From an uncultured Coriobacteriaceae bacterium (GTDB lineage: Bacteria > Actinomycetota > Coriobacteriia > Coriobacteriales > QAMH01), in assembly GCA_964435565.1 (NCBI GenBank), contig CAYSZR010000002.1, positions 102 through 64,101 of the forward strand: a stretch of 64,000 nt of DNA, written 5' to 3'. The notes below the pieces were generated by a model. It saw nothing but the letters and a program-made list of their open reading frames with translations, was not told where the DNA came from and made no database searches. How positions within the stretch are numbered: position 1 is the stretch's first letter; every line of letters begins with the position of its first letter. Positions 1-64,000 of this stretch are shown in pieces. Made by a program: the position numbers and the translations under genes.

Positions 1-187
1 TTGCCGGTGTGTGCTTATGAATGGGTATGCATCTACTCATTTATACGTATTTCTACTGCCTGTCTCCACAAAAAATCAACTGATATCCATCTGGCATGCC
101 AATGGTTTTACTCAATGCCCCCTCTGTAATCTGGGGACGTCAAGTGGATTCATGGGAGGAATCCCCAAGACTCTCAAGGAGGAGAGT

Positions 188-1267
188 ATGCGAGTTGAAA
201 TGCAACCGTTCCCGTTATGCGAGCTCAAAGGTTCATGGCGTGACATGGGTGTCCAGTACGGAAAGGACATGGCTCCTGAAATCGAGCATATGGCTAAGTG
301 GTGGGAAGATGTGCTTATGGCTCATTTTCCGAACTTCGATAGGCGCAAGGGTTTTCATGGAGCCATTTCGATGTATGAAGGTGAAATTGAATCATATGCG
401 CCGCGCTGGATAGAGTTTATGAAAGGTGCGGGCGAAGGCAGCGGGCTCGGTTATGAGACGATTTTTTGGATTAATGCGGCTTCCAATCTTCTTGAAGGCC
501 CAGTGTGGGCCCTTAAGGACATCGGCGGCTGTACAAGTCTCGCTGTAGAGCCTGCTCGCACGGCTGATGGCAAGACCATCATCGGCCAAAATCTTGATTG
601 GCATCCCGAGCTCAAAATGGTTGCCATCAGGCTTGAACCCGAAGATGCTCCGCGTGCAATGACATTCGCACTTGCTGGTGCGTTGCCGCAGCTCGGTGTA
701 AATGAGAATGGCTACGCTGCCGTTATGAACACCATTGGGCGTGCAAACAACCAAAGCGGCGTTTTGATGAATGTTATTTGTGCCGAAGCATTGTTTGGCA
801 GCTGTATAGGTGAGGCAGCCGAGCGCATCACCATGGCCAAGCGTGCTATGTCGTTCAATCATATGCTTGCGGCCAAAGATGGTGCAATGGTCGATTTTGA
901 AACGACCTGCGAGACATACGGGTTTCTTTCGCCGGTCAATGGCCGTCTTGTGCATACAAATCACTTTCAGACCTCGTGGTTACAAGAGGGCGACACGTTC
1001 AAGGTCTTTTCCGATACGATTATTCGTCAACATTGGGCAGAGACGATTATCGATGCCGAAGAGCAGGTCACGATCGATTCATTTAAAAAAGTCTTTACCG
1101 ACCATCATGGAGACCGGACGCGTTCTATCTGCTGTCATCCCGCCAAAGATGCGTCGTTTACGGACACGTGGTCGACGGTGCTCTCGGTCATCATAGTTCC
1201 CGAAGATGGAAGCATGATCGCAACACATAATCCCTGTGAAAACGAATACGTCGAATATAGCCTGTAG
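188..1267 (+). CDS. C45-family (acyl-CoA:6-aminopenicillanic-acid acyltransferase-like) Ntn hydrolase/acyltransferase
   Basis: ORF 11..1267. The preferred ATG at 188 is preceded by AAGGAGGAG. A Gly-Cys nucleophile context (DIGGC/TSLAV) is typical of self-cleaving C45 enzymes. Recognised by motif only. Confidence 0.55.
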   Translation: MRVEMQPFPLCELKGSWRDMGVQYGKDMAPEIEHMAKWWEDVLMAHFPNFDRRKGFHGAISMYEGEIESYAPRWIEFMKGAGEGSGLGYETIFWINAASNLLEGPVWALKDIGGCTSLAVEPARTADGKTIIGQNLDWHPELKMVAIRLEPEDAPRAMTFALAGALPQLGVNENGYAAVMNTIGRANNQSGVLMNVICAEALFGSCIGEAAERITMAKRAMSFNHMLAAKDGAMVDFETTCETYGFLSPVNGRLVHTNHFQTSWLQEGDTFKVFSDTIIRQHWAETIIDAEEQVTIDSFKKVFTDHHGDRTRSICCHPAKDASFTDTWSTVLSVIIVPEDGSMIATHNPCENEYVEYSL

Positions 1268-1301
1268 CCTCTCGTGAATCGAGTAAAGAGGAGGATTTTC
1301 A

Positions 1302-2534
1302 ATGCTTGAAAACTCACGCAACATTTCCAAAGGCCGCACAATATTGCTGCTTGTCGCATTATTCTTGTCGAGTATGTGCACACTCGGCGATATGGTCGTT
1401 ACGCCCATCGCCGCAAATCTCTATGAAGTTTTCGCCGATTCCCCTGAGGCGCTTATCAACTTCGGTATAACAGGACCCGCCCTTGTGGGCTTGCCTTTCT
1501 CGTTTCTTGCCGGCTGGCTGTGTGACCGGTTCGACAAGAAATGGATTATGGTTATTGGCTTTGTCGCCTTTACCATCACAGCTGTTCTTGGTGCGGCTGT
1601 TCAAGATATATGGTATTTCGTAATCACTCGTTCCATTGCAACTGGCGTTGCTTGGGGCACCACGAATGCAGCGGCTATGTCCATCATCGCGGATCTTTTC
1701 CTCGATGAAGACACTCACGGCAAAATGGTTGGTTACTATAACGCGACCATGTCTATTCTTGGTGCCATTCTTGCGCAGGTCGCAGGTATTCTTGCTGCTT
1801 CTGGCAATTGGACGACTGCTTTCCAGGCGTATTGGATTGCCATTCCCGTCGCTATTATGCTGATTGTGTTCTTGCCATCCATGAAACCGCGAGCAAAGGC
1901 TGACACAGAACAGACGGGGGCAAAAGCTTCAGAGAGCAGCCCAGCAGGCTGGTGGAAGCCCCTCATGCCTTTGACTGTTCAGGTTTTCTTCATTGCCCTT
2001 ATGTATTTTGTTGCCATGTATATGATTGCTCTGTTTGTTGCAGACGCAGGTATCGGTGACGAGGCCTTTGTTGGAACCGTTGCATCTGTCATGACGTTGT
2101 CTTCGGCAGTCGGCTCTGTCGCGTTCGGCTTCTTCTTTGCCAAGATGAAGAATACGGTTTACTTTGCACCTGTCGTTATCATGGGCGTTGCATTTATCGT
2201 CATGGCGATGGCCCCAAGCGAGATTATGACAGTCGTCTGTGGTGCCGTTCTTGGGTTTTTCTGGCCGTTTTACTTCTGCTACTTCTATGCGCATTGCACT
2301 GAGCTCGTCCCGGGTAACCGTGCTGGTACGGCGACGGGCATCGTTGCACTTTCGGACGGACTTGCTGCGACGTTATGCTCGTACCTTCTCACTGGCCTTA
2401 TCGGGGCAACAGGCATGAATTCTGTTCAGCTTTGGCCCTACTTTGGCATCGTGCTGATAGCCGTTGCGGTCATTTCGATTGTCGCGCACTTTGCAAAGGC
2501 GAAGAAGGGTGCCGAAGCGGTATCCATCTCGTAG
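1302..2534 (+). CDS. MFS transporter
   Basis: 410-aa ORF with GAGGAGGA 8 nt upstream of the ATG. About 12 hydrophobic segments with a central hydrophilic loop, and a GWLCDRFDKK loop-2/3 MFS-like motif. Confidence 0.75.
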   Translation: MLENSRNISKGRTILLLVALFLSSMCTLGDMVVTPIAANLYEVFADSPEALINFGITGPALVGLPFSFLAGWLCDRFDKKWIMVIGFVAFTITAVLGAAVQDIWYFVITRSIATGVAWGTTNAAAMSIIADLFLDEDTHGKMVGYYNATMSILGAILAQVAGILAASGNWTTAFQAYWIAIPVAIMLIVFLPSMKPRAKADTEQTGAKASESSPAGWWKPLMPLTVQVFFIALMYFVAMYMIALFVADAGIGDEAFVGTVASVMTLSSAVGSVAFGFFFAKMKNTVYFAPVVIMGVAFIVMAMAPSEIMTVVCGAVLGFFWPFYFCYFYAHCTELVPGNRAGTATGIVALSDGLAATLCSYLLTGLIGATGMNSVQLWPYFGIVLIAVAVISIVAHFAKAKKGAEAVSIS

Positions 2535-2617
2535 ACTTGTATACGCTTGTTTTGTTGTGAGGGCCCCGGGTAATGGCAGACGCCAGTGCTCGGGGCTCGT
2601 CTGTATGTAAATATAAA

Positions 2618-2804
2618 GCCGTGCCTTTCGTGGGATAGCGCTCGAAATGCTCTCTCAGGGTGCCGAAAGGGCGTGCCTTTCGCGATGATTTGCTTGAAGG
2701 GCACGAATTTCGAGGTGCAAAGAGAGCCCTTCGCATGGTTTTGTCCGAAATGCACGCCGTTTTTTGCTGCTAGTCGTGCCCTTCGAGGAATAGCGCTCGA
2801 AAGG
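2618..2804. repeat. Repeat- and hairpin-rich convergent intergenic spacer (CGTGCCYTTCG family)
   Basis: Two 32-nt direct repeats (2618-2649 and 2773-2804) are 27/32 identical. The core CGTGCCYTTCG occurs at 2620, 2672 and 2775, and inverted (GAAGGGCACG) at 2696. Two overlapping hairpins are possible: 2664-2670/2676-2682 and 2673-2681/2696-2704. Confidence 0.7.
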
Positions 2805-4058
2805 TTATTTGGCGCCCTTCAGAATGGTGCGTACAACGTTCTTGCCTGCGTGCTTCGCTTCGTAGAGCGCCCGATCGACGCGAAGATAGAGCGTGTCAAG
2901 ATCATCACCGGAATCTGCTTCGGTAACTCCCAGGCTGATGGTCTGCGGGCTTGCCTCGGGATAATCGAGGTTGCTGAAGCACTTTCGTATGCGTTCCGCT
3001 ACATCGCTTGCTTCTGGATCTTGTATGCCGGGAAGAAGCAGCATGAATTCTTCGCCGCCCCAACGGCCTGCAGAGAGGCTGTTCACGCCGTACTTTTCTC
3101 CATCGAGCAGAATGTTTGCAAGGCACTGGATAATGTAATCGCCCTGCCGATGACCGTAGGTGTCATTCAAGACTTTGAAATTGTCGATGTCGAGCATGAC
3201 AAGCGAGAAAGGCGACTCTTCCAGATTGCAAAGAGCTTCTTTAATGCGCCTTTGAATTTCCGTGCGGTTATACAGGCCGGTAAGACCGTCGATCGTCGAT
3301 GCCCGGTGCAGCTTCTTTTTCAGAAGCTCTTGTTCGGTGATGTCATAGATAAGCGCGATGATGCCGCTTGCCTTGCCATGTTCGTCGAGTATGGGCTCTT
3401 TGGTTATGTCATAGAACTCTTTGATACCGTCGGTGTTGATTTCGATCGTATAGCGTGTGCCCTGGCCGGTCTCAAGTATCTTTTTGTCTGCTTGCATGGC
3501 GAGAATCGCATTGTCTTTATCTTTGCGAATCTCTATATCGGTCTTGCCGCGAATCGTCCAGTTGGGATCATCGCTATAATCAAGGTGGTGCCAGTAATGT
3601 GTCGCAAAAATATACCTGCCTTCGGAATCCTTCATGAAGATATTGGAGGGCAGCACGTGCACGAGCTCAGAGAATTCATCGAAGGTCATTGAGTCTTTAA
3701 TATGAATAGCATTTGCGATGCGGTTTTGGACGACTACTGGGCATGCGGTTGCGCCGACAAGATCGAGGATTCCATGTTGCAGGGCATCAGCGGCTTCATC
3801 TTGCGAGGGAGCATCTGAAAGTCCCAAAATCGGTATGTAATCATATCTATGGTCGCTTGTTATCGCATTGATAAAGGCATAGTTGTCTGCAGAGGCCATA
3901 CGCAGGTCGACGAGCACTGCGCTGGTGGTCATATGATGAGTGTCGAGATAAGCAAGGGCATCTTCGCAGGTCTGGACCGTTACGTACGCATACTTGCCTT
4001 GCAGCATGTCGCGAATCCAGTATTGCGTTTGCGTGACCAGGAGCGCTGTTTTATCCAT
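2805..4058 (-). CDS. Diguanylate cyclase: receiver-like domain, PAS, GGDEF
   Basis: 417 aa with an intact GGEEF active site (RWGGEEFMLLLP) and a PAS-like segment. The N-terminal CheY-like fold lacks the usual acidic pair (LLVTQTQ). No RxxD I-site lies 5 residues upstream of GGEEF. Confidence 0.85.
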   Translation of the reverse strand: MDKTALLVTQTQYWIRDMLQGKYAYVTVQTCEDALAYLDTHHMTTSAVLVDLRMASADNYAFINAITSDHRYDYIPILGLSDAPSQDEAADALQHGILDLVGATACPVVVQNRIANAIHIKDSMTFDEFSELVHVLPSNIFMKDSEGRYIFATHYWHHLDYSDDPNWTIRGKTDIEIRKDKDNAILAMQADKKILETGQGTRYTIEINTDGIKEFYDITKEPILDEHGKASGIIALIYDITEQELLKKKLHRASTIDGLTGLYNRTEIQRRIKEALCNLEESPFSLVMLDIDNFKVLNDTYGHRQGDYIIQCLANILLDGEKYGVNSLSAGRWGGEEFMLLLPGIQDPEASDVAERIRKCFSNLDYPEASPQTISLGVTEADSGDDLDTLYLRVDRALYEAKHAGKNVVRTILKGAK

Positions 4059-4208
4059 GTCTGTTCAAATCTAGAATGCAGCGTCTTATAGGATGCACTC
4101 GTGCAAGTAACTCTACAAAAAAGATTATAGACGCTTGCAGATGTTCGGTTGTCCGCTCTTTTCAGAAAACCAATATAAATATACGGATACGCAGTTGAAA
4201 TTAGGGCC

Positions 4209-6131
4209 TTACCCCATTGCGATTTGCCAGCCGTTGAGGAATGAGGGGTAATCTTCCAGGGGCATTGGATGCGCGAAATAATAGCCCTGGATATAATCGG
4301 CGCCGCATGCGATGACCTTCGACGCTTGTTCTGCCGTCTCGACGCCTTCGACAACGACCTGATGCCCCTTGCGATGGAACATTCCTATAAGCTCGCATAC
4401 GGTCTCATAGCCATCCCGTGTTCCCTGGTCCACAAGGCTCTTGTCTATTTTTATCTTGCCAAATGGGAATTCAAAGACTGCGGCGATACTGGAAAAACCT
4501 GTGCCGAAATCGTCCATAAGAAACACGTAGCCAAGGTCGCGCAAACGCGAAAGCGAATTGATGACCCGTTCATCGCGGCTGACGAGCATGCGTTCTGTGA
4601 TTTCAAGCGATACCTGATTGCGATTGATACCGTGCAGGGCAAGCGTCTCTTCAAGCTCGTCGACGAATCGTTCATTGACGAGCTGCTGCATTGAGAGATT
4701 GATAGAGACGTTTTCGAGTTGTTCGTGGGACTTTGAGCTGAGAAATCCGCAGACGTCCTCGACCGTCTGTTTTCCAATATCTGCTATGAGCCTGCTTTCC
4801 TCTGCGATAGGAATGAACTGGCCGGGAAGTATCATCGTGCTGTTGGGGCCGGTGAGCCTGCAAAGTATTTCCCCAGAAATCAATGTGCCTGCGCGAACGT
4901 CGTATATCGGTTGCACCCATGTCCTGAATCTGCGGCTCTTCACGGCATCTTCCATGTAGCTTGTCAGCTTCTTCTTGTGATTGAGCTCCTCTGCCACAAC
5001 GGCATCGACACGCATCTCAATGGTTTCATCGTGACGCATCTTATCCTGCGCGTATTCTATGCGCTCGAGCGTTTCTTCGGGGGTCGCCCCATCGTTTCCA
5101 ACGGTATAGTCGATGAAGCTCAACGATACTTCGATCTCTTGACCGCCCACGTGAATCGCATGGGGCGCATCGGCCACGAGCGAGGAAAAGAACTGGTCGC
5201 CCTTTTCAAGAGCGCATGTAGAAAAGACGAGGGCAAACGATGTTTGGTTGATACGGTAGACGTTGTCCCGATCACATCTTTTGCATGCCCATTCGGCAAT
5301 TTTATACAATGCACGGTTTCCCCGATCAGAGCCATAGGTCGCATTGAGTGAACGCATGTGATCAAGCTTGATGACGAAGATACGGTCTGGATTGCCACGT
5401 CGCCTCCAAGCTTCAGCTTCAAAGAGGAAGTCGAGCTGATTGCCAAGGCCGGTCAGGGGGTCTGTTTCGATGCTGTGCCGTTGGATGACGAGTTGCAAGA
5501 CGAGTGCAACACACGCTGCGGTCATGCCGTTCATGATTATCTGTGGATAGAAGGCCTGAAACATCAGCAAAAGCAAGACGGCAGGTGTGCCGATGCTCAA
5601 AATGCGCTTGATGTCATTGGAAATGTCCTTGCGGTGGATGATAGCGCAGACGAAGATGAGAACTATCATTGCCGCAGCTTGCATGTACCCGATAGTCCAT
5701 AGTGAGCCGTGGTGAAACACTTCGCTCGCATCGAAATAATATACCCATGACGTGATGGGATTAATTAGGAGCAGCGTCACGGCACCCGTGCCAATCACGC
5801 GTACGGAATGTATCGCAATTGAAAGCGCGCGTGGGTCGTCGGTGCGCCTGAGCATGTTATGGAGAATATACATCGCGTAGGCTTCTATCATGCCAAAGCA
5901 GACAAGGTCATAGGCGGTTTCGGTGATGGCAACGAGAAAGGCAGAAGCTCTTGATTCCGGGGCTGTTATGAATAGGAATGTGGCATCGATGATGATTGAG
6001 AGCATATTAAGGATAACTGCCGCGAAAAAGTACTTTTGGATATCGGCATGGCGCAGGCTGCGTTTGCCGGTGCAAGCAATAACAATTGTCAAGATGACGA
6101 GGGCAAGGAACTCCGCGACAAACGAAATCAT
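4209..6131 (-). CDS. Membrane-bound c-di-GMP phosphodiesterase (multi-TM sensor, degenerate GGDEF, EAL)
   Basis: 640 aa with about 6 N-terminal TM helices. The GGDEF position reads NQTSF, so it is degenerate. EAL-domain signatures are present: EIL, LEITE, DDFGTGFSS, KIDKS, EGVE, QGYYF. Confidence 0.85.
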   Translation of the reverse strand: MISFVAEFLALVILTIVIACTGKRSLRHADIQKYFFAAVILNMLSIIIDATFLFITAPESRASAFLVAITETAYDLVCFGMIEAYAMYILHNMLRRTDDPRALSIAIHSVRVIGTGAVTLLLINPITSWVYYFDASEVFHHGSLWTIGYMQAAAMIVLIFVCAIIHRKDISNDIKRILSIGTPAVLLLLMFQAFYPQIIMNGMTAACVALVLQLVIQRHSIETDPLTGLGNQLDFLFEAEAWRRRGNPDRIFVIKLDHMRSLNATYGSDRGNRALYKIAEWACKRCDRDNVYRINQTSFALVFSTCALEKGDQFFSSLVADAPHAIHVGGQEIEVSLSFIDYTVGNDGATPEETLERIEYAQDKMRHDETIEMRVDAVVAEELNHKKKLTSYMEDAVKSRRFRTWVQPIYDVRAGTLISGEILCRLTGPNSTMILPGQFIPIAEESRLIADIGKQTVEDVCGFLSSKSHEQLENVSINLSMQQLVNERFVDELEETLALHGINRNQVSLEITERMLVSRDERVINSLSRLRDLGYVFLMDDFGTGFSSIAAVFEFPFGKIKIDKSLVDQGTRDGYETVCELIGMFHRKGHQVVVEGVETAEQASKVIACGADYIQGYYFAHPMPLEDYPSFLNGWQIAMG

Positions 6132-6250
6132 TACCGTTTTCTCCTCAGACGCTTTTGGCTACATTTAATTTACGTTAAGCGTGCGCGTTATTTTAGCGCA
6201 AGCGCAGGCAGACTATAATGGGAGCAACAAGATTTGTTCAAGGAGGCATC

Positions 6251-7138
6251 ATGCATATTGAAAAACCACAGCATCAGACGCCATCGGTCATGAATTGCCC
6301 CATGTTGCAGGTTGTAGAAGGATGCACGCACAACAAGTGCCATTTTTGCGATATCTACCGTGACATTACGTTTCATAAGGCGCCCATTGAAGAAATCGAA
6401 GAAGACTTAGACGAACTGGCCGCGGTGCTCCGTCCCAATCAACAACGTATCAATCTTATAGGTGGAAACCCGTACGCTCTATCGACAGATCAGATCATTT
6501 CGATTCTCGATCGTATTAAGGAAAAACTGCCCTATATCAGGAGTTTTGGCGGGTTTTGCCGCATCGCGGATATCAAGCGTAAAAGTGATGAGGAACTTGC
6601 CCTCCTTGCTTCGTATGGCGTCAATGACCTGAGCATCGGGGCTGAAAGCGGCTATGATCCCGCACTTTCGTTCATGGAAAAGGGGCACACGGCTGCAGAT
6701 GTTGCCGAACAGGGGCAGCGCCTGCACGCTGCGGGCATCGACTTCACCTATTTCTATCTGGTCGGCATGGCGGGGGCGACAAAGGGACATGCAAATGCGG
6801 TTGCAAGTGCGAAGGCGTTCAGTGAAGCGGCGCCGGGTCACATTCTTATCGTTTGCATCACTCCAACCAAGACGTGGCCGCTTTCTGCAGATATAGAGGC
6901 CGGTCTATGGACGCCACCCGACGAGATTGAAATGATCGAGGAAATACATTCCTTCATCGAGCACCTTGATTGCAAGACATATGTGAACTGCTCGCATGAT
7001 ACTGATGTGATTCGGTTCGAAGGCCTGTGCCCGAAGGATCAGAAAAATATGTTGCTGCTAATAGAGGATCGTTTGCCAAAGGTCAATCCCGATGCAGCAC
7101 GTCGCATGCGAGAGATGATACACAGAGCGACGTTTTAG
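6251..7138 (+). CDS. Radical SAM protein, function unknown
   Basis: CTHNKCHFCDIY contains the CxxxCxxC cluster motif. The ATG at 6251 is preceded by AGGAGG, whereas the ORF track starts at 6218. Confidence 0.75.
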   Translation: MHIEKPQHQTPSVMNCPMLQVVEGCTHNKCHFCDIYRDITFHKAPIEEIEEDLDELAAVLRPNQQRINLIGGNPYALSTDQIISILDRIKEKLPYIRSFGGFCRIADIKRKSDEELALLASYGVNDLSIGAESGYDPALSFMEKGHTAADVAEQGQRLHAAGIDFTYFYLVGMAGATKGHANAVASAKAFSEAAPGHILIVCITPTKTWPLSADIEAGLWTPPDEIEMIEEIHSFIEHLDCKTYVNCSHDTDVIRFEGLCPKDQKNMLLLIEDRLPKVNPDAARRMREMIHRATF

Positions 7139-7146
7139 GAGCGTAC

Positions 7147-7686
7147 ATGGAGGCTGAAATCAAATACCTGCCAGGCGTGAAGCTTACGCATATTCCGTCT
7201 ATAGATGATTGCGAATATATGATGATTGAGCAGGAGTCTGGCCAGGATGTCTATGTGGCTGCAGTCGATGCGAAAGGGGAGCAACGGGTCGTTGCCTTTA
7301 TCGACGCGGCAACGGGTGCGGCATTTCCCTGCGGGCAACTTGGGACAAAGCCGGGGGATAATCCCCGTGACAGGGGCGAGGAGCCCCTGGTCAAGCTTGT
7401 GGGAACGCCAGATGAACAGACGGGTCAAATTGTTATCAAGCAAACCGAAGGTCATTGGCGCCGGTATAGCCGTTGGGACAAGGTGACTGTTGCACCGCCT
7501 ACGCAGCCGCATGCCGTCGTGCGAACGCTGCCCCAATGCGGGTGCGGTGGTTACCTTGGAGCGCCGTCGATGTTCGATTCGTTCGAGGAGATGATCGCAT
7601 ATTTCTTCGTCGTGTTTTCTGATGCCCAGGCGGTGAATGCAAAGCATGCGGCCAATCTTCGCGGCGATGCGTGTTGCGCGATCTAA
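7147..7686 (+). CDS. Hypothetical protein with Cys-rich C-terminal part
   Basis: The ATG at 7147 lies 5 nt after AGGAG and 8 nt after the radical SAM stop. No family was recognised. It contains QCGCGG and ends in DACCAI. Confidence 0.45.
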   Translation: MEAEIKYLPGVKLTHIPSIDDCEYMMIEQESGQDVYVAAVDAKGEQRVVAFIDAATGAAFPCGQLGTKPGDNPRDRGEEPLVKLVGTPDEQTGQIVIKQTEGHWRRYSRWDKVTVAPPTQPHAVVRTLPQCGCGGYLGAPSMFDSFEEMIAYFFVVFSDAQAVNAKHAANLRGDACCAI

Positions 7687-7737
7687 CGGTGATACTATCG
7701 TTTCGCAAATGCGTTTTAAGAGAAGGCAGGGATTGTC

Positions 7738-8199
7738 ATGAGCGAGCTTGTGCGGTTTACGGTAGCGATGCCTGAGGATCTGCTCGATGCGTTGGATACG
7801 TATACGGCGCGTCGCGGTACCGCGCATAATCGTTCTGAGGCTATCCGTGATCTGGTGCGCGGGGCTCTTGTCGAAGAAGAGGTCGAAGATCCTGAATCGC
7901 GCATCTTCGGCACGCTCACGATGGTTTTCAATCACCATTCGAATGACCTGCGCGACAAACTCGATGCTATCCAACATGAACACGTCGAAGAGATCGTCTC
8001 GACGGTTCACGTGCACCTAGATGAGGAAAACTGCCTGGAAGTCGTGCTTATGCGCGGGCAGAGCAGAACGATTCGCTCGATTGCCGATACGTTGCTGGGA
8101 ACGAAAGGTGTCATGCACGGCAAGCTTGTCGTGACGACAACGGATGCACCGCATGCCCACAGCCATGACCATGCGCATGGCCATGTGCATGAGCACTAG
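7738..8199 (+). CDS. nikR: Nickel-responsive regulator NikR (RHH plus ACT-like domain) with a His-rich tail
   Basis: The N-terminal ribbon-helix-helix (RFTVAMPEDLLDALD...RSEAIRDLVR) and the C-terminal pattern HH..D........H..VHVHLD match the NikR layout. The tail is HAHSHDHAHGHVHEH. Confidence 0.8.
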   Translation: MSELVRFTVAMPEDLLDALDTYTARRGTAHNRSEAIRDLVRGALVEEEVEDPESRIFGTLTMVFNHHSNDLRDKLDAIQHEHVEEIVSTVHVHLDEENCLEVVLMRGQSRTIRSIADTLLGTKGVMHGKLVVTTTDAPHAHSHDHAHGHVHEH

Positions 8200-8519
8200 G
8201 CTTTGGGGGCTTCTTCCGGCTCCTTGTCCTCTGCTGCGGGGGCCTTCTCCGCTTTGGCCTTGCTATCGTCGTCATCGAACATCTTGTCGATACGGTCTTG
8301 GAAACTCTCGACCTTGTCGAGCACGCCGTCTTTGTCGATAGTGTTCAAATCGACATCCGTGCCAGCCGCCTTCGCGCCGCTTTCGATGCTTTTCTTAGCG
8401 GCTTTCCCCGTTGCTTTGACCTGTTTGTTGAGCTTCTTGAATAAGGCGGGGCCGAAGAGTACGCAGATGATGAGTACAATGATGATGAGTTCAGGAGCGC
8501 CCAGTCCAAAAATTCGCAT
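8196..8519 (-). CDS. tatA: Twin-arginine translocase subunit TatA/E
   Basis: MRIFGLGAPELIIIVLIICVLFGPALFKKL is the canonical TatA TM helix plus amphipathic helix, followed by an acidic C-tail. The start was moved to the ATG at 8519. Confidence 0.8.
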   Translation of the reverse strand: MRIFGLGAPELIIIVLIICVLFGPALFKKLNKQVKATGKAAKKSIESGAKAAGTDVDLNTIDKDGVLDKVESFQDRIDKMFDDDDSKAKAEKAPAAEDKEPEEAPKA

Positions 8520-8676
8520 AAGATGATCCAGTCTCTTTCTATGGCATATCGTGTGCCCATAATATCCCATGGCATCCATATTCGTGGGCAATCAACATAC
8601 AAAACCAATGTGCGGATGCACATTTACGTTAAGATGACGGGAGAGATATTTCAAAGCGTTGCGACGAGGGGGTTTC

Positions 8677-9054
8677 GTGAATCAGGATGCTGCGAGGTCT
8701 GCAGATGTATACGATCAGATCAGGGCGATGTCTGAGCCAAATAGGCTTAAGATCATGCGTCTTCTTTCAGAGAAAAGGCATTGTTCACGTTCCCTTTCCC
8801 TCACCTTGGGCATCAGCGAATCGGCCGTTTCGCAGCATATGACTGTTTTGCGTCAGGCGGGGCTCGTCGATGGGTTGCGCCATGGGCACCATATCCACTA
8901 TCTAATCAATAAAGATGCGGTCGAAAAGATTTCGGCCGAACTCGATCGCTGGATTGCGAGCGTAGATAATCTGGGCGATTGCCACGAGGTCGACACGTGC
9001 GAGTATCGTCTTGACGATGGCTCAAGTGGCTGTCTGTACTATTCGGGCAGCTAG
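8677..9054 (+). CDS. ArsR/SmtB-family metalloregulator
   Basis: Carries an ArsR-type wHTH (PNRLKIMRLLSEKRHCSRSLSLTLGISESAVSQHMTVLRQAGLV). The GTG at 8677 lies 5 nt after GAGGGGG. The C-terminus is Cys-rich (CHEVDTCEY...GC). Confidence 0.8.
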   Translation: MNQDAARSADVYDQIRAMSEPNRLKIMRLLSEKRHCSRSLSLTLGISESAVSQHMTVLRQAGLVDGLRHGHHIHYLINKDAVEKISAELDRWIASVDNLGDCHEVDTCEYRLDDGSSGCLYYSGS

Positions 9055-9070
9055 TAAGTTCGCAATCCAT

Positions 9071-9103
9071 ATTTGCAATTAAAGGCTACCTTTGATTGCA
9101 AAT
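9071..9103. repeat. Dispersed hairpin element, copy A (15-bp stem, 3-nt loop)
   Basis: ATTTGCAATTAAAGG-CTA-CCTTTGATTGCAAAT, 16 nt after the arsR-like stop. There is one G-T pair in the stem. Confidence 0.75.
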
Positions 9104-9132
9104 GATTTAGACGCGTATGAAGAGAGGGATTT

Positions 9133-9579
9133 ATGGTCGCTTTGCCATTTGGAGCCATGCAGTCGTATCGCGTGCCCCCCGAATTTCGCTCCTATGAACA
9201 TGTGAAGGAAATCGAGTTCATCGAGATCGATCCTGATAGGCCCTATCCGCGATCGGTGGCATACCGGGCTGCGGAAGATGGAGCGCAGATGCTCATTAGG
9301 CGTGCCGCGCCAGAACTTGATGAAATCGAGCTTTGCGCAGATGAAGCCCGTGCCTTGATCGAAGATGTGGCTGCTGCCGGCCTCTTCGAATGGCAGCGCG
9401 TCTATAAGCCCGTGCAGGGCACCTTCGTGAATGCTTCTCTTGAATGGCGTATCGAAGTGAGTTTCGATGAGCCATACGCCAAGCGCGCAAGTTCATTCAA
9501 AGTGGAAGGTGAAGGTACTCGTCCTGATACTTATGACCAGGTGATAGACGTGCTGATGCGCCCTCGGGAGCAAGGCTGA
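9133..9579 (+). CDS. Hypothetical protein
   Basis: 148-aa ORF with an AGAGAGGGA RBS. Its stop lies 1 nt before the next gene's ATG. No family was recognised. Confidence 0.5.
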   Translation: MVALPFGAMQSYRVPPEFRSYEHVKEIEFIEIDPDRPYPRSVAYRAAEDGAQMLIRRAAPELDEIELCADEARALIEDVAAAGLFEWQRVYKPVQGTFVNASLEWRIEVSFDEPYAKRASSFKVEGEGTRPDTYDQVIDVLMRPREQG

Positions 9580-9580
9580 T

Positions 9581-10063
9581 ATGGCAAAGAAGAAGGACGC
9601 CAAGACCAATGCGATGCGTGCCCTTGATGCGGCGGGCGTCAAGCATGTCGTGCATGTTCTAGAGGCGACAGGCGATGACACCGGTGTGGACATTGCCATG
9701 AAGGCTGGCGAAGACCCCGATCACGTCTTTAAAACACTCGTCACGCAGGGCAAGGATGGCGAACACCTGGTCTTCATGATTCCCGTTGCCCAAGAGCTCG
9801 ACCTGAAAAAGGCGGCGAGCGCGTCTGGCCAAAAATCCGTTGCGATGCTTAGGTCCCGCGACCTATTCGATTTAACGGGATACGTTCATGGCGGATGCAG
9901 CCCACTTGGCATGAAGAAGAGCTTTCGCACGTTCATTGACGAGACATGCGTTCTTTTCGATACGATCCTGTTTTCAGGCGGCAGAATCGGCACCCAGATA
10001 GAGATGAGTTTTGATGATCTTGCGCAGGTTATAGAAATCAGTGCAGTCGACCTTACCGTGTGA
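9581..10063 (+). CDS. ybaK: Cys-tRNA(Pro)/Cys-tRNA(Cys) deacylase, YbaK/EbsC family
   Basis: The N-terminal KTNAMRALD...V, the internal HGGCSPLG and the size (160 aa) are typical of YbaK. Confidence 0.8.
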   Translation: MAKKKDAKTNAMRALDAAGVKHVVHVLEATGDDTGVDIAMKAGEDPDHVFKTLVTQGKDGEHLVFMIPVAQELDLKKAASASGQKSVAMLRSRDLFDLTGYVHGGCSPLGMKKSFRTFIDETCVLFDTILFSGGRIGTQIEMSFDDLAQVIEISAVDLTV

Positions 10064-10136
10064 TATACAATACCCCCAAGAGGGCACATTCCCTTCGAAA
10101 AGGTGTATCCAACAGGTGTAAGAGAAAGAGGCAATC

Positions 10137-10517
10137 ATGGGTGAAGTCAGCTTTTTTCGTTGCGAACGCTGTGGCAACATCATCACGAAGATCATCGATG
10201 CGGGCCCCACGCCCTTCTGCTGCGGTGAACAGATGGTCGAACTCACTGCAAACACTGTCGACGCCGCTGTTGAAAAACATGTTCCCGTTATAAGCATCGA
10301 TGGCGACAAAGTCACGGTTACCGTGGGCGCAGTCGATCACCCCATGCTCGAAGAGCACTACATCCAGTGGATCTGCCTTCATACGCAACGCGGTTTGCAG
10401 TTTGCGATGCTCAAGCCCGGCGACAAGCCGCAGGCGATCTTTGCGCTTGCAGGCGACACCGCTTTAGGGGCATATGCGTATTGCAATCTTCATGGATTGT
10501 GGAGTGCCCAGGCATAG
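10137..10517 (+). CDS. dfx: Desulfoferrodoxin (superoxide reductase, 2Fe-SOR)
   Basis: The N-terminal desulforedoxin module has CxxC...CC (FFRCERCGNII...PFCCGEQM). The C-terminal neelaredoxin module has HPM..EHYIQWI and CNLHGLW. Confidence 0.85.
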   Translation: MGEVSFFRCERCGNIITKIIDAGPTPFCCGEQMVELTANTVDAAVEKHVPVISIDGDKVTVTVGAVDHPMLEEHYIQWICLHTQRGLQFAMLKPGDKPQAIFALAGDTALGAYAYCNLHGLWSAQA

Positions 10518-10631
10518 AGCTCGCCAATGGTATGTGGTGGCTTGTTCGGGGTTTTATGGATTGTCTGTGATGGGTCTTTTAGCTGATAGAATTGCCTTTA
10601 TCAGGCACAAGAAGACGGGAGGAGCAAGGAG

Positions 10632-10982
10632 GTGGGAGGACGCGTGGTTGAAGAGCATGTGGGAAAAAAACGCCGCAAAGAGGTGCGGCAGGCCATCGCC
10701 TTGAAAAAGGAGATGAACAGATCCCTTCTCTTCATTCTGATTGCGATCGTGGTCGGTGGTATCTTGGTTACGGTTCTTACCGTGCTTACGACTTCGGGCG
10801 TGATACAGATCGACAATGTCGTGACTCAGGCCATCCCGCTCGCCGTCCTTGCCCTTGTCTTCGTATTCATCGGCCCCCGCTGCTCTAAATGGCGAGACAT
10901 CCACGATCAATACAAGCTGCATCTCAAGCGCTATAACATCAGCAAAGACGACATGAACGCTCTTGAGCGCGGCGATTTATAA
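10632..10982 (+). CDS. Small membrane protein (2 TM), unknown function
   Basis: The GTG at 10632 lies 8 nt after GGGAGGA. It has a basic N-terminus followed by two hydrophobic helices. An alternative ATG is at 10713. Confidence 0.45.
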   Translation: MGGRVVEEHVGKKRRKEVRQAIALKKEMNRSLLFILIAIVVGGILVTVLTVLTTSGVIQIDNVVTQAIPLAVLALVFVFIGPRCSKWRDIHDQYKLHLKRYNISKDDMNALERGDL

Positions 10983-11098
10983 CTTTCGATTGTGGCACCA
11001 GAAAAACGCGGTTAGATTCGGTTTTAATTTCGCATGTAACGTTGCGTTGCGGTACAATTAGTCATCGTTGTTATAGGTGAAACGGGTGTAGGTTAACG

Positions 11099-12964
11099 GT
11101 GTCGAAGTATTCGAATGGCAAACATGCTATCGAACGCTTTCCTAAGGGTACGCACTCAGTTGAGCGCTATCCTCTTGGACAGCATGGCGTCGCACATCCT
11201 TGCACGTGGTACATCAATCGCGAAGTACGCAAACGTTCCGTTCCCGCAATCGCCGTTCTGCTTTCTTCAAGCATGGGCGTGGGCAGCCTGAGCGTTCCCG
11301 TGCGTGCATTCGCATCTGAATTGCAAAACGCGGCTCAGGCCGAACAAACTGTGTCTACTGGCCAGACAGCGCCTGATCCCGATCGCCTGGTTTATGAAGA
11401 GGCAACTGGCCTTTACCTTGACCCCGAAACGGGCCTGAGGTATGCGCCGGGCACATATGAACTTGTAGATTCGCAGACAAGTTCAACCACGGACGATACG
11501 GAAAAGACCTCAACTGAAACGCCAACTGCCCCGACTACGGATCCTTCTAGCTCGACTGGCAGCTCCTCTTCGTCCAGTTCGACGCAGACAAATGGGACCA
11601 GCAGCTCGACCGCAGGGCCGGACGCGTCAAAATCTTCTAGCAGCTCAAGTTCGACGACGTCTCAAGAGGCGACGCAGGCAGCCGAGTCGTCAGCAGAAAC
11701 CACTGCCAGCGAAGCAGAGACAGAAGATACTGACTCCAGCTCTGGATCGTCCTCTGATTACACGAGCGTTGCCGATGACGGTACGACGCTTTCGGCGACC
11801 ATGACAGAACTGCAAGTTGCAGCGCGCTTGCTTGATGCGGGCTGGACGCCCGAGATGATTGCCGCCGCGCTTGGAAACATGTATGCCGAATCTAGTTCGA
11901 ATGCAGCGTCGTTCTGCGATATGAGCGGGCAATTCAATTACGGCTACGAAGTAGCGGGCGGCTTGTTCCAGTGGACTGACGCGGGCTCTTCTGCAGCATC
12001 GCTGTCTTCTTCTGGTTTTACCGGGCTCACGACTTATGCAGCGCAAAAGGGAAAAAACTGGACTGACCCAACGCTTCAGACTGAATACTTCCTGCAGACA
12101 TGGCGGGCAAGCTGGGCAGAACGTCAGACATATTATGATTCCGCTTCTCCCGAATATGCGGGAGTCGATGTTTCACTTGCGTCGTTTGATGAAAGCCGCG
12201 GTAACGATTTTGATGGTGACGGGATTGTTGACGCACGCGATGACGATGTCGATGGCGATGGCGTGAAAAACGACAAGGACAAAGCTACGTTCGTGACCGA
12301 AAACGGCAAGGTTGTACGCTATAAGTCTGCCGATGCGGCAAAGGCGATTCCAACGCCAGTGAACATGCGCACGGATGCTCAGAAGCAGCAGCACGTTGCA
12401 GAGCTCACCTTTATGTTCATGGCTGGCTATGAAGGCCCGTCTGCAAGCGTCTCGCATCTGGACCGACGTGTCGCGCATGCGCAGCGCGTGTATCCGGCGA
12501 TCGTTGCCCTTGAAGAGACTCACGAACTCGGTGTTACCAACAAGAATTCAGGAATGGTCATTGCATCTGCCGAGACCATGCTTGGCGGATCTTATGTGTG
12601 GGGTGCTGAGTCTCCTGCTGAAAAGACCTTCGATTGTTCCGGTCTTACCAGATGGTGCTATTCGCTCGTGGGCGTTGATCTTGATCACTACTCAGAGACG
12701 CAATATCTGCAGGCAGATAAGGTCTACAGCATCGACGAAGCGGTTCCGGGCGATATCCTATGGAAGCCGGGGCATGTTGGAATCTACATTGGCAACGGCC
12801 AGACGGTCGAAGCCAAGGGCAAGAATTACGGAATCGTCTATGGCGAAGCATCGTCGTTCATGCAGGCGCTGCATTTCAACGAACTCGACCTTAAGCAGAT
12901 TGAACAGGTCCAGCAGAAGGCTCAAAGCGCCCGTCTCCAGCAAATCGTGAAGACCGTTTGCTAG
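11099..12964 (+). CDS. Secreted multidomain peptidoglycan hydrolase (lysozyme-like domain, Asp-rich repeats, C-terminal NlpC/P60)
   Basis: The C-terminal NlpC/P60 domain has the catalytic-Cys context FDCSGLTRWCY and GHVGIYIGNGQTVEA. There is a signal-like segment and a long S/T-rich linker. GNMYAESS...GGLFQWT resembles a phage-tail-type lysozyme. DGDGIVDARDDDVDGDGVKNDKD resembles Ca-binding type-3 repeats. Confidence 0.85.
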   Translation: MSKYSNGKHAIERFPKGTHSVERYPLGQHGVAHPCTWYINREVRKRSVPAIAVLLSSSMGVGSLSVPVRAFASELQNAAQAEQTVSTGQTAPDPDRLVYEEATGLYLDPETGLRYAPGTYELVDSQTSSTTDDTEKTSTETPTAPTTDPSSSTGSSSSSSSTQTNGTSSSTAGPDASKSSSSSSSTTSQEATQAAESSAETTASEAETEDTDSSSGSSSDYTSVADDGTTLSATMTELQVAARLLDAGWTPEMIAAALGNMYAESSSNAASFCDMSGQFNYGYEVAGGLFQWTDAGSSAASLSSSGFTGLTTYAAQKGKNWTDPTLQTEYFLQTWRASWAERQTYYDSASPEYAGVDVSLASFDESRGNDFDGDGIVDARDDDVDGDGVKNDKDKATFVTENGKVVRYKSADAAKAIPTPVNMRTDAQKQQHVAELTFMFMAGYEGPSASVSHLDRRVAHAQRVYPAIVALEETHELGVTNKNSGMVIASAETMLGGSYVWGAESPAEKTFDCSGLTRWCYSLVGVDLDHYSETQYLQADKVYSIDEAVPGDILWKPGHVGIYIGNGQTVEAKGKNYGIVYGEASSFMQALHFNELDLKQIEQVQQKAQSARLQQIVKTVC

Positions 12965-13058
12965 ACAGCGTATTTTCAAAAGGGCGAATAGGCGAAACGA
13001 CGACACTCCGTTCATGGTTCTTACCTGCGTGAACGGTATAAACAAACACCTTATTTAA

Positions 13059-13068
13059 TGCTATAATA
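13059..13068 (+). promoter_or_regulatory. Candidate extended -10 promoter (TGcTATAAT) for the pilus operon
   Basis: TGCTATAAT at 13059-13068 lies in the AT-rich spacer, about 85 nt upstream of the first pilin GTG. No convincing -35 was found. Confidence 0.4.
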
Positions 13069-13153
13069 TAAAGGTTAAAAAGGGCTTGCAAGCGGGTCTT
13101 ATGTGCCTTGCGGGTTCTGAAGCGCATGTTGAACGTGTCAGCTGGGAGAGTGC

Positions 13154-16135
13154 GTGGTGATAAGCGGGCGTAACATAGCACGCGCACATCGGGGCTTCAC
13201 GATGATGGAGCTTCTGGCTGTTGTTGCGATTCTGGCGATTGTTGCGGCCATTGCGTTTCCTGCCGGCGCCAGTTTGGCCCGCTCTCTTGATATGACACGC
13301 AGAGACGATACGGCAAAGCAGATTTATCTCTCCGCGCAGACCAGGCTTACGGCCCTGCAGTCGAGCGGTCAATTAGACAATCTTTTTACGAACATCAAGG
13401 AAACAAAAGGCCCAAATTCGATAAGCAAGCCCTCTGATTATCCCGAAGATGATTATGCGGGCCGCGCTCTATATCAAGTTGCGAAATCTGACAACGCTAC
13501 GACTCAATATCTTGTTACGTCGAACGGCGACTTAATGACTTCGACGATGTCGGGCAGCTATATTATCGAGCTCAGCCCGTCAACTGGCGAAGTATATGGC
13601 GTGTTCTATTGGGACGACGCCTCTGATGGCAGCGCGGTTACGCACAGCTATGATGAAATCATAGGCCTCGTGGGCGACCGCACTCGAAGCGCGCGCGAAA
13701 AGGCTGGAATCGGATATTACGGCGGTGGCCCTGTAAGTGCAGCCATCAATCGCGGGGGCAAGATCTCCATTGATGACACGGACATTAAGACGGTTAACAG
13801 CGAAGAGCTCTATATCAAACTCACGAACAAATCATTTGGCAAAATCGTTCAGGAAGGCAAGACCGACAAACTCACAATTAACGTTACGGTCAGCGGACCG
13901 AAGCTGGGAGTAGGAAGTTGGTCGACGGCCACGAGGACACTTTCTTTTTCGGGGGCCGATCTTGGCATGACGTCGCAAAGCGACGAAGTGGATATTATCC
14001 TCGACAGCATGATCGACGGAAAGTCCTTCTATGACATTATCGATAAGGACCGCGCTTCAGGCGAGCAGATTCAGCCAGGAGCTGATATTACATATGATGT
14101 GACGATCACGTATGATGCCGTTGATTACAAGCTCGGTGGTTCAACTGTTAATTCACTGTATGGCAGTTTGGGGGCAAGCACGGCCAATCCGGGCAGCAAT
14201 CAGATAACTGTCTATGCTTTGCGCCACCTTAACAATATTCGTACTACTAAGCTGCACGGAATCATATGGGGTTCAAATAGCTTCAGGGACATCGTTTTCC
14301 AAAACAATACGTCGGAAACGTCAGACGATTTTATTGATTTCAATGCTGCAAGCTGGGCAAATACTAGCGTCTCCATCCCTAGTCGAGTCGGGGGCGTCTC
14401 GACCGGAGCTGCACAGAATCCCCTTGCTTCTACAACAACGAAGCTCATCTCATTGGATAACCTTGCCGTCGACGGAACCGCACTCAGTTCTGGTTCGGTG
14501 GTTACGGGTAACGGTTTTCTGCTTAAAAACTTCGAGGTCACCCAGGGTATAAGCGGTGCTACAGGATTGTTCGGTTCAGTAGGGCCTACTATTACGAGCC
14601 TGTATATGACCGATCCCATTGTGAAGGGCGGGAATAATACGGGCGCGCTGGTCGGGAATTTGACGAATGGCTCCGTTTCGAATTGCGGAGTGTATCTTAC
14701 GAGCGGGGCCGATCGTGCTAATCGCACGGTTTCCGGCGGAGAAAATAGTGGCGGGCTTGTGGGTACTGTAAATGGGGGAAGCTCTGGCATCTCAAGTTCA
14801 TTTGCCGCGATTGACGTTAATGGGACAACGACGGTCGGAGGGCTTGTCGGCCTTACTTCGAATGCCATCAGGCAGAGCTATTCTTCCGGAACTGTGAAGG
14901 CGACGGATTCAGGCGCAGGAGGGCTTGCCGGTAATGTCGCGCAAGGCGTAGACGTTGCGAATTGCTATACAACCTCGAATGTGTACTGTAATAGCCAAGC
15001 TGGTGCATTTGCCGGCACTCTTGGTAGTCTTAACGATAATAATTATGCCTACGGCTATACGGTTAAGGCCGATGGGACCGTCGATTCGACGTTTGCCAAT
15101 ACCACCTATGGTTTTGCCGGCGTGTCCGGACTAACCTCTTGGACTGTATACAAGAACGCATACTACCTGCGGGATGTTGGCTATAACTCGAATGTGACGG
15201 CATCGTTGTTTAAGACCAAGTCGTTCAGTGACGTTCAGTCAGTCAAAGGGTCTGCATATGTGTCCAAACCCTATGACTCAGCGCTATCGGGCAAGGCATT
15301 CCCGTTGATCGACCCGACGGGCATTGGCAGCCACTACGGCGACTGGCCGACTGAGATTGGCGTTCAGTGGCTTAACGGGAAAAACGAGCAGGTTGAAAGC
15401 TACTCAACGCTCACAGGCGCAATTCCAGAGTTTGTTAATTCGACGAGTCATCCCGCTCCTGACTACACGGCAACAAGCACTGACGGCCGCAAATATCTTG
15501 CCTTCTGGAACGGCAGTGGGACCAGGGACGATGAAGTATCGATGGCACTTGGTATGACCAAGAATACGGTCATTACCGCAACGTATGCATCGATTGCCTA
15601 TCCAGACTTTTCAACTATGGCAAACGCGCTGGCCAGCTCATGGACTGTGACCAACGGGAGCACGTCTACAAGCCCCGTTGCTTATTTGGGCAAATCAAAC
15701 AATCAGAAACAGATCGATTCGGAAGCTCCTTGGCTTGTGGGTAATTATGCGAACGCCGCCACGTCTATGCGGTCTTATCTTATATATCAGGGTTACTATA
15801 GTTCCGACTATGCGCAGCAGATTAGAAGTAACCCGACAGATGCAGCCGCCAACCACCCGGAGTACATTCCTTATTCGTTCCGCGTGGTGAAAGCTTCGGG
15901 CTCCAAGACGGATACCAAGGAGGAAGGTCGGTACCTTGTCTTTTTGGGCGAAAAGATTACGGACGGTATGGCGTCTTGCAATGTGATCAAATTTGACGTT
16001 GGCCGCTCGAATAATGGCAAGCCTGCTTTTCAGCGAGGGACTATAGACATTGGAACAACGACGCAGGTAGGGAAGACATACTCTCTGTATCTGGAGAACA
16101 CATTCACACCAACGAGCGCCTGGTTTACTTTGTAG
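13154..16135 (+). CDS. Giant modular type IV pilin-like protein (class III signal peptide plus GLUG-repeat module)
   Basis: The N-terminus MVISGRNIARAHRG/FTMMELLAVVAILAIVAAIAFP is a prepilin cleavage/methylation motif with Glu at +5. Residues about 350-625 carry GLUG-type repeats (TGLFG, GALVG, GGLVG x2, GGLAG, GAFAG). Length is 993 aa. Confidence 0.85.
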   Translation: MVISGRNIARAHRGFTMMELLAVVAILAIVAAIAFPAGASLARSLDMTRRDDTAKQIYLSAQTRLTALQSSGQLDNLFTNIKETKGPNSISKPSDYPEDDYAGRALYQVAKSDNATTQYLVTSNGDLMTSTMSGSYIIELSPSTGEVYGVFYWDDASDGSAVTHSYDEIIGLVGDRTRSAREKAGIGYYGGGPVSAAINRGGKISIDDTDIKTVNSEELYIKLTNKSFGKIVQEGKTDKLTINVTVSGPKLGVGSWSTATRTLSFSGADLGMTSQSDEVDIILDSMIDGKSFYDIIDKDRASGEQIQPGADITYDVTITYDAVDYKLGGSTVNSLYGSLGASTANPGSNQITVYALRHLNNIRTTKLHGIIWGSNSFRDIVFQNNTSETSDDFIDFNAASWANTSVSIPSRVGGVSTGAAQNPLASTTTKLISLDNLAVDGTALSSGSVVTGNGFLLKNFEVTQGISGATGLFGSVGPTITSLYMTDPIVKGGNNTGALVGNLTNGSVSNCGVYLTSGADRANRTVSGGENSGGLVGTVNGGSSGISSSFAAIDVNGTTTVGGLVGLTSNAIRQSYSSGTVKATDSGAGGLAGNVAQGVDVANCYTTSNVYCNSQAGAFAGTLGSLNDNNYAYGYTVKADGTVDSTFANTTYGFAGVSGLTSWTVYKNAYYLRDVGYNSNVTASLFKTKSFSDVQSVKGSAYVSKPYDSALSGKAFPLIDPTGIGSHYGDWPTEIGVQWLNGKNEQVESYSTLTGAIPEFVNSTSHPAPDYTATSTDGRKYLAFWNGSGTRDDEVSMALGMTKNTVITATYASIAYPDFSTMANALASSWTVTNGSTSTSPVAYLGKSNNQKQIDSEAPWLVGNYANAATSMRSYLIYQGYYSSDYAQQIRSNPTDAAANHPEYIPYSFRVVKASGSKTDTKEEGRYLVFLGEKITDGMASCNVIKFDVGRSNNGKPAFQRGTIDIGTTTQVGKTYSLYLENTFTPTSAWFTL

Positions 16136-16229
16136 CCGGTCTTATGAGGGAGAGATAATAGCCGACACACGACATATCGAAGAAAGAATCAAGAGCGAAC
16201 GCGGTGCTTCGATAATCATCGCGCTGGTT

Positions 16230-17252
16230 TTGCTGCTTATCTGCGCCATGGTCGCTGCTGTGGTGGTAAGCCTCGCCGCCTCAAACGCAAGCAGGAGCCC
16301 CCAGCACGTGAAAGAGGAGCAGGTGTATTTCACAGCAACTTCTGCCCTCAAGCTTGTTCAGGACTCTTTTTCTTCGACCGACAGCTGTTATCTTGATATG
16401 CCTACGGCTGGCACGTCCGTTTCTTCAGCGTTTACATACGGCAAGTTTTCTTCTACTAGTGACATCGGCAAATGGGCATACAAATGGACGACAACCATTT
16501 ATCAAGATTATGTTGCTGGAACGATTGGCTCGTATAGTGAGTCAAGCAGTTCCGAAGATTTTACCATCCATGCGGATAATTCTCTGATGAGTGGCAGCGA
16601 TGTGACGGTTCGTCTGACTATGAGCAAGGACTATACGATAAGCGCTTCCATTGTAAATGCTGATGAGAACTACAACTATGATTTGCAGGTTGAAATCCCC
16701 CTGTCTTCGAGCCAGTCGAAAGTGAATGTCGACTCAAGCGGCAAGCCTACGTATTCGTATGTGGTTTCTTGGGGAGCGGCTGTGAGTGGATATCCGACGA
16801 CGAAGGGCGCGCCTTATTACCAGCCCCAGGCGGCAGGTATTGCATCGGCAAATAGCCTTACTTCGGCAAGTGACCAAAATACGAAAAGCCTGCAGCAGCT
16901 ATATAAAAGTGCGAACGACAGTGCATATCCCAATATTACAGAGGAAGAAGCTGCCCTTAATTCCATTAGCGCTGGGCACGCAAGCGACTACGTATGGAAG
17001 CCGATTATTGCTACGGACGGGACGGTCATCTTAGCCGCCTGTAAAGCGAGCGGTCAGGGCGTTGGCGATGCTACGGGGACGATAATGATCTATGTCGATG
17101 GACGTTACTATAGCTGGAAAAAGCTTGTTTTTTTTGTCTATTATGATGATGTCACGACAATAGATTCTTCTGGATTTGACAAGGACCAAATAACCAATCT
17201 CTTCTTGTGGGGGCTACTTTGGAAGTGGGAGGAAGTGCAATGGAAAAACTGA
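16230..17252 (+). CDS. PilX/GspK-like pilus-associated protein (start codon uncertain)
   Basis: The canonical TTG start is at 16230. The same frame is open from 16071 and encodes ...SERGASIIIALVLLLICAMVAAVVV, a PilX_N-like anchor, upstream of any ATG/GTG/TTG. A GAGGGAGAG SD lies at 16146-16154. Confidence 0.6.
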   Translation: MLLICAMVAAVVVSLAASNASRSPQHVKEEQVYFTATSALKLVQDSFSSTDSCYLDMPTAGTSVSSAFTYGKFSSTSDIGKWAYKWTTTIYQDYVAGTIGSYSESSSSEDFTIHADNSLMSGSDVTVRLTMSKDYTISASIVNADENYNYDLQVEIPLSSSQSKVNVDSSGKPTYSYVVSWGAAVSGYPTTKGAPYYQPQAAGIASANSLTSASDQNTKSLQQLYKSANDSAYPNITEEEAALNSISAGHASDYVWKPIIATDGTVILAACKASGQGVGDATGTIMIYVDGRYYSWKKLVFFVYYDDVTTIDSSGFDKDQITNLFLWGLLWKWEEVQWKN

Positions 17253-17536
17253 CTCGACGTATTGCGAAGAACAACAGGGGCGAGACGATTGTCGAGACGC
17301 TTGCGGGTATTGTCGTATGCACCCTTGCGGTGTTGATCTTGGTAACGGCAACGGTTACGGCCGCAAGAATCAATAAGCAAGCCGAAGATCGAGATGCCCA
17401 GTTGAATGTCGAGCAGCTCCAAGCAGAAAAGAACGTTAATCCCCTGGCTACGGAAGGAACGGTTACATTTGGTGGCAGTTCTTTGACGGTTACCTATTAT
17501 GGAGGGGAGAGCATGACGTCCTACGTCATGAAGTAA
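17240..17536 (+). CDS. Minor pilin-like protein (atypical Glu at +1)
   Basis: MEKLTRRIAKNNRG/ETIVETLAGIVVCTLAVLILV has the G, Glu+5 and hydrophobic helix. The ATG at 17240 follows GGGAGGA and overlaps the previous gene by 13 nt. Confidence 0.7.
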   Translation: MEKLTRRIAKNNRGETIVETLAGIVVCTLAVLILVTATVTAARINKQAEDRDAQLNVEQLQAEKNVNPLATEGTVTFGGSSLTVTYYGGESMTSYVMK

Positions 17537-17539
17537 AGC

Positions 17540-18118
17540 ATGAGGCCTCTGCCGGTGATACAGAGCATCGAAAGGATTCGTTGCAGTGCTAAGCTCGGTT
17601 CACGCAGAACCGGCGGCTTCACATTGGTGGAGATGCTCGCTGCACTTGTTATCTTGATGCTTCTTACCGGGATAGTCACCATGGGCGTCAATCTGGGAAT
17701 GAAGACGTATCGCGAAGCAACGTTCGCATCGGAAAGCCAAATTCTGGCGGGTACCATTAACAGCGCTCTCTCAGATCCTTTCCGCAATATGACGTATACA
17801 GAAGACGCGTTGGGCAATAGGACCTATTCGATCGTGTATCGTGATGACGCGACAGGCGGGGCGGTTACTTCCCCTAGCCTGAAGGCTATTGATGGCCAGA
17901 TATATATACAGGGAAGTAATACGTCCGGCAATGGGATCGCACTTCTTAACAAGAAAGCTTATTCTGACTGTAAAGTTACCAGCATAAAGCTCGATGATTG
18001 TGATGGCGTGATAGTCTCGGGCACGTTTTCCATCCAAAGCACTGTCGATTCGAGTTTGAAGAAAGAGGATATAGCATTTTCCTTCGTGCCCATCAGTCCG
18101 ATTCATAAACCAAACTAA
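17540..18118 (+). CDS. Minor type IV pilin
   Basis: ...SRRTGG/FTLVEMLAALVILMLLTGIV is a canonical prepilin N-terminal cleavage/methylation motif. Confidence 0.8.
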   Translation: MRPLPVIQSIERIRCSAKLGSRRTGGFTLVEMLAALVILMLLTGIVTMGVNLGMKTYREATFASESQILAGTINSALSDPFRNMTYTEDALGNRTYSIVYRDDATGGAVTSPSLKAIDGQIYIQGSNTSGNGIALLNKKAYSDCKVTSIKLDDCDGVIVSGTFSIQSTVDSSLKKEDIAFSFVPISPIHKPN

Positions 18119-18145
18119 GATTAGGCTTAGAGGAGCAAACACACT

Positions 18146-19834
18146 ATGAAATACACCAGGCTCGGAGATCTTCTCGTCGATTCAGGACTCATCGACAACG
18201 ATCAGCTGAAAGACGCCCTAGCTGCTCAGAAGAAAACCAGGCAGCGTCTGGGTGAGACGCTCATTTCTGAGGGCATCATCACTGAGCGTCAGCTCATCAA
18301 TGCGCTCACCATGCAGTTGGGTATCGATTTCATCGACTTGACCACTGCCGATATTCTTCCAGAAATGACGCAGCTGGTCTCTAAGAACCTGGCAAAGAAG
18401 TATTCGGTCGTTCCCGTGAAAACCAAAGGCGACGAGCTGTATCTTGCTATGGCCGACCCGCTGAACTTCATTGCAACTGAAGAGATAAAGTCCGCTTCCA
18501 AAAAGCGCATTGTTCCCATGATCGCCACGCAATCCGCTATCGATCATGCCATCAGCGCCTTGTACGGCACCGAAGGCGCCAAGCGAGCTATTCGCGAGAT
18601 GCAGCAGGAAAACGAACGCGAGACAGCCTACACGGTTGGCGCGACTGCACAGATCGACGAAGCAGGGCAGGCGGCCCCTTCCATCCGCTTGGTCGACAGC
18701 ATCATCGAACGTGGTATTTCCGATCGCGCCAGCGATATCCACATCGAGCCGCAGGAAGGCGAAATGCTGGTACGCATGCGTGTCGACGGCATGCTGCATA
18801 ACGTGCTGACCATCCCCAAGGAATTGCAACAATCGGTAACCTCGCGCATCAAGATCATGTGCAATATGGATGTCACCGAACGTCGTGTTCCGCAGGACGG
18901 CCGCGCCATCGTCAGTGTTCGCATGAAGGAAGCAGACCTGCGCGCATCCACATTGCCCACGGTCCACGGTGAGAAGATCGTGCTTCGCATCCTTGATCGC
19001 AGCAACCAGCAGAACACAGCTGAAGAGCTGGGCTTTTATGGTACGAATCTGGAACGTTACAACAGGTTGCTCACGAATCGGCAGGGCGTTATCTTGCTGG
19101 TTGGCCCCACGGGTTCTGGTAAATCGTCCACCATGTTCACGATGATCCAGAAGCTCAATACCGAAGAGGTCAATATCGTCACGCTGGAAGACCCCGTCGA
19201 ATACAACATCGAAGGCGTCAACCAGGTGCAGGTAAACGAAAAGACCGGTACGTCGTTTGCCGGCGGCCTTCGATCCATCCTGCGTCAGGACCCCGACATC
19301 ATCGGCGTCGGCGAAATCCGCGATGCCGAAACAGCGGATATCGCCATGCGCGCTGCCGTCACGGGCCATTTGGTGGTCTCTACCGTACATACGAGCGACG
19401 CTGTATCCACGCTCGATCGTTTGGATGACATCGGCGTCGAGCCGTACATGATGGCAAGCGCTCTGAAAGGCGTCATCAGCCAGCGTTTGGTGCGCCGCAT
19501 CTGCCCGCATTGCCGCGAAGCTTATATGCCGACCCCCGAAGAGCTCGAGGGCCTGGGAATGGATCCCGCAGCCTTGGATGTGGAGTTCTACCGCGGCGCC
19601 GGTTGTTCTGAATGCTTCGGGAGTGGCTATAAGGGCCGCACCGTTGTGGCGGAAGTGCTGATGATCGACAAGGCCATGCGTCAGGCTATTCATGAGCAGC
19701 GCTCGCGCGAAGACCTGATGGTCGCCGTGCGCGCATCGGGTTTCCAGCCAATTATCCAGAATTGCCGCGAGCTGGTGCTGAATGGCATCACCACCGCGGA
19801 AGAGGCGTTCCGTACCATCTTCACGACCGACTAG
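18146..19834 (+). CDS. pilB: Type IV pilus assembly ATPase PilB (GspE family) with an MshEN-type N-terminal domain
   Basis: Walker A GPTGSGKS, Asp/His boxes, and the tetracysteine motif CPHC...CSEC. The N-terminal domain has two RLGxx(L/V/I)... motifs. Confidence 0.95.
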   Translation: MKYTRLGDLLVDSGLIDNDQLKDALAAQKKTRQRLGETLISEGIITERQLINALTMQLGIDFIDLTTADILPEMTQLVSKNLAKKYSVVPVKTKGDELYLAMADPLNFIATEEIKSASKKRIVPMIATQSAIDHAISALYGTEGAKRAIREMQQENERETAYTVGATAQIDEAGQAAPSIRLVDSIIERGISDRASDIHIEPQEGEMLVRMRVDGMLHNVLTIPKELQQSVTSRIKIMCNMDVTERRVPQDGRAIVSVRMKEADLRASTLPTVHGEKIVLRILDRSNQQNTAEELGFYGTNLERYNRLLTNRQGVILLVGPTGSGKSSTMFTMIQKLNTEEVNIVTLEDPVEYNIEGVNQVQVNEKTGTSFAGGLRSILRQDPDIIGVGEIRDAETADIAMRAAVTGHLVVSTVHTSDAVSTLDRLDDIGVEPYMMASALKGVISQRLVRRICPHCREAYMPTPEELEGLGMDPAALDVEFYRGAGCSECFGSGYKGRTVVAEVLMIDKAMRQAIHEQRSREDLMVAVRASGFQPIIQNCRELVLNGITTAEEAFRTIFTTD

Positions 19835-19861
19835 CGCATGGGCAAGAAGGGGGCAAACCAT

Positions 19862-20914
19862 ATGACAGCACTCGACAGCATCATATCCCACGCCAATGAA
19901 AGGCGAGCTTCTGATATACATATCGCCGCTGGGGTTCCCGTTCGCTTTCGTATCGACGGACGTTTAGTCGATGCAGATGATCGCGTCTTGGAAGCTGAAG
20001 ATTGCGAGCAGCTGGGCAAGATCGCGGCGGGTGACGATTTCGAGAAGATCGCCAGAATCGGTGAATTGGACATGGCAGACACCTATGCCGGCTCCATTCG
20101 TTGCCGCTTGAACCTCTATCGCAGTCAAGGCAATATCTGCATCGCCATCCGCTTGCTCTCCAACGTCATTCCCGACCTGGATACGCTTGGCTTGCCGCCC
20201 ATCATGTTGGATTTTCCCACCTATAACAAGGGTATCGTCATTGTCACGGGTGAAACGGGGTCGGGCAAATCGACCACGCTGGCATCGATATTGAACGAAG
20301 TCAATAAAACGCGTTCTGACCATATCATCACCTTGGAAGACCCCATCGAATATATCTATACGCCGCAGAAATGCAGCATCGACCAGCGTGAGATCGGCCA
20401 TGATACCCACAGCTATGCCGACGGCCTGCGCGCCATCTTGCGCGAAGACCCCGACGTCATTCTGATCGGCGAGATGCGCGACCTCGATACGATTGAAACC
20501 GCGTTGACCGCGGCCGAAACGGGCCACTTGGTCTTTGGAACCTTGCATACGCAAAGCGCCGCCGATTCCATCGATCGTTTGGTCGACGTGTTTCCCGAAG
20601 GCCGCCAGCGTCAGATTCGCCTGCAGCTTTCCATGACGCTCGTGGCCGTGGTGTCGCAGCAGCTGCTGGTGCGCCGCGAAGGCACGGGGCGTGCAGTGGC
20701 ATGCGAAGTCATGATGGTGAACCCCGCCATCCGCAACCTCATTCGCGAGGGAAAGACCCCGCAGATCGAGAACACTTTGGCAACTACGGCAGAGCTGGGC
20801 AGCATCACCATGGACAACATGCTCATTCGTATGGTTCGCAATCGCACCATTTCTCCGCAGACTGCTGTCGAGGCGGCGCACGACCCCGAATATGTGAAGC
20901 GTAACGCCCGATAG
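19862..20914 (+). CDS. pilT: Pilus retraction ATPase PilT
   Basis: About 350 aa with Walker A GETGSGKST and a PilT-type AIRNLIREGK motif. The ATG at 19862 lies about 9 nt after AAGGGGG; an alternative ATG is at 19838. Confidence 0.95.
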   Translation: MTALDSIISHANERRASDIHIAAGVPVRFRIDGRLVDADDRVLEAEDCEQLGKIAAGDDFEKIARIGELDMADTYAGSIRCRLNLYRSQGNICIAIRLLSNVIPDLDTLGLPPIMLDFPTYNKGIVIVTGETGSGKSTTLASILNEVNKTRSDHIITLEDPIEYIYTPQKCSIDQREIGHDTHSYADGLRAILREDPDVILIGEMRDLDTIETALTAAETGHLVFGTLHTQSAADSIDRLVDVFPEGRQRQIRLQLSMTLVAVVSQQLLVRREGTGRAVACEVMMVNPAIRNLIREGKTPQIENTLATTAELGSITMDNMLIRMVRNRTISPQTAVEAAHDPEYVKRNAR

Positions 20915-20941
20915 CGACGGCGCGTCAGGAAGGCACGGCAT

Positions 20942-22147
20942 ATGAAGACGTTCAATTACAAAGCCAGGACTGAAACAGGTTCCACCATCGACGGCGTTGC
21001 CGAGGCGAATACGCGCGAAGAGGCGGTATTGAACCTGAAAGACGCTGGCCTTATTGTCGAGTCCATTGCCGAATCCGGCGGCGAACATGACATCGACTTG
21101 CGCTTGGGTGGTCGCAAAGCCAAGGAAAAATCCCTGGCCATCATGTGCAATCAGTTTGCCATCATCTTGACGGCGGGCATGCCCATCGTTCGCACATTGC
21201 AGCTAGTGGCCAATCAGACGGAAGACAAGACGCTGAAAAGCATCTTGGGCGATGTGGCTGACGACGTTGCTGCAGGTTATAGTCTGGCCGATAGTTTTGC
21301 CAAGCATGGCAAGGGTTTGCCGGTCACCTTTGTGGAAACGGTGCGCGCGGGCGAGGCCTCTGGCAACCTGGACGTGGTGTTTCGGCGCCTGAGCGATTTT
21401 TACGAAAAGTCCAGCAAGACGAAATCCAAAGTGAAATCTGCGATGATCTATCCCGCTTTTGTCGTGTGCATTGCTGTTGTGGTTATCGCCATTATCATGA
21501 TTTTCGCCGTTCCTACGTTTACTTCAACGTTTGCAACAATGGGTGTGCAGCTGCCTTGGATCACCCAGTTTATGATCGATGGATCGGCCTTCCTGACACA
21601 TAACATCCTCTTCATCATTGGCATCATCATCGTGCTGGTCATTGCAGTAAAGGTGGCCAAGAAAAATGATGATTTCCGTTTGAAATGGAGCAGCATCGGT
21701 GTGCGCGTTCCCGTCATCGGCCGCATCAACCTTATGAATGCTGCCAGTCAATATTCGGGTACCATGGGCGTCATGATGGAAGCGGGCCTTTCGGTTATCA
21801 GCGCCGTGGGCGTTACCGCGCGGTCTATGAGCAACTATTATATGGGGCATGAACTGGCTGCCACGCAGACTGACCTGGAATCGGGCAAGCCGCTGGCCTC
21901 GTGTCTGGCAAAAGCCGATATCTTTCCCGAGTTGGTTACCGAAATGACCGGCGTGGGCGAACAGACGGGCTCGCTGGAACATACCTTGACCGTGCTTTCT
22001 GAATATTACGATAATGAGGTGGAGACAGCCAGTTCGCGCGCGCTGTCTATTTTAGAACCGCTCATCATTGTCATTCTGGCGGTTGTTGTGTGTGGCATTT
22101 TATTGGCGGTATATCTGCCCATGTTCAGCCTATATGGAAATATGTAA
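20942..22147 (+). CDS. pilC: Type IV pilus platform protein PilC (GspF family)
   Basis: 401 aa with two GspF repeats and 3 TM segments, typical of T2SSF. Confidence 0.95.
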   Translation: MKTFNYKARTETGSTIDGVAEANTREEAVLNLKDAGLIVESIAESGGEHDIDLRLGGRKAKEKSLAIMCNQFAIILTAGMPIVRTLQLVANQTEDKTLKSILGDVADDVAAGYSLADSFAKHGKGLPVTFVETVRAGEASGNLDVVFRRLSDFYEKSSKTKSKVKSAMIYPAFVVCIAVVVIAIIMIFAVPTFTSTFATMGVQLPWITQFMIDGSAFLTHNILFIIGIIIVLVIAVKVAKKNDDFRLKWSSIGVRVPVIGRINLMNAASQYSGTMGVMMEAGLSVISAVGVTARSMSNYYMGHELAATQTDLESGKPLASCLAKADIFPELVTEMTGVGEQTGSLEHTLTVLSEYYDNEVETASSRALSILEPLIIVILAVVVCGILLAVYLPMFSLYGNM

Positions 22148-22195
22148 GGCTGGGTTACGGCGTTTGTGAGGGCGAAACGGAGCAATTATCAGGAT

Positions 22196-22225
22196 ATTGT
22201 ACAGTCCGTGACGTTGAACTATAAT
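22196..22225 (+). promoter_or_regulatory. Candidate sigma70-type promoter for pilA (TTGTAC-18-TATAAT)
   Basis: TTGTAC at 22196-22201 and TATAAT at 22220-22225, about 95 nt upstream of the pilA ATG. Confidence 0.4.
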
Positions 22226-22321
22226 GTAGGTTGCATAAATGGATGAGGGCTTCCTTCTCAGACGGGTTTCAACCCGGCCCGAAACCTAGAGGGACCGCCT
22301 AAGAAGACAAAGGAGGCTCAT

Positions 22322-22750
22322 ATGAAAGAAATGATCCAAGCTCGTAAAGAGCAGCTTCAAGAGCGCGGCGTCAAGGGTTTTACCCTGATGGAAATGCTGA
22401 TTGTCGTCGCTATCATTGCCGTGTTGGTCGCTATTGCAATTCCTATCTTTACGTCGCAGCTTAATAATTCCAAGGTGCAGGCAGACGCTGCAAATATTCG
22501 CTCTGGCTATGCCCAGGTTTCGGCAACTGTTCTGACGGCGTCACCGGCGCCCGCTACTGGTGCAACGTATGGTCTGAATACTGATGGCACTATTACTACT
22601 GGCTCAACGGGGGACTTTAAGGCTCAAGGAAAGCCAAGTGCTGCAGAATCTATTGGTGGATCATCGATTACGTGGGATGTTGGTCAAACGCCGACTTATA
22701 CTTGGGATGGCTCAAAGATAGTTATTACGATGGCTGCTGTGACTCCCTAG
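22322..22750 (+). CDS. pilA: Major type IV pilin PilA
   Basis: MKEMIQARKEQLQERGVKG/FTLMEMLIVVAIIAVLVAIAIPIF. Length is 142 aa, with a strong RBS (AAGGAGG), its own promoter and a terminator. Confidence 0.85.
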   Translation: MKEMIQARKEQLQERGVKGFTLMEMLIVVAIIAVLVAIAIPIFTSQLNNSKVQADAANIRSGYAQVSATVLTASPAPATGATYGLNTDGTITTGSTGDFKAQGKPSAAESIGGSSITWDVGQTPTYTWDGSKIVITMAAVTP

Positions 22751-22788
22751 TCGAGCTTGCATGAACCGTGGGTTGCGGTTCTAAAAAA

Positions 22789-22821
22789 CAGGGTCCGGAG
22801 AAATCCGGGCCCTGTTTTATT
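22789..22821 (+). terminator. Rho-independent terminator after pilA
   Basis: CAGGGTCCGG-agaaat-CCGGGCCCTG forms a 10-bp stem with one G-T pair, followed by TTTTATT. Confidence 0.7.
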
Positions 22822-22891
22822 CTCGGTGCCCGCCTTCATTTCGATGCGATGGTATGCTTATAGCATCTTCAACTGAAAGGCGTCCACGCTC

Positions 22892-23767
22892 ATGTTGCTC
22901 TATGCCACACCTGCCATTACCGCATACGTGCTTGTGTTGACTGCCGTTGTTGGTTTGGTCATGGGTAGCTTTCTTAACTGTTGGGCATGGCGCATCACGC
23001 ATCATGAATCCGTTATGCACGGTCGCTCGCATTGCATCACGTGCAATCACATTCTTGCCGTACGTGATCTTGTTCCCGTGTTCAGTTGGCTTTCAACCAA
23101 GGGCACCTGCCGCTATTGCGGGCAGAAAGTGTCCGCTCGCTATCCGCTGGCGGAGCTTTTTTGCGCTGTGGTGTTCGTGTCCATCGTCATGCGTTACAAC
23201 ATCAGTCTGGAAGCGGCGCAGCTGCTGTGTTTCGCATCCATCTTGCTGGTGCTCTCTCTTACAGACTTAGACGATTACATCATTCCCAATGGCTGCATTA
23301 TCGCAGCCATTATCGTGCGTGTGCTCTACATCGTGGCGTCAGGGCTGCTTGTTGGAACGGATATGCTTACGCTGGCACTCGATTCCCTGTTAGGTGGCGT
23401 GGCGGTGTTCGTTCCGTTGCTGTTAGTGGTGTTGGTCGCTGATAAGTTGCTGGGTCGCGACAGCATGGGTGGCGGCGACTTGAAGCTCTTCTTTGTGGCA
23501 GGTCTCTATTTTGGCTGGCAGCAATGCCTGTTCCTGGTTATTGTGGCCTGCGTTATCGGCATCGTGTTGGCTCTTATCGTTCCAGCTGAATCAGCGGAAA
23601 ACTTGCAAGATTCCCAGGGTGCTTCCCAGCCTGATGAAGCCGATTCCTCTTCGCTTTCCGCAAAAGCGCAGCGTCTCATTCCGTTCGGTCCCTCCATTGC
23701 CCTTGCATGTTGGATTACCTGCTTGTGCGGCGGCCCGCTTGTCTCGTGGTATTTGGGACTATTCTGA
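22892..23767 (+). CDS. pilD: Prepilin peptidase/N-methyltransferase PilD (A24 family)
   Basis: The N-terminal Zn-like motif CITC...CRYC is present, with multiple TM segments and GGGDLKLF containing the catalytic Asp. Confidence 0.9.
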   Translation: MLLYATPAITAYVLVLTAVVGLVMGSFLNCWAWRITHHESVMHGRSHCITCNHILAVRDLVPVFSWLSTKGTCRYCGQKVSARYPLAELFCAVVFVSIVMRYNISLEAAQLLCFASILLVLSLTDLDDYIIPNGCIIAAIIVRVLYIVASGLLVGTDMLTLALDSLLGGVAVFVPLLLVVLVADKLLGRDSMGGGDLKLFFVAGLYFGWQQCLFLVIVACVIGIVLALIVPAESAENLQDSQGASQPDEADSSSLSAKAQRLIPFGPSIALACWITCLCGGPLVSWYLGLF

Positions 23768-23870
23768 TTCTAGGAACTATTGCGCCTTAACCTGCGAATT
23801 TGTATGAAAAGCGCTACAATGAATAATTGATGAGCAATGGTGCAGGCAACACACAGGGGAAAGGAAGCCC

Positions 23871-24878
23871 ATGTCGTCGTTTGTGGGAATTGACATCGGC
23901 AACAATAACTGCAAAATCGCAGTTCGCGAAGGTGGTTCCATTCGTTTGGTGTCACGTCGCATGCCTGAGAATATGGTGAAGTCGGGCGAAGTGACGGCAC
24001 CTGAAACCATGGCTACCTTTCTGAAAGAAGTACGCCAGACGGAAAATATTCACGATCGCGACTGCGTGCTGGTATTGGCAGAATCGCAAACGTACTTTCG
24101 CCATGTCACACTGCCGGCTATGACCGTGGGCGAGCTTGAACTGAACCTCCCATACGAATTTCGCGACTTCATTGCTGGCGACCCCAGCGAATATGTATAT
24201 GACTATTCCGTTGATGAAATGGTCAACGATGAAACGGGCAAACCGCAACGGCTCGAGCTCTACGCCGCCGCTGCTGAAAAGGCGATGGTCGATAGATATT
24301 CTGGCATGTTGCGCAAAGCAGGATTTCGGCTGAAGGCGGTTGTGCCGGCTCCTATGGCATATTCCCGCTTACTGCGTGCGCATATCGACGCAAACCCCGA
24401 CGATGAGAATAAGGACATCGTCTTGGTGGACATTGGCCATGCCGACGCAACCGTTATGCTGTATCGTGGGGCGCATTATGAAGCCATGAAGACCGTCGAT
24501 TTTGGGTGCGATGAATTCGACGACACCATTGCGGTTTTGAAGAACATCGACCCCTATACGGCAAGCAGCTACAAATATTCCAATTTCGAAGGCGTGCTCG
24601 ACTCGCCTGAATGTCGGTCCATTTGCGATCGGTTTGCGCTAGAAGTGAACAAAGTCGTCAATTTCTATAACTTTAATAATCCCGATAAGGACATCGAGCA
24701 GATGTACTTCTTAGGTGGTGGCGCGCAGATTCCGCAGTTGACGAACGTAATTGCCGAGGCGGTGTCTATCCCGGCTCAAAGTGTGGAAGCTCTGCTACCG
24801 GCAGATGTGCAAGATCTTCTGAACGGCCCCGTATGCACGCTGGCGGTTGCCGGCATGCTTGAAGGCGAGGCGATGTAG
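23871..24878 (+). CDS. pilM: Pilus assembly protein PilM (actin-like ATPase fold)
   Basis: FVGIDIGNNNCKIAV N-terminal phosphate-1-like motif. Its size and its position ahead of the PilN/PilO-like genes fit PilM. Confidence 0.85.
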   Translation: MSSFVGIDIGNNNCKIAVREGGSIRLVSRRMPENMVKSGEVTAPETMATFLKEVRQTENIHDRDCVLVLAESQTYFRHVTLPAMTVGELELNLPYEFRDFIAGDPSEYVYDYSVDEMVNDETGKPQRLELYAAAAEKAMVDRYSGMLRKAGFRLKAVVPAPMAYSRLLRAHIDANPDDENKDIVLVDIGHADATVMLYRGAHYEAMKTVDFGCDEFDDTIAVLKNIDPYTASSYKYSNFEGVLDSPECRSICDRFALEVNKVVNFYNFNNPDKDIEQMYFLGGGAQIPQLTNVIAEAVSIPAQSVEALLPADVQDLLNGPVCTLAVAGMLEGEAM

Positions 24879-24879
24879 C

Positions 24880-25476
24880 ATGGCGCTGGACTGGAACAAA
24901 TCGCTCAGCTTTGGCGGTTCTTCGAAGAAGGCGGCCGAATACCCCACGAAGACCATCATCAATCTGAATACGGTTACCTCCACAGCAGTTGACCCACGCA
25001 AAGCCATCATCCTTGGCGTGATCTTGGCCGTTTTGGTGGGCTGCTTCGTCAAATTTGGCGTTATGGATTTCTATGGGCAGGTCTCTGCCAAGCAAGCCGA
25101 GCTTTCGCGCCAGCAGGCAACGCTTGCCCAGGTCGAAAGCAAGCTCGCGAATTACGATTCTATTAAGGCAGAATACGAAAGCTACGGGTCGTATCTTTCA
25201 GGCAGCAGTGCTGCGGCGGTTGATGCCATTACGGTGCTCAATCTGATAGACCAGCAGATCATGCCTGTTGCGAAGGTGACCTCGGTCACGCTGAAGGATA
25301 ATTCGCTCTCGCTTTCTTTGACGAACGCGAGCTTGAGTACCATCGGCAATCTGGTCAACACGCTGTCTGCTCAGTCCATCGTTTCCAATGTGTCCGTTTC
25401 GACCGCCGCCACCAACGCGACGGCAGCTCAGGATGTGACCGCCACCATGGTCATCACCCTGAAGCAGGCAAGCTAG
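24880..25476 (+). CDS. pilN: PilN-like bitopic pilus alignment protein
   Basis: The ATG at 24880 lies 1 nt after the pilM stop. It has a short cytoplasmic N-terminus, a single TM helix, a coiled coil and a C-terminal beta-rich domain. Confidence 0.65.
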   Translation: MALDWNKSLSFGGSSKKAAEYPTKTIINLNTVTSTAVDPRKAIILGVILAVLVGCFVKFGVMDFYGQVSAKQAELSRQQATLAQVESKLANYDSIKAEYESYGSYLSGSSAAAVDAITVLNLIDQQIMPVAKVTSVTLKDNSLSLSLTNASLSTIGNLVNTLSAQSIVSNVSVSTAATNATAAQDVTATMVITLKQAS

Positions 25477-25488
25477 GAGGGGGCGGCA

Positions 25489-26082
25489 ATGCTGACGTAT
25501 ACGTTTTCCAAACGCGAGAAAGTGATGCTGGCTGCGCTGGCCTGTATCTTGGTGTTGGTTGCCTGGTACATGCTTGTCTTTCAGAACGTGAACAACCAAG
25601 TGTCTTCGCTTAATAGCCAGATAGCAACGGTACAGGATCAAACCACGGTTGATTCGGCCAAACTCGCTCAGATGAATACGATGCAGAAGGCCATCGATGA
25701 CAGCAAGGCCAAGGGCTTGAAGGCCACGGCTCTTCCCACGTATGACAACGTGCAGGCGCTGATGGCGTCTTTGAATACGACGCTTGCTTCCACCAACAAT
25801 TACTCGCTTGCGTTCGATAATCTGGACCGTAGCGAATCGAAGCTGGTGAAGCGTGGTGTGACCATGACGTTTGGTTGCAATAGCTATGCCGATGCAAAGA
25901 CCATCATCACTGCCATCAAGCAGGGTACCTATCCATGCACGATCGACTCGGTCAGCATGACCGACAACACGGTGAAGACGACGAGCTCCTATTCGAACGC
26001 GGGCAGCGGATCGTCCAGCGCTGCGTCGAGCTCGAACTATGGCGTGTCGATGCACGTGACGTATTTCGAGAAGGCTTCGTAG
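25489..26082 (+). CDS. pilO: PilO-like bitopic pilus alignment protein
   Basis: The N-terminal TM (MLAALACILVLVAWYMLVF) is followed by a coiled coil. Gene order is pilM-pilN-pilO. Confidence 0.65.
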   Translation: MLTYTFSKREKVMLAALACILVLVAWYMLVFQNVNNQVSSLNSQIATVQDQTTVDSAKLAQMNTMQKAIDDSKAKGLKATALPTYDNVQALMASLNTTLASTNNYSLAFDNLDRSESKLVKRGVTMTFGCNSYADAKTIITAIKQGTYPCTIDSVSMTDNTVKTTSSYSNAGSGSSSAASSSNYGVSMHVTYFEKAS

Positions 26083-26167
26083 CTTTCCGTTGCAACCTGT
26101 CCGTTAACGCAAAGAAGCGTTTTGTCTTTTACCGAATACCTTTCGCCCGTCGGGCAGAGGTGGATAA

Positions 26168-27601
26168 ATGCGGTACAATCGTTTCGAGAGCTGGGCCTTG
26201 AGTGGAACAGGAACGCAGCATATGGATAAACATGAAGTTCCCACTGTCATAGGCACAATCGACCATCTGTCGCACCCGGGCTTTTCTTTCGCCGTAAGCG
26301 ACGCCGATGAAGCGTGCTCGTCAAACGATGCCGCCATCGGCCTTTTCAACGCTCTTGCAGAGCAGGTTAACCTTTTCCCCGGCGGGCTTGTCCGCTATGA
26401 CGCAGATGAGAAAAGTGGCTATCACGTGACCATGGTGAGCCAGTCTTTTCTTGATATGCTCGGGTTCGAGTCGGTGGATGACTTCGCCCGGAAATTCGAT
26501 TGCAGATATGATCGAATCGTCTTTGGGGATGATCGTGAGCGTACCTTAGAGCTTATACGGTCGGAAAACCCGATCAGGACGACTGACTTCAATCTATATC
26601 GCCTTATCAAGGCAGACGGCAGCCCGCTGTGGGTTTATGGCCGGGGTGGGGTCGTTGACGATGGCACTGGCCATAAGTCGGTCTATGTCATCTTGCTCGA
26701 TGCGCAGGAATTTATGGAAGAACAGGCGGTCTTGCGTTGGCAGAAAACCAAGCTCGATCTGCTCGAGGGCATTCCTGGAATCGTCTCGTTTGACTATGAC
26801 CCCGCAACTGATGTTTTTACCGCTTCGTTTTCAAATCGCGAAGGCGAGACGGTGCGCCATAGCTACGAGCATTTCGTCGAGGATGCGGGCGAAAAAGAAT
26901 GGATCGCCAAGGAAAGCCTGGGCGAATTCGCAAATGTGAGCAGCTTGGTTTTGGGCGAAAGCGCCATGAGCGAATTCGAAGTGCGAATCAACGTCGGTGA
27001 TATGGGCTTTGACTGGTACCAGGCAGCCTGCAAGAGCGTCACTGACAACAATGACAAGGTGTACCGCGTCGTTGGACGCGCGATTAACATCGAGCATTAC
27101 AAGCAGCAGGTCAGCAAATGGCAAGAACGCGCCCGGCACGATTCGCTTACGGGCGTTGCGAACCACGGTTGGCTTATCGAGAGCATGCGCAGGGAACTTA
27201 CGCGCAACGGTTCTGGCACGCTGATCATGATAGACATCGATGATTTCAAGGGCGTGAACGACGCATGCGGTCATCTTAAAGGCGACGACGTACTGCGCAG
27301 CGTGGCTATGGCGCTTCTGGATGCGTTTCGTGCGACAGACATCATTGGGCGCTATGGTGGCGATGAGTTCGCGGTTTTCCTTCCGTGCGTGACGGACAGA
27401 GAACTCGCCAGAAGGCGCGCGAAAGACATCATGAAGAGGATCAGCCTGCTGGGCGATGACTTTGGGATCGATATCACTGCGAGCGTCGGCGTAAAAATCG
27501 TCGATGGCGGCGATTGCACTCCCGAGCAATTCATCAAGGAAGCTGATACTGCGCTCTATAAATCCAAGCGCAATGGCAAAGATAGGTGCACGTTCGCCTA
27601 G
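26168..27601 (+). CDS. Diguanylate cyclase (PAS-like domains plus GGDEF with RxxD I-site)
   Basis: RATDIIGRYGGDEFAVFLP shows an intact GGDEF with RxxD exactly 5 residues upstream. The ATG at 26168 follows AGAGGTGG. It lies 85 nt after pilO on the same strand. Confidence 0.85.
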   Translation: MRYNRFESWALSGTGTQHMDKHEVPTVIGTIDHLSHPGFSFAVSDADEACSSNDAAIGLFNALAEQVNLFPGGLVRYDADEKSGYHVTMVSQSFLDMLGFESVDDFARKFDCRYDRIVFGDDRERTLELIRSENPIRTTDFNLYRLIKADGSPLWVYGRGGVVDDGTGHKSVYVILLDAQEFMEEQAVLRWQKTKLDLLEGIPGIVSFDYDPATDVFTASFSNREGETVRHSYEHFVEDAGEKEWIAKESLGEFANVSSLVLGESAMSEFEVRINVGDMGFDWYQAACKSVTDNNDKVYRVVGRAINIEHYKQQVSKWQERARHDSLTGVANHGWLIESMRRELTRNGSGTLIMIDIDDFKGVNDACGHLKGDDVLRSVAMALLDAFRATDIIGRYGGDEFAVFLPCVTDRELARRRAKDIMKRISLLGDDFGIDITASVGVKIVDGGDCTPEQFIKEADTALYKSKRNGKDRCTFA

Positions 27602-27704
27602 TCCTGCTGCCGTTTTGCCGCGAATGCCGTATAATGCCTTCACGTTTGCGTCAGTAACTATTGCACTGCAGTAGGGCACTCGTCTTGCCCTTGTTGGAGG
27701 TATT

Positions 27705-28556
27705 TTGGAATTCTTATCGAGCCTTATCGAGCCGCTTACCACGGTAAACGGTTGGATTGAGGTCGTTATCCTGATGTTCCTCGAGCTTGCGCTCGGCATC
27801 GACAATCTTGTATTCATCGCAATCACCGCAGACCGTCTGCCTGCAGATAAGCAGCATATCGGCCGCAGGCTTGGATTGGCAGCGGCCATGATCATGCGCT
27901 GCATCCTGCTGTGCTGCGTGGTCTGGATCATGTCCATCAACGTTGTCGTGTTCAGCCTGCCCTTTGGCATCGAGGGCGGACACACCGATCTGAACGTGCG
28001 CGACATGGTGTTTCTGTTGGGTGGCATCTACCTTGTATACAAGGGCATCACCGAACTCTACGAAGTCTTCGAGGCTGCTGGTTCCGCACCTGCAAAAGAG
28101 GGTATCGCTCCGCCGCCACGCCGCACCATCGGGCTTGCTCAGGCGGTGTCCACCATCATGGTCATGGATATCGTGTTCTCGCTCGATTCGGTAATCACCG
28201 CCGCGGGGCTTTCGGGTCAGATCCTTATCATGGTCATTGCCGTGATAGGGGCGGTTACGCTCATGATCATCTTCGCCGATCCTATCAGCGACTTCATCAA
28301 CCGCAATTTCGAGATCAAGATCGTGGCGCTCTCGTTCATCATTCTTGTTGGCTTCGAGCTTCTGCTCGAAGCGTTTCACATCGACTATATCGCCGGTGCG
28401 CCCATGGCGACGCTGCTTTACGGGATGATGCTGTTTGGCTTCATCGTCTCGCTGCTCACGATGTTGCAGCGACATATTCGTGAAAGGGCGGTCAAGGCTC
28501 TGGAAAGCGCATCTGCAGAAGACGAAAAGGCGGGAAAGGATACGTCCGTTGAGTAG
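27705..28556 (+). CDS. TerC-family integral membrane protein
   Basis: LELALGIDNLVFIAI and a second IVFSLDSVITA repeat are typical of TerC. The TTG start follows GGAGG. Confidence 0.85.
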   Translation: MEFLSSLIEPLTTVNGWIEVVILMFLELALGIDNLVFIAITADRLPADKQHIGRRLGLAAAMIMRCILLCCVVWIMSINVVVFSLPFGIEGGHTDLNVRDMVFLLGGIYLVYKGITELYEVFEAAGSAPAKEGIAPPPRRTIGLAQAVSTIMVMDIVFSLDSVITAAGLSGQILIMVIAVIGAVTLMIIFADPISDFINRNFEIKIVALSFIILVGFELLLEAFHIDYIAGAPMATLLYGMMLFGFIVSLLTMLQRHIRERAVKALESASAEDEKAGKDTSVE

Positions 28557-29697
28557 CTTTATCACGACAGACGCCGAGCTCGAGACGCTCGCGGCACAGC
28601 TTGAGGGATCCAAACTGCTTGCTATCGATACGGAGTTCATGCGCGAGAAGACGTATTTCGCCAAGCTTTGTCTGCTGCAGATCAATAACGGCACGGTTTC
28701 GGCTTTGATCGACCCGCTTTCCGTTAGCGACCTTTCGCCGCTCGTTCCCGTCCTCACCGATAAGAATTGCGTGAAGGTCTTTCATGCGGGGACGCAGGAC
28801 ATTGACATTCTGTATCACGAAACGGGCGTGACGCCGTTTCCGATCTTCGATACGCAGATAGCCGCGTCGCTGTTGGGATATCCGCTGCAGGTGGGCTATG
28901 GCCCGCTCGTTCGATCGGTATGCAACGTCAAGCTTGCAAAGGCGGATAGCTATACCGATTGGTCGCGCCGCCCGCTTACCAACAATCAGGTCAAATATGC
29001 GCTCGAAGACGTCGTCTATCTGCCGCAGATGTATGAATGGCTGCAGGCTGAATTGGAACGCAAGGGCCGGTTGACTTGGTGTGAGAGGGATTTTGCAGAG
29101 CTTGCAAATCCCAAAAGCTATGAAAACGACCCGCGTGAGATGTGGCAGCGCGTGAAGCGCGCCTCTTCCCTTTCCCGAGGACAGCTTGCAATTGCGCGCG
29201 AGATTGCCGCATGGCGTGAAACCGAGGCGATTCGCCGCGACTTGCCGCGCAAGTGGGTGCTCGCCGACGAGGCAGTTGTCGAGATCGCGCGTAAGGCTCC
29301 CAAGACGCGCGAGCGTCTGCTCGAGGTGCGCGGACTTTCCAATAGGCTTTCCAGTCGGGACGTGAACCAGATTCTCGAGGCCGTGCGCAAGGGCAAGGAG
29401 CTGCCGCAGGGTCAGTGGCCCAAGCTTACGCGCAGCCCCAAAGGCGAGGTCGAGGCAGAAGGCAGCGTCGAGCTGCTCTCTTCGCTGCTTGAGGTGCGCG
29501 CCGAAGAAAACGATGTCGCGGCTCCTCTGATTGCGACGCATTCCGACCTTTCGAAGCTCGTGCGCGGGCATCGCGAAGGGTTGCCGCTTCTCGAGGGCTG
29601 GCGTTACGAGATCGTGGGCCGTGAGCTTGTCGAGCTGCTTGAAGGGCGCCTTGCGCTCTATCTGGAAAAGGGCGCCATCAAGGTCTCTGCGCGCTAA
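28549..29697 (+). CDS. rnd: Ribonuclease D (DEDDy 3'-5' exonuclease plus HRDC)
   Basis: LAIDTEF (ExoI), H..QDI, YALEDV (ExoIII) and an HRDC-like region. The TTG at 28549 overlaps the TerC stop. Confidence 0.85.
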   Translation: MSSFITTDAELETLAAQLEGSKLLAIDTEFMREKTYFAKLCLLQINNGTVSALIDPLSVSDLSPLVPVLTDKNCVKVFHAGTQDIDILYHETGVTPFPIFDTQIAASLLGYPLQVGYGPLVRSVCNVKLAKADSYTDWSRRPLTNNQVKYALEDVVYLPQMYEWLQAELERKGRLTWCERDFAELANPKSYENDPREMWQRVKRASSLSRGQLAIAREIAAWRETEAIRRDLPRKWVLADEAVVEIARKAPKTRERLLEVRGLSNRLSSRDVNQILEAVRKGKELPQGQWPKLTRSPKGEVEAEGSVELLSSLLEVRAEENDVAAPLIATHSDLSKLVRGHREGLPLLEGWRYEIVGRELVELLEGRLALYLEKGAIKVSAR

Positions 29698-29716
29698 ACC
29701 GTCCGCACCCAAAGCC

Positions 29717-29826
29717 ATTTGCATTTAAGGGTTGCATTTAAGGGTAGCCTTTGATTGTAAAAACGGTTGTACGCAATTAAATTTACATTTAAAGGTACAT
29801 TTAAAGGTAGCCTTTGATTGTAAAAC
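29717..29826. repeat. Dispersed hairpin element, copies B1 and B2 (63-bp period, each with an internal half-duplication)
   Basis: B1 is TTGCATTTAAGGG-TAG-CCTTTGATTGTAAAAA (29732-29763). B2 is GTACATTTAAAGG-TAG-CCTTTGATTGTAAAAC (29795-29826). Each is preceded by an extra CATTTAARGG half copy. Confidence 0.75.
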
Positions 29827-29916
29827 CGGGTGCTTATTTAACGGTTACCTTACTGGCATTTTTTCGCAGGTGCTTCGCTGTTATGATAGGAACTCAAAAC
29901 GACACCGGAGGTGCAT

Positions 29917-30615
29917 ATGTCCTACTGGATTCTCATTATCACGACAATGGTGCTGGGCTTTGCCGCTCAGGCGTACATCAATTCCTCATATCGCAAATTT
30001 TCATCCGTCCCCAATGACGTGGGAATGACAGGCGCGCAGATTGCACGCAGCATGCTCGATGCGAACGGTCTGAACGACGTTGCGGTGCAGGGGGTTTCCG
30101 GCACGCTGAGCGATCATTATGACCCGCGCTCGCGCGTCGTGCGCCTTTCGGAGGGCGTCTATGGCGAGACGTCGGTGTCTGCCATGGCGATTGCCTGCCA
30201 CGAATGCGGGCATGCAGTGCAACACGCTCGCGGCTATGTGCCCATGAAGGTGCGCACCGCTCTGGTTCCCGTCGCGAATTTCGGCTCGAGCGCCTGGCTC
30301 ATCTTGCTGTTCATCGGAATTTTTCTGAACATGATGTCCCTGGTATGGGCGGGCATCATTCTCTATGCGTTTGCCGTCTTGTTCCATGTCGTGACGTTAC
30401 CCGTCGAGCTCAATGCCTCGCATCGTGGGCTCGCCTTCATCACGGGAGACGGCTCGCCAAGCACGGTGAACACGGCAGGCGTGCTGGCGGTTCCCGGCAA
30501 CAGGTCCGCTAGCGGCGCAAAGACGGTGCTGACGGCAGCGGCGCTTACCTACGTGGTCGGAGCGCTCACGAGTATCATGCAGCTGCTCTATTTCATCGGC
30601 ATGGTTCGCGAATAA
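29917..30615 (+). CDS. Membrane-associated zinc metallopeptidase (YugP/Zn_peptidase_2-like)
   Basis: HECGHAVQH is a HExxH motif. There is an N-terminal TM segment and C-terminal TM helices. The ATG at 29917 lies 6 nt after GGAG. Confidence 0.8.
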   Translation: MSYWILIITTMVLGFAAQAYINSSYRKFSSVPNDVGMTGAQIARSMLDANGLNDVAVQGVSGTLSDHYDPRSRVVRLSEGVYGETSVSAMAIACHECGHAVQHARGYVPMKVRTALVPVANFGSSAWLILLFIGIFLNMMSLVWAGIILYAFAVLFHVVTLPVELNASHRGLAFITGDGSPSTVNTAGVLAVPGNRSASGAKTVLTAAALTYVVGALTSIMQLLYFIGMVRE

Positions 30616-30695
30616 CCGGCAGACGTCATGTCCGGTTTTGAAAATCATGTCACAGAGAGCGTGTACCCTTTCAGTGTCAGAGAAAGAGGTGATGC

Positions 30696-32051
30696 ATGGA
30701 AGATTCTGAGGAAAAGCAGGCGTTCACGGTAACTCAAGCCATGAACGCTGCGAAACGCGGCCTTGAGAAGATTCGTCTTACGGTTATTGGAGAAGTCTCC
30801 GAATTCAACGACAAGTCGGGCTATAAGGCTGCGTACTTCACGGTGCGTGACGATGAGTGCTCCATGCCATGTCTGATGTGGCGCGATCGTTATCGTGCAA
30901 GCGGTGTGGAACTGCACGCGGGCATGCTCGTCGAGCTCACCGGCAATTTCTCATGCTATCCGGCAAAAGGCCGCATGCAGTTCTCGGTTTCATCTTTGCA
31001 GCTTGCGGGGGAGGGCAAACTGCGCATGCAGGTTGCCTTGCTTGCGCGCAAACTGCAGGCAGAAGGGCTTATGGATCCGGACCGCAAGCGCCGTATCCCG
31101 GCACTGCCGCTTCGCATAGCCGTCGTAACGTCTCCACGGGGCAAAGCCGTGCACGATGTTTTACGCACGCTGCGTCGACGCTATCCGTTAGGAGAGCTCT
31201 TCATCTGTGGCGTCCCCGTTGAAGGCGCTGATGCGCCGGCGCATATCGCTGCGGGTCTCGAGGCGGCCTGCGCAGCAGACCCTGCTCCCGATGTGATTTT
31301 GCTCGTGCGCGGCGGCGGGTCGTATGAAGATCTGATGCCGTTCAATGACGAACATCTTGCCCGTGCCGTTGCCGCCTGTCCTATTCCTGTGGTCACGGGT
31401 ATCGGTCACGAGCCGGATAACTCGATTTGCGATATGGTTGCCGATTATCGCTGTTCAACGCCTACGGCTGCGGCAGAGGCCATCGCCCCTTCGGTTGCCG
31501 AGCTTGCGGGTAAGTTGAATAACGCCAGGTCTGCTCTGGGTACGGCGCTTGCCAGTTATTTGCAGACGCAGCAATCGCAGATCATGCGTCTGTCTGACCG
31601 CCCGCTTTGGCATGATGCGCAGTATCTGACGGGGTCATATCTGCAATCGCTCGATATCATGGGCGAACGTCTGACGCGTGCCATTCCCGATGCGATCGGC
31701 GCCGACGCCCATGCACTCGATCTTTTGCATGAACGCCTACGCCTCGCGCTTCCCAGGCTCGTCACCACGCAGGCGCATAGGCTCGAAGTTGAAAAGGAAC
31801 GCTTCGCGCACCTGGGCCCGCAGGTCACCATGGGTTATAGCAGAGAGGTCGCGCTCGGGGCCGCCAAGCTCGATGCGCTCTCTCCGCTCAAGACCCTTAG
31901 CCGCGGTTATTCAATAACCTATGCGCAAGATGGCCATACGGTTATAGACACTGTCGAACAAGTCGCGCAAGGCGACTGCATCCATGTGCAAGTGCATGAC
32001 GGAAAGATCGCCTGTAGCGTCAACGAAGTGGAAAGAGGAAACAATGGCTGA
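30696..32051 (+). CDS. xseA: Exodeoxyribonuclease VII large subunit
   Basis: N-terminal OB-fold region plus RGGGS.EDL and GIGHE.D motifs. It is followed by an overlapping xseB. Confidence 0.9.
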   Translation: MEDSEEKQAFTVTQAMNAAKRGLEKIRLTVIGEVSEFNDKSGYKAAYFTVRDDECSMPCLMWRDRYRASGVELHAGMLVELTGNFSCYPAKGRMQFSVSSLQLAGEGKLRMQVALLARKLQAEGLMDPDRKRRIPALPLRIAVVTSPRGKAVHDVLRTLRRRYPLGELFICGVPVEGADAPAHIAAGLEAACAADPAPDVILLVRGGGSYEDLMPFNDEHLARAVAACPIPVVTGIGHEPDNSICDMVADYRCSTPTAAAEAIAPSVAELAGKLNNARSALGTALASYLQTQQSQIMRLSDRPLWHDAQYLTGSYLQSLDIMGERLTRAIPDAIGADAHALDLLHERLRLALPRLVTTQAHRLEVEKERFAHLGPQVTMGYSREVALGAAKLDALSPLKTLSRGYSITYAQDGHTVIDTVEQVAQGDCIHVQVHDGKIACSVNEVERGNNG

Positions 32052-32301
32052 AGAGCAAACGCAGGATCGTCCCATCGAGGACCTGAGCTTCAAAGAGGGC
32101 TTAGTTGAACTTGACAGCATCGTTCGTGCGCTCGAGAGCAACCAGCTTGAACTCGAACAGAGCATCCAGAGTTACGAGCGTGGTGTCGTCTTGCTTGGAG
32201 CGCTTCAAAAGCGCCTGAACGACGCCCAGCAAAAGGTCACCGTCCTTATGGGAGAGCTTGAACCTGAAAGTGACGATAGCGTCGATACGACTTTGAGCTA
32301 G
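32044..32301 (+). CDS. xseB: Exodeoxyribonuclease VII small subunit
   Basis: 85 aa with LSFKEGLVELDSIVRALESNQLELEQSIQSYERG, a typical XseB helical hairpin. The ATG overlaps the xseA end. Confidence 0.85.
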   Translation: MAEEQTQDRPIEDLSFKEGLVELDSIVRALESNQLELEQSIQSYERGVVLLGALQKRLNDAQQKVTVLMGELEPESDDSVDTTLS

Positions 32302-32419
32302 GACACGCCCCCTCATTTGCGAAAACATGCCGCTTACGACTTGGAGCATGTACTCTATTATGTTGACGTGCGAAAATATCAAAATGCATTCGCCAGGGTG
32401 ATAGAGGGAGCAACAGTCA

Positions 32420-33625
32420 ATGTACGTACTTGTGGTAAATGCGGGTAGCTCGTCGCTCAAGTACCAAGTTATCGACTCTGATACCGAGGAGCTCATAACG
32501 CGCGGCCTTTGCGAGAAGGTCGGTTATTCCGATGCGTTTGTTCAGCACTGGAACAAGAACGACAAGCGCGTTTTCGAAGAGCCGATGGAAGATCATCTTT
32601 CCGCTGTGAAGATGGTGCTGGAAGTCCTCGTTCAAGATCCCGACTCTGGTGTCGATAGTCTTGATCAGATTGGCGCGGTGGGACATCGAATCGTCCATGG
32701 CGGCGAAAAATTCAGCGAATCCGTTTTGGTCGACGATCAGGTAATCGCTGATATCGAGCTTTGCTCCGAATTGGCGCCTCTGCACAATCCTCCCGCAGTC
32801 GAGTGCATTCGCGCATGTCGCGCGATTATGCCCAATATTCCGCACGTCTGTGTTTTCGATACCGCGTTTCATCAGACGATGGCCCCGCGCGTGTATATGT
32901 ACCCACTGCCCTATGAGTTCTATGAGCATTACGGTATTCGCAGGTACGGCGCTCACGGCACCTCGCATCGCTATCTTGCCCAGCGCACGGCAGAGATACT
33001 GGACAGAAATGTCGATGATCTCAAGCTGATCACCTGCCATCTGGGTGGCGGCTGTTCGATTACGGCTATCGATCACGGCATGTCCGTCGACACCTCTATG
33101 GGATTCACTCCGCTTGGCGGCGTCATGATGGGCACACGCTGCGGAGATATCGATCCTTCAATCGTCACGTACTTGATGGGCCAGGAAGGCTATACCCCGG
33201 GCGAGATTACCGACGTTATGAATCGCGAATCCGGCTTGTATGGCATCAGCGGTCTTTCCGCCGATATGCGCGATATCGATGCGGCGACTAAAGCCGGTCA
33301 CAAACGTGCCGCTCTTGCCTATGATATGTTCGCCGGATCTGCAAAGAAGATGATCGGTGCCTACATCGCCGAAATGGGCGGAGTCGATGCCATCGTGTTT
33401 TCCGGGGGCGTGGGAGAGAATTCCGAGCGCATGCGCCGCATGGTTTTGGGCGGTATGGAATCGCTGGGAATCATCCTCGATTACGTTGCCAACAAAGTTG
33501 CAGGTGAAGAGCGTATTATCAGCGACGAACGCTCCAAGATCAAGCTGCTTGTCGTGCCGACCAATGAAGAGATCATGATCTCTCGTGACGCAGCGCGCAT
33601 CGCGCACGAGAATGGCTTCGACTGA
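32420..33625 (+). CDS. ackA: Acetate kinase
   Basis: VLVVNAGSSSLKYQV N-terminal signature, HRIVHGG and RRYGAHGTSH. Confidence 0.95.
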   Translation: MYVLVVNAGSSSLKYQVIDSDTEELITRGLCEKVGYSDAFVQHWNKNDKRVFEEPMEDHLSAVKMVLEVLVQDPDSGVDSLDQIGAVGHRIVHGGEKFSESVLVDDQVIADIELCSELAPLHNPPAVECIRACRAIMPNIPHVCVFDTAFHQTMAPRVYMYPLPYEFYEHYGIRRYGAHGTSHRYLAQRTAEILDRNVDDLKLITCHLGGGCSITAIDHGMSVDTSMGFTPLGGVMMGTRCGDIDPSIVTYLMGQEGYTPGEITDVMNRESGLYGISGLSADMRDIDAATKAGHKRAALAYDMFAGSAKKMIGAYIAEMGGVDAIVFSGGVGENSERMRRMVLGGMESLGIILDYVANKVAGEERIISDERSKIKLLVVPTNEEIMISRDAARIAHENGFD

Positions 33626-33659
33626 TACTTCCGGGCTTAGACAAACGAATATCTTTCTA

Positions 33660-33770
33660 AAACTGCATAAAATAATTATTAAATGCAAAAAATATGCATA
33701 AATCTAAAATAATATTGATTTATCTATAGAAGAGGTAGACAATGTCGTGCATATGCAATGTATATGTCAC
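33660..33770. promoter_or_regulatory. AT-rich arg operator/promoter region with TGCAT/ATGCA (ARG-box-like) half sites
   Basis: TGCATAAAATAATTATTAAATGCA (33664-33687), AATGCAAAAAATATGCAT (33682-33699) and TGCATATGCA (about 33749-33758). It lies immediately upstream of argC, with argR in the same operon. Confidence 0.4.
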
Positions 33771-33785
33771 GAGATTGGAACGGAA

Positions 33786-34826
33786 ATGAAGAGAGCGGCT
33801 GTCGTTGGAGCGGCTGGCTATGCGGGTGTCGAGGCGGTACGCATCCTATTGGGGCATCCTGACTTCGAGCTTACGTGCATTACCTCTACAAGCGACGCGG
33901 GCGTGCCCATCGCAACGCTCTATCCGGCTCTCGACGGTATCTGCGACCTGGCCTTCGAGCCGCATGACGTAAAGGCCGTCGCCAAAAAAGCCGATGTCGC
34001 GTTTCTTGCTGTGCCACATACGGCATCGCTTGCCATGACACCTGCGCTCGTCGAAGCCGGCGTGCAGGTTATCGATCTTTCCGCCGACTATCGCATTGCC
34101 GATGCTGCGACGTACGAGCAATGGTACGGCGTTGAGCACACGAGCCCCGACCTGCTGGCAAAGGCCATTTATGGGTTGCCCGAAGTCGCACGCGACCAGC
34201 TTAAGGCGGGCACGCCGGTTGTTGCCTGCCCGGGATGCTACCCAACGGCGTCGGCACTTGCGGCGTTGCCTGCCATAGAGGGCGGCTTGAAAGGCGAGGG
34301 CTCCGTGATCGTCGCTGCGCTTTCAGGCGTTTCTGGTGCAGGTCGCAAGGCGACGGCAAAGACGCATTTCTGCAACGCGGGAGAATCTGTGGGCATGTAT
34401 GGCATGCCGCATCGGCATACTCCAGAAATTGCCCAGACGCTTTCGCGGGCGGCGAATGCCGATGTCGAGGTCATTTTTACCCCGCATCTGGTTCCGATGG
34501 TCCGTGGGCTTCTTTCTACCGTGTATATCCCGCTCAATGGCACGCCCACGCTCGAAGAGGTCCACGAGCTTTATGCCAAGCGCTATGCAGGCGAGCCGTT
34601 CGTGAGCGTGCGTCCGGCAGGTGATATGCCTCAGACCGCTTGGGTCGAAGGGTCTAATCGTGCGCAGGTCGGCATTTGCCTCGCGCCAGGCGGGCACACC
34701 CTTATCGCCAGCTGTGCTATTGACAATCTGGTTAAAGGCGCTGCGGGTCAGGCGGTTCAGGCCGCTAATCTGGTATGCGGGTTTGAGGAAACAGCCGGTC
34801 TCGTTTCTAGTTGTCCGGTGGTATAG
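33786..34826 (+). CDS. argC: N-acetyl-gamma-glutamyl-phosphate reductase
   Basis: VVGAAGYAGVE Rossmann motif and the catalytic-Cys context ACPGCYPT. Confidence 0.9.
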   Translation: MKRAAVVGAAGYAGVEAVRILLGHPDFELTCITSTSDAGVPIATLYPALDGICDLAFEPHDVKAVAKKADVAFLAVPHTASLAMTPALVEAGVQVIDLSADYRIADAATYEQWYGVEHTSPDLLAKAIYGLPEVARDQLKAGTPVVACPGCYPTASALAALPAIEGGLKGEGSVIVAALSGVSGAGRKATAKTHFCNAGESVGMYGMPHRHTPEIAQTLSRAANADVEVIFTPHLVPMVRGLLSTVYIPLNGTPTLEEVHELYAKRYAGEPFVSVRPAGDMPQTAWVEGSNRAQVGICLAPGGHTLIASCAIDNLVKGAAGQAVQAANLVCGFEETAGLVSSCPVV

Positions 34827-34829
34827 ATC

Positions 34830-36050
34830 ATGAATCAAGAAGAGCTTACCTACATCGATGGGGGCGTCACGGCGCCAGCTGGAATCAAGGCGGCAGGCGT
34901 CCATGCGGGTTTTCGCAAGGATCCGCAGCGCTTGGATGCAGCGCTTGTCGTGGCCGACGGCCCCGAGGTCGTTGCCTGTGGCATGTTCACCAAGAATGTC
35001 TTTTCCGCTGCTCCGGTGCAGCTTGACCGCGAGCTTGTCGGTTCTGGCAAGGCGCGGGCGGTCATTCTCAATTCCGGTAACGCGAATGCGGCAACGGGCG
35101 AGCCGGGCCTTGCCCTTGCGCGCAGGTCGGCTAACGAGACTGCCAAGGCGCTTGGCTTTGAGCCCGGCGAAGTCCTGGTTGCCTCAACGGGTGTCATCGG
35201 TGTCGAGCTGCCCTGGGAGCCTTTTGAGGCCGGTATTCCGGCGCTTGTCGATGCGCTTGATGATTGCGGTGGCCACGATGCGGCATGCGCCATCATGACC
35301 ACAGACACGCACCCAAAGGAATGCGCGGTGAGCTTCGAGCTTGACGATGTCACGTATACGATTGGGGGCATGGTCAAGGGTTCGGGGATGATACAGCCGG
35401 ACATGGCCACGATGCTCGCGGTACTGACCACCGATATGCCCATTTCGCGTGCTTCGGCCCGCGAGGCTCTGCGTCGTGCGGTCAATGCTTCGTTCAACAA
35501 GGTCACGGTCGATTCTGACACATCGACCAATGACAGCGTCTTCTTCTTTTCGAGCGGCGTTGCGGCAACTCCATATGACGATGACGAGGCGTTCGAGATA
35601 TTCGCCATCGCACTGCGCGCCGTGTGCGAAGACCTCGCGCGTCAGATCGCTGCCGATGGCGAAGGTGCGACCAAGCTCGTCACTGTTTATGTGCGTGATG
35701 CGAGTAGCGACAAGGATGCGGATTGCGCAGCGCGCACTATAGCGAATTCGCCGCTCGTGAAGACCGCGATCGCCGGCCGCGATTGCAACTGGGGTCGTAT
35801 CGCGGCGGCTCTTGGAAGGAGCGGCGCGAAGTTCAAGCAGCAAGATGTTGATATCGACATTATGGGTATACCGGTGCTACGTGCTGGCTTGCCCTGCGGT
35901 TTTGACGAAGACGACGCCCTGCAGAGGTTCGAGGCGTCTGAAATCGTCATCGATGTTTCGCTCGGTACGCGTGGCGGCTTTGGTACGCGCATCTGGACCT
36001 GCGATCTGACGCATGAGTATATTCACATCAACGCCGATTATCGGAGCTAG
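34830..36050 (+). CDS. argJ: Bifunctional ornithine acetyltransferase / N-acetylglutamate synthase
   Basis: ATMLAVLTTD self-cleavage site, KGSGMI and a C-terminal INADYRS. Confidence 0.95.
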   Translation: MNQEELTYIDGGVTAPAGIKAAGVHAGFRKDPQRLDAALVVADGPEVVACGMFTKNVFSAAPVQLDRELVGSGKARAVILNSGNANAATGEPGLALARRSANETAKALGFEPGEVLVASTGVIGVELPWEPFEAGIPALVDALDDCGGHDAACAIMTTDTHPKECAVSFELDDVTYTIGGMVKGSGMIQPDMATMLAVLTTDMPISRASAREALRRAVNASFNKVTVDSDTSTNDSVFFFSSGVAATPYDDDEAFEIFAIALRAVCEDLARQIAADGEGATKLVTVYVRDASSDKDADCAARTIANSPLVKTAIAGRDCNWGRIAAALGRSGAKFKQQDVDIDIMGIPVLRAGLPCGFDEDDALQRFEASEIVIDVSLGTRGGFGTRIWTCDLTHEYIHINADYRS

Positions 36051-36104
36051 CAAGACGGCTGCAGAAGGCCGCTTCCCAAAAGCGATTCGATGGTGAGGAA
36101 AGAC

Positions 36105-37100
36105 ATGAGGTTTCGTAAAAAATACGAGGAAGTCGAGATAGCCGACATCGACACCCTGCCTAATCAGGTGCGCTCGCGTGTTCTGCTTGACGCGCTGCCG
36201 TGGATCGAGGATATCACCGGCAAGACGGTCGTCATCAAATACGGTGGTGCGGCGATGGTCGCGGGTGGGCTGCGCGATGCCGTGGTCGACGACATCATCA
36301 TGCTCAAGCTCATGGGTGCCAACCCCATTATCGTGCATGGTGGGGGACCAAATATCAACGCGATGCTCGACCGTCTCGACATTCCCACGCGCTTCGAGCA
36401 TGGCCAGCGCGTGACCGATGATGAGACCATGGAGATCGTCAAGATGACGCTCGTGGGTCAGGTAAACCAGGATCTGGTAAGCGCCATCAACCGCCATGGA
36501 TCTGTCGCCGTCGGCTTGAACGGTGCGGATGCCAAGATCATCCAGGCAGAGGCGCTTGACTCGTCGCTTGGCCGCGTGGGCAAGGTCAAATCCATTAACG
36601 CGCGGCTGATCGAGGACTTGCTTGCGGCTGACTATATTCCGGTCATCGCTACGGTTGGTTATGGTGAAGACGGCGACTACAACATCAATGCCGATACGGT
36701 TGCGGGCGAGATTGCGGCAGCTGTCGGCGCGCAGAAGATCGTTTTCATCACCGATGTCGATGGTATCTATACCGATTTTGACGATAAATCGACGCTCGTG
36801 TTGCGCATGGCGCTTTCCGAAGCGGTCGACCTTGCCGAATCCGGAACGATGTCGAGCGGCATGATTCCCAAGATCAATGCATGCGTGACCGCTCTTTCGG
36901 CAGGCGTCAAGAAGGCACACATCATCAACGGCACCGTTCCGCATTCCCTGGTGCTCGAAATCTTTACCGATGCGGGTGTTGGCACGCTTATCGTGCGGCA
37001 CCACGATGATTATATGGACCCCGATTTTGTCGAGGCGCCCGTGAGCAATTTTGCAAGCAAACTCGAACAGTCCATCCAGACCATTGGAAGAGGCGAATAG
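36105..37100 (+). CDS. argB: Acetylglutamate kinase
   Basis: VVIKYGGAAM, VHGGGP and NINAD motifs. The ATG at 36105 follows GAGGAAAG; an alternative ATG is at 36090. Confidence 0.9.
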   Translation: MRFRKKYEEVEIADIDTLPNQVRSRVLLDALPWIEDITGKTVVIKYGGAAMVAGGLRDAVVDDIIMLKLMGANPIIVHGGGPNINAMLDRLDIPTRFEHGQRVTDDETMEIVKMTLVGQVNQDLVSAINRHGSVAVGLNGADAKIIQAEALDSSLGRVGKVKSINARLIEDLLAADYIPVIATVGYGEDGDYNINADTVAGEIAAAVGAQKIVFITDVDGIYTDFDDKSTLVLRMALSEAVDLAESGTMSSGMIPKINACVTALSAGVKKAHIINGTVPHSLVLEIFTDAGVGTLIVRHHDDYMDPDFVEAPVSNFASKLEQSIQTIGRGE

Positions 37101-37101
37101 C

Positions 37102-38322
37102 ATGGGAAAGCAGTTCGATACCGCCAAGACCCTTGATGATACGTACGTCATGCACACCTTCGCGCGTAAACCCGTTGAATTTGTAAGCGGAGCTGGTCAG
37201 TGGCTTATTGATGATGAGGGCAATGAGTATCTCGATTTTCTTTCCGGTATTGGCGTCGTGAGCGTGGGGCATTGCAATACGCGCGTGACGACGGCGCTGG
37301 AAGAGCAGGTCAACAAGCTTTTGCATGTGAGCAACTATTACTATATCGAGCATCGTGGCGAGGTCGCCGAGCGCATCTCGGGTATGCTTGCTGCTGGTGG
37401 CGATGAGGTTTGGCAGACGTTTTTTGCCAATTCCGGTGCCGAGGCCAATGAAGGCGCTATAAAGCTCGCGCGTCTATGGGGCAAGCAGAAACTCGATGGC
37501 GCATACGGCATAATCTCGGCGGTCAGTTCTTTTCATGGCCGTACCCTTGCGACGTTGGCTGCGACTGCGCAGGATAACAAGCAAGATCCGTTTGCTCCGC
37601 TGCCCGCTGGTTTTGGACGCGTCCCGTTTAATGACATCGATGCGCTCGAAGCTGCACTTGACGCGACATACGATGGGACCCGTGCCTGTGCGCTCATGCT
37701 CGAATGCATCCAGGGCGAATCGGGCGTCTGGCCGTGCACGCAAGAGTTTTTGCAGGCGGCGCGCAATATGACGAAAGAGCGCGGGATGCTGCTGATCGTC
37801 GATGAGGTTCAAACCGGTTTTTGCCGCACGGGCGATTTTTTCGCCTTCCAGGGCTATGACATCGAGCCTGATATCGTGACGATGGCCAAGGGTATCGCCG
37901 ACGGGATTCCCATGGGTGCGTTTGCCGCGAAAGCCAACCTTGCTGCGTTGATGCAACCCGGCATGCATGGCACCACGTTTGGCGGCAGCCCGGTTGCCTG
38001 TGCGGCTGCAGATGCGACGACGCAGATTATGTGCGAAGACGGATTCCTGGAGCACGTGGTTCAGATGGGGGAATATCTGCGGGCAGAGCTCGCCGCTCTT
38101 CCGTTTGCGAAAGACGTGCGCGGGCGTGGCCTGATGTGCGGTATGACCCTCGAAAAACCAGTGGCAAACGAGCTCGTGCTCAATGGCTTGCGTCATGGAT
38201 TCGTCCTTAATGCACCCGCTGCTGATATCGTGCGTTTCCTTCCGCCGCTTATCATCGAGAAAGAGGACATCGATCAGCTTGTCGGCGCGCTACCGGCAAT
38301 GTATGCGGAGGTCGCGAAATGA
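37102..38322 (+). CDS. argD: Acetylornithine aminotransferase
   Basis: Class-III aminotransferase with DEVQTGFCRTG and the PLP lysine context (TMAKG). Confidence 0.9.
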   Translation: MGKQFDTAKTLDDTYVMHTFARKPVEFVSGAGQWLIDDEGNEYLDFLSGIGVVSVGHCNTRVTTALEEQVNKLLHVSNYYYIEHRGEVAERISGMLAAGGDEVWQTFFANSGAEANEGAIKLARLWGKQKLDGAYGIISAVSSFHGRTLATLAATAQDNKQDPFAPLPAGFGRVPFNDIDALEAALDATYDGTRACALMLECIQGESGVWPCTQEFLQAARNMTKERGMLLIVDEVQTGFCRTGDFFAFQGYDIEPDIVTMAKGIADGIPMGAFAAKANLAALMQPGMHGTTFGGSPVACAAADATTQIMCEDGFLEHVVQMGEYLRAELAALPFAKDVRGRGLMCGMTLEKPVANELVLNGLRHGFVLNAPAADIVRFLPPLIIEKEDIDQLVGALPAMYAEVAK

Positions 38323-39263
38323 GCGAGAATACCCTTGCAGGGCGCGATTGCCTGCGTCTGCTCGACCTGACTCCCAACGAATTCGCGCTGGTTCTCGATA
38401 CGGCGGCAAAGCAGAAGGCTGACTGGGCGGCTGGTGTCCACGAGGCTCCCTGCGCTGGGAAAGCCGTTGCCATAATCATGGAAAAGCCCAGCTTGCGCAC
38501 GCGCTCGAGTTTCGAGGTCGGCGCCTATCGTCTGGGTGCGCACCCGCTTGTCATGAGCGATAAGCATTCCGCGTTTTCTCGTGGTGAGACCGTGCAGGAC
38601 ACGACACTCGTGCTGGAGCGTTTTGTAGACGCTATCGTGCTGCGCACGTTTGAACAAGAGAAAGTCGCAGAGGTCGCCAAATGGGCAAAGGTGCCCGTCA
38701 TTAACGCGCTTTCCGATGACTTTCATCCATGCCAGGGCCTGGCCGACGCGCTGACGATTCGCGAGCATAAAGGTGCGCTTGCCGGTCTTACGCTTGCCTA
38801 TGTGGGCGACGGCAACAATATGGCGCATACGTATCTTGAGCTTGGCGCGCTTGCGGGGATGCATGTGAGGCTGGGGTGTCCTGCAGGTTATATGCCGGAT
38901 GCGCATGTTGTTGAGGAGTGCAAGAACGTTGCCGCGCAGACGGGGGCGACTCTTGATATCTTCGAAGATCCGCACAGGGCGGTTGCCGGGGCGGATGTTG
39001 TCTTGACGGACACCTGGACCTCGATGGGCGATGAGGCAGAACACGATAAGCGCCTCGCTGCATTCGAGGGCTTCCAGGTGAATGCCGATCTTATGGCAGA
39101 AGCTGCAGATGGCGCGATTTTCATGCATTGCCTTCCCGCGCACCGCGGTGAAGAAGTGACTGACGACGTCATGGACGCTCCGTATTCCGTTATCTTCGAC
39201 GAGGCGGAAAACCGATTGCACGCGCAAAAAGCGCTGCTCTCGCTGTTGATGGGAGCATGTTAA
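38319..39263 (+). CDS. argF: Ornithine carbamoyltransferase
   Basis: PSLRTRSSFE (STRTR-like), HPCQ and HCLPA motifs. ATGA overlap with argD. Confidence 0.9.
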   Translation: MSENTLAGRDCLRLLDLTPNEFALVLDTAAKQKADWAAGVHEAPCAGKAVAIIMEKPSLRTRSSFEVGAYRLGAHPLVMSDKHSAFSRGETVQDTTLVLERFVDAIVLRTFEQEKVAEVAKWAKVPVINALSDDFHPCQGLADALTIREHKGALAGLTLAYVGDGNNMAHTYLELGALAGMHVRLGCPAGYMPDAHVVEECKNVAAQTGATLDIFEDPHRAVAGADVVLTDTWTSMGDEAEHDKRLAAFEGFQVNADLMAEAADGAIFMHCLPAHRGEEVTDDVMDAPYSVIFDEAENRLHAQKALLSLLMGAC

Positions 39264-39265
39264 TC

Positions 39266-39700
39266 ATGGCTGGCATCCGACAGAAACGCCAAGATGTAAT
39301 TCGCATGCTCGTGCGTAGCGAGCATATTCGGACGCAGGCAGAGCTGGTTAGCCGTCTGGGCGAGAACGGCTGCGAAGTGACGCAGGCGACGGTTTCACGC
39401 GATATCACCGATCTGGGCTTGGAGAAGGGCAAAGGCGGCATATATGTATTGCCCGAAGACCACAGGCTTCATGCGCTTGTAACAGGCGCGATGCGCGAAA
39501 CGCGCCGTGCGGGAAACCAGGTGCTTTTGCTATGCGATCCGGGCACGGCTTCGAGTGTTGCTGCTGCTTTAGATGCGGCAAATTGCCCGGGCGTGTTAGG
39601 ATGCATTGCCGGCGATGACACGATCCTCGCGATCTGCGCCGACGACTCATGTGGCAAAGACTTTCAGGCGTCTATGGACGCGTTGCTTATTGCAAGGTAA
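39266..39700 (+). CDS. argR: Arginine repressor
   Basis: The N-terminal wHTH is QAELVSRLGENGCEVTQATVSRDITDLGL. The C-terminal oligomerisation domain has GCIAGDDTIL. Confidence 0.9.
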   Translation: MAGIRQKRQDVIRMLVRSEHIRTQAELVSRLGENGCEVTQATVSRDITDLGLEKGKGGIYVLPEDHRLHALVTGAMRETRRAGNQVLLLCDPGTASSVAAALDAANCPGVLGCIAGDDTILAICADDSCGKDFQASMDALLIAR

Positions 39701-39729
39701 CGAACAGGAATTGTTGAAAGGATACAGGC

Positions 39730-40953
39730 ATGTCTAAGGAAAAGGTTGTTCTTGCATATTCAGGCGGTTTGGATACCTCCGTATGCATCAAGTGGCTGAT
39801 GGAGGAAAAGGGGCTCGACGTTATTGCCGTGACCGGTGATGTTGGACAGGAGCGCCAAGACCTTGAGTTTGTTAAGGCCAAAGCGCTGCAGGTTGGCGCG
39901 ATAGAGGCGCTTGCGATCGACATGCGCGAGGAATACGTCAATGATTTTCTGACCAAGGCGCTTGCGGCCAACTGCATGTACGAGAACAAATATCCGATGG
40001 TATCGGCGCTTTCCCGCCCGGTCATCTCTAAGAACCTGGTTGAGGTAGCGCAAAAGTACGGCGCGAAATACATTGCTCATGGATGCACGGGCAAGGGCAA
40101 CGACCAGGTGCGTTTCGAAGTCGCTATCCAGAGTCTCGACCCGAATATCACCGTTTTGGCTCCGGTGCGCGAGTGGGATCTCCATACGCGCAACGACGAA
40201 ATGGAATATGCCAAGAAGTACGGGATTCCGGTTCCCACGACCAAGGCGTCGCCATATTCGATCGACGACAATCTTTGGGGCCGTGCAATTGAATGCGGCG
40301 AGCTGGAAGACCCGTGGAATGAGCCGCTCGAGGACATCTATACGATGACTACGTCGAGCTATGAGGCTCCCTCGGAAGGCGAATACGTTGTCATGGGCTT
40401 TGATGCAGGCGTGCCCTGTTCGCTCGACGGCGAGATGATGAGCTTCTATGAAATCATCTTGAAGATGAATGAAATCGCTGGCCGCAACGGTTTTGGCCGC
40501 GTTGACATGATCGAGAACCGCCTTGTCGGCGTGAAGAGCCGCGAGTGCTATGAGGTGCCGGGCGCCCTTGCGATTGTTCAGGCTCACAAAGCCCTTGAAG
40601 ACTTGTGTCTCGAACGTGAGCTTTTGCACTTCAAGCCGCTCGTGGAACAGAAATGGTCCGAGCTTGTCTATAACGGACTTTGGTTCTCGCCGCTCAAAGA
40701 AGCGCTCGACGGGTTCTGTTCGACCACGCAGCGCCTTGTTACCGGCGATGTCCGTCTGCGCTTTTTCAAGGGAAGCTGTGTGACGGTCGGACGACGCAGC
40801 AGTTATTCGCTCTATGACTACGGACTGGCGACTTATGACGCAGCTGACACCTTCAATCGCGATAGCGCGGCCGGTTTCATCGATCTGCACGGGCTGTCAA
40901 CGCGCGTCTGGGCAAAGCATCGTCAGGATGAGGGCTTCCCGGGCGTTGTCTAG
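39730..40953 (+). CDS. argG: Argininosuccinate synthase
   Basis: AYSGGLDTS P-loop-like motif and GCTGKGNDQVRFE. Confidence 0.95.
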   Translation: MSKEKVVLAYSGGLDTSVCIKWLMEEKGLDVIAVTGDVGQERQDLEFVKAKALQVGAIEALAIDMREEYVNDFLTKALAANCMYENKYPMVSALSRPVISKNLVEVAQKYGAKYIAHGCTGKGNDQVRFEVAIQSLDPNITVLAPVREWDLHTRNDEMEYAKKYGIPVPTTKASPYSIDDNLWGRAIECGELEDPWNEPLEDIYTMTTSSYEAPSEGEYVVMGFDAGVPCSLDGEMMSFYEIILKMNEIAGRNGFGRVDMIENRLVGVKSRECYEVPGALAIVQAHKALEDLCLERELLHFKPLVEQKWSELVYNGLWFSPLKEALDGFCSTTQRLVTGDVRLRFFKGSCVTVGRRSSYSLYDYGLATYDAADTFNRDSAAGFIDLHGLSTRVWAKHRQDEGFPGVV

Positions 40954-40980
40954 GGGCTGACATAGACACTATTTAGTCAG

Positions 40981-41189
40981 AAATCATACAAACAGTCAGA
41001 GGGATCACTTATTTCGCGACTGTTTGTATGATTTTCTTTATTATCTATGTATATGATTAATAGTTTGAAAAGATAAACGCAGGTCAGAACCTTGCAGTTT
41101 TTACTATATCCGGCTTCTTGAAAAAGGGCCTTCTCAAATCATACAAACAGTCGCGAAAAACATAATTTCCCTGACTGTTTGTATGATTT
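40981..41189. repeat. 209-bp MITE-like nested palindrome (two 54-bp hairpin ends in inverted orientation around an AT-rich core)
   Basis: Hairpin 1 pairs AAATCATACAAACAGTC (40981-40997) with GACTGTTTGTATGATTT (41018-41034). Hairpin 2 pairs 41136-41152 with 41173-41189 using identical 17-bp arms. Loop 2 is approximately the reverse complement of loop 1. Confidence 0.75.
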
Positions 41190-41205
41190 TGGGAGCATTT
41201 TTTGG

Positions 41206-42921
41206 CTAAACGAGCGTTTCTTCGCTTTCGTCGCCCTCTGCGATGGCGCTCTCGGCACTCTTTGCTACCGCTTTATCATGTTCGACGGGGGTGCCGACGG
41301 GCATATTGATGCCCTTAAGCGGAATGCCGCCTTCGATGACAGCGTCGAGGTTGCGATCAACGCGTTCCTCATCCATATAGTGGTCGAATTCGTCATAGAT
41401 GGCCTGCGAGGGTTCTTTGCTCAGCAGCGATACGACGACGATTGCGATGCAACCCAGCAAGAATGCCGGAAGCAATTCATATATGCCGAATATGCCACCA
41501 AGGGGCTTGATAAGGTTGTGCCAGATAAGAACCATAGCTGCGCCGGTGATCATGCCGGCGATCGCGCCCGATTTCGTGGTTCTGCGCCAGTAGAGCGAGA
41601 AGAGTGTGAGCGGGCCAAATGATGCGCCCAAACCTGCCCAGGCATAGCTTACGACGGTGAAGATAACTGAATTCTCATCCCAGGCGACCAAGATGCCGAA
41701 GAGCAGGACGCAGGCGAGCGTGATGCGGCTCACGATGAGCACCTGGTTGTCGGTAGCGTCCTTTTTGAAGATGCCGCGGAAAATGTTTTCTGCAACTGAA
41801 GAGCCGGTTATCAGCAGGTATGCGGATGCAGATGACATGGAGGCGGCAAGAATACCTGAGACGACGACGCCGCACAGGAACGACGGGAGCATCATCTGCG
41901 AAAGCACGATGAAGATGTTCTCGGCGGCTGATTGCGTAAGCAGTTGGGTCGGGATGATGTAGCGGCCGATAATGCCGATCATGACGGCGCAGAACATCGA
42001 GATGACAACCCAGACGATGGCGATGCGGCGCGACATCTTGATCTCAGCGTCGTTGCGGATGCCCATGAAACGGACGAGTACCTGCGGCATGCCGAAGTAG
42101 CCCAATCCCCAGCTCATGGTAGAGATGATGGTCAGGACCCCGTATTGTGCGGGGATGCCAAAGATCGGCGCGCCGTTTTCGACGAGCTGCGTCTTGCTGG
42201 CACCGACCGTGGGCACGGCCGTCATCGTCATTGAGAGGTAGCCGGGTATGTCGGAAAGAAACGCGACCGTGTTGTCGAGGCCGCCTGCCATGGCGATCGA
42301 ACCGATAACGACGACCGAAAGGGCGAAGAACATGAGCGTGCCCTGAAGGAAGTCCGTTGCGACAACAGAAAGGTAGCCGCCGACCATGGTGTACATGAAG
42401 ACGATGATGGCGCCAAACACCATCATGAGCGAATAGTCAACGCCAAAGAGCGTATGGAAGAGTTTGCCGCAGGTCACGAAGCAGCTTCCGGTATATACGC
42501 AGAAGAAGACGAGGATGATGATTGCGGCAATCGTGCCAACGGTGTTTTTAGTGTCGTGGAAACGATTTGAGTAAAAGCCCGGCAAGGTGATGGAATCGTT
42601 GGCCTTTTCCGAATAGCGGCGCAAGCGCTTGGCGACAAGAAGCCAGTTGAGATATGTGCCGATAGCCAGGCCGATAGCCGTCCAACCTACATCTGCGGCA
42701 CCGGTGAAATACGCGAGACCGGGCAATCCCATGAGCAGATACCCCGACATATCCGATGCCTCGGCTGAAAGCGCCGTGAACCATGGACCGACTTGGCGTC
42801 CACCCAAGAAGTATTCCGAAGATGATTTGTTCGAGCGTCGTGCATACGAAAAACCGATGATGAGCACTGCCATGAAATAGATCAAAATGGCAATGATGAC
42901 TGCGATGTCCCCTGAATTCAT
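41206..42921 (-). CDS. putP: Sodium:solute symporter (PutP-like sodium/proline symporter) with a C-terminal extension
   Basis: SSS-family N-terminus (EYFLGGRQVGPWFTALSAEASDMSGYLLMGLPG) and about 13 TM segments. About 70 extra hydrophilic residues sit at the C-terminus. Confidence 0.8.
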   Translation of the reverse strand: MNSGDIAVIIAILIYFMAVLIIGFSYARRSNKSSSEYFLGGRQVGPWFTALSAEASDMSGYLLMGLPGLAYFTGAADVGWTAIGLAIGTYLNWLLVAKRLRRYSEKANDSITLPGFYSNRFHDTKNTVGTIAAIIILVFFCVYTGSCFVTCGKLFHTLFGVDYSLMMVFGAIIVFMYTMVGGYLSVVATDFLQGTLMFFALSVVVIGSIAMAGGLDNTVAFLSDIPGYLSMTMTAVPTVGASKTQLVENGAPIFGIPAQYGVLTIISTMSWGLGYFGMPQVLVRFMGIRNDAEIKMSRRIAIVWVVISMFCAVMIGIIGRYIIPTQLLTQSAAENIFIVLSQMMLPSFLCGVVVSGILAASMSSASAYLLITGSSVAENIFRGIFKKDATDNQVLIVSRITLACVLLFGILVAWDENSVIFTVVSYAWAGLGASFGPLTLFSLYWRRTTKSGAIAGMITGAAMVLIWHNLIKPLGGIFGIYELLPAFLLGCIAIVVVSLLSKEPSQAIYDEFDHYMDEERVDRNLDAVIEGGIPLKGINMPVGTPVEHDKAVAKSAESAIAEGDESEETLV

Positions 42922-43100
42922 GAAATTTCCTCGTCCACATGTGATAGTTACGGCGAGTTATTATAACTTTAGCGTGATAAAGTAGGGCACTCAACTTGAA
43001 GTTATTTCGCCAAAGTGGGCGCAAAGCGTATCTATATGTACCGGGTATCGTCTACAATCAATGCGAATTTCAAACGTGCCGGTTGTTTTAGGGAGGGCAC

Positions 43101-44528
43101 ATGGACAAAACAGAACACGGAAGCGACGCACTGTGGGGTGGCAGATTCGAAGACTCCCCGACGGAGTTTACGCAGGCCTTTGGTGCATCACTGCCGGTAG
43201 ACAGACGCATGTGGGAATCGGATATCGCCGGTTCGAAAGCACATGCGGCGATGCTTGCCAAGCAAGGCGTTATTTCGGATGAGGACGCAGCAGCCATTCG
43301 TGCGGGGCTTGACGACATCGCCGCCCAGATCGAAGCGGGCGATTTCGAGTTCGATATCGACGATGAGGACATCCACATGTCCATCGAGCGCAACCTGACT
43401 GAAGCCATCGGTGCTGCCGGCGGCCGACTGCATACGGGCAGAAGCCGCAACGACCAGGTCGCAACTGATGCGCGTCATCACGCCAAGAGGCTCAGTCATG
43501 GCCTCATGCATCAGGTACTGGATTTGCGCAGCGCCTTGATCGAGGTGGCCGATGCGAACTTCGGTGTCGTGATGCCGGGATACACTCATATGCAGAAGGC
43601 ACAGCCAGTGCTTTTCTCGCATCATATGCTCGCGTACTATTGGATGTTCACGCGTGATTTCACACGGCTGCGTGCGGCATACGATGCGGCCGACACGCTC
43701 GCGCTGGGAAGTGCGGCGCTGGCAGGCACGACGTATCCGCTCGATAGGCAATCTGTTGCTCAAGAGCTCGGGTTCTTGAGCGTTAGCGAGAATAGCATGG
43801 ATGCGGTGAGCGATCGCGATTTCCTGCTTGACCTGAACTATGCATGTTCCGTCGCGATGATGCACCTTTCGCGGCTTTGTGAGGAGCTTATCTACTGGTC
43901 GAGCAACGAATTCAGCTTCATCAGGCTTTCCGATGCGTATTCGACGGGCTCGTCGATTATGCCTCAGAAGAAGAACCCGGATTTCGCCGAGTTGATTCGC
44001 GGCAAGACGGGACGTGTCTATGGCGACCTCATGGGTTTGCTCACAACCATGAAGGGGCTGCCGCTTGCGTACAATAAGGATATGCAAGAGGACAAAGAAG
44101 GCGTCTTCGATGCGGTCGACACGCTTGGCAACGCGTTGATCGTGATGGCGGGCATGATTCGCACCATGCAGGTGAATGCCGACACAATGCGCGAGGGGGC
44201 ACACGGCGGTTTTATGGCGGCAACCGATCTTGCCGATTATCTTGTTGGCCGTGGCGTGCCTTTCCGCGAAGCCCATGCCGTCGTAGGAAAGCTCGTGCTC
44301 GAATGCGAAAAGCGGGGCAAGACCCTGCAGGAGCTGAGCGCGGCAGAGCTCGCCGATATTGACGAGCATTTTGGCCCCGATGCAATCGAAGCTGTCGATA
44401 TCGATAAGGTCGTGCAGCGTCGTACCACCTATGGCGGGACGGGCCATGATGCCGTGAAGGTACAGCTCGAGCATGCGAAAGCGAGCCTTGCCGTCGATAC
44501 CCGATTTGCATTTGAAGGTAGCCTTTAA
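43101..44528 (+). CDS. argH: Argininosuccinate lyase
   Basis: LWGGRF N-terminus, TGRSRNDQV, and the GSSIMPQKKNPD fumarate-lyase signature. Confidence 0.95.
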   Translation: MDKTEHGSDALWGGRFEDSPTEFTQAFGASLPVDRRMWESDIAGSKAHAAMLAKQGVISDEDAAAIRAGLDDIAAQIEAGDFEFDIDDEDIHMSIERNLTEAIGAAGGRLHTGRSRNDQVATDARHHAKRLSHGLMHQVLDLRSALIEVADANFGVVMPGYTHMQKAQPVLFSHHMLAYYWMFTRDFTRLRAAYDAADTLALGSAALAGTTYPLDRQSVAQELGFLSVSENSMDAVSDRDFLLDLNYACSVAMMHLSRLCEELIYWSSNEFSFIRLSDAYSTGSSIMPQKKNPDFAELIRGKTGRVYGDLMGLLTTMKGLPLAYNKDMQEDKEGVFDAVDTLGNALIVMAGMIRTMQVNADTMREGAHGGFMAATDLADYLVGRGVPFREAHAVVGKLVLECEKRGKTLQELSAAELADIDEHFGPDAIEAVDIDKVVQRRTTYGGTGHDAVKVQLEHAKASLAVDTRFAFEGSL

Positions 44529-44536
44529 TTGCAAAA
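44504..44536. repeat. Dispersed hairpin element, copy C, overlapping the argH stop codon
   Basis: ATTTGCATTTGAAGG-TAG-CCTTTAATTGCAAAA. The argH TAA (44526-44528) lies in the right arm. Confidence 0.7.
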
Positions 44537-44554
44537 GTCTAGAAATGAATACTT

Positions 44555-46714
44555 ATGAGAAAACCTGAATTATTAGCGCCAGCGGGCAATCGTGCGGCAT
44601 TCGAGGCTGCGCTGGGCGCAGGTGCAGATGCGATTTATCTGGGCACCGACTTTCTGAACGCGCGCCGCAACGCGGACAACTTCACAACCGATGAGCTGCG
44701 CTCCGCGTGCAGGGATGCACATCTGCGCGGGGCGAAAGTGTACCTCACGGCGAACACGCTCGTCTTTCCGGGAGAGATGCGCGATGCGCTGTCGATGGTC
44801 GGCGCCGCAGCGGAGGCGGGGATTGACGCTGCGATCGTGCAGGATGTGGGACTTATCTCGGCACTGCGCCGCGATCTTCCCGAGCTTGATATACATGCAT
44901 CGACGCAGATGAACATCCGTGACAAGCGCGGTATCGAGCTGGCGACGCGTATGGGTTGTTCTCGCGTGACACTTGCCCGCGAGCTAACCCTTGAACAGAT
45001 TGCGCGTCTGACAAAACTTGGTGTTGACCTCGAAATCTTTGTTCATGGTGCGCTTTGCATCTGCCAATCGGGGCAGTGTCTGCTCTCCTCGCTTATTGGC
45101 GGACGCAGCGCGAACCGTGGGCTGTGTGCGCAACCGTGCCGATTGCCCTACAAGCTTGTCAATGAAGAGGGCAAGCGGCTCGCCGATACGGACCCGTATC
45201 TGTTGAGCCCGCGTGATTTGTGTGCAATCGATTTGCTCCCCGAGATCATCGCGGCGAACGTTGCTTCGATCAAGATCGAGGGCCGCATGAAGTCGACTGA
45301 ATATGTGTCGACAGTCACGTCCGTATATCGCGAAGCGCTTGATCGTGCTTGGCTCAACGAGGAGCCGTTTACCGTATCGGATACGGAGGAAAACGAACTT
45401 GCCGAGGCGTTTAGCCGCGGATTCACCAAAGGTTATCTGGTCGGCGAACGCGGCAATGAGATGATGGGCTATAAGCGTCCCAATAATAGAGGAGTTGCGG
45501 TTGGGCGTGTTGCCGGTTTTTCCGCTGGCAAGGTGAAAGTGACCGCCTCCTCTGAAATCAACGTCGGCGACCTGCTGGAATTTTGGACTTCGAAGGGACG
45601 TGTAATCTACACCGTTAATTCCGAGGACACGCTCAAAGGTGATACGAAGTTTCTGAAGGTCCCTGAGCCCGTTTCAACAGGCGACCGTGTGTTTCGCGTG
45701 CGTTCGGCATCCCTTTTGCAAGCAGCGCAAAAACGCACCGAAGCTGGTCTTGCGATTCCCGTCTCTATTGAAGCGCGGCTGCAACAAGGCGAGCCCGTGT
45801 CCGTTTGCGTGCGCGATGCGGCGGGACACGAAGGCAAGGCGACCGGTGCCGTTATCGAAGCTGCCCGCACGAAGGCTATCACGCGCGACGAGGTCATCGA
45901 GCACGTGGGCAGGCTCGGCGGCACGCCTTATGTGTGTGATGACTGGCATGTCGATCTTGACGAAGGCGTTGGAACTGGTTTTTCCGCTCTGCATAAGGTG
46001 AGGGCAGCGGCGATCGCCGCATTCGAAGACGCCCTGCTTGCAGATGCAGGAAGGCCTGCTTCACAGGCTCAGCGCGTGGAAATCGAACGCGTGAACGATA
46101 TGTCTCGCATGGCGCCATTCGTGACCGTTGTCGACTTCGGTGCTACCGATATAGCCCTCGAGATTGGCGATTTCGAAGCACATCACGCCATTGGCCCCAA
46201 GCTGTATGCCACGAATGTCGAGGCGCTTCAGACTTGGGCCGCGCTCGGCGCTGATTTCGCGTGGCTTTCACCCGAGCTCACCTTGCATCAGATCAAACTG
46301 CTTGCTGACGAATCGCCACTTCCGCTGGGCCTTTTCGTCTGCGGACGTCAGGAACTTATGGTGAGCAGCCACTGCTTCCTTATGGCGCAGGGGGATTGCG
46401 ATGGGCATTGCGCCCAATGCAAGCGCAGGACCGGCGATATGACATATCTGGAAGATCGCAAAGGGTATCGTTTCCCGGTAACGACGGATCTGCAGGGACG
46501 CGGGCATATATATAACGCCGTCTCGCTCGATGTCGTGCATGCGGTGGGCGATCTGGTCCGAGCGGGCGTGCGCGGGCTCGCGATTGACGCGACATTCATG
46601 GGCAAGGGCGAGGCAGAACACGAGGTTAATCGCATACGAAGTGCCATGAACGGTAACAAGGTCGAGAAAAAGCCTGACACGACTACAGGACATCTCTTCC
46701 GCGCCGTGCAGTAG
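44555..46714 (+). CDS. U32-family peptidase (long form)
   Basis: The N-terminus MRKPELLAPAGN....AL.AGADAIYLG and an E..VHGALC..QSGQC motif are typical of U32. Confidence 0.85.
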   Translation: MRKPELLAPAGNRAAFEAALGAGADAIYLGTDFLNARRNADNFTTDELRSACRDAHLRGAKVYLTANTLVFPGEMRDALSMVGAAAEAGIDAAIVQDVGLISALRRDLPELDIHASTQMNIRDKRGIELATRMGCSRVTLARELTLEQIARLTKLGVDLEIFVHGALCICQSGQCLLSSLIGGRSANRGLCAQPCRLPYKLVNEEGKRLADTDPYLLSPRDLCAIDLLPEIIAANVASIKIEGRMKSTEYVSTVTSVYREALDRAWLNEEPFTVSDTEENELAEAFSRGFTKGYLVGERGNEMMGYKRPNNRGVAVGRVAGFSAGKVKVTASSEINVGDLLEFWTSKGRVIYTVNSEDTLKGDTKFLKVPEPVSTGDRVFRVRSASLLQAAQKRTEAGLAIPVSIEARLQQGEPVSVCVRDAAGHEGKATGAVIEAARTKAITRDEVIEHVGRLGGTPYVCDDWHVDLDEGVGTGFSALHKVRAAAIAAFEDALLADAGRPASQAQRVEIERVNDMSRMAPFVTVVDFGATDIALEIGDFEAHHAIGPKLYATNVEALQTWAALGADFAWLSPELTLHQIKLLADESPLPLGLFVCGRQELMVSSHCFLMAQGDCDGHCAQCKRRTGDMTYLEDRKGYRFPVTTDLQGRGHIYNAVSLDVVHAVGDLVRAGVRGLAIDATFMGKGEAEHEVNRIRSAMNGNKVEKKPDTTTGHLFRAVQ

Positions 46715-46757
46715 ACCTTCTGCTAACATAGCGGATTTGAACGAAAAAGAATGATTC

Positions 46758-47987
46758 ATGAAAGGTAAGACCGTGCTTTCCAGTGAAGAACAACTCCATA
46801 TCATCCAATCGGGTGTTGCAAATCTCACGCCGTACGACGGCATGAAGAAGAAACTCGATCGCGGCACTCCGCTTACCATCAAGCTTGGCGTCGACCCGAC
46901 CAGTCCCGATCTGCATATTGGCCACGCTGTGCCTTTGCGCAAGTTGCGTCAGTTCCAGGACTTGGGGCATACGGTCACGCTCATCATCGGCGACGGTACG
47001 GCGATGATCGGTGATCCGAGTGGACGAAATTCCACGCGCCCGCAGCTTTCCGCCGAGCAAATCGACCAGAACGCGAAGACGTACATGGACCAGGCGATGA
47101 AGGTCCTTAATCCTGAGATGACCAAGGTCGTGCACAATCGCGATTGGATATTCGATCTCGATTTGGCCGGCTTGCTCGAGCTGCTGAGCAACTTTACGGT
47201 CGCGCGTATTCTCGAGCGGGATGATTTTTCGAATCGCTATCACAACCAGCAGCCTATCGCTATGCATGAGTTCATCTATCCCATCATGCAGGCCTATGAT
47301 TCGGTCGTTATCAAGGCCGATGTCGAGCTTGGCGGAAACGACCAGCTCTTCAATCTGCTGGCTGGGCGCGAGCTTATGGAAAAGAAGCAGATGGAGCCGC
47401 AAGTCTGCTTGACGCTTCCTTTGCTCGAAGGCCTTGACGGGGTGCGCAAGATGTCGAAGTCCTATGGCAATTACATTGGCCTTACCGATGAACCTGCCGA
47501 CATGTTTGGCAAGGTCATGAGCATTCCCGATACGCTGATGCCCAAGTATTATCGTTTGGCGACGGCCCTGTCCGTGTCAGAAATCGACGAGATTGATGCG
47601 GCGCTTACCGCAAACGAGCTTGACCCGAACAAGGCAAAGCGCCGTCTTGCCCGTGAAATCATCAAGATCTATCACAGCGAACAGGCCGCAGAAGAAGCAG
47701 AAGAGCAGTTCAACAAGGTCTTCAAGGCGCATGATGTGCCCGATGACATTGAGACCTACGATGTCGAGCTTGCTGAGGATGCTGAAAAAGGCGGCGTCTA
47801 TCTGCCTAAGCTGCTTGCCGAGCTCAAGCTTGTCGCAACGGGTGGCGAAGGCAGGCGCATGATCGATCAAGGCGGCGTGAAGATTGACGGCAAGGCCATG
47901 GAAGCCAAGGCATATTACGTGCCGGCAAGTCAGCTGCATGGAGCGACCTTGCAGGTTGGCAAACGCAAATGGGCAAAGCTCGCGTAG
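46758..47987 (+). CDS. tyrS: Tyrosine--tRNA ligase (type 2, C-terminal S4 domain)
   Basis: HIGH motif (DLHIGHAVPL), KMSKS (RKMSKSYGN) and a C-terminal S4-like RRMIDQGGVKIDG. Confidence 0.95.
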   Translation: MKGKTVLSSEEQLHIIQSGVANLTPYDGMKKKLDRGTPLTIKLGVDPTSPDLHIGHAVPLRKLRQFQDLGHTVTLIIGDGTAMIGDPSGRNSTRPQLSAEQIDQNAKTYMDQAMKVLNPEMTKVVHNRDWIFDLDLAGLLELLSNFTVARILERDDFSNRYHNQQPIAMHEFIYPIMQAYDSVVIKADVELGGNDQLFNLLAGRELMEKKQMEPQVCLTLPLLEGLDGVRKMSKSYGNYIGLTDEPADMFGKVMSIPDTLMPKYYRLATALSVSEIDEIDAALTANELDPNKAKRRLAREIIKIYHSEQAAEEAEEQFNKVFKAHDVPDDIETYDVELAEDAEKGGVYLPKLLAELKLVATGGEGRRMIDQGGVKIDGKAMEAKAYYVPASQLHGATLQVGKRKWAKLA

Positions 47988-48020
47988 TGAACTTGCGCTG
48001 CAAGGAGCATGACCGAAAAT

Positions 48021-48060
48021 GAAATTCGCCCCTGGGAGTGATCTCCAGGGGCGAATTTTT
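48021..48060. terminator. Bidirectional rho-independent terminator (tyrS / marR-like)
   Basis: AAATTCGCCCCTGGGAG-tgat-CTCCAGGGGCGAATTT has A-runs upstream and T-runs downstream. It sits between convergent genes. Confidence 0.75.
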
Positions 48061-48079
48061 ATAAGCTAAAGTTTTTCGT

Positions 48080-48568
48080 TTAGTGCTTCGTGCAGTGTTT
48101 CTTGCACCCGCGGTGCTTCTTGCCGCCCTTGCGCTTTCCGTGCGCGCCCTGCTCCTTCGCGGAGAGGATGATCTTCTCGGTCAGGGCGTCGAGCTGGGCG
48201 ATCTCGTCTGCCGAAAGCGGCTCGAGAAGTGTGGCCGCGGCCTTGTCCTGCGCCGCGCAGCGCTTTTCGGCGAGCTTGTCGCCTTCCGCGGTGAGCTTGG
48301 CGGCGTAGGTCTTCTTCTCGCCCGCGTCCTCGATGGTCACGAAGCCGGCGCGCTCGGCCTTGCGCACGATCTCCTTGAGCTTGGTGCGGTCCCAGCTCAG
48401 CTTCTCGACGAGCTCGCGGGAGCTCATCTCGCCGCCGGCCTTGTGCAGGACCTTGAGCAGGGCCCCGACGCCCATCTTGTAGCTCTTGGGGCCGTTCTTC
48501 TTCATGGCGCGGTTGGCAAGTGCGGTCGCCTTACGCAGCTGCTTGAGGGTTCTGGTTGCCTGTGACAT
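48080..48568 (-). CDS. MarR-like winged-helix regulator with a basic Cys/His C-tail
   Basis: The ATG at 48568 follows AGGAAGGA. The wHTH-like core is SSRELVEKLSWDRTKLKEIVRKAERAGFVTIED and the tail is HGKRKGGKKHRGCKKHCTKH. One hand-counted line gave about 68% GC. Confidence 0.65.
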   Translation of the reverse strand: MSQATRTLKQLRKATALANRAMKKNGPKSYKMGVGALLKVLHKAGGEMSSRELVEKLSWDRTKLKEIVRKAERAGFVTIEDAGEKKTYAAKLTAEGDKLAEKRCAAQDKAAATLLEPLSADEIAQLDALTEKIILSAKEQGAHGKRKGGKKHRGCKKHCTKH

Positions 48569-48752
48569 TGTTCTGTCCTTCCTCGAATTATCTACTTTTA
48601 CAATAATCATATTTTCAGATTAACGCAAAAGTAGATAAAAGCAAGACGTTTCGGGAAATTATCACAATTTGAGATTATTATTTTGTAGAATAACTACATT
48701 TCAACTGATGCTGCACGCGAGGGAAAAATTGCGGTATACTTCCTTCTCGCGT

Positions 48753-48829
<77 letters not shown>

Positions 48830-48910
48830 ACTATATGGTTGGGTATAGAAAAAATGTTTCGTTAGTCTATACTCTTCGATATTGTGTGGCGCTATGATAT
48901 GCGCAGCACC

Positions 48911-48986
48911 GCGGCGGTAGTTCAATTGGTAGAGCCCTAGCCTTCCAAGCTGATTGTTGCGGGTTCGAGTCCCGTCCGCCGCTCCA
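48911..48986 (+). tRNA. tRNA-Gly (anticodon TCC), CCA encoded
   Basis: Acceptor GCGGCGG/CCGCCGC, anticodon loop CTTCCAA and T-loop TTCGAGT. Confidence 0.9.
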
Positions 48987-49057
48987 TAGTATCGATCGAA
49001 GGGCATCCGGTGCGATGCTCTTCGTGTTATACGACAAAGAGGATGGGGTTTTGCGTT

Positions 49058-49900
49058 ATGAAACGTATCGTCAGCATTCAGGACATCTCTTGCGTAGGTA
49101 AATGCTCGCTCACAGTTGCTTTGCCGATCATTTCTGCGATGGGCGTCGAATGCGGTATCGTGCCGACAGCCGTGCTTTCTGTGCATACTGCGTTTGATAG
49201 TTTTACCTTTGATGACCTGACCGATCAGATTGACCCAATCTCGAAAAGCTGGAAAGAAAACGGCGTAACATTCGATGCCATATACACGGGCTATCTTGGA
49301 TCCTTCAAACAGCTGGAACTTGTAAGCCGCTTCTTTGACGAGCATAGACGAGACGACACATTCGTGTTCGTCGACCCCGCAATGGCCGATAACGGCGTTC
49401 TTTATAAGGGCTTTACCCCCGAATTCGCGCGTGCCATGGGCGCCGTTGTTTGCTCCAAGGCGGATATCATCGATCCTAACATCACCGAAGCCGCCTTCAT
49501 GTTGGGCGCCGAATACAAAGACGATGGAACATACGATGAAGACTACGTACGCGACCTTCTGCAGGGTCTTACATCCCTTGGTGCAAAGAAGGCCGTGCTT
49601 ACAGGCGTGAGCCTCGAGCCAGGTACTTGTGGTGTATATGGCTTAGACAGTGAGACCGGCGAATACTTCTCGTATTTCAACGAGCTCATTGAGGCACGCT
49701 TTCATGGCACGGGCGACGTGTTCTCTTCTGCAGCCGTTGGCGCGTTGCTCAATGGGCTGCCGCTTGACCGCGCCCTTGCCGTCGCAGCTGATTACACAGT
49801 TGCGACGATCAAGACGACTGTCGGGCACGATGACCATAACTGGTACGGAGTCGATTTCGAGACTGAAATACCCTATTTGCTCAAGCTTATCGGGAAATAA
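49058..49900 (+). CDS. pdxK: Pyridoxamine/pyridoxal kinase (PdxK/PdxY family)
   Basis: IQDISCVGKCSLTVALPIISAMG N-terminus, ribokinase-like fold motifs and a C-terminal GTGDVFS. Confidence 0.8.
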   Translation: MKRIVSIQDISCVGKCSLTVALPIISAMGVECGIVPTAVLSVHTAFDSFTFDDLTDQIDPISKSWKENGVTFDAIYTGYLGSFKQLELVSRFFDEHRRDDTFVFVDPAMADNGVLYKGFTPEFARAMGAVVCSKADIIDPNITEAAFMLGAEYKDDGTYDEDYVRDLLQGLTSLGAKKAVLTGVSLEPGTCGVYGLDSETGEYFSYFNELIEARFHGTGDVFSSAAVGALLNGLPLDRALAVAADYTVATIKTTVGHDDHNWYGVDFETEIPYLLKLIGK

Positions 49901-49903
49901 TCG

Positions 49904-52900
49904 TTATTTATCAGCGTCACCTCCCAGGAATCTGCGCCGGAAGAAGAAGAGGGATCCAAGAACGAGGGCCGCGATGCAGCCACAAGCTGCGAAGGCGAGA
50001 AGCGATTCGTCGCCGGTCTTGACTATATTTCCCAGGACACGGGAAAAGCCAGAGGATGTTTTGTCGGCAACGTGCACGGTCTGACGTTTGTCCTCGAGAT
50101 TTTCATGCGCGATAAGCCTGGAGCCGCTTGCATCGAGTAGCTGCTCGAAGGCGACAAGGTCATGACCGGCAATTCTTCGTGCATCGAGCTCGAAGCAGAC
50201 ATCGGCGCTGCCGCTTTCGCGTGTTGCCACAAAACGCGCTTTGACGGTGACGGGCCGATCATCGACAAGCAGCGGGGATCCGTCCGTCTTGTCCATCAAG
50301 GTACCGGCGATTATGTATTCTCTGCCGCATTCGAGCCCCGTGTATGTAACGGCATCTATGATCTTGCAGTCCAACGTTGCGGCAAGTTCGGAATCGCCGT
50401 CACTTGCATCGGATGCATGCGTTTCGAGTGTAGGCGAGACGATGTGGACAGTCTGCCCTTCATCTGCGAGGTCTGCATGCGTTGCCAATGTCGAGCCTGC
50501 ACGCAGCAGCGTCTCGAACACGACGACGTCTGCGTCGTTATCCATGATCGTGGTGTCGATTTCAAAATCGAGTTCGATACTGCCATGGGCAGTTTCAGGT
50601 GTGAATTTTGCCTGGGCGCTGATGGGGTTGCCAAAAGCATCGAGCGCGGGAGTGCCGGCCAAAGTCCCGTCGTTGACCATAAGGGTTCCCGTGAGTTCGT
50701 ATTCCTCGCCTGGTTTCAAACCCGTGTATGCGACGGTATCTGTAATGGTCGCGACTCGCCCGCGCATGATGACCTTGTCTGCATCAGCTTTGTCAATGGC
50801 GCTTGTCTGAATATTTGGCAGGCTTGCTATGACGGTTTGAGATGCGTTGTCGAGATTCTCATGAGAGGCGATGAGTTTTTCATCTCTATAGAGGTTTTCG
50901 AAGACCACCGCTGTTTGGGTCGTATTGTCGAGCGATGCATCATAGCGGAACGCGACTTCTGTTGTGCCGTCTGTTTTGTCAGGGATAAACGATTGAGTGC
51001 TCTGGATGGTCTTTCCCTGGGCGTCGAGCAACGGTTGGCCCGCTTCCTTGTCCATCAAGGTTCCCACGATGGTATAGCTTGCGCCTGGCTGCAGCCCGCG
51101 ATAGGACACCGCGTCGAGGATACGTGTTCCATCACCTGCTGAAATCTCACGGTCTCCGTCTTCGGGATCGCTTGCGCTCGTGGAAATGTCCGGTGGTTGC
51201 ACGCATACGGTCTGGCCTTCGTCTGCGATGTCTTCATGCTTGGTGATTTCGATGCCATCGCGAAAGAGCTTCTCGAAAACGACTAATTCGGAGCCGGCTT
51301 CGAGCGAGCTCGCGTCGAATGTGACGGTCAGGGGGAATTCGCCGTTTGCGTGTTCGGGCGTGAAGGTTGCGCTTGCCGTTGGCACGTTTCCCGAAGCGTC
51401 TGTGAGGGGCTGTCCTGTTGTCTTGTCCATAAGAGTTGCCACGAGGGTATATTCAGCCGCTGGCATAAGGTTCGCATACGATACGGTGTCTATGATGTGC
51501 GCATCTGTATCGCGCACGACGGTCTTCGTGTTGTCTCGCGAGACGGCGGATGTTTTGATCTGGGGTATTGCGATTGTGACGGTCTGCCCCGCATCATCGA
51601 GGTCTTCATGACGCGCCAGTTTGACGCCCGCGCGCGAGAGCCTTTCAAAAACCACGAGTTCGGCGCCTTCGTCTACGACTGTTGCATCAAGAGAAAACGA
51701 CATATGGGCTACCCCGTCTGAGCTTTCGGGGCTGAACTGCATTGTCGAGCTTACCGTGCTTCCATCGCGTTTTCTGAGCACTGTGCCGCTCTGCTTATCC
51801 ATGACCGTGCCGATAAGCTGGTAGGTCGTTTTTGGCTTGAGTCCCCTGAAGGCTACGAAATCATTAAGCGTTACGCCGTCATCGCGTGCAATGGTCTTTG
51901 ACATGTCATCGCCGCTCGCCGTGCTCTGCATGGAGGGCTGCTCGATGACGATGCTCTGCAAAGCGTCCTCGATATCGATATGGCTGGCGAGCTTGCGTCC
52001 ATCTCGGTATAGCTCTTCAAACACGACGCCGACTGTGGCGACGTTCGTGTTCGAGGCATCAAAGACGAATGGGATATCCACGCTTCCGTCTGATGTGATG
52101 GGAGCAAAGGTGCGAGAAGCGGTTACTTGCTGGCCAAATGGATCTGTTATCGGACGTCCGGTTTGTTTTTCTACGAGAGCACCTTTCATCGTGTATTCGC
52201 GTCCAGGTTGCAGGCCACTGTATGAAACAGTGTCAAGAATCGTTGTTTCTATATCCGCAGAGGCGATCTGATCGCCATCGGCCTGGTCGGCAACGCTCGT
52301 TTCGATTCTTGGAGGGAATACGGTCACGGTCTGGCCTTCATCTGATATATCTTCATGAGTGGCGATTTCCCTATCGCCCCGCGTGAGTTTTTCGAAAACG
52401 ACGAGCTCGGTTCCTGAATCGAGGCCAGTGGCATCGAATGTGAATGCCATATCCACCGTTCCATGCGATTCTTGCGGAGCAAAAGAAGCGCTGGTGCTGA
52501 TAGGAGCTCCGCTTGCAATATATGGTTGCCCGGTTTTCTTGTCCATGATGGTTCCCGTTAGGGTGTAGGTTGCACCCGGGGCTAGGCCGGTGAATGTGAC
52601 GTGGTCAAGCACAGTCGTGTCGACATCTTTGATTACGCGAGCGTCGCCGTCTGTAGCATCGCATGCAGACGTTGCGATGGCTGGCTGCACGACTGTCGCA
52701 GATTGGGAAGCGTCGTCAAGATCTTCATGGCGTGCCAGCACTCTGTCTCCTTCAAAGAGCGTTTCGCAGACGACGATTCGCGCTCCATCGGAAACGACGC
52801 TTGCATCGAAGACAAAGGGGAGTTCAAGAGTGCCGTTGGTGGCGGGCGCCGTAAACGTTGCATGGGATGTCACGGGGGATCCGTCGCTGCTCGGCAGAGC

Positions 52901-55045
52901 AAGGCCGGAGCCAGCATCCACCAACCACCCGTTGACTGTATACGAATGCCCGGCGACTAAACCGCTGTATGAAACGGTGTCGTTAAGGTGGGCGTCCATA
53001 TCTCGGCTAATGATTTTGTCGCCGTCTGCTGCATCGTAGGCAGTCGTGGCAATCGTAGGCGTGAGGTTTCCTACGGTGCCAAGATCGATGGTCGTCGCGT
53101 GTGCTGCATGCGCATAGGCTTCGAAGCTCACGAGCGCTTTGCCTGCGTTGGCTGCTACGGGCAACTCTTCGAAAAGATATTTGCAGGTAGAGCTGTCGGG
53201 CAAGGCCCCGTAATCGCTTCTGGGATCAATCCAGCCGCCATTAGCCGTCACGCCGAACCAGGTGCCTGCATCGGCATCGAGGCGCGTCTCATCGACGATG
53301 TATGCGCCGGTCATGTCTGTGCGCAATGCGGCGTCATTGGCATTTGTGCGTGTCGTGTGTTCGACATGGTTGGTATTCGAGTTGAATACGCCATTTGCGT
53401 CGGTAACTATCACATGGCGCTCGATCGGCGTCACGCCATCTGGCCCGATGCGGGTGACAAGGAATGGTATGCCGCTCATGGGGCGCTGCGTGTCCAGATC
53501 GCGCTTGGCAAAGCTGATGTCTTGGCGTATCGGGGTCTCCCAGATAGTGACTCCGTCTGCCCCAAGTGTTTCGCCTGCAGTCGTGTCGTGTTCGCCCGTG
53601 CCATTTGCTCGGACGGTGAAGACCGTGGGGGAGTTTTCTTTGGGAAACTCATAGGACGCAGGCACCGCGGTTTCGACGATTCTATAGGTCCCAAGCGGAA
53701 AGGCGCAGCTTCCATCTGCGCAGAAGAACAGCGCGTCTCCTCGCACGAAGCTTGCCTGAAGGTTTGAACGCAGGTCGACCTTGCCAGCTGCATCCGTTTT
53801 AAAGACCCATGTCCGTATAGGTGTGCCAGATGTTTCGCCATCGAGGTTCGCGAAATAGCTCACTTCGAACAGCGCATCTGCAAGGGGAGCGCTTCCAGAG
53901 GGGATGGATCCCCGTGTGAGTATGTCGTATTTGCTTATAAGAACACTGGGTGAAAGGCTTATCGGTTTATCGGAAACGTCATTGCCATGCGTATCCCCGG
54001 CCGTGCTGGCCGTGTCATGGATCCAGGCGTCTTGTCCGCCTTTGACCTCGCAGGTATAGATGGTTGAATTATAGGCATACCCTCTGCCCGTGACAGATGA
54101 TTCGACTTCGCGAATGAAGTAGGTTCCTGCATGCAGGTCTTCTGCTTCGGCATAGCCGTCTGCATTAAGAACGAGCGATTTTCCCGTGCCATGAGTGGAG
54201 CCGTTGCAATCCGCATTGGTGTAGATTCCATAGATGATTCCTTCAAGCGAATAACAAGGATTGCCATTTGTTATCTGGTCGTTTGCTGATGTCTTGTTTA
54301 TCTTTATCGTGCCGGTCGGGTTGTAGTACGAACTCATTGCGATGGTTTGAGAATCGCCGCCGTCGATTTGGTATGTCGCGAAGTCGCTGGGGACCTCGCC
54401 AGAACGTGCATAAGCACGCCGGCCCACGGCATTTGAGTTCTTCAATTCGCCGGTATTGATATCAAAGCCCGTGATGTAGAGCGTCAGCCAGTCAGAGAAG
54501 CTCTCGCTTGCGCCATATGTCGCATCGTATGCGCTTGAGCTATAGGTGTCTGCGAGCCATATATGAGAAGCGAGATAATAATCATCGCTGCTCATGGGCT
54601 CCCCGTTCCAGTTGACCGGTGGCCACATGCTCGCATCAAAGCCTGGTCCGCCATAAGCAAACCAGAGATCGGTTCTCATCTCTGCTTCTCGTCCGCTTAT
54701 CGTGCTGATGGGCGATTTCGAATAGTCACCTTCGCCTGGAGATGTTTTGGACGGTTCGACGCAGTATGCGACGGTGTCGCCTGCCCCGTCGTTGGCCCGA
54801 AATTTATGCGTATTCCACGAGCCGTCTGAGTAATCGATGGAACCGTCTTTCCAAAGGGACACGGTTTCGCCGGATGCCAGCGCGGGCTGGACGATGGATG
54901 CGCCCGGCCCCTGCAAGAGCAATGCGATGGCAAGAATGAGGCTTGCCGTCGTGATCATCAGCTGGAGTGTCGATTGTGCTGGGGATGTTTCTGATACTCC
55001 AAGAGATTTTCTTGTCGGATGTCGCTTTAAGGTTCGCATGCTCAT
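49904..55045 (-). CDS. Giant cell-wall-anchored adhesin with a Thr-Gln ester-bond (VaFE-type) repeat shaft
   Basis: 1713 aa. It has a signal peptide (...IVQPALA/SGE), an N-terminal region with YCVEP, and SpaA/Cna-B-like domains. Eight repeats of about 124-130 aa each carry VVFE and HxDxxDxxQ. The C-terminal sorting-like signal is IVKTGD plus a TM helix plus RRRF. Confidence 0.9.
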   Translation of the reverse strand: MSMRTLKRHPTRKSLGVSETSPAQSTLQLMITTASLILAIALLLQGPGASIVQPALASGETVSLWKDGSIDYSDGSWNTHKFRANDGAGDTVAYCVEPSKTSPGEGDYSKSPISTISGREAEMRTDLWFAYGGPGFDASMWPPVNWNGEPMSSDDYYLASHIWLADTYSSSAYDATYGASESFSDWLTLYITGFDINTGELKNSNAVGRRAYARSGEVPSDFATYQIDGGDSQTIAMSSYYNPTGTIKINKTSANDQITNGNPCYSLEGIIYGIYTNADCNGSTHGTGKSLVLNADGYAEAEDLHAGTYFIREVESSVTGRGYAYNSTIYTCEVKGGQDAWIHDTASTAGDTHGNDVSDKPISLSPSVLISKYDILTRGSIPSGSAPLADALFEVSYFANLDGETSGTPIRTWVFKTDAAGKVDLRSNLQASFVRGDALFFCADGSCAFPLGTYRIVETAVPASYEFPKENSPTVFTVRANGTGEHDTTAGETLGADGVTIWETPIRQDISFAKRDLDTQRPMSGIPFLVTRIGPDGVTPIERHVIVTDANGVFNSNTNHVEHTTRTNANDAALRTDMTGAYIVDETRLDADAGTWFGVTANGGWIDPRSDYGALPDSSTCKYLFEELPVAANAGKALVSFEAYAHAAHATTIDLGTVGNLTPTIATTAYDAADGDKIISRDMDAHLNDTVSYSGLVAGHSYTVNGWLVDAGSGLALPSSDGSPVTSHATFTAPATNGTLELPFVFDASVVSDGARIVVCETLFEGDRVLARHEDLDDASQSATVVQPAIATSACDATDGDARVIKDVDTTVLDHVTFTGLAPGATYTLTGTIMDKKTGQPYIASGAPISTSASFAPQESHGTVDMAFTFDATGLDSGTELVVFEKLTRGDREIATHEDISDEGQTVTVFPPRIETSVADQADGDQIASADIETTILDTVSYSGLQPGREYTMKGALVEKQTGRPITDPFGQQVTASRTFAPITSDGSVDIPFVFDASNTNVATVGVVFEELYRDGRKLASHIDIEDALQSIVIEQPSMQSTASGDDMSKTIARDDGVTLNDFVAFRGLKPKTTYQLIGTVMDKQSGTVLRKRDGSTVSSTMQFSPESSDGVAHMSFSLDATVVDEGAELVVFERLSRAGVKLARHEDLDDAGQTVTIAIPQIKTSAVSRDNTKTVVRDTDAHIIDTVSYANLMPAAEYTLVATLMDKTTGQPLTDASGNVPTASATFTPEHANGEFPLTVTFDASSLEAGSELVVFEKLFRDGIEITKHEDIADEGQTVCVQPPDISTSASDPEDGDREISAGDGTRILDAVSYRGLQPGASYTIVGTLMDKEAGQPLLDAQGKTIQSTQSFIPDKTDGTTEVAFRYDASLDNTTQTAVVFENLYRDEKLIASHENLDNASQTVIASLPNIQTSAIDKADADKVIMRGRVATITDTVAYTGLKPGEEYELTGTLMVNDGTLAGTPALDAFGNPISAQAKFTPETAHGSIELDFEIDTTIMDNDADVVVFETLLRAGSTLATHADLADEGQTVHIVSPTLETHASDASDGDSELAATLDCKIIDAVTYTGLECGREYIIAGTLMDKTDGSPLLVDDRPVTVKARFVATRESGSADVCFELDARRIAGHDLVAFEQLLDASGSRLIAHENLEDKRQTVHVADKTSSGFSRVLGNIVKTGDESLLAFAACGCIAALVLGSLFFFRRRFLGGDADK
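50070..53120 (-). repeat. Intragenic tandem array of 8 repeats (about 375-390 nt each) encoding Ig-like shaft domains
   Basis: The protein-level period contains I.TSA...D.V.Y.GL.PG..Y...G.LMDK.TG.P...VVFE.L.R....A.HEDI.DEGQTV. The boundaries are approximate. Confidence 0.8.
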
Positions 55046-55251
55046 TTCTCCTTCATGTACAGGTGCTTACACGGGGCATAGCCCACCGAGGTTCACTCAT
55101 GCTATCGCCCGGCTCCCTTGCCAAACCACCCCCAAAATCTGCTGGTTATCGGCACTTTTTTGGAATGAAAACGGAGCTGAATCCGAACAAGATCGGAATT
55201 GCGAAGCTCAAGAAATGGATTCGCCCGCACCAGCCTCAACAATCGGGGGCT

Positions 55252-55281
55252 GCCTTCGTTGCAAACGCCTTCGTTGCAAAC
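55252..55281. repeat. Perfect 15-bp tandem duplication GCCTTCGTTGCAAAC x2
   Basis: 55252-55266 and 55267-55281 are identical. The unit resembles the right arm (GCCTTTGATTGCAAA) of the dispersed hairpin family. It lies between the divergent adhesin and mobB genes. Confidence 0.8.
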
Positions 55282-55287
55282 GTTAAT

Positions 55288-55315
55288 TTGTCGCAGTGGC
55301 GCGCTGCGCTATACT
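55288..55315 (+). promoter_or_regulatory. Candidate promoter for the Moco operon (TTGTCG-16-TATACT)
   Basis: The hexamers are at 55288-55293 and 55310-55315, about 50 nt upstream of mobB. Confidence 0.35.
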
Positions 55316-55364
55316 CTCTGCAATATAAATTGATTGAGCGTACGCTGAAATGAGAAGAGGGCGC

Positions 55365-55901
55365 ATGGGCACGGTTCCTGTGATTACGGTGACGGGGTGG
55401 TCGAATTCGGGAAAGACCACGTTTACCACGCGTGTCGTCGAACAACTCAGCAACGCCGACGTGCGCGTTGGCGTTATCAAGCATCACGGCCATAGGGAAG
55501 GCGGCGTGGACCAGGAGGGTAAGGATTCCTGGAAATATGCGCAGGCTGGTGCAAACCCTGTCGTCCTCGCAGCCTCTGCTCAGTACGCGATTTTCGTGAG
55601 CACGCCGCAGCGTGAGGCAACACGCGACGAGCTTGTCGCGAAAATTGCAGACGATGTCGATTTCGTCATTGTCGAGGGCTTTCGGGCAGAGGCGGACGGT
55701 GCGGTCGAACTGTATCGAACCGCAGCGGGACATCCCGACCCCAAGCTTTCGCCCGAAGAGCGCATCGCGCTCATAACCGATAACGACGACCTTGCAGCAC
55801 AAGTTCGCGCCGAAGGAAAACCTGTCTTCGGTCTCGACGATGCCGAAGCCGTTGCCCGTTATTTCTGTGACCTCGCGGGCGTGAGAAACGTCGAGCTATA
55901 G
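55365..55901 (+). CDS. mobB: Molybdopterin-guanine dinucleotide biosynthesis adapter MobB
   Basis: VITVTGWSNSGKTT Walker A and VGVIKHHGH. The ATG at 55365 follows GAAGAGGG; an alternative ATG is at 55350. Confidence 0.85.
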   Translation: MGTVPVITVTGWSNSGKTTFTTRVVEQLSNADVRVGVIKHHGHREGGVDQEGKDSWKYAQAGANPVVLAASAQYAIFVSTPQREATRDELVAKIADDVDFVIVEGFRAEADGAVELYRTAAGHPDPKLSPEERIALITDNDDLAAQVRAEGKPVFGLDDAEAVARYFCDLAGVRNVEL

Positions 55902-55934
55902 TATTCTGCTCTGAACGAATAACTGGGAGCGTGC

Positions 55935-56939
55935 ATGAAAGACCATTTAGGGCGCAAGATCGATTATTTGCGCATTTCACTGACTGACAGATGCAACCTG
56001 CGCTGTATCTACTGTATGCCTGAAGAGGGCGTACCTTGGAGGGCGCACGAGTCGATCCTGCATATCGAGGAGATAGCGGAATTTACGCGACGCGCTGCAA
56101 AGGCGGGTATTCGCAAGATTCGTTTGACGGGAGGCGAGCCCCTTGTGCGTAAGGGCGTTGTCGACCTTATCCGCGAGATCCACGCGATTCCTGAAATCGA
56201 GGATATTTCGCTCACCACAAACGGGCTGCTTTTGCCAAGTATGGCGGCCGACCTGAAAGATGCGGGACTGAACCGCGTCAACATCTCGCTCGACACGCTT
56301 GATCCCGTGCAGTTCACCTATATCACCCGCTTAGGCAAGATCGAGGACGTCTTTTCGGCTATCGACGCTGCACTCGAATACGGTTTTGATCCTGTGAAGG
56401 TCAATGCCGTTGCCGTCCGCAGCCTGGATCAGGACTTCTTCGGGTTTGCCAAACTGTCCTATGACAAGCCCCTCCATGTGCGTTTTATCGAATACATGCC
56501 CGTCGGCGAGAGCACGGGCGGTACGGGCGCTGGCTGGACCGAAGACGATATCATCCCTGCCTCAGAGATTATCGAGCGCATTAACCAAGGTGCTGCAGCG
56601 GCGGGTATCGGCAAACTTGAGCCCGTAGGCGAAGACGGTCTTCCCGCAGGTTCTGGTCCCGCTATTTACTATAGGTTTCCAAACGCGCAGGGTACGGTCG
56701 GGTTCATCAGCGCGATGTCGAACCATTTCTGTTCGGCTTGCAACAGGCTGCGTCTCACCGCCGACGGCAAGATCAGGCCATGCCTTTTCAGCGATGAAGA
56801 AGTTGATGTCATGGCGGCGATTCGCAGCGGTGATGAAACGGCAATTGACAAGGCGATTGAACAGGCGATTGGCATCAAGCCTGATGAGCATCACGAAGAG
56901 CGCGGCACGGTGCGTCGCATGAGCCAGATTGGCGGATAG
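55935..56939 (+). CDS. moaA: GTP 3',8-cyclase MoaA (radical SAM)
   Basis: YLRISLTDRCNLRCIYCMP contains CxxxCxxC. The C-terminal second cluster is CSACNRLRLTADGKIRPCLF. Confidence 0.95.
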   Translation: MKDHLGRKIDYLRISLTDRCNLRCIYCMPEEGVPWRAHESILHIEEIAEFTRRAAKAGIRKIRLTGGEPLVRKGVVDLIREIHAIPEIEDISLTTNGLLLPSMAADLKDAGLNRVNISLDTLDPVQFTYITRLGKIEDVFSAIDAALEYGFDPVKVNAVAVRSLDQDFFGFAKLSYDKPLHVRFIEYMPVGESTGGTGAGWTEDDIIPASEIIERINQGAAAAGIGKLEPVGEDGLPAGSGPAIYYRFPNAQGTVGFISAMSNHFCSACNRLRLTADGKIRPCLFSDEEVDVMAAIRSGDETAIDKAIEQAIGIKPDEHHEERGTVRRMSQIGG

Positions 56940-56949
56940 GAGAGCGAAG

Positions 56950-57504
56950 ATGACGCAGGAACGACCTGGCGGACTTGCCGCAGGCACATCCGAAAACGAA
57001 GAGGCGCGCGATGGCTTTTTAAGCCATGTCGACGAAAAGGGCGCTGTGCGCATGGTCGATGTCTCTGCCAAGGCAGATACCGACCGACAGGCTATTGCCG
57101 AGGGGTGGATCTTCATGCATCCCGATACGCTTGCTATGATTACCGAGGGGGCTGCGGCTAAAGGCGATGTGCTTGCCTGTGCACGTGTCGCCGGCATTCT
57201 GGGATGCAAGCAGACGAGCTCGCTTATCCCAATGTGTCACCCGCTCAATATTACCAAGTCGAAATGCGAGCTTGAACCAGTGCTTGCAGGCCAGCGCGAC
57301 GATGGGCGCGTGGGCATTCACGCTGTGATGACCACTGGCGTTACCGGGAAGACTGGTATCGAAATGGAAGCGCTGACTGGTGTCAGCATCGCGCTGCTTA
57401 CGGTATACGATATGTGCAAAGCGGTGGATCGTGGCATGGAAATCTGCGATGTGCATCTGGTGCGTAAAGAAGGCGGCCGCACGGGCCTTTGGACGCGCGA
57501 ATAG
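56950..57504 (+). CDS. moaC: Cyclic pyranopterin monophosphate synthase MoaC
   Basis: VRMVDVSAK, LIPMCHPL and GVEMEALT-like (GIEMEALTG) motifs. The ATG follows AGGAGAG. Confidence 0.9.
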   Translation: MTQERPGGLAAGTSENEEARDGFLSHVDEKGAVRMVDVSAKADTDRQAIAEGWIFMHPDTLAMITEGAAAKGDVLACARVAGILGCKQTSSLIPMCHPLNITKSKCELEPVLAGQRDDGRVGIHAVMTTGVTGKTGIEMEALTGVSIALLTVYDMCKAVDRGMEICDVHLVRKEGGRTGLWTRE

Positions 57505-57518
57505 AAACTGAGGTTGTC

Positions 57519-57992
57519 ATGGATATCAAATTTTCAATTGTCACCTGCTCGTCCACACGCAGCATCGAAGATGATACCGCTGGAGCACGTCTGGAAGAGC
57601 TCATTGCCAGTCAGGGATGGATGACGATTTCTCATGTCGTCGTGCAAGACGATGTCGACCAGATTGCTGCCGCCATCGTCGCTGGTTGTGATGCTGGCGC
57701 AGACGTTGTTTTGACCTGCGGTGGCAGCGGGCTTTCGCTTGCTGACGTCACACCCGAGGCCACACGTAAAGTATGCGATCGCGAGGTGCCCGGCATTGCC
57801 GAAGCTATGCGTGCGTATTCCATGACAAAGACACATCGCGCAATGCTAAGCCGTGCGATAGCCGCGCAGCGCGGACGTGTGCTCATCGTGAATCTTCCGG
57901 GCTCTAAAAAGGCGGCAGAAGAAAACTGGGAGGGGATCTTCGACCAGTTCGATCACGCCGTTTCCATGATGGCAGGCGAAGGCCATGTCTAA
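57519..57992 (+). CDS. mog: Molybdopterin adenylyltransferase MogA/MoaB family
   Basis: VVLTCGGSGLS..DVTPEAT, PGIAEAMR and NLPGS motifs. Confidence 0.85.
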   Translation: MDIKFSIVTCSSTRSIEDDTAGARLEELIASQGWMTISHVVVQDDVDQIAAAIVAGCDAGADVVLTCGGSGLSLADVTPEATRKVCDREVPGIAEAMRAYSMTKTHRAMLSRAIAAQRGRVLIVNLPGSKKAAEENWEGIFDQFDHAVSMMAGEGHV

Positions 57993-58374
57993 ACGCGATG
58001 CTGAGTACCATACCGGCAGGCTCAACATCTCGTGCCCGCCGTCTATAAAGGATGCCATTGCTTCGGATGCGACAGCGCATGGACAATCGATAAGCCAGTT
58101 CATCTTGGCGCTTTATGAGAAAAGCGGTCAAGCTGGCAGCTCCGAGCATCTTGCGCGCGTGGGCCTTGACCTCGTGGGTCTCAAAAAGCGTATCGTCGAT
58201 ATCGACGTGCACATGCGGCGGATGCTGAGTCGCAACCAGGGCATGGTCGATCGGTCCGTTCTTGATGATTTAGCACAGCTCAAGACAATCGAGGCCGAGA
58301 TAGACGTTACGTTGCGTGAGACTATCAGCGCAGTGAAGCTCCTTAAAGAACGAGAGCACAATGACGGATATTAA
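57985..58374 (+). CDS. Ribbon-helix-helix (DUF1778/TacA-like N-terminus) protein with a coiled-coil tail
   Basis: RLNISCPPSIKDAIASDATAHGQSISQFILALYEK fits the RHH pattern (beta strand plus two helices). It overlaps the mog end by 8 nt and the next GNAT gene by 14 nt. Confidence 0.5.
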   Translation: MSKRDAEYHTGRLNISCPPSIKDAIASDATAHGQSISQFILALYEKSGQAGSSEHLARVGLDLVGLKKRIVDIDVHMRRMLSRNQGMVDRSVLDDLAQLKTIEAEIDVTLRETISAVKLLKEREHNDGY

Positions 58375-58855
58375 GATCAGGGCGTATTCGGATGCCGATG
58401 TTGCGACGATGGTCGCCATCTGGAACGAGGTCGTTGAAGACGGCATCGCCTTTCCGCAGGAAAATATGCTCGATGCTGGTACGGGGCGAGAGTTTTTTGC
58501 AGAACAAACTTATTGTGGGGTAGCCGAAGGCAACGATGGCCGAGTGTACGGGCTGTATATTTTGCACCCCAACAATATCGGGCGCTGCGGGCATATCTGC
58601 AATGCGAGTTATGCCGTTGCGGCAGCGAGCCGCGGTCTGCATATCGGGGAATCGCTTGTTAAAGATTGCCTCGAGCAGGGCAAGGTGCACGGGTTTCGTG
58701 TGCTGCAGTTCAACGCCGTGGTTGCGACCAATACGCACGCCCGTCACCTTTATGAACGATTGGGCTTCAAACAACTTGGAACCATTCCGGGTGGTTTTCG
58801 CATGCCTGATGGCAAGTACGAGGATATCTGCCCGTATTATCGCGAGCTGCTATAG
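58361..58855 (+). CDS. GNAT-family N-acetyltransferase (PAT/Mpr1-like)
   Basis: The acetyl-CoA motif A region is RGLHIGESLVKDCLEQGKVHGF. FNAVVATNTHARHLYERLGFKQLGTIP is typical of GNAT. Confidence 0.8.
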   Translation: MTDIKIRAYSDADVATMVAIWNEVVEDGIAFPQENMLDAGTGREFFAEQTYCGVAEGNDGRVYGLYILHPNNIGRCGHICNASYAVAAASRGLHIGESLVKDCLEQGKVHGFRVLQFNAVVATNTHARHLYERLGFKQLGTIPGGFRMPDGKYEDICPYYRELL

Positions 58856-58889
58856 CACGAAGTTTTGCGCTAGAATGATTTGCCGCAGC

Positions 58890-58966
58890 GCGCCCTTAGC
58901 TCAGCTGGATAGAGCACCGGACTTCTAATCCGACGGTCGAGGGTTCGAATCCCCCAGGGCGCGCCA
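58890..58966 (+). tRNA. tRNA-Arg (anticodon TCT), CCA encoded
   Basis: Acceptor GCGCCCT/AGGGCGC, D-arm GCTCAGCTGGATAGAGC, anticodon loop CTTCTAA and T-loop TTCGAAT. There is one mismatch in the T stem. Confidence 0.85.
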
Positions 58967-59160
58967 ATTCTCTCGAAGCCCGATAATCAAAAAAGGCATC
59001 TGAGCCGCTCAAACGGCGCTGAAATCCAAGAACATCAAATAGAGCAAAATCACCTGCCGTCAAATTGGCACCAAACAGATAAGCACAACGCATTCATTTG
59101 TTATCGGTAATCGCTAAGGATTTTAGAAATTCCAGCTCAATGCGGGTGAATAGTGCGCTA

Positions 59161-60960
59161 TTACTTCGTCAGGGAAAACGTTGAGCAGTTCAAATTGATG
59201 TTATTGTTGTATGTGCAGCGTTGCGCTGTTTTCAGCAGCGCGCGGATCTCGTCTCCGGCAACCTGCTCATAGGGATTGAGGGTAGCGCCGTTATCCCGCA
59301 TGCGCACGTGCACACATTCCTCGCAATCCGAAACGCTTAGCACCATTAATTTTTTTTCATTTGGAGCCAGCTGCCCATACGTCGCACGGGCAAGTCTCAA
59401 GCAAGCAAAGATCTGCTCTTGCAAAGGTTGCGAATATCCCTGTCGGTTCATGAATTCCGACAAGTCCCGCTCATTGGCCCGGTCGCCGTCTGCATTGATC
59501 TCCAGGCAGATATAGGCATCTTCCGATGCCGCCTCTTCGCCGGTATACATCATGAGGCCGTCTAACGTTAGGGTCCGCAAGCTCCGCTTTCCGCTTCTTA
59601 TCGTCCCCATCGTGAAGATAATGAAAAAAGTCAGAGCCTCGCTTACGATAAAGGACGCCCACAGGCCATCGGTGCCCATAAGCCCGCCCAGCAAAAACTC
59701 AAACGGGACGATGAGAAGCAGCAGCTCCAGTATGCTCAGAATCGTTGCAAGGTTCTCCCTTTTGCTGTTTTGGCAATAGAGGATCACCGTGGTGTTAGCT
59801 GATCGAAACACCAAGCTTATGGTAAGCATCACCATAGCGTTGCAAGCTATGGGCATAGCGGGGCTATCGGCCTCGATGCCCATAAGAAGCGGCGCCAATT
59901 GCGGGAAGAAGATGGTGAGCACCATTGCCGCAAGGCAGAATGCGACGCTGACGTTCAGCGTAAGGTAGAAGACTCTTTTTTGGGAAACGCGGTCCCCATC
60001 TCCTTGCATGACACCGATGATCGGAACCCCCGCCTGGATGAAGCCATACACAACCGCCAGCAAGACGTTGATCGACTGCGAGCGCACATTGAGGGCGGCC
60101 CCTGCCAGAGGCCCTGCGTAGGAAAATGCCAATACGGTCATGATCGTCATGTTGATGTATTCGCACAACTTGCCGCTGGCATAAGGTGCCCCTACCTTGA
60201 ATATTGCAAAGAGCGGATCCCTACGCGCCCCTTTTGCCACGAGTTTCAAGGTATTTGACTTCTTGCGAAAATGGGTGAGCAGAACTCCGATACCTGCGAT
60301 ATAGCTTATCGTGGTTGCCACGCCCAGACCGATGATGCCATAAGGTGCTACTATCAGCAGGTCCAGCACGATATCCAAAACCGCGATGACGGCAATGGCG
60401 ATAAGCGTCAGGTTCTTCGACCCATCCAGCCGGAGAAATGCGTTCAGGACCATGAGCGGGATGATAAGCGCTATGCCTGGCATGGTGCTGACGATATACT
60501 GCCAAGCCATAAGCCGTAAGGATTCGTCGACGCCTGTGCCACATATGAAATCGACGATCTGTGTGGCAAATACCATGCCGACGATAATCGTAATGACAGT
60601 CATCAAGATGCTGATGACCAGCGATTGGGTAAACCTGACATTGGCCGTTTCCCTATCGGCTTCGCCGATTGCATGAGCGGCGATCGTAGCACCACCCATG
60701 CAGAAATTACCGAGCATGGATGTAATCAACAGGAGAGGGGATGCTACCGCAATGGCGCTGAGCGCATTTTCGCCCAAAATCTGCCCGGCGATGACGCTGT
60801 CCGCAAAATTCCCGATGTAGTTGGTTACATACATCAGGACGGAAACCCAGAGGAAAGAGCGGAACGCTGAATTCAGCATCTTGAGTAACGCTGCTTGCCC
60901 GGAAAAGACGCGCTTCCTGTCTGTTTGTGTTTTCGGAAAACCGCGCGACTGCATCAGCAT
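59161..60960 (-). CDS. MATE-family efflux transporter with a cytoplasmic C-terminal extension of about 150 aa
   Basis: About 12 TM helices with MATE-like N-terminal packing. The start lies 1 nt after the GH3 stop. The last ~150 aa are hydrophilic and unassigned. Confidence 0.8.
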   Translation of the reverse strand: MLMQSRGFPKTQTDRKRVFSGQAALLKMLNSAFRSFLWVSVLMYVTNYIGNFADSVIAGQILGENALSAIAVASPLLLITSMLGNFCMGGATIAAHAIGEADRETANVRFTQSLVISILMTVITIIVGMVFATQIVDFICGTGVDESLRLMAWQYIVSTMPGIALIIPLMVLNAFLRLDGSKNLTLIAIAVIAVLDIVLDLLIVAPYGIIGLGVATTISYIAGIGVLLTHFRKKSNTLKLVAKGARRDPLFAIFKVGAPYASGKLCEYINMTIMTVLAFSYAGPLAGAALNVRSQSINVLLAVVYGFIQAGVPIIGVMQGDGDRVSQKRVFYLTLNVSVAFCLAAMVLTIFFPQLAPLLMGIEADSPAMPIACNAMVMLTISLVFRSANTTVILYCQNSKRENLATILSILELLLLIVPFEFLLGGLMGTDGLWASFIVSEALTFFIIFTMGTIRSGKRSLRTLTLDGLMMYTGEEAASEDAYICLEINADGDRANERDLSEFMNRQGYSQPLQEQIFACLRLARATYGQLAPNEKKLMVLSVSDCEECVHVRMRDNGATLNPYEQVAGDEIRALLKTAQRCTYNNNINLNCSTFSLTK

Positions 60961-60961
60961 A

Positions 60962-62647
60962 TCAGCTATCGACCAGGGCGAAGAAGAAATCTTCTTTGAA
61001 GGGGTTGTCTATCAGCCTTACAGGTTTGACCTGATTGGGAGATGCCCCTCTCATCTCCATCATCTCTCGGTAGAGCATATAGGTCTGCGGCTGCACGAAA
61101 TGGACGACGCACGGATCGATTGTCCCGTGCTCGCGGTAGTACTTGAAAATGGAACTCAGTTTCTGAAGACGCCTGTCTATGATCTCTGCATAATCGATTT
61201 CTGGAGAAGCGGGCGCATCGCATTCCATGAAGATGACGTATCTGCCGCTTGCCTGCGTATCCAAATCGATATACACGCTGTATTCCAGAACGCTGAGCCC
61301 GGTCTCTTCCTCAAACCCGCTGATTGCCATGTTGAATTCTTCTTCGGCGGTGTTCTCGCCGACTATGTTGGCAACCATATTTTTTCGATATGCGACCTTT
61401 ATATAGGGATTCTGATTGTAATAGCCTGTAACCTGCACGATGTCGTTGATTCGGTACCGGTAAAGACCCGAAGGCGTCGTAATGATGAGTTCGTAGCATT
61501 CTCCCACGGTGAGCTTGTCCATCGTAAGGGGAGTTTCGTCGACGGAATTAACCGGAATGAACTCGAAGAAGCAACCCTGGGTATCCAGTAGAAAATCGTT
61601 CGAATTCATTTTTGTGGGAAAAGCGAAGAAGCCTTCAGAGGCTGTATAGGCCATGGTGTCTACGGGAATGTCCTCGCCTAAAAACTCCTTCATCCTCATT
61701 CTGTAGGGGGTAAATACACCTGCTCCGATTGCGGTTACCCATCTTAGATTCTTCCAGATTCTTGGGCAGATGGGCGTATCGAAACCTTTGCCGAATTCCT
61801 CTCTCAATTCGGCGGCTCTTTCGGGGTCGGCCTGAAGCTTTGATTCGAACAAGGTCCTCTGTTCTTTTGGTATCGAGATTGAAGGGTCTATCCGTCCCTT
61901 CTCAAGGTCGTCGCACAGCATCTCCCATTTCGATTGCATGTAGCAGAACTTGTCGTAGACCAACGATGCGAACACGGAGAAGACAAAGAAGAGATCCTTT
62001 TCCGCTAAGGCAAAGAGAAGCAGCACGTACTTCATGTTGGCGGTGCTATCTGGATATAGGCACTCGGTCGGAGCTACAGATAGGTCGGCATAGTCTTCTT
62101 GGAAGGCCGTGAGGAAGGTGCTCGATATTCCGCTTATGGGGAGTCCGCAAGGCGATGTCAGTGCATTCAAATCGAGAAAGAACAGGCCTTTTCCGCATGT
62201 GAAATCGCGATTGTTCTCTTTGCAGTACTTTCGTGCAAGGGAAAACGAGCGTACATAGATCATCGTGGAAGCCAGCTGCATATCTTTTCGCGAGACGGGA
62301 ATGTGCTTTGGCACACCAGTGCTGCCCGAGGTCTGTGCATAGCGCACGATGGGGGTTGTTGTCAGGATATCCTGCTCGTTTTTCGTGAACATTCTTGAAA
62401 TATAGGGCTCTAAATCGTCGTAATTGAGCAGCGGCACCGATTTTCTGTAATCCTCGAGGGAGTGTATTTCCGAGAAATGATGTTTCAAGCCGAATTCCGT
62501 GTTCACATTCCGCTGAATGAGCTCCATGAGCTTTGCTTCGGCATCTGCCTCGCCGGTTTCGGTACCTTTGAAAACATCAGTAAGGATCATGTCGCCTCGG
62601 TCGGCCAGATCATTGATGACCTTGGAGGTTCTGTCTTTGTCGTTCAT
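60962..62647 (-). CDS. GH3-family acyl-acid amido synthetase (adenylating enzyme)
   Basis: YAQTSGSTGVPKHIPVS phosphate-binding loop, YR..D.V and size (561 aa), typical of bacterial GH3 'auxin-responsive promoter family' proteins. Confidence 0.8.
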   Translation of the reverse strand: MNDKDRTSKVINDLADRGDMILTDVFKGTETGEADAEAKLMELIQRNVNTEFGLKHHFSEIHSLEDYRKSVPLLNYDDLEPYISRMFTKNEQDILTTTPIVRYAQTSGSTGVPKHIPVSRKDMQLASTMIYVRSFSLARKYCKENNRDFTCGKGLFFLDLNALTSPCGLPISGISSTFLTAFQEDYADLSVAPTECLYPDSTANMKYVLLLFALAEKDLFFVFSVFASLVYDKFCYMQSKWEMLCDDLEKGRIDPSISIPKEQRTLFESKLQADPERAAELREEFGKGFDTPICPRIWKNLRWVTAIGAGVFTPYRMRMKEFLGEDIPVDTMAYTASEGFFAFPTKMNSNDFLLDTQGCFFEFIPVNSVDETPLTMDKLTVGECYELIITTPSGLYRYRINDIVQVTGYYNQNPYIKVAYRKNMVANIVGENTAEEEFNMAISGFEEETGLSVLEYSVYIDLDTQASGRYVIFMECDAPASPEIDYAEIIDRRLQKLSSIFKYYREHGTIDPCVVHFVQPQTYMLYREMMEMRGASPNQVKPVRLIDNPFKEDFFFALVDS

Positions 62648-62676
62648 AAGATGGCTTTACCTTTGCAGTATTGGAG

Positions 62677-63099
62677 CTATTTCCGATGCCAAGCAACTGG
62701 CAGGGGGTTACAGGTAGCTAAGCGCTCGCAGGTTGGACAGTCACCGGAAATCTTCGGATCGAGCTCGTCCCAGGGAACCTCGTGAAAGCCCAAACTTAGA
62801 TAGAATCCAGAAGACTCACCGCGTGCTACGCAGCGGATGTCGTCATATCGTTCCATGACATCTTCTAGCAACAAGCGGCCAACGCCGGTGCCGCGCAAGG
62901 ATGCGTCTATGATGATTGGTTCCAAGTAGGCGATGCCCTCGATGATATTCAACCGTACAAATCCTACGATGGGTTCTGATTCGCTTGCGCGCACCACACG
63001 CACGACATCATAATCATGAGGCGTTGCCATGGATGCTTTTTTGCAAAGCTCGTCTACGCGGGGAATGTCTTCTTGCTTCATTGTTTGTACCTGCATCAT
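62677..63099 (-). CDS. Short ArgA-like (COG1246-type) amino-acid N-acetyltransferase, GNAT fold with a C-terminal Cys motif
   Basis: GNAT motif A is RGTGVGRLLLEDV. The C-terminal PWDELDPKISGDCPTCERLATC resembles the ...KvW.DC..C....C tail of short N-acetylglutamate-synthase-like GNATs. The ATG at 63099 follows AAAGGGG. Confidence 0.7.
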   Translation of the reverse strand: MMQVQTMKQEDIPRVDELCKKASMATPHDYDVVRVVRASESEPIVGFVRLNIIEGIAYLEPIIIDASLRGTGVGRLLLEDVMERYDDIRCVARGESSGFYLSLGFHEVPWDELDPKISGDCPTCERLATCNPLPVAWHRK

Positions 63100-63185
63100 T
63101 GCACCCCTTTCGGTTGCAGTTGATGCTACCATGATTGAAACGCGCATTCTATGCCAATGCGTGTTTTATTTTAGAAGGGTAGGGC

Positions 63186-64000
63186 ATGCATTTTAGAAAC
63201 ATACAGCTTACCGATAAGCAACCTATAGAGGCAGTGTTGAGTCGTCTTGCACGCAATGATTCTGCTTTAGGGTTCGCCAATATCTATGGCATGCAAGATA
63301 AATACGGCACGAAGTTCTGTATTGAAGACGAGGTCCTTTATCTGCGTCAAGATGCGCGTATTCCCGGCAGAATCGCTTACTATCTGCCACTCGGCGCATC
63401 CGACATGCTGAGTGAAACTGCCAAGCTGGCCTCCATGGTCTCATCGGAAGGCCCGTTTGCCTTCGTGGGTATCACGCCAGAGGAGAAGGCCGCATTCGAA
63501 GCTGCTGGAACCACTATGACGTTTTCGACCGATCGGACCTTTGCCGAATATATTTTTCGCACCGAGGATATCGCGGAGTATCGCGGACACGAGCGCGCCA
63601 AGAAACGGCAAGAGGCAAACAGGTTCAGAAAGCTTTACGGCGCGGGCACGCGCATCGAGCCGATTGGCGAGCATAACCTCGACGCTGTCGCAGCTTACGA
63701 GGATGCGTGGTTCCATGCAAACCTGGGTCGTCACATGGATTCGCATCATCCGCTTGAAGCAGAGCACGACAAAATCATGCTGGAACTGCAGCACTTCGAG
63801 GCGCTGGATCTGGAAGGTATCGTCATGTATATCGACGATACTGCAGCTGGCTATGCCTACGGGCAGTTGCTGCCGGGTGGAGCTTTCGACGTGATAGTTT
63901 TGAAGGGAACGCTCTCTTATCGCTTTATCTGGCGTGCAATGTTGCAAGAGATAGCTAAGTTCGTTGTCGACCGTGCCCCCTTGCTCAATTTAGAAGAGGA
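63186..64000 (+). CDS. DUF2156 / LPG_synthase_C-like protein (truncated by the window end)
   Basis: Own translation from the ATG at 63186 gives MHFRNIQLTDKQPIEAVLSRL...STDRTFAEYIFRTEDIAEYRGHERAKKRQEANRFRKLYG..., open to position 64000 (271+ aa). It is absent from the ORF track because no stop lies in the window. The pattern matches DRd.(f/y)eYiY..edl..l.G....KRn..NrF. Confidence 0.6.
   Translation, partial: MHFRNIQLTDKQPIEAVLSRLARNDSALGFANIYGMQDKYGTKFCIEDEVLYLRQDARIPGRIAYYLPLGASDMLSETAKLASMVSSEGPFAFVGITPEEKAAFEAAGTTMTFSTDRTFAEYIFRTEDIAEYRGHERAKKRQEANRFRKLYGAGTRIEPIGEHNLDAVAAYEDAWFHANLGRHMDSHHPLEAEHDKIMLELQHFEALDLEGIVMYIDDTAAGYAYGQLLPGGAFDVIVLKGTLSYRFIWRAMLQEIAKFVVDRAPLLNLEE

Follow-up and report, generated by a model that had tools for sequence, protein, structure and literature searches.

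A chromosomal gene cluster for a predicted retractile type IVa pilus of monoderm design from an uncultured Coriobacteriia gut bacterium

The window, by which we mean the whole 64,000-nt stretch of DNA that was analysed, carries at positions 13154-27601 a plus-strand pil cluster that encodes what is apparently a complete and intact machine for a retractable type IVa pilus (T4aP). We consider it highly probable that this is the chromosomal cluster for a retractile T4aP of the monoderm design, that its host is an uncultured Coriobacteriia bacterium of the gut, and that it works by the mechanism proposed below. The layout is the standard monoderm (clostridial-type) one and is common in related genomes. 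Three things are new here: a conserved four-gene minor-pilin cassette headed by a GLUG modular pilin, the presence in Coriobacteriia of two separate T4aP lineages, at least one of them tied to Clostridia, and the perfect MshEN c-di-GMP motif of PilB.

Gene identities were taken from Pfam and NCBIfam models, profile searches of the PDB, and motif scans. Four minor pilin genes are followed by pilB, pilT, pilC, pilA, pilD, pilM, pilN and pilO, with a PAS-GGDEF gene last. All the pil genes that a preliminary description had listed are on the plus strand, each at its position. That description had also read the locus as a full T4aP set including the retraction ATPase, which is borne out by Pfam and NCBIfam models, by PDB matches for PilO and PilT, and by a motif scan in which the catalytic and signature motifs are intact throughout. 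The features are as follows (↓, predicted cleavage site).

13039..13067, +, promoter-like site 5′ of the first pilin gene; TAAACA-17-TATAAT with TG, 10/12 consensus
13154..16135, +, giant modular minor pilin (gene 1); 993 aa; N_methyl and TIGR02532; G↓FTMME
16158..17252, +, minor pilin-like gene 2; G↓ASIIIALV, no Glu5; PilX/GspK-like by analogy; start codon uncertain
17240..17536, +, small minor pilin (gene 3); G↓ETIVE; mature form about 84 aa; from the motif scan
17540..18118, +, minor pilin (gene 4); N_methyl 27 bits; GG↓FTLVE
18146..19834, +, PilB extension ATPase with N-terminal MshEN; T2SSE 420 bits, MshEN E=1e-20
19838..20914, +, PilT retraction ATPase; TIGR01420 PilT/PilU 425 bits (cutoff 319)
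20942..22147, +, PilC platform protein; T2SSF in two stretches, 193 bits
22198..22225, +, promoter-like site 5′ of pilA; TGTACA-16-TATAAT, 10/12 consensus
22322..22750, +, PilA, major pilin candidate; 142 aa; N_methyl 30 bits; leader 19 aa, KG↓FTLME
22785..22818, +, intrinsic terminator or attenuator 3′ of pilA; 15-bp stem between A-tract and U-tract
22892..23767, +, PilD prepilin peptidase/N-methyltransferase; A24_N_bact 98 bits, Peptidase_A24 54 bits
23871..24878, +, PilM actin-like assembly protein; PilM_2 70 bits (cutoff 27)
24880..25476, +, PilN-like bitopic protein between pilM and pilO; N-terminal P-x-K-T-x-x-N-L, transmembrane segment, coiled coil
25489..26082, +, PilO-like bitopic protein; T2SSM-like, 26.9 bits, slightly below cutoff
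26168..27601, +, PAS-GGDEF diguanylate cyclase; GGDEF 121 bits, PAS_3 29 bits

PilQ, PilP, TsaP and PilY1 are not encoded within the locus; a secretin would be unnecessary because there is no outer membrane. An NlpC/P60-lysozyme gene upstream (11099-12964) was considered as a dedicated wall-opening partner and rejected, its adjacency not being kept in related loci.

For PilB, PilC and PilM the scores do not reach the NCBIfam equivalog or subfamily cutoffs, whose training proteins were mostly from diderms. The best model for PilB is nonetheless the PilB model TIGR02538 (564 bits; equivalog cutoff 676), and its top PDB match is Thermus PilF (E=7.6e-152), with Myxococcus xanthus PilB also among the best; Walker A, His box and tetracysteine motif are present. 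PilT has Walker A, Walker B and His box, with AIRNLIRE at residue 297, and matches Aquifex PilT best in the PDB (E=2e-91), Geobacter PilT again being among the best. PilC aligns over its full length with both PilC and GspF models. PilM reaches 105 bits with TIGR01175, under the cutoff of 133. The pilN product has no Pfam match; a profile built from the window protein and 16 orthologues has M. xanthus PilN (3jc8) as its top PDB match at E=0.063, with N-L aligned to INLLP, and the PilN identity is thus weakly indicated by profile match, N-terminal motif, gene position and topology. The PilO profile finds M. xanthus PilO (3jc8) over almost its full length at E=1.8e-5. The PilM-PilN-PilO subcomplex is a T4aP-specific marker (Pelicic 2019, PMC6916266; Denise 2019, PMC6668835), and its three predicted components are all encoded here.

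A further property of PilB bears on regulation. We used a pattern of two 24-residue RLGxx(L/V/I)(L/V/I)xxG...Q motifs, five residues apart, and PilB fits it perfectly (residues 5-28 and 34-57, spacer KKTRQ). It also matches the c-di-GMP motif model NF053729 (E=1.2e-19), and the motif residues are invariant across 15 Coriobacteriia PilB sequences. PilB is thus a predicted c-di-GMP receptor ATPase of the MshEN type, and the perfect motif makes second-messenger gating of extension likely. The MshEN-type PilB2 of Clostridium perfringens and M. xanthus PilB both bind c-di-GMP (PMC11656802); the ATPase rate of C. perfringens PilB2 is unchanged by c-di-GMP in vitro (PMC11656802), so such gating may be indirect.

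Prepilin-like genes number five, the four 5′ of pilB and pilA itself. The motif scan gives a class III signal peptide for each, with Glu5 in four of the five, while N_methyl or TIGR02532 matches three window proteins. In gene order the leaders are of about 14, at most 17, 14, 21-26 and 16-19 residues, in agreement with the range of 13-26 aa given earlier. The accompanying suggestion that such leaders, longer than those of classical IVa pilins, are unusual does not hold: monoderm type IVa pilins normally have long leaders and clustered genes (Pelicic 2019, PMC6916266). Mature sizes run from 84 to 979 aa. PilA is cysteine-free and 123 aa long when mature, and its F20, the mature start, aligns with residue 1 of solved-filament pilins such as Thermus PilA5 and Streptococcus sanguinis PilE1. 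The peptidase that would process the five, PilD, has CITC...CRYC, DLD and GGGDLK, that is, the CxxC...CxxC domain and both catalytic-Asp contexts, and is predicted to be a family A24 prepilin peptidase with two catalytic aspartates.

The four-gene minor-pilin cassette is found, with the same operon, in about 20 related loci. Its first product joins a pilin module to Ig-like domains and a GLUG beta-helix, and its C-terminal region is variable. GLUG (PF07581) is found in its homologues and matches the window protein weakly (E=0.008). In the AF2 model (pLDDT 74) residues 17-71 form an alpha1 helix, a head domain is present, and residues 449-632 make up a beta-helix with pLDDT >90. The closest folds are 3n6z and the S. 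pneumoniae IgA1 protease, and an IPR012902-IPR011493 architecture, with six proteins, is called M26-related in Dataset S1 of Raynaud et al. 2021 (PMC8179133). We rejected an M26 IgA1 metalloprotease: the giant pilin has no HExxH motif and no evident peptidase site, and the fold matches are limited to the GLUG beta-helix part, so we regard it as a module for binding or scaffolding. With a predicted N-terminal pilin module joined to a non-pilus domain, it is a modular type IV pilin in the sense of Raynaud et al. 2021 (PMC8179133), as judged from motif and model.

The other three members are smaller. Genes of the gene 2 family, with leaders of about 13 aa, are found at the corresponding place in loci of both Coriobacteriia and Clostridia; one homologue matches PilX_N weakly (E=0.007), a precomputed PilJ_C match is faint, and the single-sequence AF2 model (pLDDT 36.5) is too low for use. 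The gene 3 family keeps G↓(E/D)(T/S)xxE across 22 related loci. Assigning genes 2 and 3 by homology to GspK/PilX and GspI was tried and found unsupported: their family profiles find no relatives in the PDB, and Pfam gives nothing for the window proteins. The PilX/GspK-type and GspI-type labels are accordingly used as analogies. Gene 4 has weak N-terminal matches to ComGF, ComGD and GspG.

From these parts we propose the following mechanism. PilD would cut the long leaders after Gly-1 and N-methylate the new N-terminus of the five prepilins. The giant modular pilin, the Glu5-less PilX/GspK-like protein and the small G↓ETIVE and G↓FTLVE pilins may form a priming or tip complex, beneath which PilA would be polymerised as the PilB hexamer rotates the PilC platform, held by PilM-PilN-PilO. 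At the tip, the 993-aa pilin would present its GLUG beta-helix and variable C-terminal region as a binding module. PilT would depolymerise the filament, the resulting retraction giving pulling, twitching or tight adhesion. Binding of c-di-GMP to the MshEN of PilB probably licenses extension, and the adjoining PAS-GGDEF cyclase, which may be co-regulated with the pilus genes, is a likely source.

The cyclase has an intact GGDEF active site and RxxD I-site (RATDIIGRYGGDEF at residue 388). Its gene may be transcribed separately; 5′ of it, at 26106-26121, there is a weak hairpin resembling a terminator, although the RNA fold there is not significant. The terminator after pilA is much stronger, with a fold of -60.5 kcal/mol (z = -4.58) equalled by none of 200 shuffles. 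The total of promoter-like sites in the region is not above that of shuffles, and the sites 5′ of gene 1 and pilA are both weak evidence. The cluster had been described as running without interruption, and it does so in gene order and strand; as a single transcript it does not, since pilA has its own promoter-like site and is followed by the strong terminator. At Rfam gathering thresholds no c-di-GMP riboswitch was found upstream of pilA or of the operon, and at E<=1 there is a single chance-level match of 20 bits, inside pilN.

DNA uptake by retractile type IVa pili is known from several phyla, and the machine might serve mainly natural transformation, in a Com- or Thermus-like manner, rather than adhesion or twitching. 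The best sub-threshold NCBIfam matches for the N-termini of PilA and the minor pilins, to ComGC, ComGD, ComGE and ComGF, fit this reading. However, scores fall short of the ComG equivalog cutoffs (ComGA 267 against 300, ComGB 141 against 240, ComGC 41.5 against 75 bits), PilT and PilMNO are present at the locus whereas Com systems are without them, a conserved giant pilin resembling an adhesin suggests a ligand-binding role, and comEA and comEC are missing from the 64,000 nt of the window. We think DNA uptake unlikely to be the main role.

The start of gene 2 raises the further thought that the locus has fallen silent or is decaying, its function lost, and makes no pilus. The frame is open from 16071, and no ATG, GTG or TTG precedes the class III motif; the first canonical start, a TTG at 16230, lies within the hydrophobic segment, and annotators start the gene at residue 35 of the mature protein. 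Should gene 2 not yield a prepilin, the tip complex may lack a part. Loss of function would also fit the lack of pilD and pilMNO within 10 kb of pilB in several relatives from the window's own clade (clade A, described below). Against this, an in-frame ATA at 16158, 5 nt past a Shine-Dalgarno-like GGGAG, offers gene 2 a candidate start; all 13 other genes are full length with intact catalytic motifs; five independent metagenome contigs carry the locus in identical sequence; and the motors are highly conserved relative to the nearest relatives. Identity to one of these, locus L006, is 86% for PilT and 82% for PilB, and 24-43% for the pilins, and conserved motors with diverging pilins are the pattern of a system under selection. 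Decay of the locus is in our judgement improbable.

The host had been suggested, from neighbouring genes, to be a Coriobacteriia member; the TyrS cluster, PilB neighbours and pil-arg synteny agree, and speak against a Firmicute. The housekeeping TyrS (46758-47987) is 87% identical to a cluster containing MEI3377412.1, named ‘Coriobacteriales bacterium’. Of the 30 PilB loci closest among GTDB species genomes (66-82% identity), every one has a title that names Coriobacteriia or another Actinomycetota MAG. In an Eggerthellaceae MAG argCJB lies directly 3′ of the pil operon, and in the window an arg operon follows at a distance. The best models for the flanking NlpC/P60 protein are the actinobacterial DIP1281/RipC. 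The window falls in a 100%-supported clade (clade A) of 24 Coriobacteriia sequences and one titled Actinomycetota, apart from all sampled Clostridia, and the operon has a GC content of 52.4%, against 54.0% in the remainder of the window. The nearest relatives beyond the class are Oscillospiraceae and other Clostridia (PilB 57-62%, same operon layout), and a second Coriobacteriia clade (clade B) is nested among them; against the host evidence just given, the clostridial alternative, in which a Firmicute contig was binned wrongly or the operon was acquired very recently from Oscillospiraceae, is very improbable.

The same-strand cyclase is specific to this species: it is absent in other clade A loci, and in clade B its place is taken by a GGDEF gene in convergent orientation. 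Sequencing runs SRR29243425, SRR29243445 and SRR27710298 contain this species. The locus type is widespread in Coriobacteriia genomes, including those of cultured Paraeggerthella, Gordonibacter, Raoultibacter and Enteroscipio; Paraeggerthella hongkongensis DSM 16106, Enteroscipio rubneri, Raoultibacter massiliensis and Gordonibacter spp. have the sister locus. More tentatively, and with greater doubt than belief, we suggest that clade A may be an old, vertically inherited actinobacterial T4aP lineage rather than a recent clostridial loan, giving twitching or retraction-driven adhesion, with a conserved giant GLUG tip pilin whose ligand in the gut might be, for example, a host glycoprotein, IgA, plant fibre or a partner microbe, and with extension switched by c-di-GMP. 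Coriobacteriia are described as a non-motile class. Were this so, it would be the first T4aP function shown in Actinomycetota and a new class of tip adhesin.

Coriobacteriia include common gut organisms of importance in drug and polyphenol metabolism (relatives of Eggerthella, Gordonibacter and Paraeggerthella), and to our knowledge their surface attachment and colonisation are almost unstudied. A predicted retractile pilus with second-messenger input and a giant tip pilin offers concrete candidates for adhesion and surface motility, and because cultured relatives carry a sister version of the locus the idea is directly testable. For the pilus field the conceptual gain is small, the monoderm design being known and Actinobacteria systems having been flagged by genome surveys; the useful additions are the two independent lineages within one class and the GLUG-led cassette. 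The system had been called poorly described for the class. This stands insofar as a full-text literature search turned up nothing on type IV pili in genera of the Coriobacteriia, and the part of the supplements of Denise et al. 2019 (PMC6668835) that was available does not mention these genera; it fails insofar as genome surveys had already reported actinobacterial T4aP (Denise et al. 2019, PMC6668835) and the locus type is common in the class, cultured type strains included. T4aP in Coriobacteriia are experimentally unstudied, though not unknown.

Actinobacteria pili studied to date are all type IVc (Pelicic 2019, PMC6916266). The Tad/Flp (IVc) pili of Bifidobacterium breve and Micrococcus luteus share phylum and filament superfamily with the window system and differ in subtype: the locus has a single PilC-type platform instead of a TadB/TadC pair, no Flp mini-pilin, and both PilT and PilMNO, and the TadA model gives 44-46 bits where its cutoff is 373. 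Type II secretion fits no better, with GspE at 549 against 630 and GspF at 329 against 424 bits, N-terminal matches only to the GspG, GspH, GspI and GspJ models, no secretin, and a PilT.

Diderm T4aP (M. xanthus, Thermus thermophilus, Pseudomonas, Neisseria) have core proteins homologous to those of the window system, and M. xanthus PilB likewise binds c-di-GMP via MshEN; the differences are the lack here of PilQ, PilP, TsaP and PilY1, the clustering of the genes and the long leaders. The T4aP of S. sanguinis is, like this one, monoderm, retractile via PilT and encoded at a single locus with long leaders, and has bulky modular minor pilins proposed at the tip (PMC6916266, PMC8179133). Its modules are vWA (PilB) and lectin (PilC), whereas here GLUG beta-helix, Ig-like and variable domains make up 993 aa; it has two major pilins where we find one candidate, and the window PilB has the MshEN motif. 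This likeness is one of description, sequences having been compared at the PilE1 N-terminus only.

The closest counterparts are clostridial: the C. perfringens pilB2 locus, the C. difficile primary pil locus and the Ruminococcus albus cellulose-binding pili are likewise monoderm systems in a single cluster without a secretin, and have in common with the window PilB, PilC, PilD, PilM, PilN, PilO, PilT and long-leader pilins. The clostridial and streptococcal architecture proposed earlier is confirmed in that Oscillospiraceae and Lachnospiraceae loci have the same gene order together with the four-gene cassette, and C. perfringens PilB2 is of the MshEN type like the window PilB (PMC11656802). 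Divergence from the clostridial relatives is greater in PilN and PilO (25-35% identity) than in PilB (57-62%). The C. difficile pilA has a c-di-GMP riboswitch upstream, which Rfam does not find at the window pilA; here the host belongs to Actinomycetota, and a PAS-GGDEF gene follows the operon.

The pil operon, the type IVa pilus gene cluster of the window, comprises 14 consecutive + strand genes in 13154-27601, opposite a strand without any gene of note. Pfam and NCBIfam gave the following assignments.

13154, 17540 and 22322, +: three N_methyl prepilin genes (the giant pilin, minor pilin gene 4 and pilA)
18146, +: GspE-family ATPase, top model PilB, with MshEN N-domain
19838, +: PilT/PilU-family ATPase (425 bits against a curated cutoff of 319)
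20942, +: T2SSF platform protein, two domains
22892, +: prepilin peptidase (PilD), bifunctional type
23871, +: PilM
25489, +: T2SSM-like protein (PilO)
26168, +: PAS-GGDEF protein (the cyclase)

A motif scan added two prepilin-like genes missed by the domain libraries, gene 2 (G↓ASIIIALV) and gene 3 (G↓ETIVE), and found signature motifs intact in PilB (Walker A, His box, tetracysteine), PilT (Walker A, Walker B, His box, AIRNLIRE), PilD (CxxC...CxxC, GGGDLK) and the cyclase (GGDEF, RxxD I-site). The protein between PilM and PilO had zero Pfam matches. An HMM of this PilN candidate and 16 orthologues had M. xanthus PilN as its top match in the whole PDB (E = 0.063), and the conserved N-terminal N-L aligned to INLLP, the PilM-binding motif. 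The PilO profile matched M. xanthus PilO in the PDB (E = 1.8e-5). Gene content, profile matches and intact motifs therefore confirm the type IVa pilus machine of the preliminary description.

The Coriobacteriia host proposed there is likewise borne out. Five metagenome contigs of the same species carry this PilB with 100% identity, and the 30 best PilB loci (66-82%; one genome per GTDB species) carry the titles Eggerthellaceae, Atopobiaceae, Coriobacteriaceae, Denitrobacterium, Olsenella and unnamed Actinomycetota, many of them being of ruminant and deer gut origin. Because a host call from PilB could be circular if the operon had been transferred, the housekeeping gene TyrS (46758-47987) was checked; it is 87% identical to a cluster including MEI3377412.1, 'Coriobacteriales bacterium'. 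GC content is 52.4% in the operon and 54.0% in the remaining window. In an Eggerthellaceae MAG (L011, 18647-21686) argC-argJ-argB lie directly 3' of pilO and are 52-59% identical to the window arg genes, which lie 7.6 kb downstream of pilO, beyond the cyclase, TerC, RNase D, a Zn-peptidase, xseA and ackA. The window also encodes a thioester/T-Q-ester adhesin, a type typical of Gram-positives. The alternative that the contig belongs to a Firmicute therefore fails.

The adhesin, a surface protein of 1713 aa encoded at 49904-55045 (- strand), combines one thioester domain (TED_2) and a SpaA fold with eight T-Q ester-bond domains (PF18202, 709 bits), an architecture of the covalent-adhesin type known from Gram-positives. 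At 60962-62647 (- strand) lies a full-length GH3-family protein with all three Pfam GH3 domains; this family comprises acyl-acid amido synthetases, best known from plants, whereas the host here is an actinobacterium of the gut.

The order pilB-pilT-pilC-pilA-pilD-pilMNO is common to Coriobacteriia MAGs, cultured Eggerthellaceae (Paraeggerthella hominis, P. hongkongensis, Enteroscipio rubneri, Raoultibacter massiliensis, Gordonibacter) and Clostridia (Oscillospiraceae, Lachnospiraceae and others). All three groups also have the cassette of four genes upstream of pilB, with the giant pilin and the Glu5-less G↓AS, small G↓(E/D)TxxE and G↓FTLVE pilins. Relationships were evaluated with a neighbor-joining tree of concatenated PilB, PilT and PilC (64 taxa drawn from the best 80 of 418 hits, 1305 columns, 100 bootstraps), distance-based and without outgroups. 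The window and 23 Coriobacteriia MAGs form clade A with 100% support, as they do when joined by L036, a MAG titled only Actinomycetota; seven cultured-type Eggerthellaceae form clade B, also with 100% support. The two clades grouped together in 0 of 100 bootstraps, and clade B is nested among Oscillospiraceae, with 57% identity to Clostridia versus 52% to clade A. By these sequence comparisons, Coriobacteriia hold two separate pil lineages. At least one exchange between Coriobacteriia and Clostridia is likely, the tree giving neither its direction nor the origin of clade A.

In seven clade A loci (L006, L009, L024, L026, L028, L029, L034) pilD and pilMNO were not detected within at least 9 kb of flank 3' of pilB-pilT-pilC(-pilA); in these genomes the machine appears divided over separate loci. 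An ENA protein of 843 aa (P0017) matches PilB with 60% identity over 92% of the query and has many additional P-loop domain matches; it could be a fusion of PilB and PilT, or else an artefact of assembly or gene calling.

Leader lengths depend on the start codon chosen: ~14 aa for the giant pilin, up to 17 for gene 2, 14 for gene 3, 21-26 for gene 4 and 16-19 for PilA, whose mature Phe aligns to residue 1 of pilins from solved filaments. The motif scan thus upholds the 13-26 aa first reported, but not their description as unusual: leaders are equally long in Coriobacteriia and Clostridia relatives. According to Pelicic 2019 (PMC6916266), long leaders and gene clustering characterise the type IVa pilins of monoderms, and the old short-leader definition is obsolete.

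In the stretch 16071-16230, the start of gene 2 shows a conserved N-terminus of prepilin type, RG↓ASIIIALV, and an open frame upstream, yet ATG, GTG and TTG are all absent from that frame ahead of the class III motif. An in-frame ATA at 16158 lies 5 nt downstream of GGGAG, and gene callers begin the gene 35 residues inside the mature protein. The sequence is identical across five independent metagenome contigs; in homologues elsewhere the leader is a normal one of ~13 aa. Either translation starts at a rare codon, or the species does not produce this minor pilin in prepilin form.

Relatives of the giant pilin (13154-16135, 993 aa) have 970-1640 aa, many annotated as N_methyl plus PF07581 GLUG; the window protein has a weak GLUG match. 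Its AF2 model (24-sequence alignment, pLDDT 74, pTM 0.64) shows the long alpha1 helix spanning 17-71, along with a small sheet domain and beta-sandwich domains; the beta-helix (449-632) is modelled with confidence, the C-terminal domains with less. The best Foldseek matches were a Bacteroides 'putative IgA1 protease' fragment (PDB 3n6z, TM 0.57 on target) and S. pneumoniae IgA1 protease; the HExxH motif is absent from the giant pilin. Raynaud et al. 2021 (PMC8179133) defined modular pilins as pilin modules onto which an effector domain has been grafted, with the tip as their most probable position; their dataset has six proteins of N_methyl-IPR011493 architecture, which they called M26-related. 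We infer that the giant pilin would be a tip-displayed binding module of the pilus.

The minor pilins, pilB, pilT and pilC are closely packed (gaps -13 to 27 nt), as are pilM, pilN and pilO. A 174-bp gap containing a promoter-like site precedes pilA. At 22785-22818, 3' of pilA, a 15-bp GC-rich stem lies between A and U tracts (-60.5 kcal/mol, z = -4.6); this symmetrical hairpin resembles a bidirectional intrinsic terminator. Such a hairpin after a pilin gene is a typical device for making far more pilin than machinery. The cyclase (26168-27601) begins 85-139 nt downstream of the preceding gene, after a weak terminator-like hairpin that folds no better than shuffles, and may be transcribed either with the pilus genes or on its own. 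On the same strand, 190 bp upstream of the operon (11099-12964), is a secreted Phage_lysozyme2 plus NlpC/P60 protein with a long Ser/Thr-rich linker, an adjacency not kept in related loci.

PilB matches NF053729 (E = 1e-19) and has two perfect 24-residue MshEN motifs (residues 5-28 and 34-57, 5-residue spacer), whose residues are invariant across 15 Coriobacteriia PilBs. Among proteins with such a domain, V. cholerae MshE, C. perfringens PilB2 and M. xanthus PilB use it to bind c-di-GMP (PMC11656802). Post-translational c-di-GMP control of pilus extension is most likely the regulatory mode; we are less sure of pairing that control with the pil-adjacent cyclase. The same-strand cyclase is peculiar to the window species. 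In four clade B loci (L047, L056, L057, L073; Enteroscipio, Gordonibacter) a convergent GGDEF gene lies right after pilO (~17.7-19.0 kb in each locus); thus GGDEF genes recur beside pil operons, in an arrangement unlike the window's. The window encodes three proteins with a GGDEF domain and a single EAL domain; no c-di-GMP riboswitch was found in it. Two further genes of c-di-GMP turnover, 7-10 kb upstream of the operon (2805-4058 and 4209-6131, - strand), encode a REC(weak)-PAS-GGDEF protein and a GGDEF-EAL protein of the membrane, and point to an active c-di-GMP network in the host actinobacterium.

Our literature search found no paper on type IVa pili in Coriobacteriia. Type IVa systems in Actinobacteria have already been reported from genome surveys (PMC6668835), and the actinobacterial pili of the superfamily studied experimentally are all type IVc (PMC6916266). 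NCBIfam scores rule out a Com, Tad or T2SS identity. The finding is well founded and open to testing in relatives that have been cultured. By membership tests the window pilus system belongs with the monoderm type IVa pili of Clostridia and S. sanguinis and would work as they do, and as a member of that known group it is of moderate interest.

Follow-up and report, generated by a model that had tools for sequence, protein, structure and literature searches.

A GLUG-type beta-helix on a putative modular type IV pilin encoded first in a Coriobacteriaceae pilus operon

Modular pilins, defined by IPR012902 at the N-terminus together with at least one domain that is not specific to type IV pilus (T4P) biology (PMC8179133), are the current explanation for the functional diversity of simple type IV pili, and only a handful of them have been studied (Streptococcus sanguinis PilB and PilC, CofB, and ComZ). 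In S. sanguinis, PilB carries a vWA module and PilC a lectin module (PMC8179133; PMC9934059). ComZ of Thermus thermophilus and CofB and TcpB of type IVb pili are minor pilins of large size to which beta-rich domains have been added, i.e. a beta-solenoid in ComZ and a beta-repeat domain plus a beta-sandwich in CofB, and all of these proteins are thought to reside at the pilus tip and to bind ligands or initiate the filament (PMC8179133). Tip complexes are capped by a subunit devoid of Glu5, and the filaments assemble tip-first (PMC10191384). Furthermore, Raynaud et al. 2021 list the architecture IPR012902-IPR011493 with six proteins in their Dataset S1 and return to it in the Discussion; the paper gives IPR011493 as a number with 'M26' (PMC8179133). 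Outside the pilus field, the IgA1 metalloproteases of S. pneumoniae and G. haemolysans contain a beta-helix in the NTD (residues ~781-1070; PDB 6xjb, 7uvl; PMC7695701, PMC9637739).

In a 64,000-nt stretch of DNA from an uncultured Coriobacteriaceae bacterium (hereafter the window), we confirmed an open reading frame of 993 aa at 13154..16135 on the + strand. A Shine-Dalgarno sequence (GGGAGA) is placed 4-7 nt ahead of the GTG codons at 13154/13157, and a promoter-like site at 13039..13067 (+ strand), composed of TAAACA, a 17-nt spacer, and a TG-extended TATAAT, has the start codon 87 nt downstream. With 10/12 matches, this site is the top-scoring one of the + strand within 10900-28000, but sites of this kind are no more frequent there than in shuffled sequence; it is at most suggestive of a promoter upstream of the giant pilin gene. 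The protein begins with (V)VISGRNIARAHRG/FTMMELLAVVAILAIVAAIAFPAGA, where the slash marks the predicted PilD cleavage (G14/F15), and the sequence around this site is ...AHRG/FTMMELLAVVAILAIVAAIAFP. The leader (13154..13195, + strand) is short and basic and ends with Gly, and it is followed by a stretch of ~20 hydrophobic residues with Glu at +5, which are the features by which type IV prepilins are recognized. The GFTMMEL motif is invariant across nine close homologues, and both Pfam N_methyl (PF07963; 26.9 bits vs a cut-off of 21.2) and TIGR02532 (29.7 bits vs 16.3) match above cut-off, in line with the prepilin-type N-terminus that a sequence-only reading of the same DNA had proposed. The class III signal peptide of the 993-aa protein is thus genuine.

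As that reading had also stated, the gene comes first in the pilus operon. This type IV pilus operon is complete, and the domain matches show that a dedicated prepilin peptidase and the assembly machinery are encoded with it. Four pilin-like genes are followed by pilB-pilT-pilC-pilA-pilD-pilMNO, all on the + strand. Gene 2 (16155..17252, +) encodes a pilin-like protein without Glu5 (…KSERG/ASIIIALVLL…), a putative GspK/PilK-type cap subunit with a weak match to the GspK N-terminal domain (E 5e-4); its start is uncertain, since the first canonical start codon (TTG 16230) falls after the G/AS site. PilJ_C, a 'faint' annotation of gene 2 in a near-identical contig, was not reproduced by direct hmmscan. 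Gene 3 (17237..17536, +) encodes a small pilin-like protein of ~100 aa (…NNRG/ETIVETLAG…), and gene 4 (17540..18118, +) a 192-aa minor pilin (…RRTGG/FTLVEML…; N_methyl 27.4 bits). They are followed at 18146..22147 (+) by pilB (extension ATPase; T2SSE 420 bits, MshEN), pilT (retraction ATPase; T2SSE 172 bits), and pilC (platform protein; T2SSF 193 bits), at 22322..22750 (+) by pilA, encoding the 142-aa major-pilin candidate (…GVKG/FTLMEML…), and at 22892..26082 (+) by pilD (A24 prepilin peptidase; A24_N_bact 98 bits, Peptidase_A24 53.8 bits), pilM (PilM_2 70 bits), and pilN/pilO-like genes, the last two of the operon, which gave weak GspM-like matches.

The four consecutive pilin-like genes, one of them lacking Glu5, resemble the GspH-I-J-K / PilH-I-J-K sets, and by size gene 2 roughly fits K, gene 3 fits I, and gene 4 fits H or J, although no window gene scores above the cut-off of any of these four families and the matches are confined to the alpha1 level. 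Assignment of the pilin module of the giant protein itself to one of these classes was likewise rejected, since it gave alpha1-level matches only (gspH 17.2 bits vs 80), and N-terminal fragments of its relatives behaved in the same way, scoring far below the cut-offs. One NCBI record calls a 265-aa fragment 'GspH family', which was not reproduced here. While S. sanguinis has swapped PilHIJK for PilABC, the four-gene set with its Glu5-less subunit is kept in the window.

With the N-terminal 450 aa as query (E<=1e-10, clusters at 50% identity), the family was found to comprise at least 542 clusters, from MAGs of Coriobacteriia and Clostridia. Its members range from 970 to 4,920 aa, the 993-aa protein being a small one, and most matches cover query residues ~10-365. 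The number of repeats varies hugely, from ~6 here to entire additional modules in the relatives that are 2,000-4,900 aa long. A scan of genome contigs with the single protein found no relatives; when a 9-sequence alignment was used instead, all true relatives proved to be MAGs, with identities of at most 39%. Four further loci were compared with the window, namely those of an Eggerthellaceae MAG (L001), a second MAG (L002), the 4,920-aa relative (L003), and a Clostridiales MAG (L004); the five operons come from gut-type Gram-positive bacteria. In 5/5 of them, the giant pilin is encoded by gene 1 of the same pilus operon. In L001-L004, it is followed by genes for proteins of ~200-345, ~100-118, and ~170-262 aa and then by pilB-pilT-pilC; pilA-pilD-pilMNO continue the operon in L001, L003, and L004, and in L002 a giant surface-protein gene stands after pilC, at the edge of the locus. 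Each of the four pilin genes has orthologues at the other loci, including gene 2, which lacks Glu5 at every locus compared, and gene 3, which shares 35-42% identity with its orthologues in L001, L002, and L004. The pilins share 30-42% identity vs 45-86% for the machinery proteins, and such fast divergence relative to the motor is as expected of an exposed ligand-binding protein. Our search of the literature on GLUG and pilins, PF07581, and type IV pili of Coriobacteriia retrieved no study of this family.

The signal peptide is followed by a putative pilin module (residues 15-~195; 13196..13738, +), for which AF2 models show a hydrophobic alpha1N that contains Glu+5, a long alpha1 (residues 17-71), and strands at 107-110, 135-141, 146-153, and 187-190 (N-terminal model: pLDDT 83.4, pTM 0.77); an IGYYGG motif is conserved in it. 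Profile matches to solved pilins were confined to alpha1, with the globular part unmatched, phmmer with the full protein against PDB sequences gave only pilin alpha1 matches, and Foldseek with the confident N-terminal model found no pilin (best E 0.099). A pilin fold beyond alpha1 is plausible only from the predicted topology. The next domain (residues ~205-353; 13766..14212, +) is a predicted beta-sandwich (pLDDT 75-92), conserved family-wide with VNxEELY, LDSM, and PG motifs. Its Foldseek matches are weak (FN3-, Ig-, and CBM-like), and residues 196-450 have no Pfam or NCBIfam match even at E<=10. It is connected to the following helix by residues 354-448 (14213..14497, +), which comprise an RHLNNxR segment, with R357, H358, N360, and N361 invariant in the homologue alignment, and a linker whose residues 400-445 have low pLDDT.

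The most confident part of the model (pLDDT 84-96 for residues 450-640) is a GLUG-type right-handed beta-helix at residues 449-632 (14498..15049, +), supported by AF2, profile, and Foldseek results. GxLxG-type motifs start at residues 470, 497, 533, 562, 589, and 617, with a degenerate seventh one at 654, so that successive motifs are 27, 36, 29, 27, 28, and 37 residues apart. Five instances of the strict pattern G[GA][LFI]xG were counted where 0.35 are expected, and 1/5000 shuffles reached as many. In the homologue alignment, the Gly columns of the repeats do not vary. The six repeats that had been noticed earlier, of ~28 residues each, are therefore real, but the block of residues ~350-625 to which they had been assigned begins too early, the repeats occupying residues 470-621 (nt 14561-15016). 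Pfam Glug (PF07581) matches the protein itself only below its cut-off (13.2 bits vs 20.5; E 0.13; residues 557-581 only). However, the GLUG assignment holds, because (i) 18/24 aligned homologues pass the same model (best E 1.7e-33, 8-17 stretches), (ii) a family profile matches the S. pneumoniae IgA1 protease 6xjb with E 5.5e-10 over chain residues 177-327, which fall within the NTD beta-helix, and (iii) the top PDB matches of the full AF2 model in Foldseek are the IgA1 proteases 7uvl_P and 6xjb (prob 1.00 and 0.97). The repeat region is thus homologous to GLUG beta-helices. Of the sequence searches, only the one with the family profile found the IgA1 protease; phmmer with the single protein missed it. 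Since the Pfam model stays sub-threshold here, domain-based censuses would miss the window protein.

Downstream of the helix, a segment at 15050..15352 (+) ends in a family-wide HYGDWP motif (residues 727-732), in which G729 and W731 are nearly invariant and which closes each GLUG module in the giant relatives. It is followed by a small predicted beta domain (residues 734-815; 15353..15598, +) with strands at 734-740, 746-753, 771-774, 780-791, and 805-815. By eye, this domain resembles a Listeria-Bacteroides (Flg_new) repeat; it has no Pfam match in the window protein, and Flg_new is present in 2/20 giant relatives. The C-terminal domain (residues 816-993; 15599..16135, + strand, stop codon included) is poorly modelled at residues 819-921, and its distal strands (927-986) carry YDVGRA...G..YQ.GTI, common to close homologues. 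The C-terminal 363 aa have no Pfam or NCBIfam match even at E<=10; a search with the C-terminal 261 aa alone returned one 189-aa fragment and missed known full-length homologues as well, the word-index step being limiting. Overall, the architecture is not simply a pilin with an appended beta-helix; besides the putative pilin module and the beta-helix, the AF2 models show a beta-sandwich, a linker, a small beta domain, and a poorly modelled C-terminal domain.

Since N_methyl is joined here to a GLUG-type beta-helix that is found in IgA1 proteases and many non-pilin surface proteins, the protein falls under the definition of a modular pilin. IPR011493, which we take to be the GLUG entry integrating PF07581, makes the published six-protein set the same domain combination, and the window protein belongs to or extends that set, as do its relatives. 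The pilin plus GLUG architecture is therefore not new as an architecture, contrary to the earlier statement that a GLUG module on a pilin was not described. The differences are that at least 542 clusters stand here against six proteins in the paper, and that the module treated there as a predicted M26 peptidase corresponds here to the non-catalytic beta-helix. The window protein shares with S. sanguinis PilB and PilC (i) a class III signal peptide, a small, here putative, pilin module, and C-terminally grafted domains, and (ii) a monoderm pil locus with PilD, an extension ATPase, and PilT, and a presumed place in the minor-pilin tip set. However, vWA or concanavalin-like lectin modules are replaced by a beta-sandwich, a GLUG beta-helix, and further C-terminal domains, the window protein is much larger (up to 4,920 aa in the family), and it is known from its sequence alone. 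The solenoid of ComZ binds DNA and is an insertion within the pilin sheet, not an appendage; CofB and TcpB are trimerizing proteins from the T4bP of diderms; no sequence or fold relationship of the window protein to ComZ, CofB, or TcpB was detected.

These findings led us to propose that the giant protein is probably a modular type IV minor pilin that is processed by PilD, belongs to the tip or priming complex, and displays an adhesive beta-helix stalk. The prepilin would enter the membrane via its hydrophobic alpha1N, whereupon PilD would cleave behind Gly14 and methylate Phe15. Together with the products of genes 2-4, the giant pilin would form a priming complex for the polymerization of PilA by PilB, and because of this presumed membership, its beta-sandwich, rod-like GLUG helix, and C-terminal domains would cross the cell wall on the growing pilus, at its tip or directly beneath it. 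Since the giant pilin retains Glu5, it is not the cap itself, and if it sits in an H-like position, the module would project sideways below the tip. Once exported, the modules could serve as an adhesive stalk, the reach of which would be set by the number of GLUG coils, and retraction by PilT would pull the bound target. A tip-adhesin role of the GLUG pilin is a reasonable inference, and it would parallel that of PilY1/PilC, the large tip adhesin of diderm T4aP, with the difference that PilY1 is a non-pilin riding on the complex, while the proposed adhesin is a pilin itself.

The location of the gene also fits a role in assembly or wall crossing: in all operons examined it is gene 1 of the four-pilin set, a pattern typically seen for core minor pilins that are essential for assembly (PMC10191384). 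The protein would then be a core priming subunit whose narrow, rigid beta-helix mainly acts as a spear or spacer, opening or maintaining a passage for the nascent pilus in the thick peptidoglycan, or sets pilus number, and whose modules bind nothing specific. The helix is indeed rod-shaped, and an IgA1-protease paper calls it a common structural motif of bacterial proteins; yet a range of 970-4,920 aa and fast divergence suit an exposed, selected surface better than a tool of fixed geometry, and adhesins typically have extra domains such as the beta-sandwich, the Flg_new-like domain, and the C-terminal domain seen here, so we consider this reading unlikely. Assembly and adhesion are not mutually exclusive.

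In archaea, prepilin peptidases have non-filament substrates, and by analogy the class III signal peptide might simply anchor and export a membrane or wall protein that is processed by PilD but never borne on a pilus. The absence of a fold match to pilins beyond alpha1 agrees with this, and members of 2,000-4,900 aa seem hard to place on a filament. However, in distant lineages the gene is strictly co-located and co-evolves with three pilin-like genes just upstream of pilB-pilT-pilC, the filament-assembly interface, made up of Glu5 and the complete alpha1, is kept though needless for a mere anchor, and the long alpha1 is predicted to be followed by a small sheet (pLDDT 83), all of which makes such a protein quite improbable.

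A pilus-delivered enzyme, be it an M26-type peptidase or another hydrolase, is very improbable: although M26 IgA1 metalloproteases contain GLUG motifs, Raynaud et al. (PMC8179133) treat the architecture IPR012902-IPR011493 as that of a predicted M26 peptidase, and Peptidase_M26_N was also matched in 2/24 homologues and 1/20 giant relatives, neither HExxH nor HxxEH occurs in the 993 aa, no Peptidase_M26_N or _C (E<=1) or other catalytic Pfam or NCBIfam domain matches, and the homology covers the NTD beta-helix, while the catalytic residues H1604, E1605, H1608, and E1628 of the IgA1 protease lie in its middle and C-terminal domains. The identity of the window protein as an M26 metalloendopeptidase is thus largely refuted by its sequence, and the enzyme option of the sequence-only reading has no support. 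Since HExxH and a peptidase domain are both missing, the beta-helix is best regarded as a putative binding or stalk module, not an enzyme. The IgA1 protease is a large LPXTG-anchored enzyme in which the homologous helix serves as a gate to the active site and touches the Fab of IgA1, whereas here the helix is attached to a pilin and protease domains are missing. A GLUG module on a pilin does therefore not imply an M26 peptidase, which corrects a database-driven misreading.

The locus points to a large, conserved, and uncharacterized family, many carriers of which are gut commensals. If the modular pilin is displayed at the tip as we propose, family members would chiefly decide which targets these pili bind and would rank among the largest known pilins, and they would raise the mechanical question of how a 100-500 kDa module crosses the Gram-positive wall on a retractile filament. 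Tentatively, and with some doubt, one may go further and regard GLUG pilins not as a sporadic extra but as the core subunit of a distinct T4P lineage, widespread in Coriobacteriia and Clostridia of the gut and anaerobic digesters, in which a rod-like tip of ~1,000 to ~4,900 aa, a 'fibre on the fibre' threaded through the wall, binds host, mucus, immunoglobulin, or cells under diversifying selection. A rod about as thin as the pilus could make such threading possible. A length of ~4,900 aa far exceeds that of any pilin discussed in the literature searched. In databases, relatives are labelled either 'GLUG motif-containing protein' or 'prepilin-type N-terminal cleavage/methylation domain-containing protein'.

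The gene at the head of the pilus operon is a 993-aa ORF on the + strand (13154-16135) that starts with two adjacent GTG codons closely preceded by a GGGAGA Shine-Dalgarno sequence. Of the promoter-like sites in the region, the best (TAAACA-17-TG-TATAAT, 13039-13067, + strand) lies 87 nt upstream, and since such sites were not more numerous than in shuffles, this promoter is only suggestive. The N-terminus of the protein, (V)VISGRNIARAHRG/FTMMELLAVVAILAIVAAIAFPAGA (the slash marks the cleavage site), has the sequence of a textbook class III signal peptide. This agrees with the sequence-only reading, and both Pfam N_methyl (26.9 bits, cut-off 21.2) and TIGR02532 (29.7 bits, cut-off 16.3) scored over their cut-offs; a near-identical copy in IMG carries the label 'prepilin-type N-terminal cleavage/methylation domain-containing protein'. 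The first place in a pilus operon, also claimed there, was borne out: the ORF is followed on its own strand by three further pilin-like genes (genes 2-4), pilB (T2SSE 420 bits plus MshEN), pilT, pilC, a 142-aa major-pilin candidate, pilD with both A24 domains, pilM and two GspM/PilN/O-like genes. No secretin was found in the operon neighbourhood, which is consistent with a monoderm.

An AF2 model of the protein, built on 24 homologues (mean pLDDT 73), begins with a 55-residue alpha1 (residues 17-71), followed by small helices and four strands up to residue ~195 and by a beta-sandwich (~205-353, pLDDT 75-92). A conserved RHLNNIR segment (357-363) then leads through floppy loops, of low confidence in 400-445, to a beta-helix of short strands (449-632), which is the best-modelled part (pLDDT 84-96). 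The remainder comprises a post-helix segment closing with a HYGDWP motif (727-732), a small beta domain (734-815), a poorly modelled stretch (819-921, pLDDT below 50) and a final beta unit (927-986). When modelled separately, residues 1-205 gave a confident model (pLDDT 83.4, pTM 0.77) of the same topology as in the full one; Foldseek performs poorly where a single long helix makes up most of a protein. Judged by sequence, the signal peptide and alpha1 are clearly pilin-type. The pilin fold of the front end is plausible but unproven, because the many profile matches to solved pilins were confined to roughly the first 60 positions.

GLUG-type repeats had been placed at residues ~350-625. The repeats themselves were confirmed (five strict motifs against 0.35 expected, a number reached in 1 of 5000 shuffles), but the GxLxG-type copies lie at residues 470, 497, 533, 562, 589 and 617, at a spacing of 27-37 residues, with a degenerate copy at 654, so that the block spans residues 470-621. 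The Pfam Glug model (PF07581) remained below threshold in the protein itself (13.2 bits vs 20.5), whereas 18 of 24 aligned homologues passed it (best E 1.7e-33), three of them (P0006, P0009 and P0011) with 8-17 repeat stretches, and the repeat glycines are invariant columns of the alignment. A nine-member family profile matched the S. pneumoniae IgA1 protease (6xjb, 7jgj, 6xja; E 5.5e-10) at chain residues 177-327; with the construct beginning at residue 665, the match falls within the NTD beta-helix (residues 781-1070; PMC7695701). IgA1 proteases were also the best Foldseek matches of the full model in the PDB (7uvl_P, E 2.6e-3, probability 1.00; 6xjb, E 3.8e-3, 0.97). Three independent lines, namely homologue Glug matches, profile and fold, thus identify the module as GLUG at the family level, and the protein studied here carries a contracted, degenerate version of this beta-helix. 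In the IgA1 protease, the helix is non-catalytic; it makes contact with the Fab and acts as a gate to the active site, the catalytic His/Glu residues being in other domains (PMC7695701).

In a word-indexed search, some 25 homologues came out at full length (970-1,640 aa); those that bear a name are listed as prepilin-type or type II secretion proteins from MAGs of Eggerthellaceae and Atopobiaceae. The N-terminal 450 aa alone (pilin module and beta-sandwich), used as query in an exhaustive HMMER search, matched 1,569 cluster representatives at E<=1e-3, of which 542 remained at E<=1e-10 and 48 at E<=1e-30, mostly of 1,000-2,500 aa, with lengths up to 3,670 and 4,920 aa; members with a name were from Atopobiaceae, from Clostridiales and from an anaerobic digester. 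Among 20 sampled giants, 15 passed Glug and 14 N_methyl, and several had two or three GLUG modules, each closed by HYGDWP. GTDB genomes with true relatives were MAGs of Coriobacteriia, Eggerthellaceae, Atopobiaceae, Lachnospiraceae and Clostridiales. A relative with 24% identity over residues 6-612 lies on a contig of 5 kb in the bin of a Bacteroidota MAG (CAVCTP010000095.1, labelled Tannerellaceae), which is probably mis-binned. The 4,920-aa member (10001-24763 of its locus, L003) begins …KMNKA/YTLVEMM…, where Ala (-1) and Tyr (+1) replace Gly/Phe; if processed, this would be an unusual prepilin cleavage site for so large a substrate.

The InterPro entry IPR011493 is presumably that of GLUG. 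A GLUG module on a pilin, thought to be undescribed, had already been listed by Raynaud et al. 2021 as IPR012902-IPR011493 (six proteins, mentioned as a predicted M26 peptidase architecture) in a survey of >1,200 modular pilins and 264 architectures (PMC8179133). Both the modular-pilin concept and this domain pair are therefore in the earlier literature. The module found here matches a non-catalytic helix; in the literature searched there was no study of GLUG pilins or Coriobacteriia T4P. Judging from sequence matches, the family exceeds the InterPro count by two orders of magnitude, and it includes pilins far larger than the 860 residues quoted there as the 'most extreme case' (PMC8179133). 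Besides the match to a non-catalytic helix, the family size and these lengths, the analysis adds the fixed first position of its members in a conserved operon, and interest attaches to the family more than to the present protein, one of its smallest class.

The order giant pilin, three small pilin-like genes, pilB-pilT-pilC was found in all four loci inspected (L001-L004), including those of the 4,920-aa protein and of a Clostridiales MAG. In three of them pilA-pilD-pilMNO come next, while in L002 a 4,617-aa gene follows pilC up to the locus edge. Between the window and these loci, the four pilins share 30-42% identity, PilB 62-82%, PilT 60-86% and PilC 46-77%; together with the shared order, this indicates that the pilin set was inherited with the machine and evolves much faster. 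PilB of the window shares 72-75% identity with proteins from MAGs of Eggerthellaceae, Coriobacteriaceae and Atopobiaceae, which points to an uncultured member of the Coriobacteriia as the most likely source. The 4,617-aa protein of L002 (19868-23468 and beyond), with many Flg_new_2 and MBG_2 repeats in place of a small major pilin, is a second giant surface protein inside a T4P operon.

Gene 2 reads …KSERG/ASIIIALVLL…, without Glu5, and weakly matches the GspK N-terminus (E 5e-4), gene 3 (~100 aa) reads …NNRG/ETIVETL… and gene 4 (192 aa) …TGG/FTLVEML…. According to a T4F review, the core minor pilins make up a complex at the tip that is capped by a Glu5-less subunit, and filament growth proceeds from the tip towards the base (PMC10191384). 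By analogy, the four-gene set fits this scheme: the cap would be gene 2, and beneath it would lie the GLUG pilin, which keeps Glu5. The prepilin signal, the T4P operon with PilD, the conserved set of four pilins with its Glu5-less member and the non-catalytic GLUG helix underlie the explanation that we favour as probable: the GLUG pilin would be processed by PilD and join a priming complex with genes 2-4, its beta-sandwich, beta-helix and C-terminal domains being displayed at the pilus tip or directly below it. These would act as an adhesive stalk whose coil number sets its reach, and PilT retraction would tug on the bound target. A mainly mechanical or assembly role, drawing on the same operon position, is unlikely. 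Equally built on the prepilin signal and PilD, a surface protein that is processed and never enters the filament seems rather improbable beside the four-pilin set. The enzyme option raised earlier, which the M26 prediction might recall, is very improbable and essentially excluded by sequence: HExxH and HxxEH are absent from the 993 residues, Pfam and NCBIfam-type searches found no peptidase domain, and the homologous helix is non-catalytic, so that the protein is not predicted to be a protease.

Gene 2 has an anomalous start (16133-16310). Its class-III-like signal, …IKSERG/ASIIIALVLL…, precedes the first in-frame canonical start (TTG, 16230); no ATG, GTG or TTG lies between the preceding stop and 16230, and only ATA (16155, 16158), ATC and CTG codons follow the GAGGGAGAG Shine-Dalgarno. 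The orthologues in L001-L004 have a Met start 15-45 residues ahead of the G/AS site, and in a near-identical Logan contig the gene was called shorter still (314 aa). The anomaly is due to a non-canonical start codon or to an assembly error. Immediately upstream of the operon, a 621-aa double peptidoglycan hydrolase (11099-12964, +; Phage_lysozyme2 and NlpC/P60) could help bulky pilus tips through the wall; in L001-L004 its gene was not found ahead of the operon, but the near-identical contig L060 has retained it. The pilN/O-like genes are followed at once by one for a GGDEF diguanylate cyclase of 477 aa (26168-27601, +), which may place piliation under c-di-GMP control; those of the other loci that extend so far lack it at this position. 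Elsewhere in the window, a 1,713-aa ORF (49904-55045, -) combines a thioester domain (TED_2), one SpaA-type domain and eight T-Q ester-bond domains (709 bits); it is a surface protein of the Gram-positive covalent-adhesin type, unconnected with the pilus operon.

Follow-up and report, generated by a model that had tools for sequence, protein, structure and literature searches.

A canonical MshEN domain heading the PilB-type extension ATPase of a Coriobacteriaceae type IV pilus cluster, with predicted binding of c-di-GMP

The extension ATPase encoded in the type IV pilus cluster of an uncultured Coriobacteriaceae bacterium begins with a textbook MshEN domain. The resemblance of this PilB N-terminus to MshEN is homology and not chance, and binding of c-di-GMP by the domain is strongly predicted from its sequence and from a structural model. 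Nothing sets the protein apart from the rest of its family, which is very large, well described and annotated by machine already. At 50% identity, the MshEN domain family comprises over 21,000 clusters. The motif, the structure and the broad occurrence of the domain were in print from 2016 on, with Eggerthella lenta, of the same class, already listed. Residues 5–57 of PilB are picked up by an existing curated NCBIfam model, and understanding of the domain would stay unchanged. If c-di-GMP does act directly on the extension motor here, as in the MshE paradigm, then that paradigm would reach monoderm gut and rumen Actinomycetota, and an output would be found for the many orphan GGDEF/EAL enzymes of Coriobacteriia.

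The window analysed here is the whole stretch of 64,000 nucleotides. Its pilus cluster is complete, containing minor pilins, pilB, pilT, pilC, pilA, pilD, pilM, pilN and pilO (Table 1), and it is conserved in at least 10 Coriobacteriia genomes. The start of pilT is 4 bases past the pilB stop codon. The pilMNO order is kept in related Coriobacteriia loci, and the Pfam T2SSM match in this segment (23871..26082) is weak. A horizontally acquired island was considered and rejected, the GC content of the cluster (49–55%) being inside the range of the window.

Table 1. Positions of the type IV pilus genes, the MshEN features of PilB and the c-di-GMP enzyme genes in the window
Feature	Position	Strand	Evidence or remark
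Second diguanylate cyclase: receiver-like, PAS, GGDEF	2805..4058	-	Pfam GGDEF E 1e-36, PAS_4; GGEEF, no I-site
Degenerate GGDEF + EAL protein, membrane-anchored	4209..6131	-	Pfam EAL E 2.6e-57; GGDEF weak, 2e-9
Upstream pilin-like genes	13154..18118	+	N_methyl matches; gene calls on identical contigs
993-aa protein, prepilin N-terminus	13154-16135	+	
314-340-aa ORF, faint PilJ_C match	16230-17252	+	
98-aa ORF	to 17536	+	
Minor pilin, 187-192 aa	17540-18118	+	
pilB	18146..19834	+	562-aa type IV pilus extension ATPase, MshEN N-terminal domain + T2SSE core
MshEN motif 1, residues 5-28 (RLGDLLVDSGLIDNDQLKDALAAQ)	18158..18229	+	Exact regular-expression match
Spacer KKTRQ, residues 29-33, 5 residues	18230..18244	+	Translation
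MshEN motif 2, residues 34-57 (RLGETLISEGIITERQLINALTMQ)	18245..18316	+	Exact regular-expression match
MshEN C-terminal subdomain, residues 58-145, including D104	18317..18580	+	Pfam PF05157
pilT, retraction ATPase	19838..20914	+	TIGR01420 pilT_fam 425 bits, cut-off 319; Pfam T2SSE
pilC, platform protein	20942..22147	+	Pfam T2SSF, two copies, E 1.5e-57
pilA, 142-aa prepilin, likely major pilin	22322..22750	+	N_methyl motif, TIGR02532
pilD, prepilin peptidase	22892..23767	+	Pfam A24_N_bact, Peptidase_A24
pilM, alignment complex	23871-24878	+	PilM_2 E 1.9e-19
pilN-like, alignment complex	about 24880-25476	+	Conserved order
pilO-like, alignment complex	25489-26082	+	Conserved order
PAS-GGDEF diguanylate cyclase	26168..27601	+	Pfam GGDEF E 6e-35; intact GGDEF, RxxD I-site (RATD-x5-GGDEF)

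The pilB open reading frame gives Pfam matches to T2SSE (PF00437, E 7e-126) and to MshEN (PF05157, E 9.5e-21). Its translation contains a Walker A motif (GPTGSGKS), an Asp box (EDPVE), a Walker B motif (DPDIIGVGEIRD), a His box (TGHLVVSTVHT) and a CPHC...CSEC zinc (tetracysteine) motif. The top NCBIfam family is TIGR02538, the type IV-A PilB, at 564.1 bits, which falls short of the equivalog cut-off of 675.65 bits; GspE is narrowly behind at 548.6 bits. We have filed the protein as a PilB-type ATPase by context and not as an equivalog of the proteobacterial T4aP PilB. With the score below the TIGR02538 cut-off, any function carried over from the proteobacterial PilB is assigned by analogy. Exact copies of the protein were found on metagenome contigs only, and the nearest protein from a species representative is 82% identical to this PilB.

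The MshEN unit was defined as a pair of motifs of 24 residues each, RLGxx(L/V/I)(L/V/I)xxG(L/V/I)(L/V/I)xxxxLxxxLxxQ, joined by a 5-residue spacer, giving 53 residues in all (Wang et al. 2016, PMC5013675). The N-terminus of PilB reads MKYT-RLGDLLVDSGLIDNDQLKDALAAQ-KKTRQ-RLGETLISEGIITERQLINALTMQ. When searched with the pattern RLG..[LVI][LVI]..G[LVI][LVI]....L...L..Q, PilB contains exactly two matches, and in both every defined position is satisfied. Across all six reading frames of the 64-kb window there was no further match, and relaxing the pattern added none. At the amino-acid composition of the window, six-frame translation is expected to yield 3e-6 single motifs and 7e-17 tandem pairs by chance, so the pair is not a chance occurrence. 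The perfect motif is present in 65 of 120 close homologs and in only 7 of the best 150 representatives at 50% identity. Many known binders are imperfect in the motif, and a perfect match is therefore not needed for binding.

Homology to MshE extends over the whole of the tandem motif. Residues 4–65 of PilB align without gaps to residues 8–69 of Vibrio cholerae MshE, with 34 of 62 positions identical (55%), which places motif 1 on MshE residues 9–32 and motif 2 on MshE residues 38–61. The curated model NF053729 matches residues 5–57 at 69.8 bits (cut-off 38) over all 53 of its positions, and PF05157 matches residues 58–145 at 74 bits (cut-off 23.1). Sequence matches of the N-terminus include 5HTL (E 1.4e-20), the PilB proteins of Myxococcus xanthus and Geobacter, and Thermus PilF. 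An AlphaFold2 model has a mean pLDDT of 86.6 and places four helices within residues 6–58. With this model, Foldseek returned as its best PDB match 5HTL, the V. cholerae MshE N-terminal domain with c-di-GMP bound (E 2.8e-12, TM 0.74/0.84, rmsd 2.2 Å over 138 columns), and next the c-di-GMP-bound domains of PilF. The predicted fold is that of 5HTL, a four-helix-bundle N-subdomain followed by an alpha/beta C-subdomain. The first-pass annotation had described two perfect MshEN motifs in the N-terminus of PilB, at 18158–18316, separated by a 5-residue KKTRQ spacer, in the arrangement of the MshE receptor domain. Pfam, NCBIfam and the gene context support a PilB-type extension ATPase inside a type IV pilus cluster; the regular-expression search returned the motif coordinates exactly; the spacer and the wording of the motif are as published (PMC5013675); and a bona fide MshEN domain is upheld by the 5HTL and NF053729 matches and by the predicted fold.

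Conservation was assessed in 120 PilB homologs from Coriobacteriia. Conservation is strictest where the motifs contact the ligand, through R, L, G, L, L and Q, at 98.5%, compared with 78% for core positions and 52% for all of residues 5–57 other than the ligand contacts. In motif 1, R5, L6, G7, L21, L25 and Q28 are 99–100% conserved; in motif 2, R34, L35, G36, L54 and Q57 are invariant and L50 is either L or V. D104 is invariant too; it corresponds to MshE D108, the residue that touches the guanine amino group. None of the disabling substitutions of XpsE (in MshE numbering G11V, I19R, L29R, R38G, G40L, L54H, L58C and Q61V) has an equivalent in PilB, where G7, L15, L25, R34, G36, L50, L54 and Q57 are retained.

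Might the motif instead be kept for the fold, or for docking to PilM, PilC or another partner, with c-di-GMP unbound in this lineage? Hydrophobic residues at the centre of the motif make up the helix-bundle core (PMC5013675), and the N-termini of PilB and GspE can be docking modules, as in the X. citri PilB–PilZ and GspE–GspL pairs, both of which are among the fold matches. However, the fold persists in XpsE and X. citri PilB although both lack the motif, so its residues are not required by the fold, and the strictest conservation in the Coriobacteriia homologs falls on the ligand contacts and not on core positions alone. In addition, all of the intact-motif constructs tested by Wang et al. 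bound c-di-GMP, with Kd values from 14 nM to 0.5 µM, and c-di-GMP enzymes are encoded in the window. We regard a role in fold or docking alone as improbable.

A search of the literature found no reports of binding or phenotype for an MshEN PilB of Coriobacteriia. Reasoning from homology, motif, predicted fold, conservation and operon context, we infer binding and how tight it is, as well as the direction and magnitude of an effect on piliation, as follows. Residues 1–145 would form a canonical MshEN domain in which residues 5–57 make up a four-helix bundle of two 24-residue half-sites, each clamping one of the two guanines of the same c-di-GMP molecule. On the pattern of MshE, the bases would be stacked against R5 and R34, and their Hoogsteen edges would be bonded by the G7 and G36 backbone amides. 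Leucine triangles would be formed by L6 with L50 and L54 and by L35 with L21 and L25, while Q28 and Q57 would bond ribose and phosphate. The affinity for c-di-GMP is most likely sub-micromolar. In the proteins tested so far, an Arg at the start of both motifs goes with an MshE-like and not a nanomolar affinity, so the former is expected here.

The physiological ligand could also be another cyclic dinucleotide, such as 3'3'-cGAMP, which MshEN_N binds measurably (Kd 3.3e-4 M). That affinity is about 600-fold below the affinity for c-di-GMP, however, and both half-sites of PilB are of the guanine type, with identical contact residues. GGDEF and EAL genes are present in the window, and no cGAMP synthase family was found in Pfam scans of the tested ORFs. 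This makes a ligand other than c-di-GMP very improbable.

The statement that three c-di-GMP enzymes lie in the window was confirmed by Pfam scans and active-site motifs (Table 1). The protein encoded at 4209..6131 is likely a c-di-GMP phosphodiesterase, judged by its EIL, DDFGTG, KID and EGVE motifs. With two intact GG(D/E)EF proteins and one EAL protein that has the catalytic motifs, the organism is predicted both to make and to degrade c-di-GMP. The PAS-GGDEF cyclase is on the same strand as pilO and 85–139 bases downstream of it, with a weak terminator-like hairpin between them at 26106–26121. A structured RNA or strong terminator in this gap was rejected, since only the weak hairpin is present and z is -0.8 against shuffled sequences. 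A conserved linkage between cyclase and pilus cluster was likewise rejected by tblastn of 12 related Coriobacteriia loci. With the cyclase of the window as the query, a copy behind pilO came up on contigs from the same organism and nowhere else, and two of the 12 loci have unrelated GGDEF genes within 10 kb on the opposite strand. Because the position is not conserved in related Coriobacteriia, linkage of the cyclase to the cluster is weak evidence.

Other routes from c-di-GMP to the pilus were sought in the window. A c-di-GMP riboswitch of the kind that precedes C. difficile pilA1 was considered for the pilin gene here and rejected, as Rfam at gathering thresholds gave three tRNAs only. A WhiG/RsiG-type promoter (TAAA...GCCGATAA) was rejected because the full match is absent from the window; on the + strand within the cluster, single-mismatch matches to the -10 element are inside ORFs and not upstream of pil genes. 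Neither a PilZ protein nor a second MshEN protein was found in the window by Pfam scans of the tested ORFs and the six-frame motif search. For Eggerthella lenta, MshEN is listed as the only known receptor (Wang et al. 2016, PMC5013675). From the lack of PilZ in the scanned ORFs, the lack of a riboswitch and the E. lenta case it could be argued that the MshEN domain of PilB is the principal c-di-GMP receptor in Coriobacteriales, with the cyclase next to pilO providing a local pool and a PAS cue switching extension on. We consider this doubtful. Were it true, Actinomycetota would have their first case of type IV pili controlled post-translationally by c-di-GMP, and in commensals of the gut and rumen adhesion would be tied to second-messenger signalling.

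What would the bound ligand do? Bound c-di-GMP most likely favours the assembly-competent PilB hexamer, so that high cellular c-di-GMP, at a level set by GGDEF/EAL enzymes such as the three in the window, would raise pilus extension against PilT-driven retraction. We hold it to be fairly probable that the canonical MshEN domain binds c-di-GMP, favours this assembly state and raises extension when c-di-GMP is high. That extension is 'directly gated' by c-di-GMP, as the first-pass annotation put it, is something we infer only by analogy, because outputs vary between the characterised MshEN ATPases. In V. cholerae, extension by MshE requires c-di-GMP, pili are lost with the G11I allele, and the dynamics of both extension and retraction change with the level of c-di-GMP. 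This prototype argues against a further reading, in which c-di-GMP is bound yet serves as a structural cofactor or stabiliser, or is tied to exopolysaccharide, adhesion or DNA uptake, leaving piliation largely insensitive. The motif evidence supports binding equally under that reading. MshEN mutants of M. xanthus mainly have lower PilB levels, the ligand raised the thermal stability of the domain, and c-di-GMP mainly affects protein stability and motility there. In Thermus PilF the ligand affects twitching and adhesion and not DNA uptake or transformation, and its authors suggest that it could be a structural component, perhaps bound permanently (PMC11731258). For C. perfringens PilB2, ATP hydrolysis in vitro is unchanged by c-di-GMP, according to the account in PMC11656802 (citing Hendrick et al. 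2017). On the other side, the Arg–Arg motif predicts a Kd near the physiological range, about 0.5 µM, which suits a sensor better than a permanent cofactor. We rate the cofactor role as possible and on the unlikely side, and keep to regulated extension as the preferred reading. An R5A/R34A variant would be a poorly chosen control for binding, because a change of MshE Arg9 shifts affinity less than fivefold, and Lys or Leu in place of the motif arginines raises the affinity of PilF (PMC11731258). Binding by MshE is abolished by G11L, G11I and G40I, at the positions of G7 and G36 here, and Q28 and Q57 correspond to PilF Q190 and Q218.

Among known systems, V. cholerae MshE (5HTL, PMC5013675) shares with the PilB described here the two 24-residue motifs, the 5-residue spacer, the predicted two-subdomain fold and the position of the domain at the head of a pilus extension ATPase opposing PilT. 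Unlike the gammaproteobacterial host of MshE, the host of the window is a monoderm actinobacterium of the Coriobacteriales, and unlike the msh locus its cluster is pilB-pilT-pilC-pilA-pilD-pilMNO without a secretin.

The PilB proteins of M. xanthus, which binds c-di-GMP, and Geobacter (3JC8, 5TSG) have the same architecture of about 560–590 aa and homologous N-terminal domains (E about 1e-21). Their motifs are off consensus: the turn glycine of motif 1 is replaced by Asn, motif 2 of M. xanthus PilB has RIG, and the spacer of Geobacter PilB is 7 residues long. The window PilB is nearer to the MshE consensus. The GSPII-B and GSPII-C domains of Thermus thermophilus PilF (8PDK and others, PMC11731258) share the domain family and ligand-binding mode. 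PilF carries three such domains in tandem, and GSPII-B, whose motifs begin with Lys and Leu, not Arg, binds about 83-fold more tightly than MshEN (PMC11731258). The window PilB has a single domain, and both of its motifs start with Arg.

Rubrobacter, of the same phylum, also has a type IV pilus cluster with an embedded or linked DGC/PDE gene and control of pili by c-di-GMP. Its control is transcriptional, through the RsiG–WhiG sigma/anti-sigma pair (PMC8325347), and PilB and MshEN go unmentioned in that paper. C. perfringens PilB2 is, like the window PilB, a Gram-positive extension ATPase, and its N-terminal motif is described as nearly identical to MshEN in PMC11656802. It comes from Firmicutes, unlike the window PilB, and the likeness is drawn from this description. 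For a monoderm envelope, PilB2 is the nearest functional analogue.

The 562-residue product of pilB begins MKYT-RLGDLLVDSGLIDNDQLKDALAAQ-KKTRQ-RLGETLISEGIITERQLINALTMQ in translation. The first-pass annotation had placed two MshEN motifs, which in Vibrio cholerae MshE bind c-di-GMP, at 18158-18316, and a regular-expression search of the translation returns exactly these coordinates. The consensus and 5-residue spacer that it quoted are those defined by Wang et al. 2016 (PMC5013675); here the spacer is KKTRQ. The published pattern matches PilB twice, and all six reading frames of the window contain no further match, even when the pattern is loosened. From the amino-acid composition of the window the chance expectation is 3e-6 for a single motif and 7e-17 for the tandem.

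Features of the window and their positions
Feature	Position	Strand	Remarks
MshEN motif 1	18158-18229	+	PilB residues 5-28; regular-expression match
MshEN motif 2	18245-18316	+	PilB residues 34-57; regular-expression match
pilB	18146-19834	+	
PAS-GGDEF protein	26168-27601	+	RxxD I-site, intact GGDEF
Receiver-like domain + PAS + GGDEF protein	2805-4058	-	GGEEF
Membrane protein, degenerate GGDEF + EAL	4209-6131	-	EAL catalytic motifs retained
Giant pilin-like protein	13154-16135	+	993 aa
Phage-tail-lysozyme + NlpC/P60 protein	11099-12964	+	621 aa
Long antisense ORFs	18218-19921, 19964-21088, 28492-29724, 35877-37157, 43188-44534	-	374-567 aa
Surface protein	49904-55045	-	1713 aa
Arginine biosynthesis cluster	33747-40953, 43101-44528	+	argC, argJ, argB, argD, argF, argG, argH
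Molybdenum cofactor genes	55350-57992		

The dedicated NCBIfam model of 53 positions, NF053729, aligns end-to-end with residues 5-57 (69.8 bits, cut-off 38). The Pfam MshEN/T2SSE_N model, which represents the C-terminal subdomain only and leaves the motif region outside, matches residues 58-145 (E 9.5e-21), and the Pfam T2SSE ATPase domain follows at residues 175-556 (E 7e-126). The Walker A, Asp box, Walker B, His box and CxxC...CxxC motifs are all present. The top whole-protein model is TIGR02538 (type IV-A PilB), which scores narrowly above GspE and, at 564 bits, under its equivalog cut-off of 675.65.

Residues 1-157 match the solved structures of Thermus PilF, Myxococcus xanthus PilB, Geobacter PilB and V. 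cholerae MshEN (5HTL, E 1.4e-20). The alignment of PilB 4-65 with MshE 8-69 is ungapped with 34/62 identical, MshE numbering being that of PilB plus 4, and it therefore gives an identical or conservative counterpart for every MshE residue to which a ligand contact or a part in building the bundle has been ascribed (PMC5013675). XpsE is an MshEN-fold protein that does not bind c-di-GMP; the eight substitutions to which its loss of binding is attributed are all absent here. An AlphaFold2 model of residues 1-160 (mean pLDDT 86.6) has four helices within residues 6-58. The PDB entry that it matches best is 5HTL, the c-di-GMP complex of MshE (E 2.8e-12, TM 0.74/0.84, rmsd 2.2 A), followed by PilF domains with bound c-di-GMP.

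Among the closest 120 homologs (66-100% identity), those with a source name are all labelled Eggerthellaceae, Coriobacteriaceae, Atopobiaceae or Coriobacteriales. The twelve ligand-contact positions hold the same residue as PilB of the window in 98.5% of cases, core and turn positions in 78% and the rest of residues 5-57 in 52%; D104, which corresponds to MshE D108, never varies. Of these homologs, 65 retain the strict tandem and the others show conservative changes, such as Thr or Ala following the turn glycine and Val replacing L50.

All motif-bearing constructs tested by Wang et al. bound c-di-GMP, with Kd from 14 nM to 0.5 uM (PMC5013675). The N-terminal domain of this PilB very probably binds it as well, and one c-di-GMP per domain is strongly predicted. 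Lys or Leu in place of the leading Arg is a hallmark of the family members with very high affinity (Neissner et al., PMC11731258). The Arg-Arg form of the two motifs therefore suggests an MshE-like Kd of ~0.5 uM, which would fall inside the physiological range. An R5A/R34A variant, put forward as a negative control in the first-pass annotation, is a weak choice because changing MshE Arg9 shifts affinity less than fivefold and the arginine is dispensable in PilF (PMC11731258).

What would binding do? The step from binding to gated extension is one that we infer. On balance, c-di-GMP occupancy of PilB would probably promote pilus assembly. That the ligand serves another output or is structural appears rather unlikely. 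This alternative draws on Clostridium perfringens PilB2, where ligand is bound and the ATPase rate is unchanged (PMC11656802); on M. xanthus mutants, in which chiefly PilB abundance is altered; and on Thermus PilF, where c-di-GMP is possibly a structural cofactor, with twitching and adhesion affected and transformation not (PMC11731258). Against it, V. cholerae MshE with G11I makes no pili, and extension is promoted by c-di-GMP, as proposed here for PilB of the window.

The three c-di-GMP enzymes reported for the window are present, as judged by domains and motifs. The PAS-GGDEF gene lies 85-139 bases downstream of pilO on the same strand, with a weak terminator-like hairpin between them; this position was found in none of 12 related loci and is seen only in the organism of the window. 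No c-di-GMP riboswitch or WhiG-type promoter was found in the window, and no PilZ domain among its ORFs scanned.

pilB belongs to a monoderm type IV pilus cluster that is complete and runs in the order giant pilin-like protein, two small ORFs, minor pilin, pilB, pilT, pilC, pilA, pilD, pilM, pilN-like and pilO-like. No composition anomaly was seen, and the core is kept in related Coriobacteriia genomes. For the TyrRS encoded in the window, a close relative bears the label Coriobacteriales. Gene order varies among these bacteria: relative to pilB-pilT-pilC, one related locus (L013, 14702-17811) has the pilD-pilM-pilN-pilO block the other way round, and pilO is followed by pilD in another (L015, 14917-18042). 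The giant protein heading the cluster has a prepilin-type N-terminal methylation motif, no further recognisable domain and only weak relatives in related loci (23-34% identity); it is possibly a tip adhesin. Directly upstream, the lysozyme and NlpC/P60 protein has the same position on identical metagenome contigs and no match near pilB in related Coriobacteriia loci. Conceivably it is a peptidoglycan hydrolase dedicated to pilus passage through the thick monoderm wall. pilB and pilT, as well as several housekeeping genes, have long ORFs on the antisense strand. Codon bias probably produces these as shadow ORFs, given the strong family matches of the + strand genes. Elsewhere, the surface protein combines a thioester domain with a SpaA-type fold and eight T-Q ester-bond domains, and is a Gram-positive adhesin of the covalent-adhesion type, a second adhesion system within the window. 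A sodium:solute symporter encoded on the opposite strand splits the arginine cluster.

The literature searched yielded no experiments on pili of Coriobacteriia or on their PilB. The MshEN reading is a correct annotation of an uncharacterised protein of a very large known family. With residues 1-150 as query, 21,706 cluster representatives (50% identity) score E <= 0.001 and 7,096 score E <= 1e-10, and Wang et al. counted >10,000 MshEN proteins (PMC5013675). Many of the best representatives, P0121, P0124 and P0138 among them, are 1000-1300 aa long and carry 4-6 MshEN-like domains in tandem, which exceeds the three in Thermus PilF; most copies depart from the strict motif. Supplementary Table 5 of Wang et al. 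includes Eggerthella lenta, a member of the same class, among organisms with MshEN as their sole known c-di-GMP protein receptor (9 GGDEF, 10 GGDEF+EAL, 2 HD-GYP, 0 PilZ, 2 MshEN). Given the size of the family, this listing and the link in Rubrobacter, the reading should not surprise specialists. In that actinobacterium, c-di-GMP and cyclase genes are linked to type IV pilus clusters at the transcriptional level (PMC8325347).
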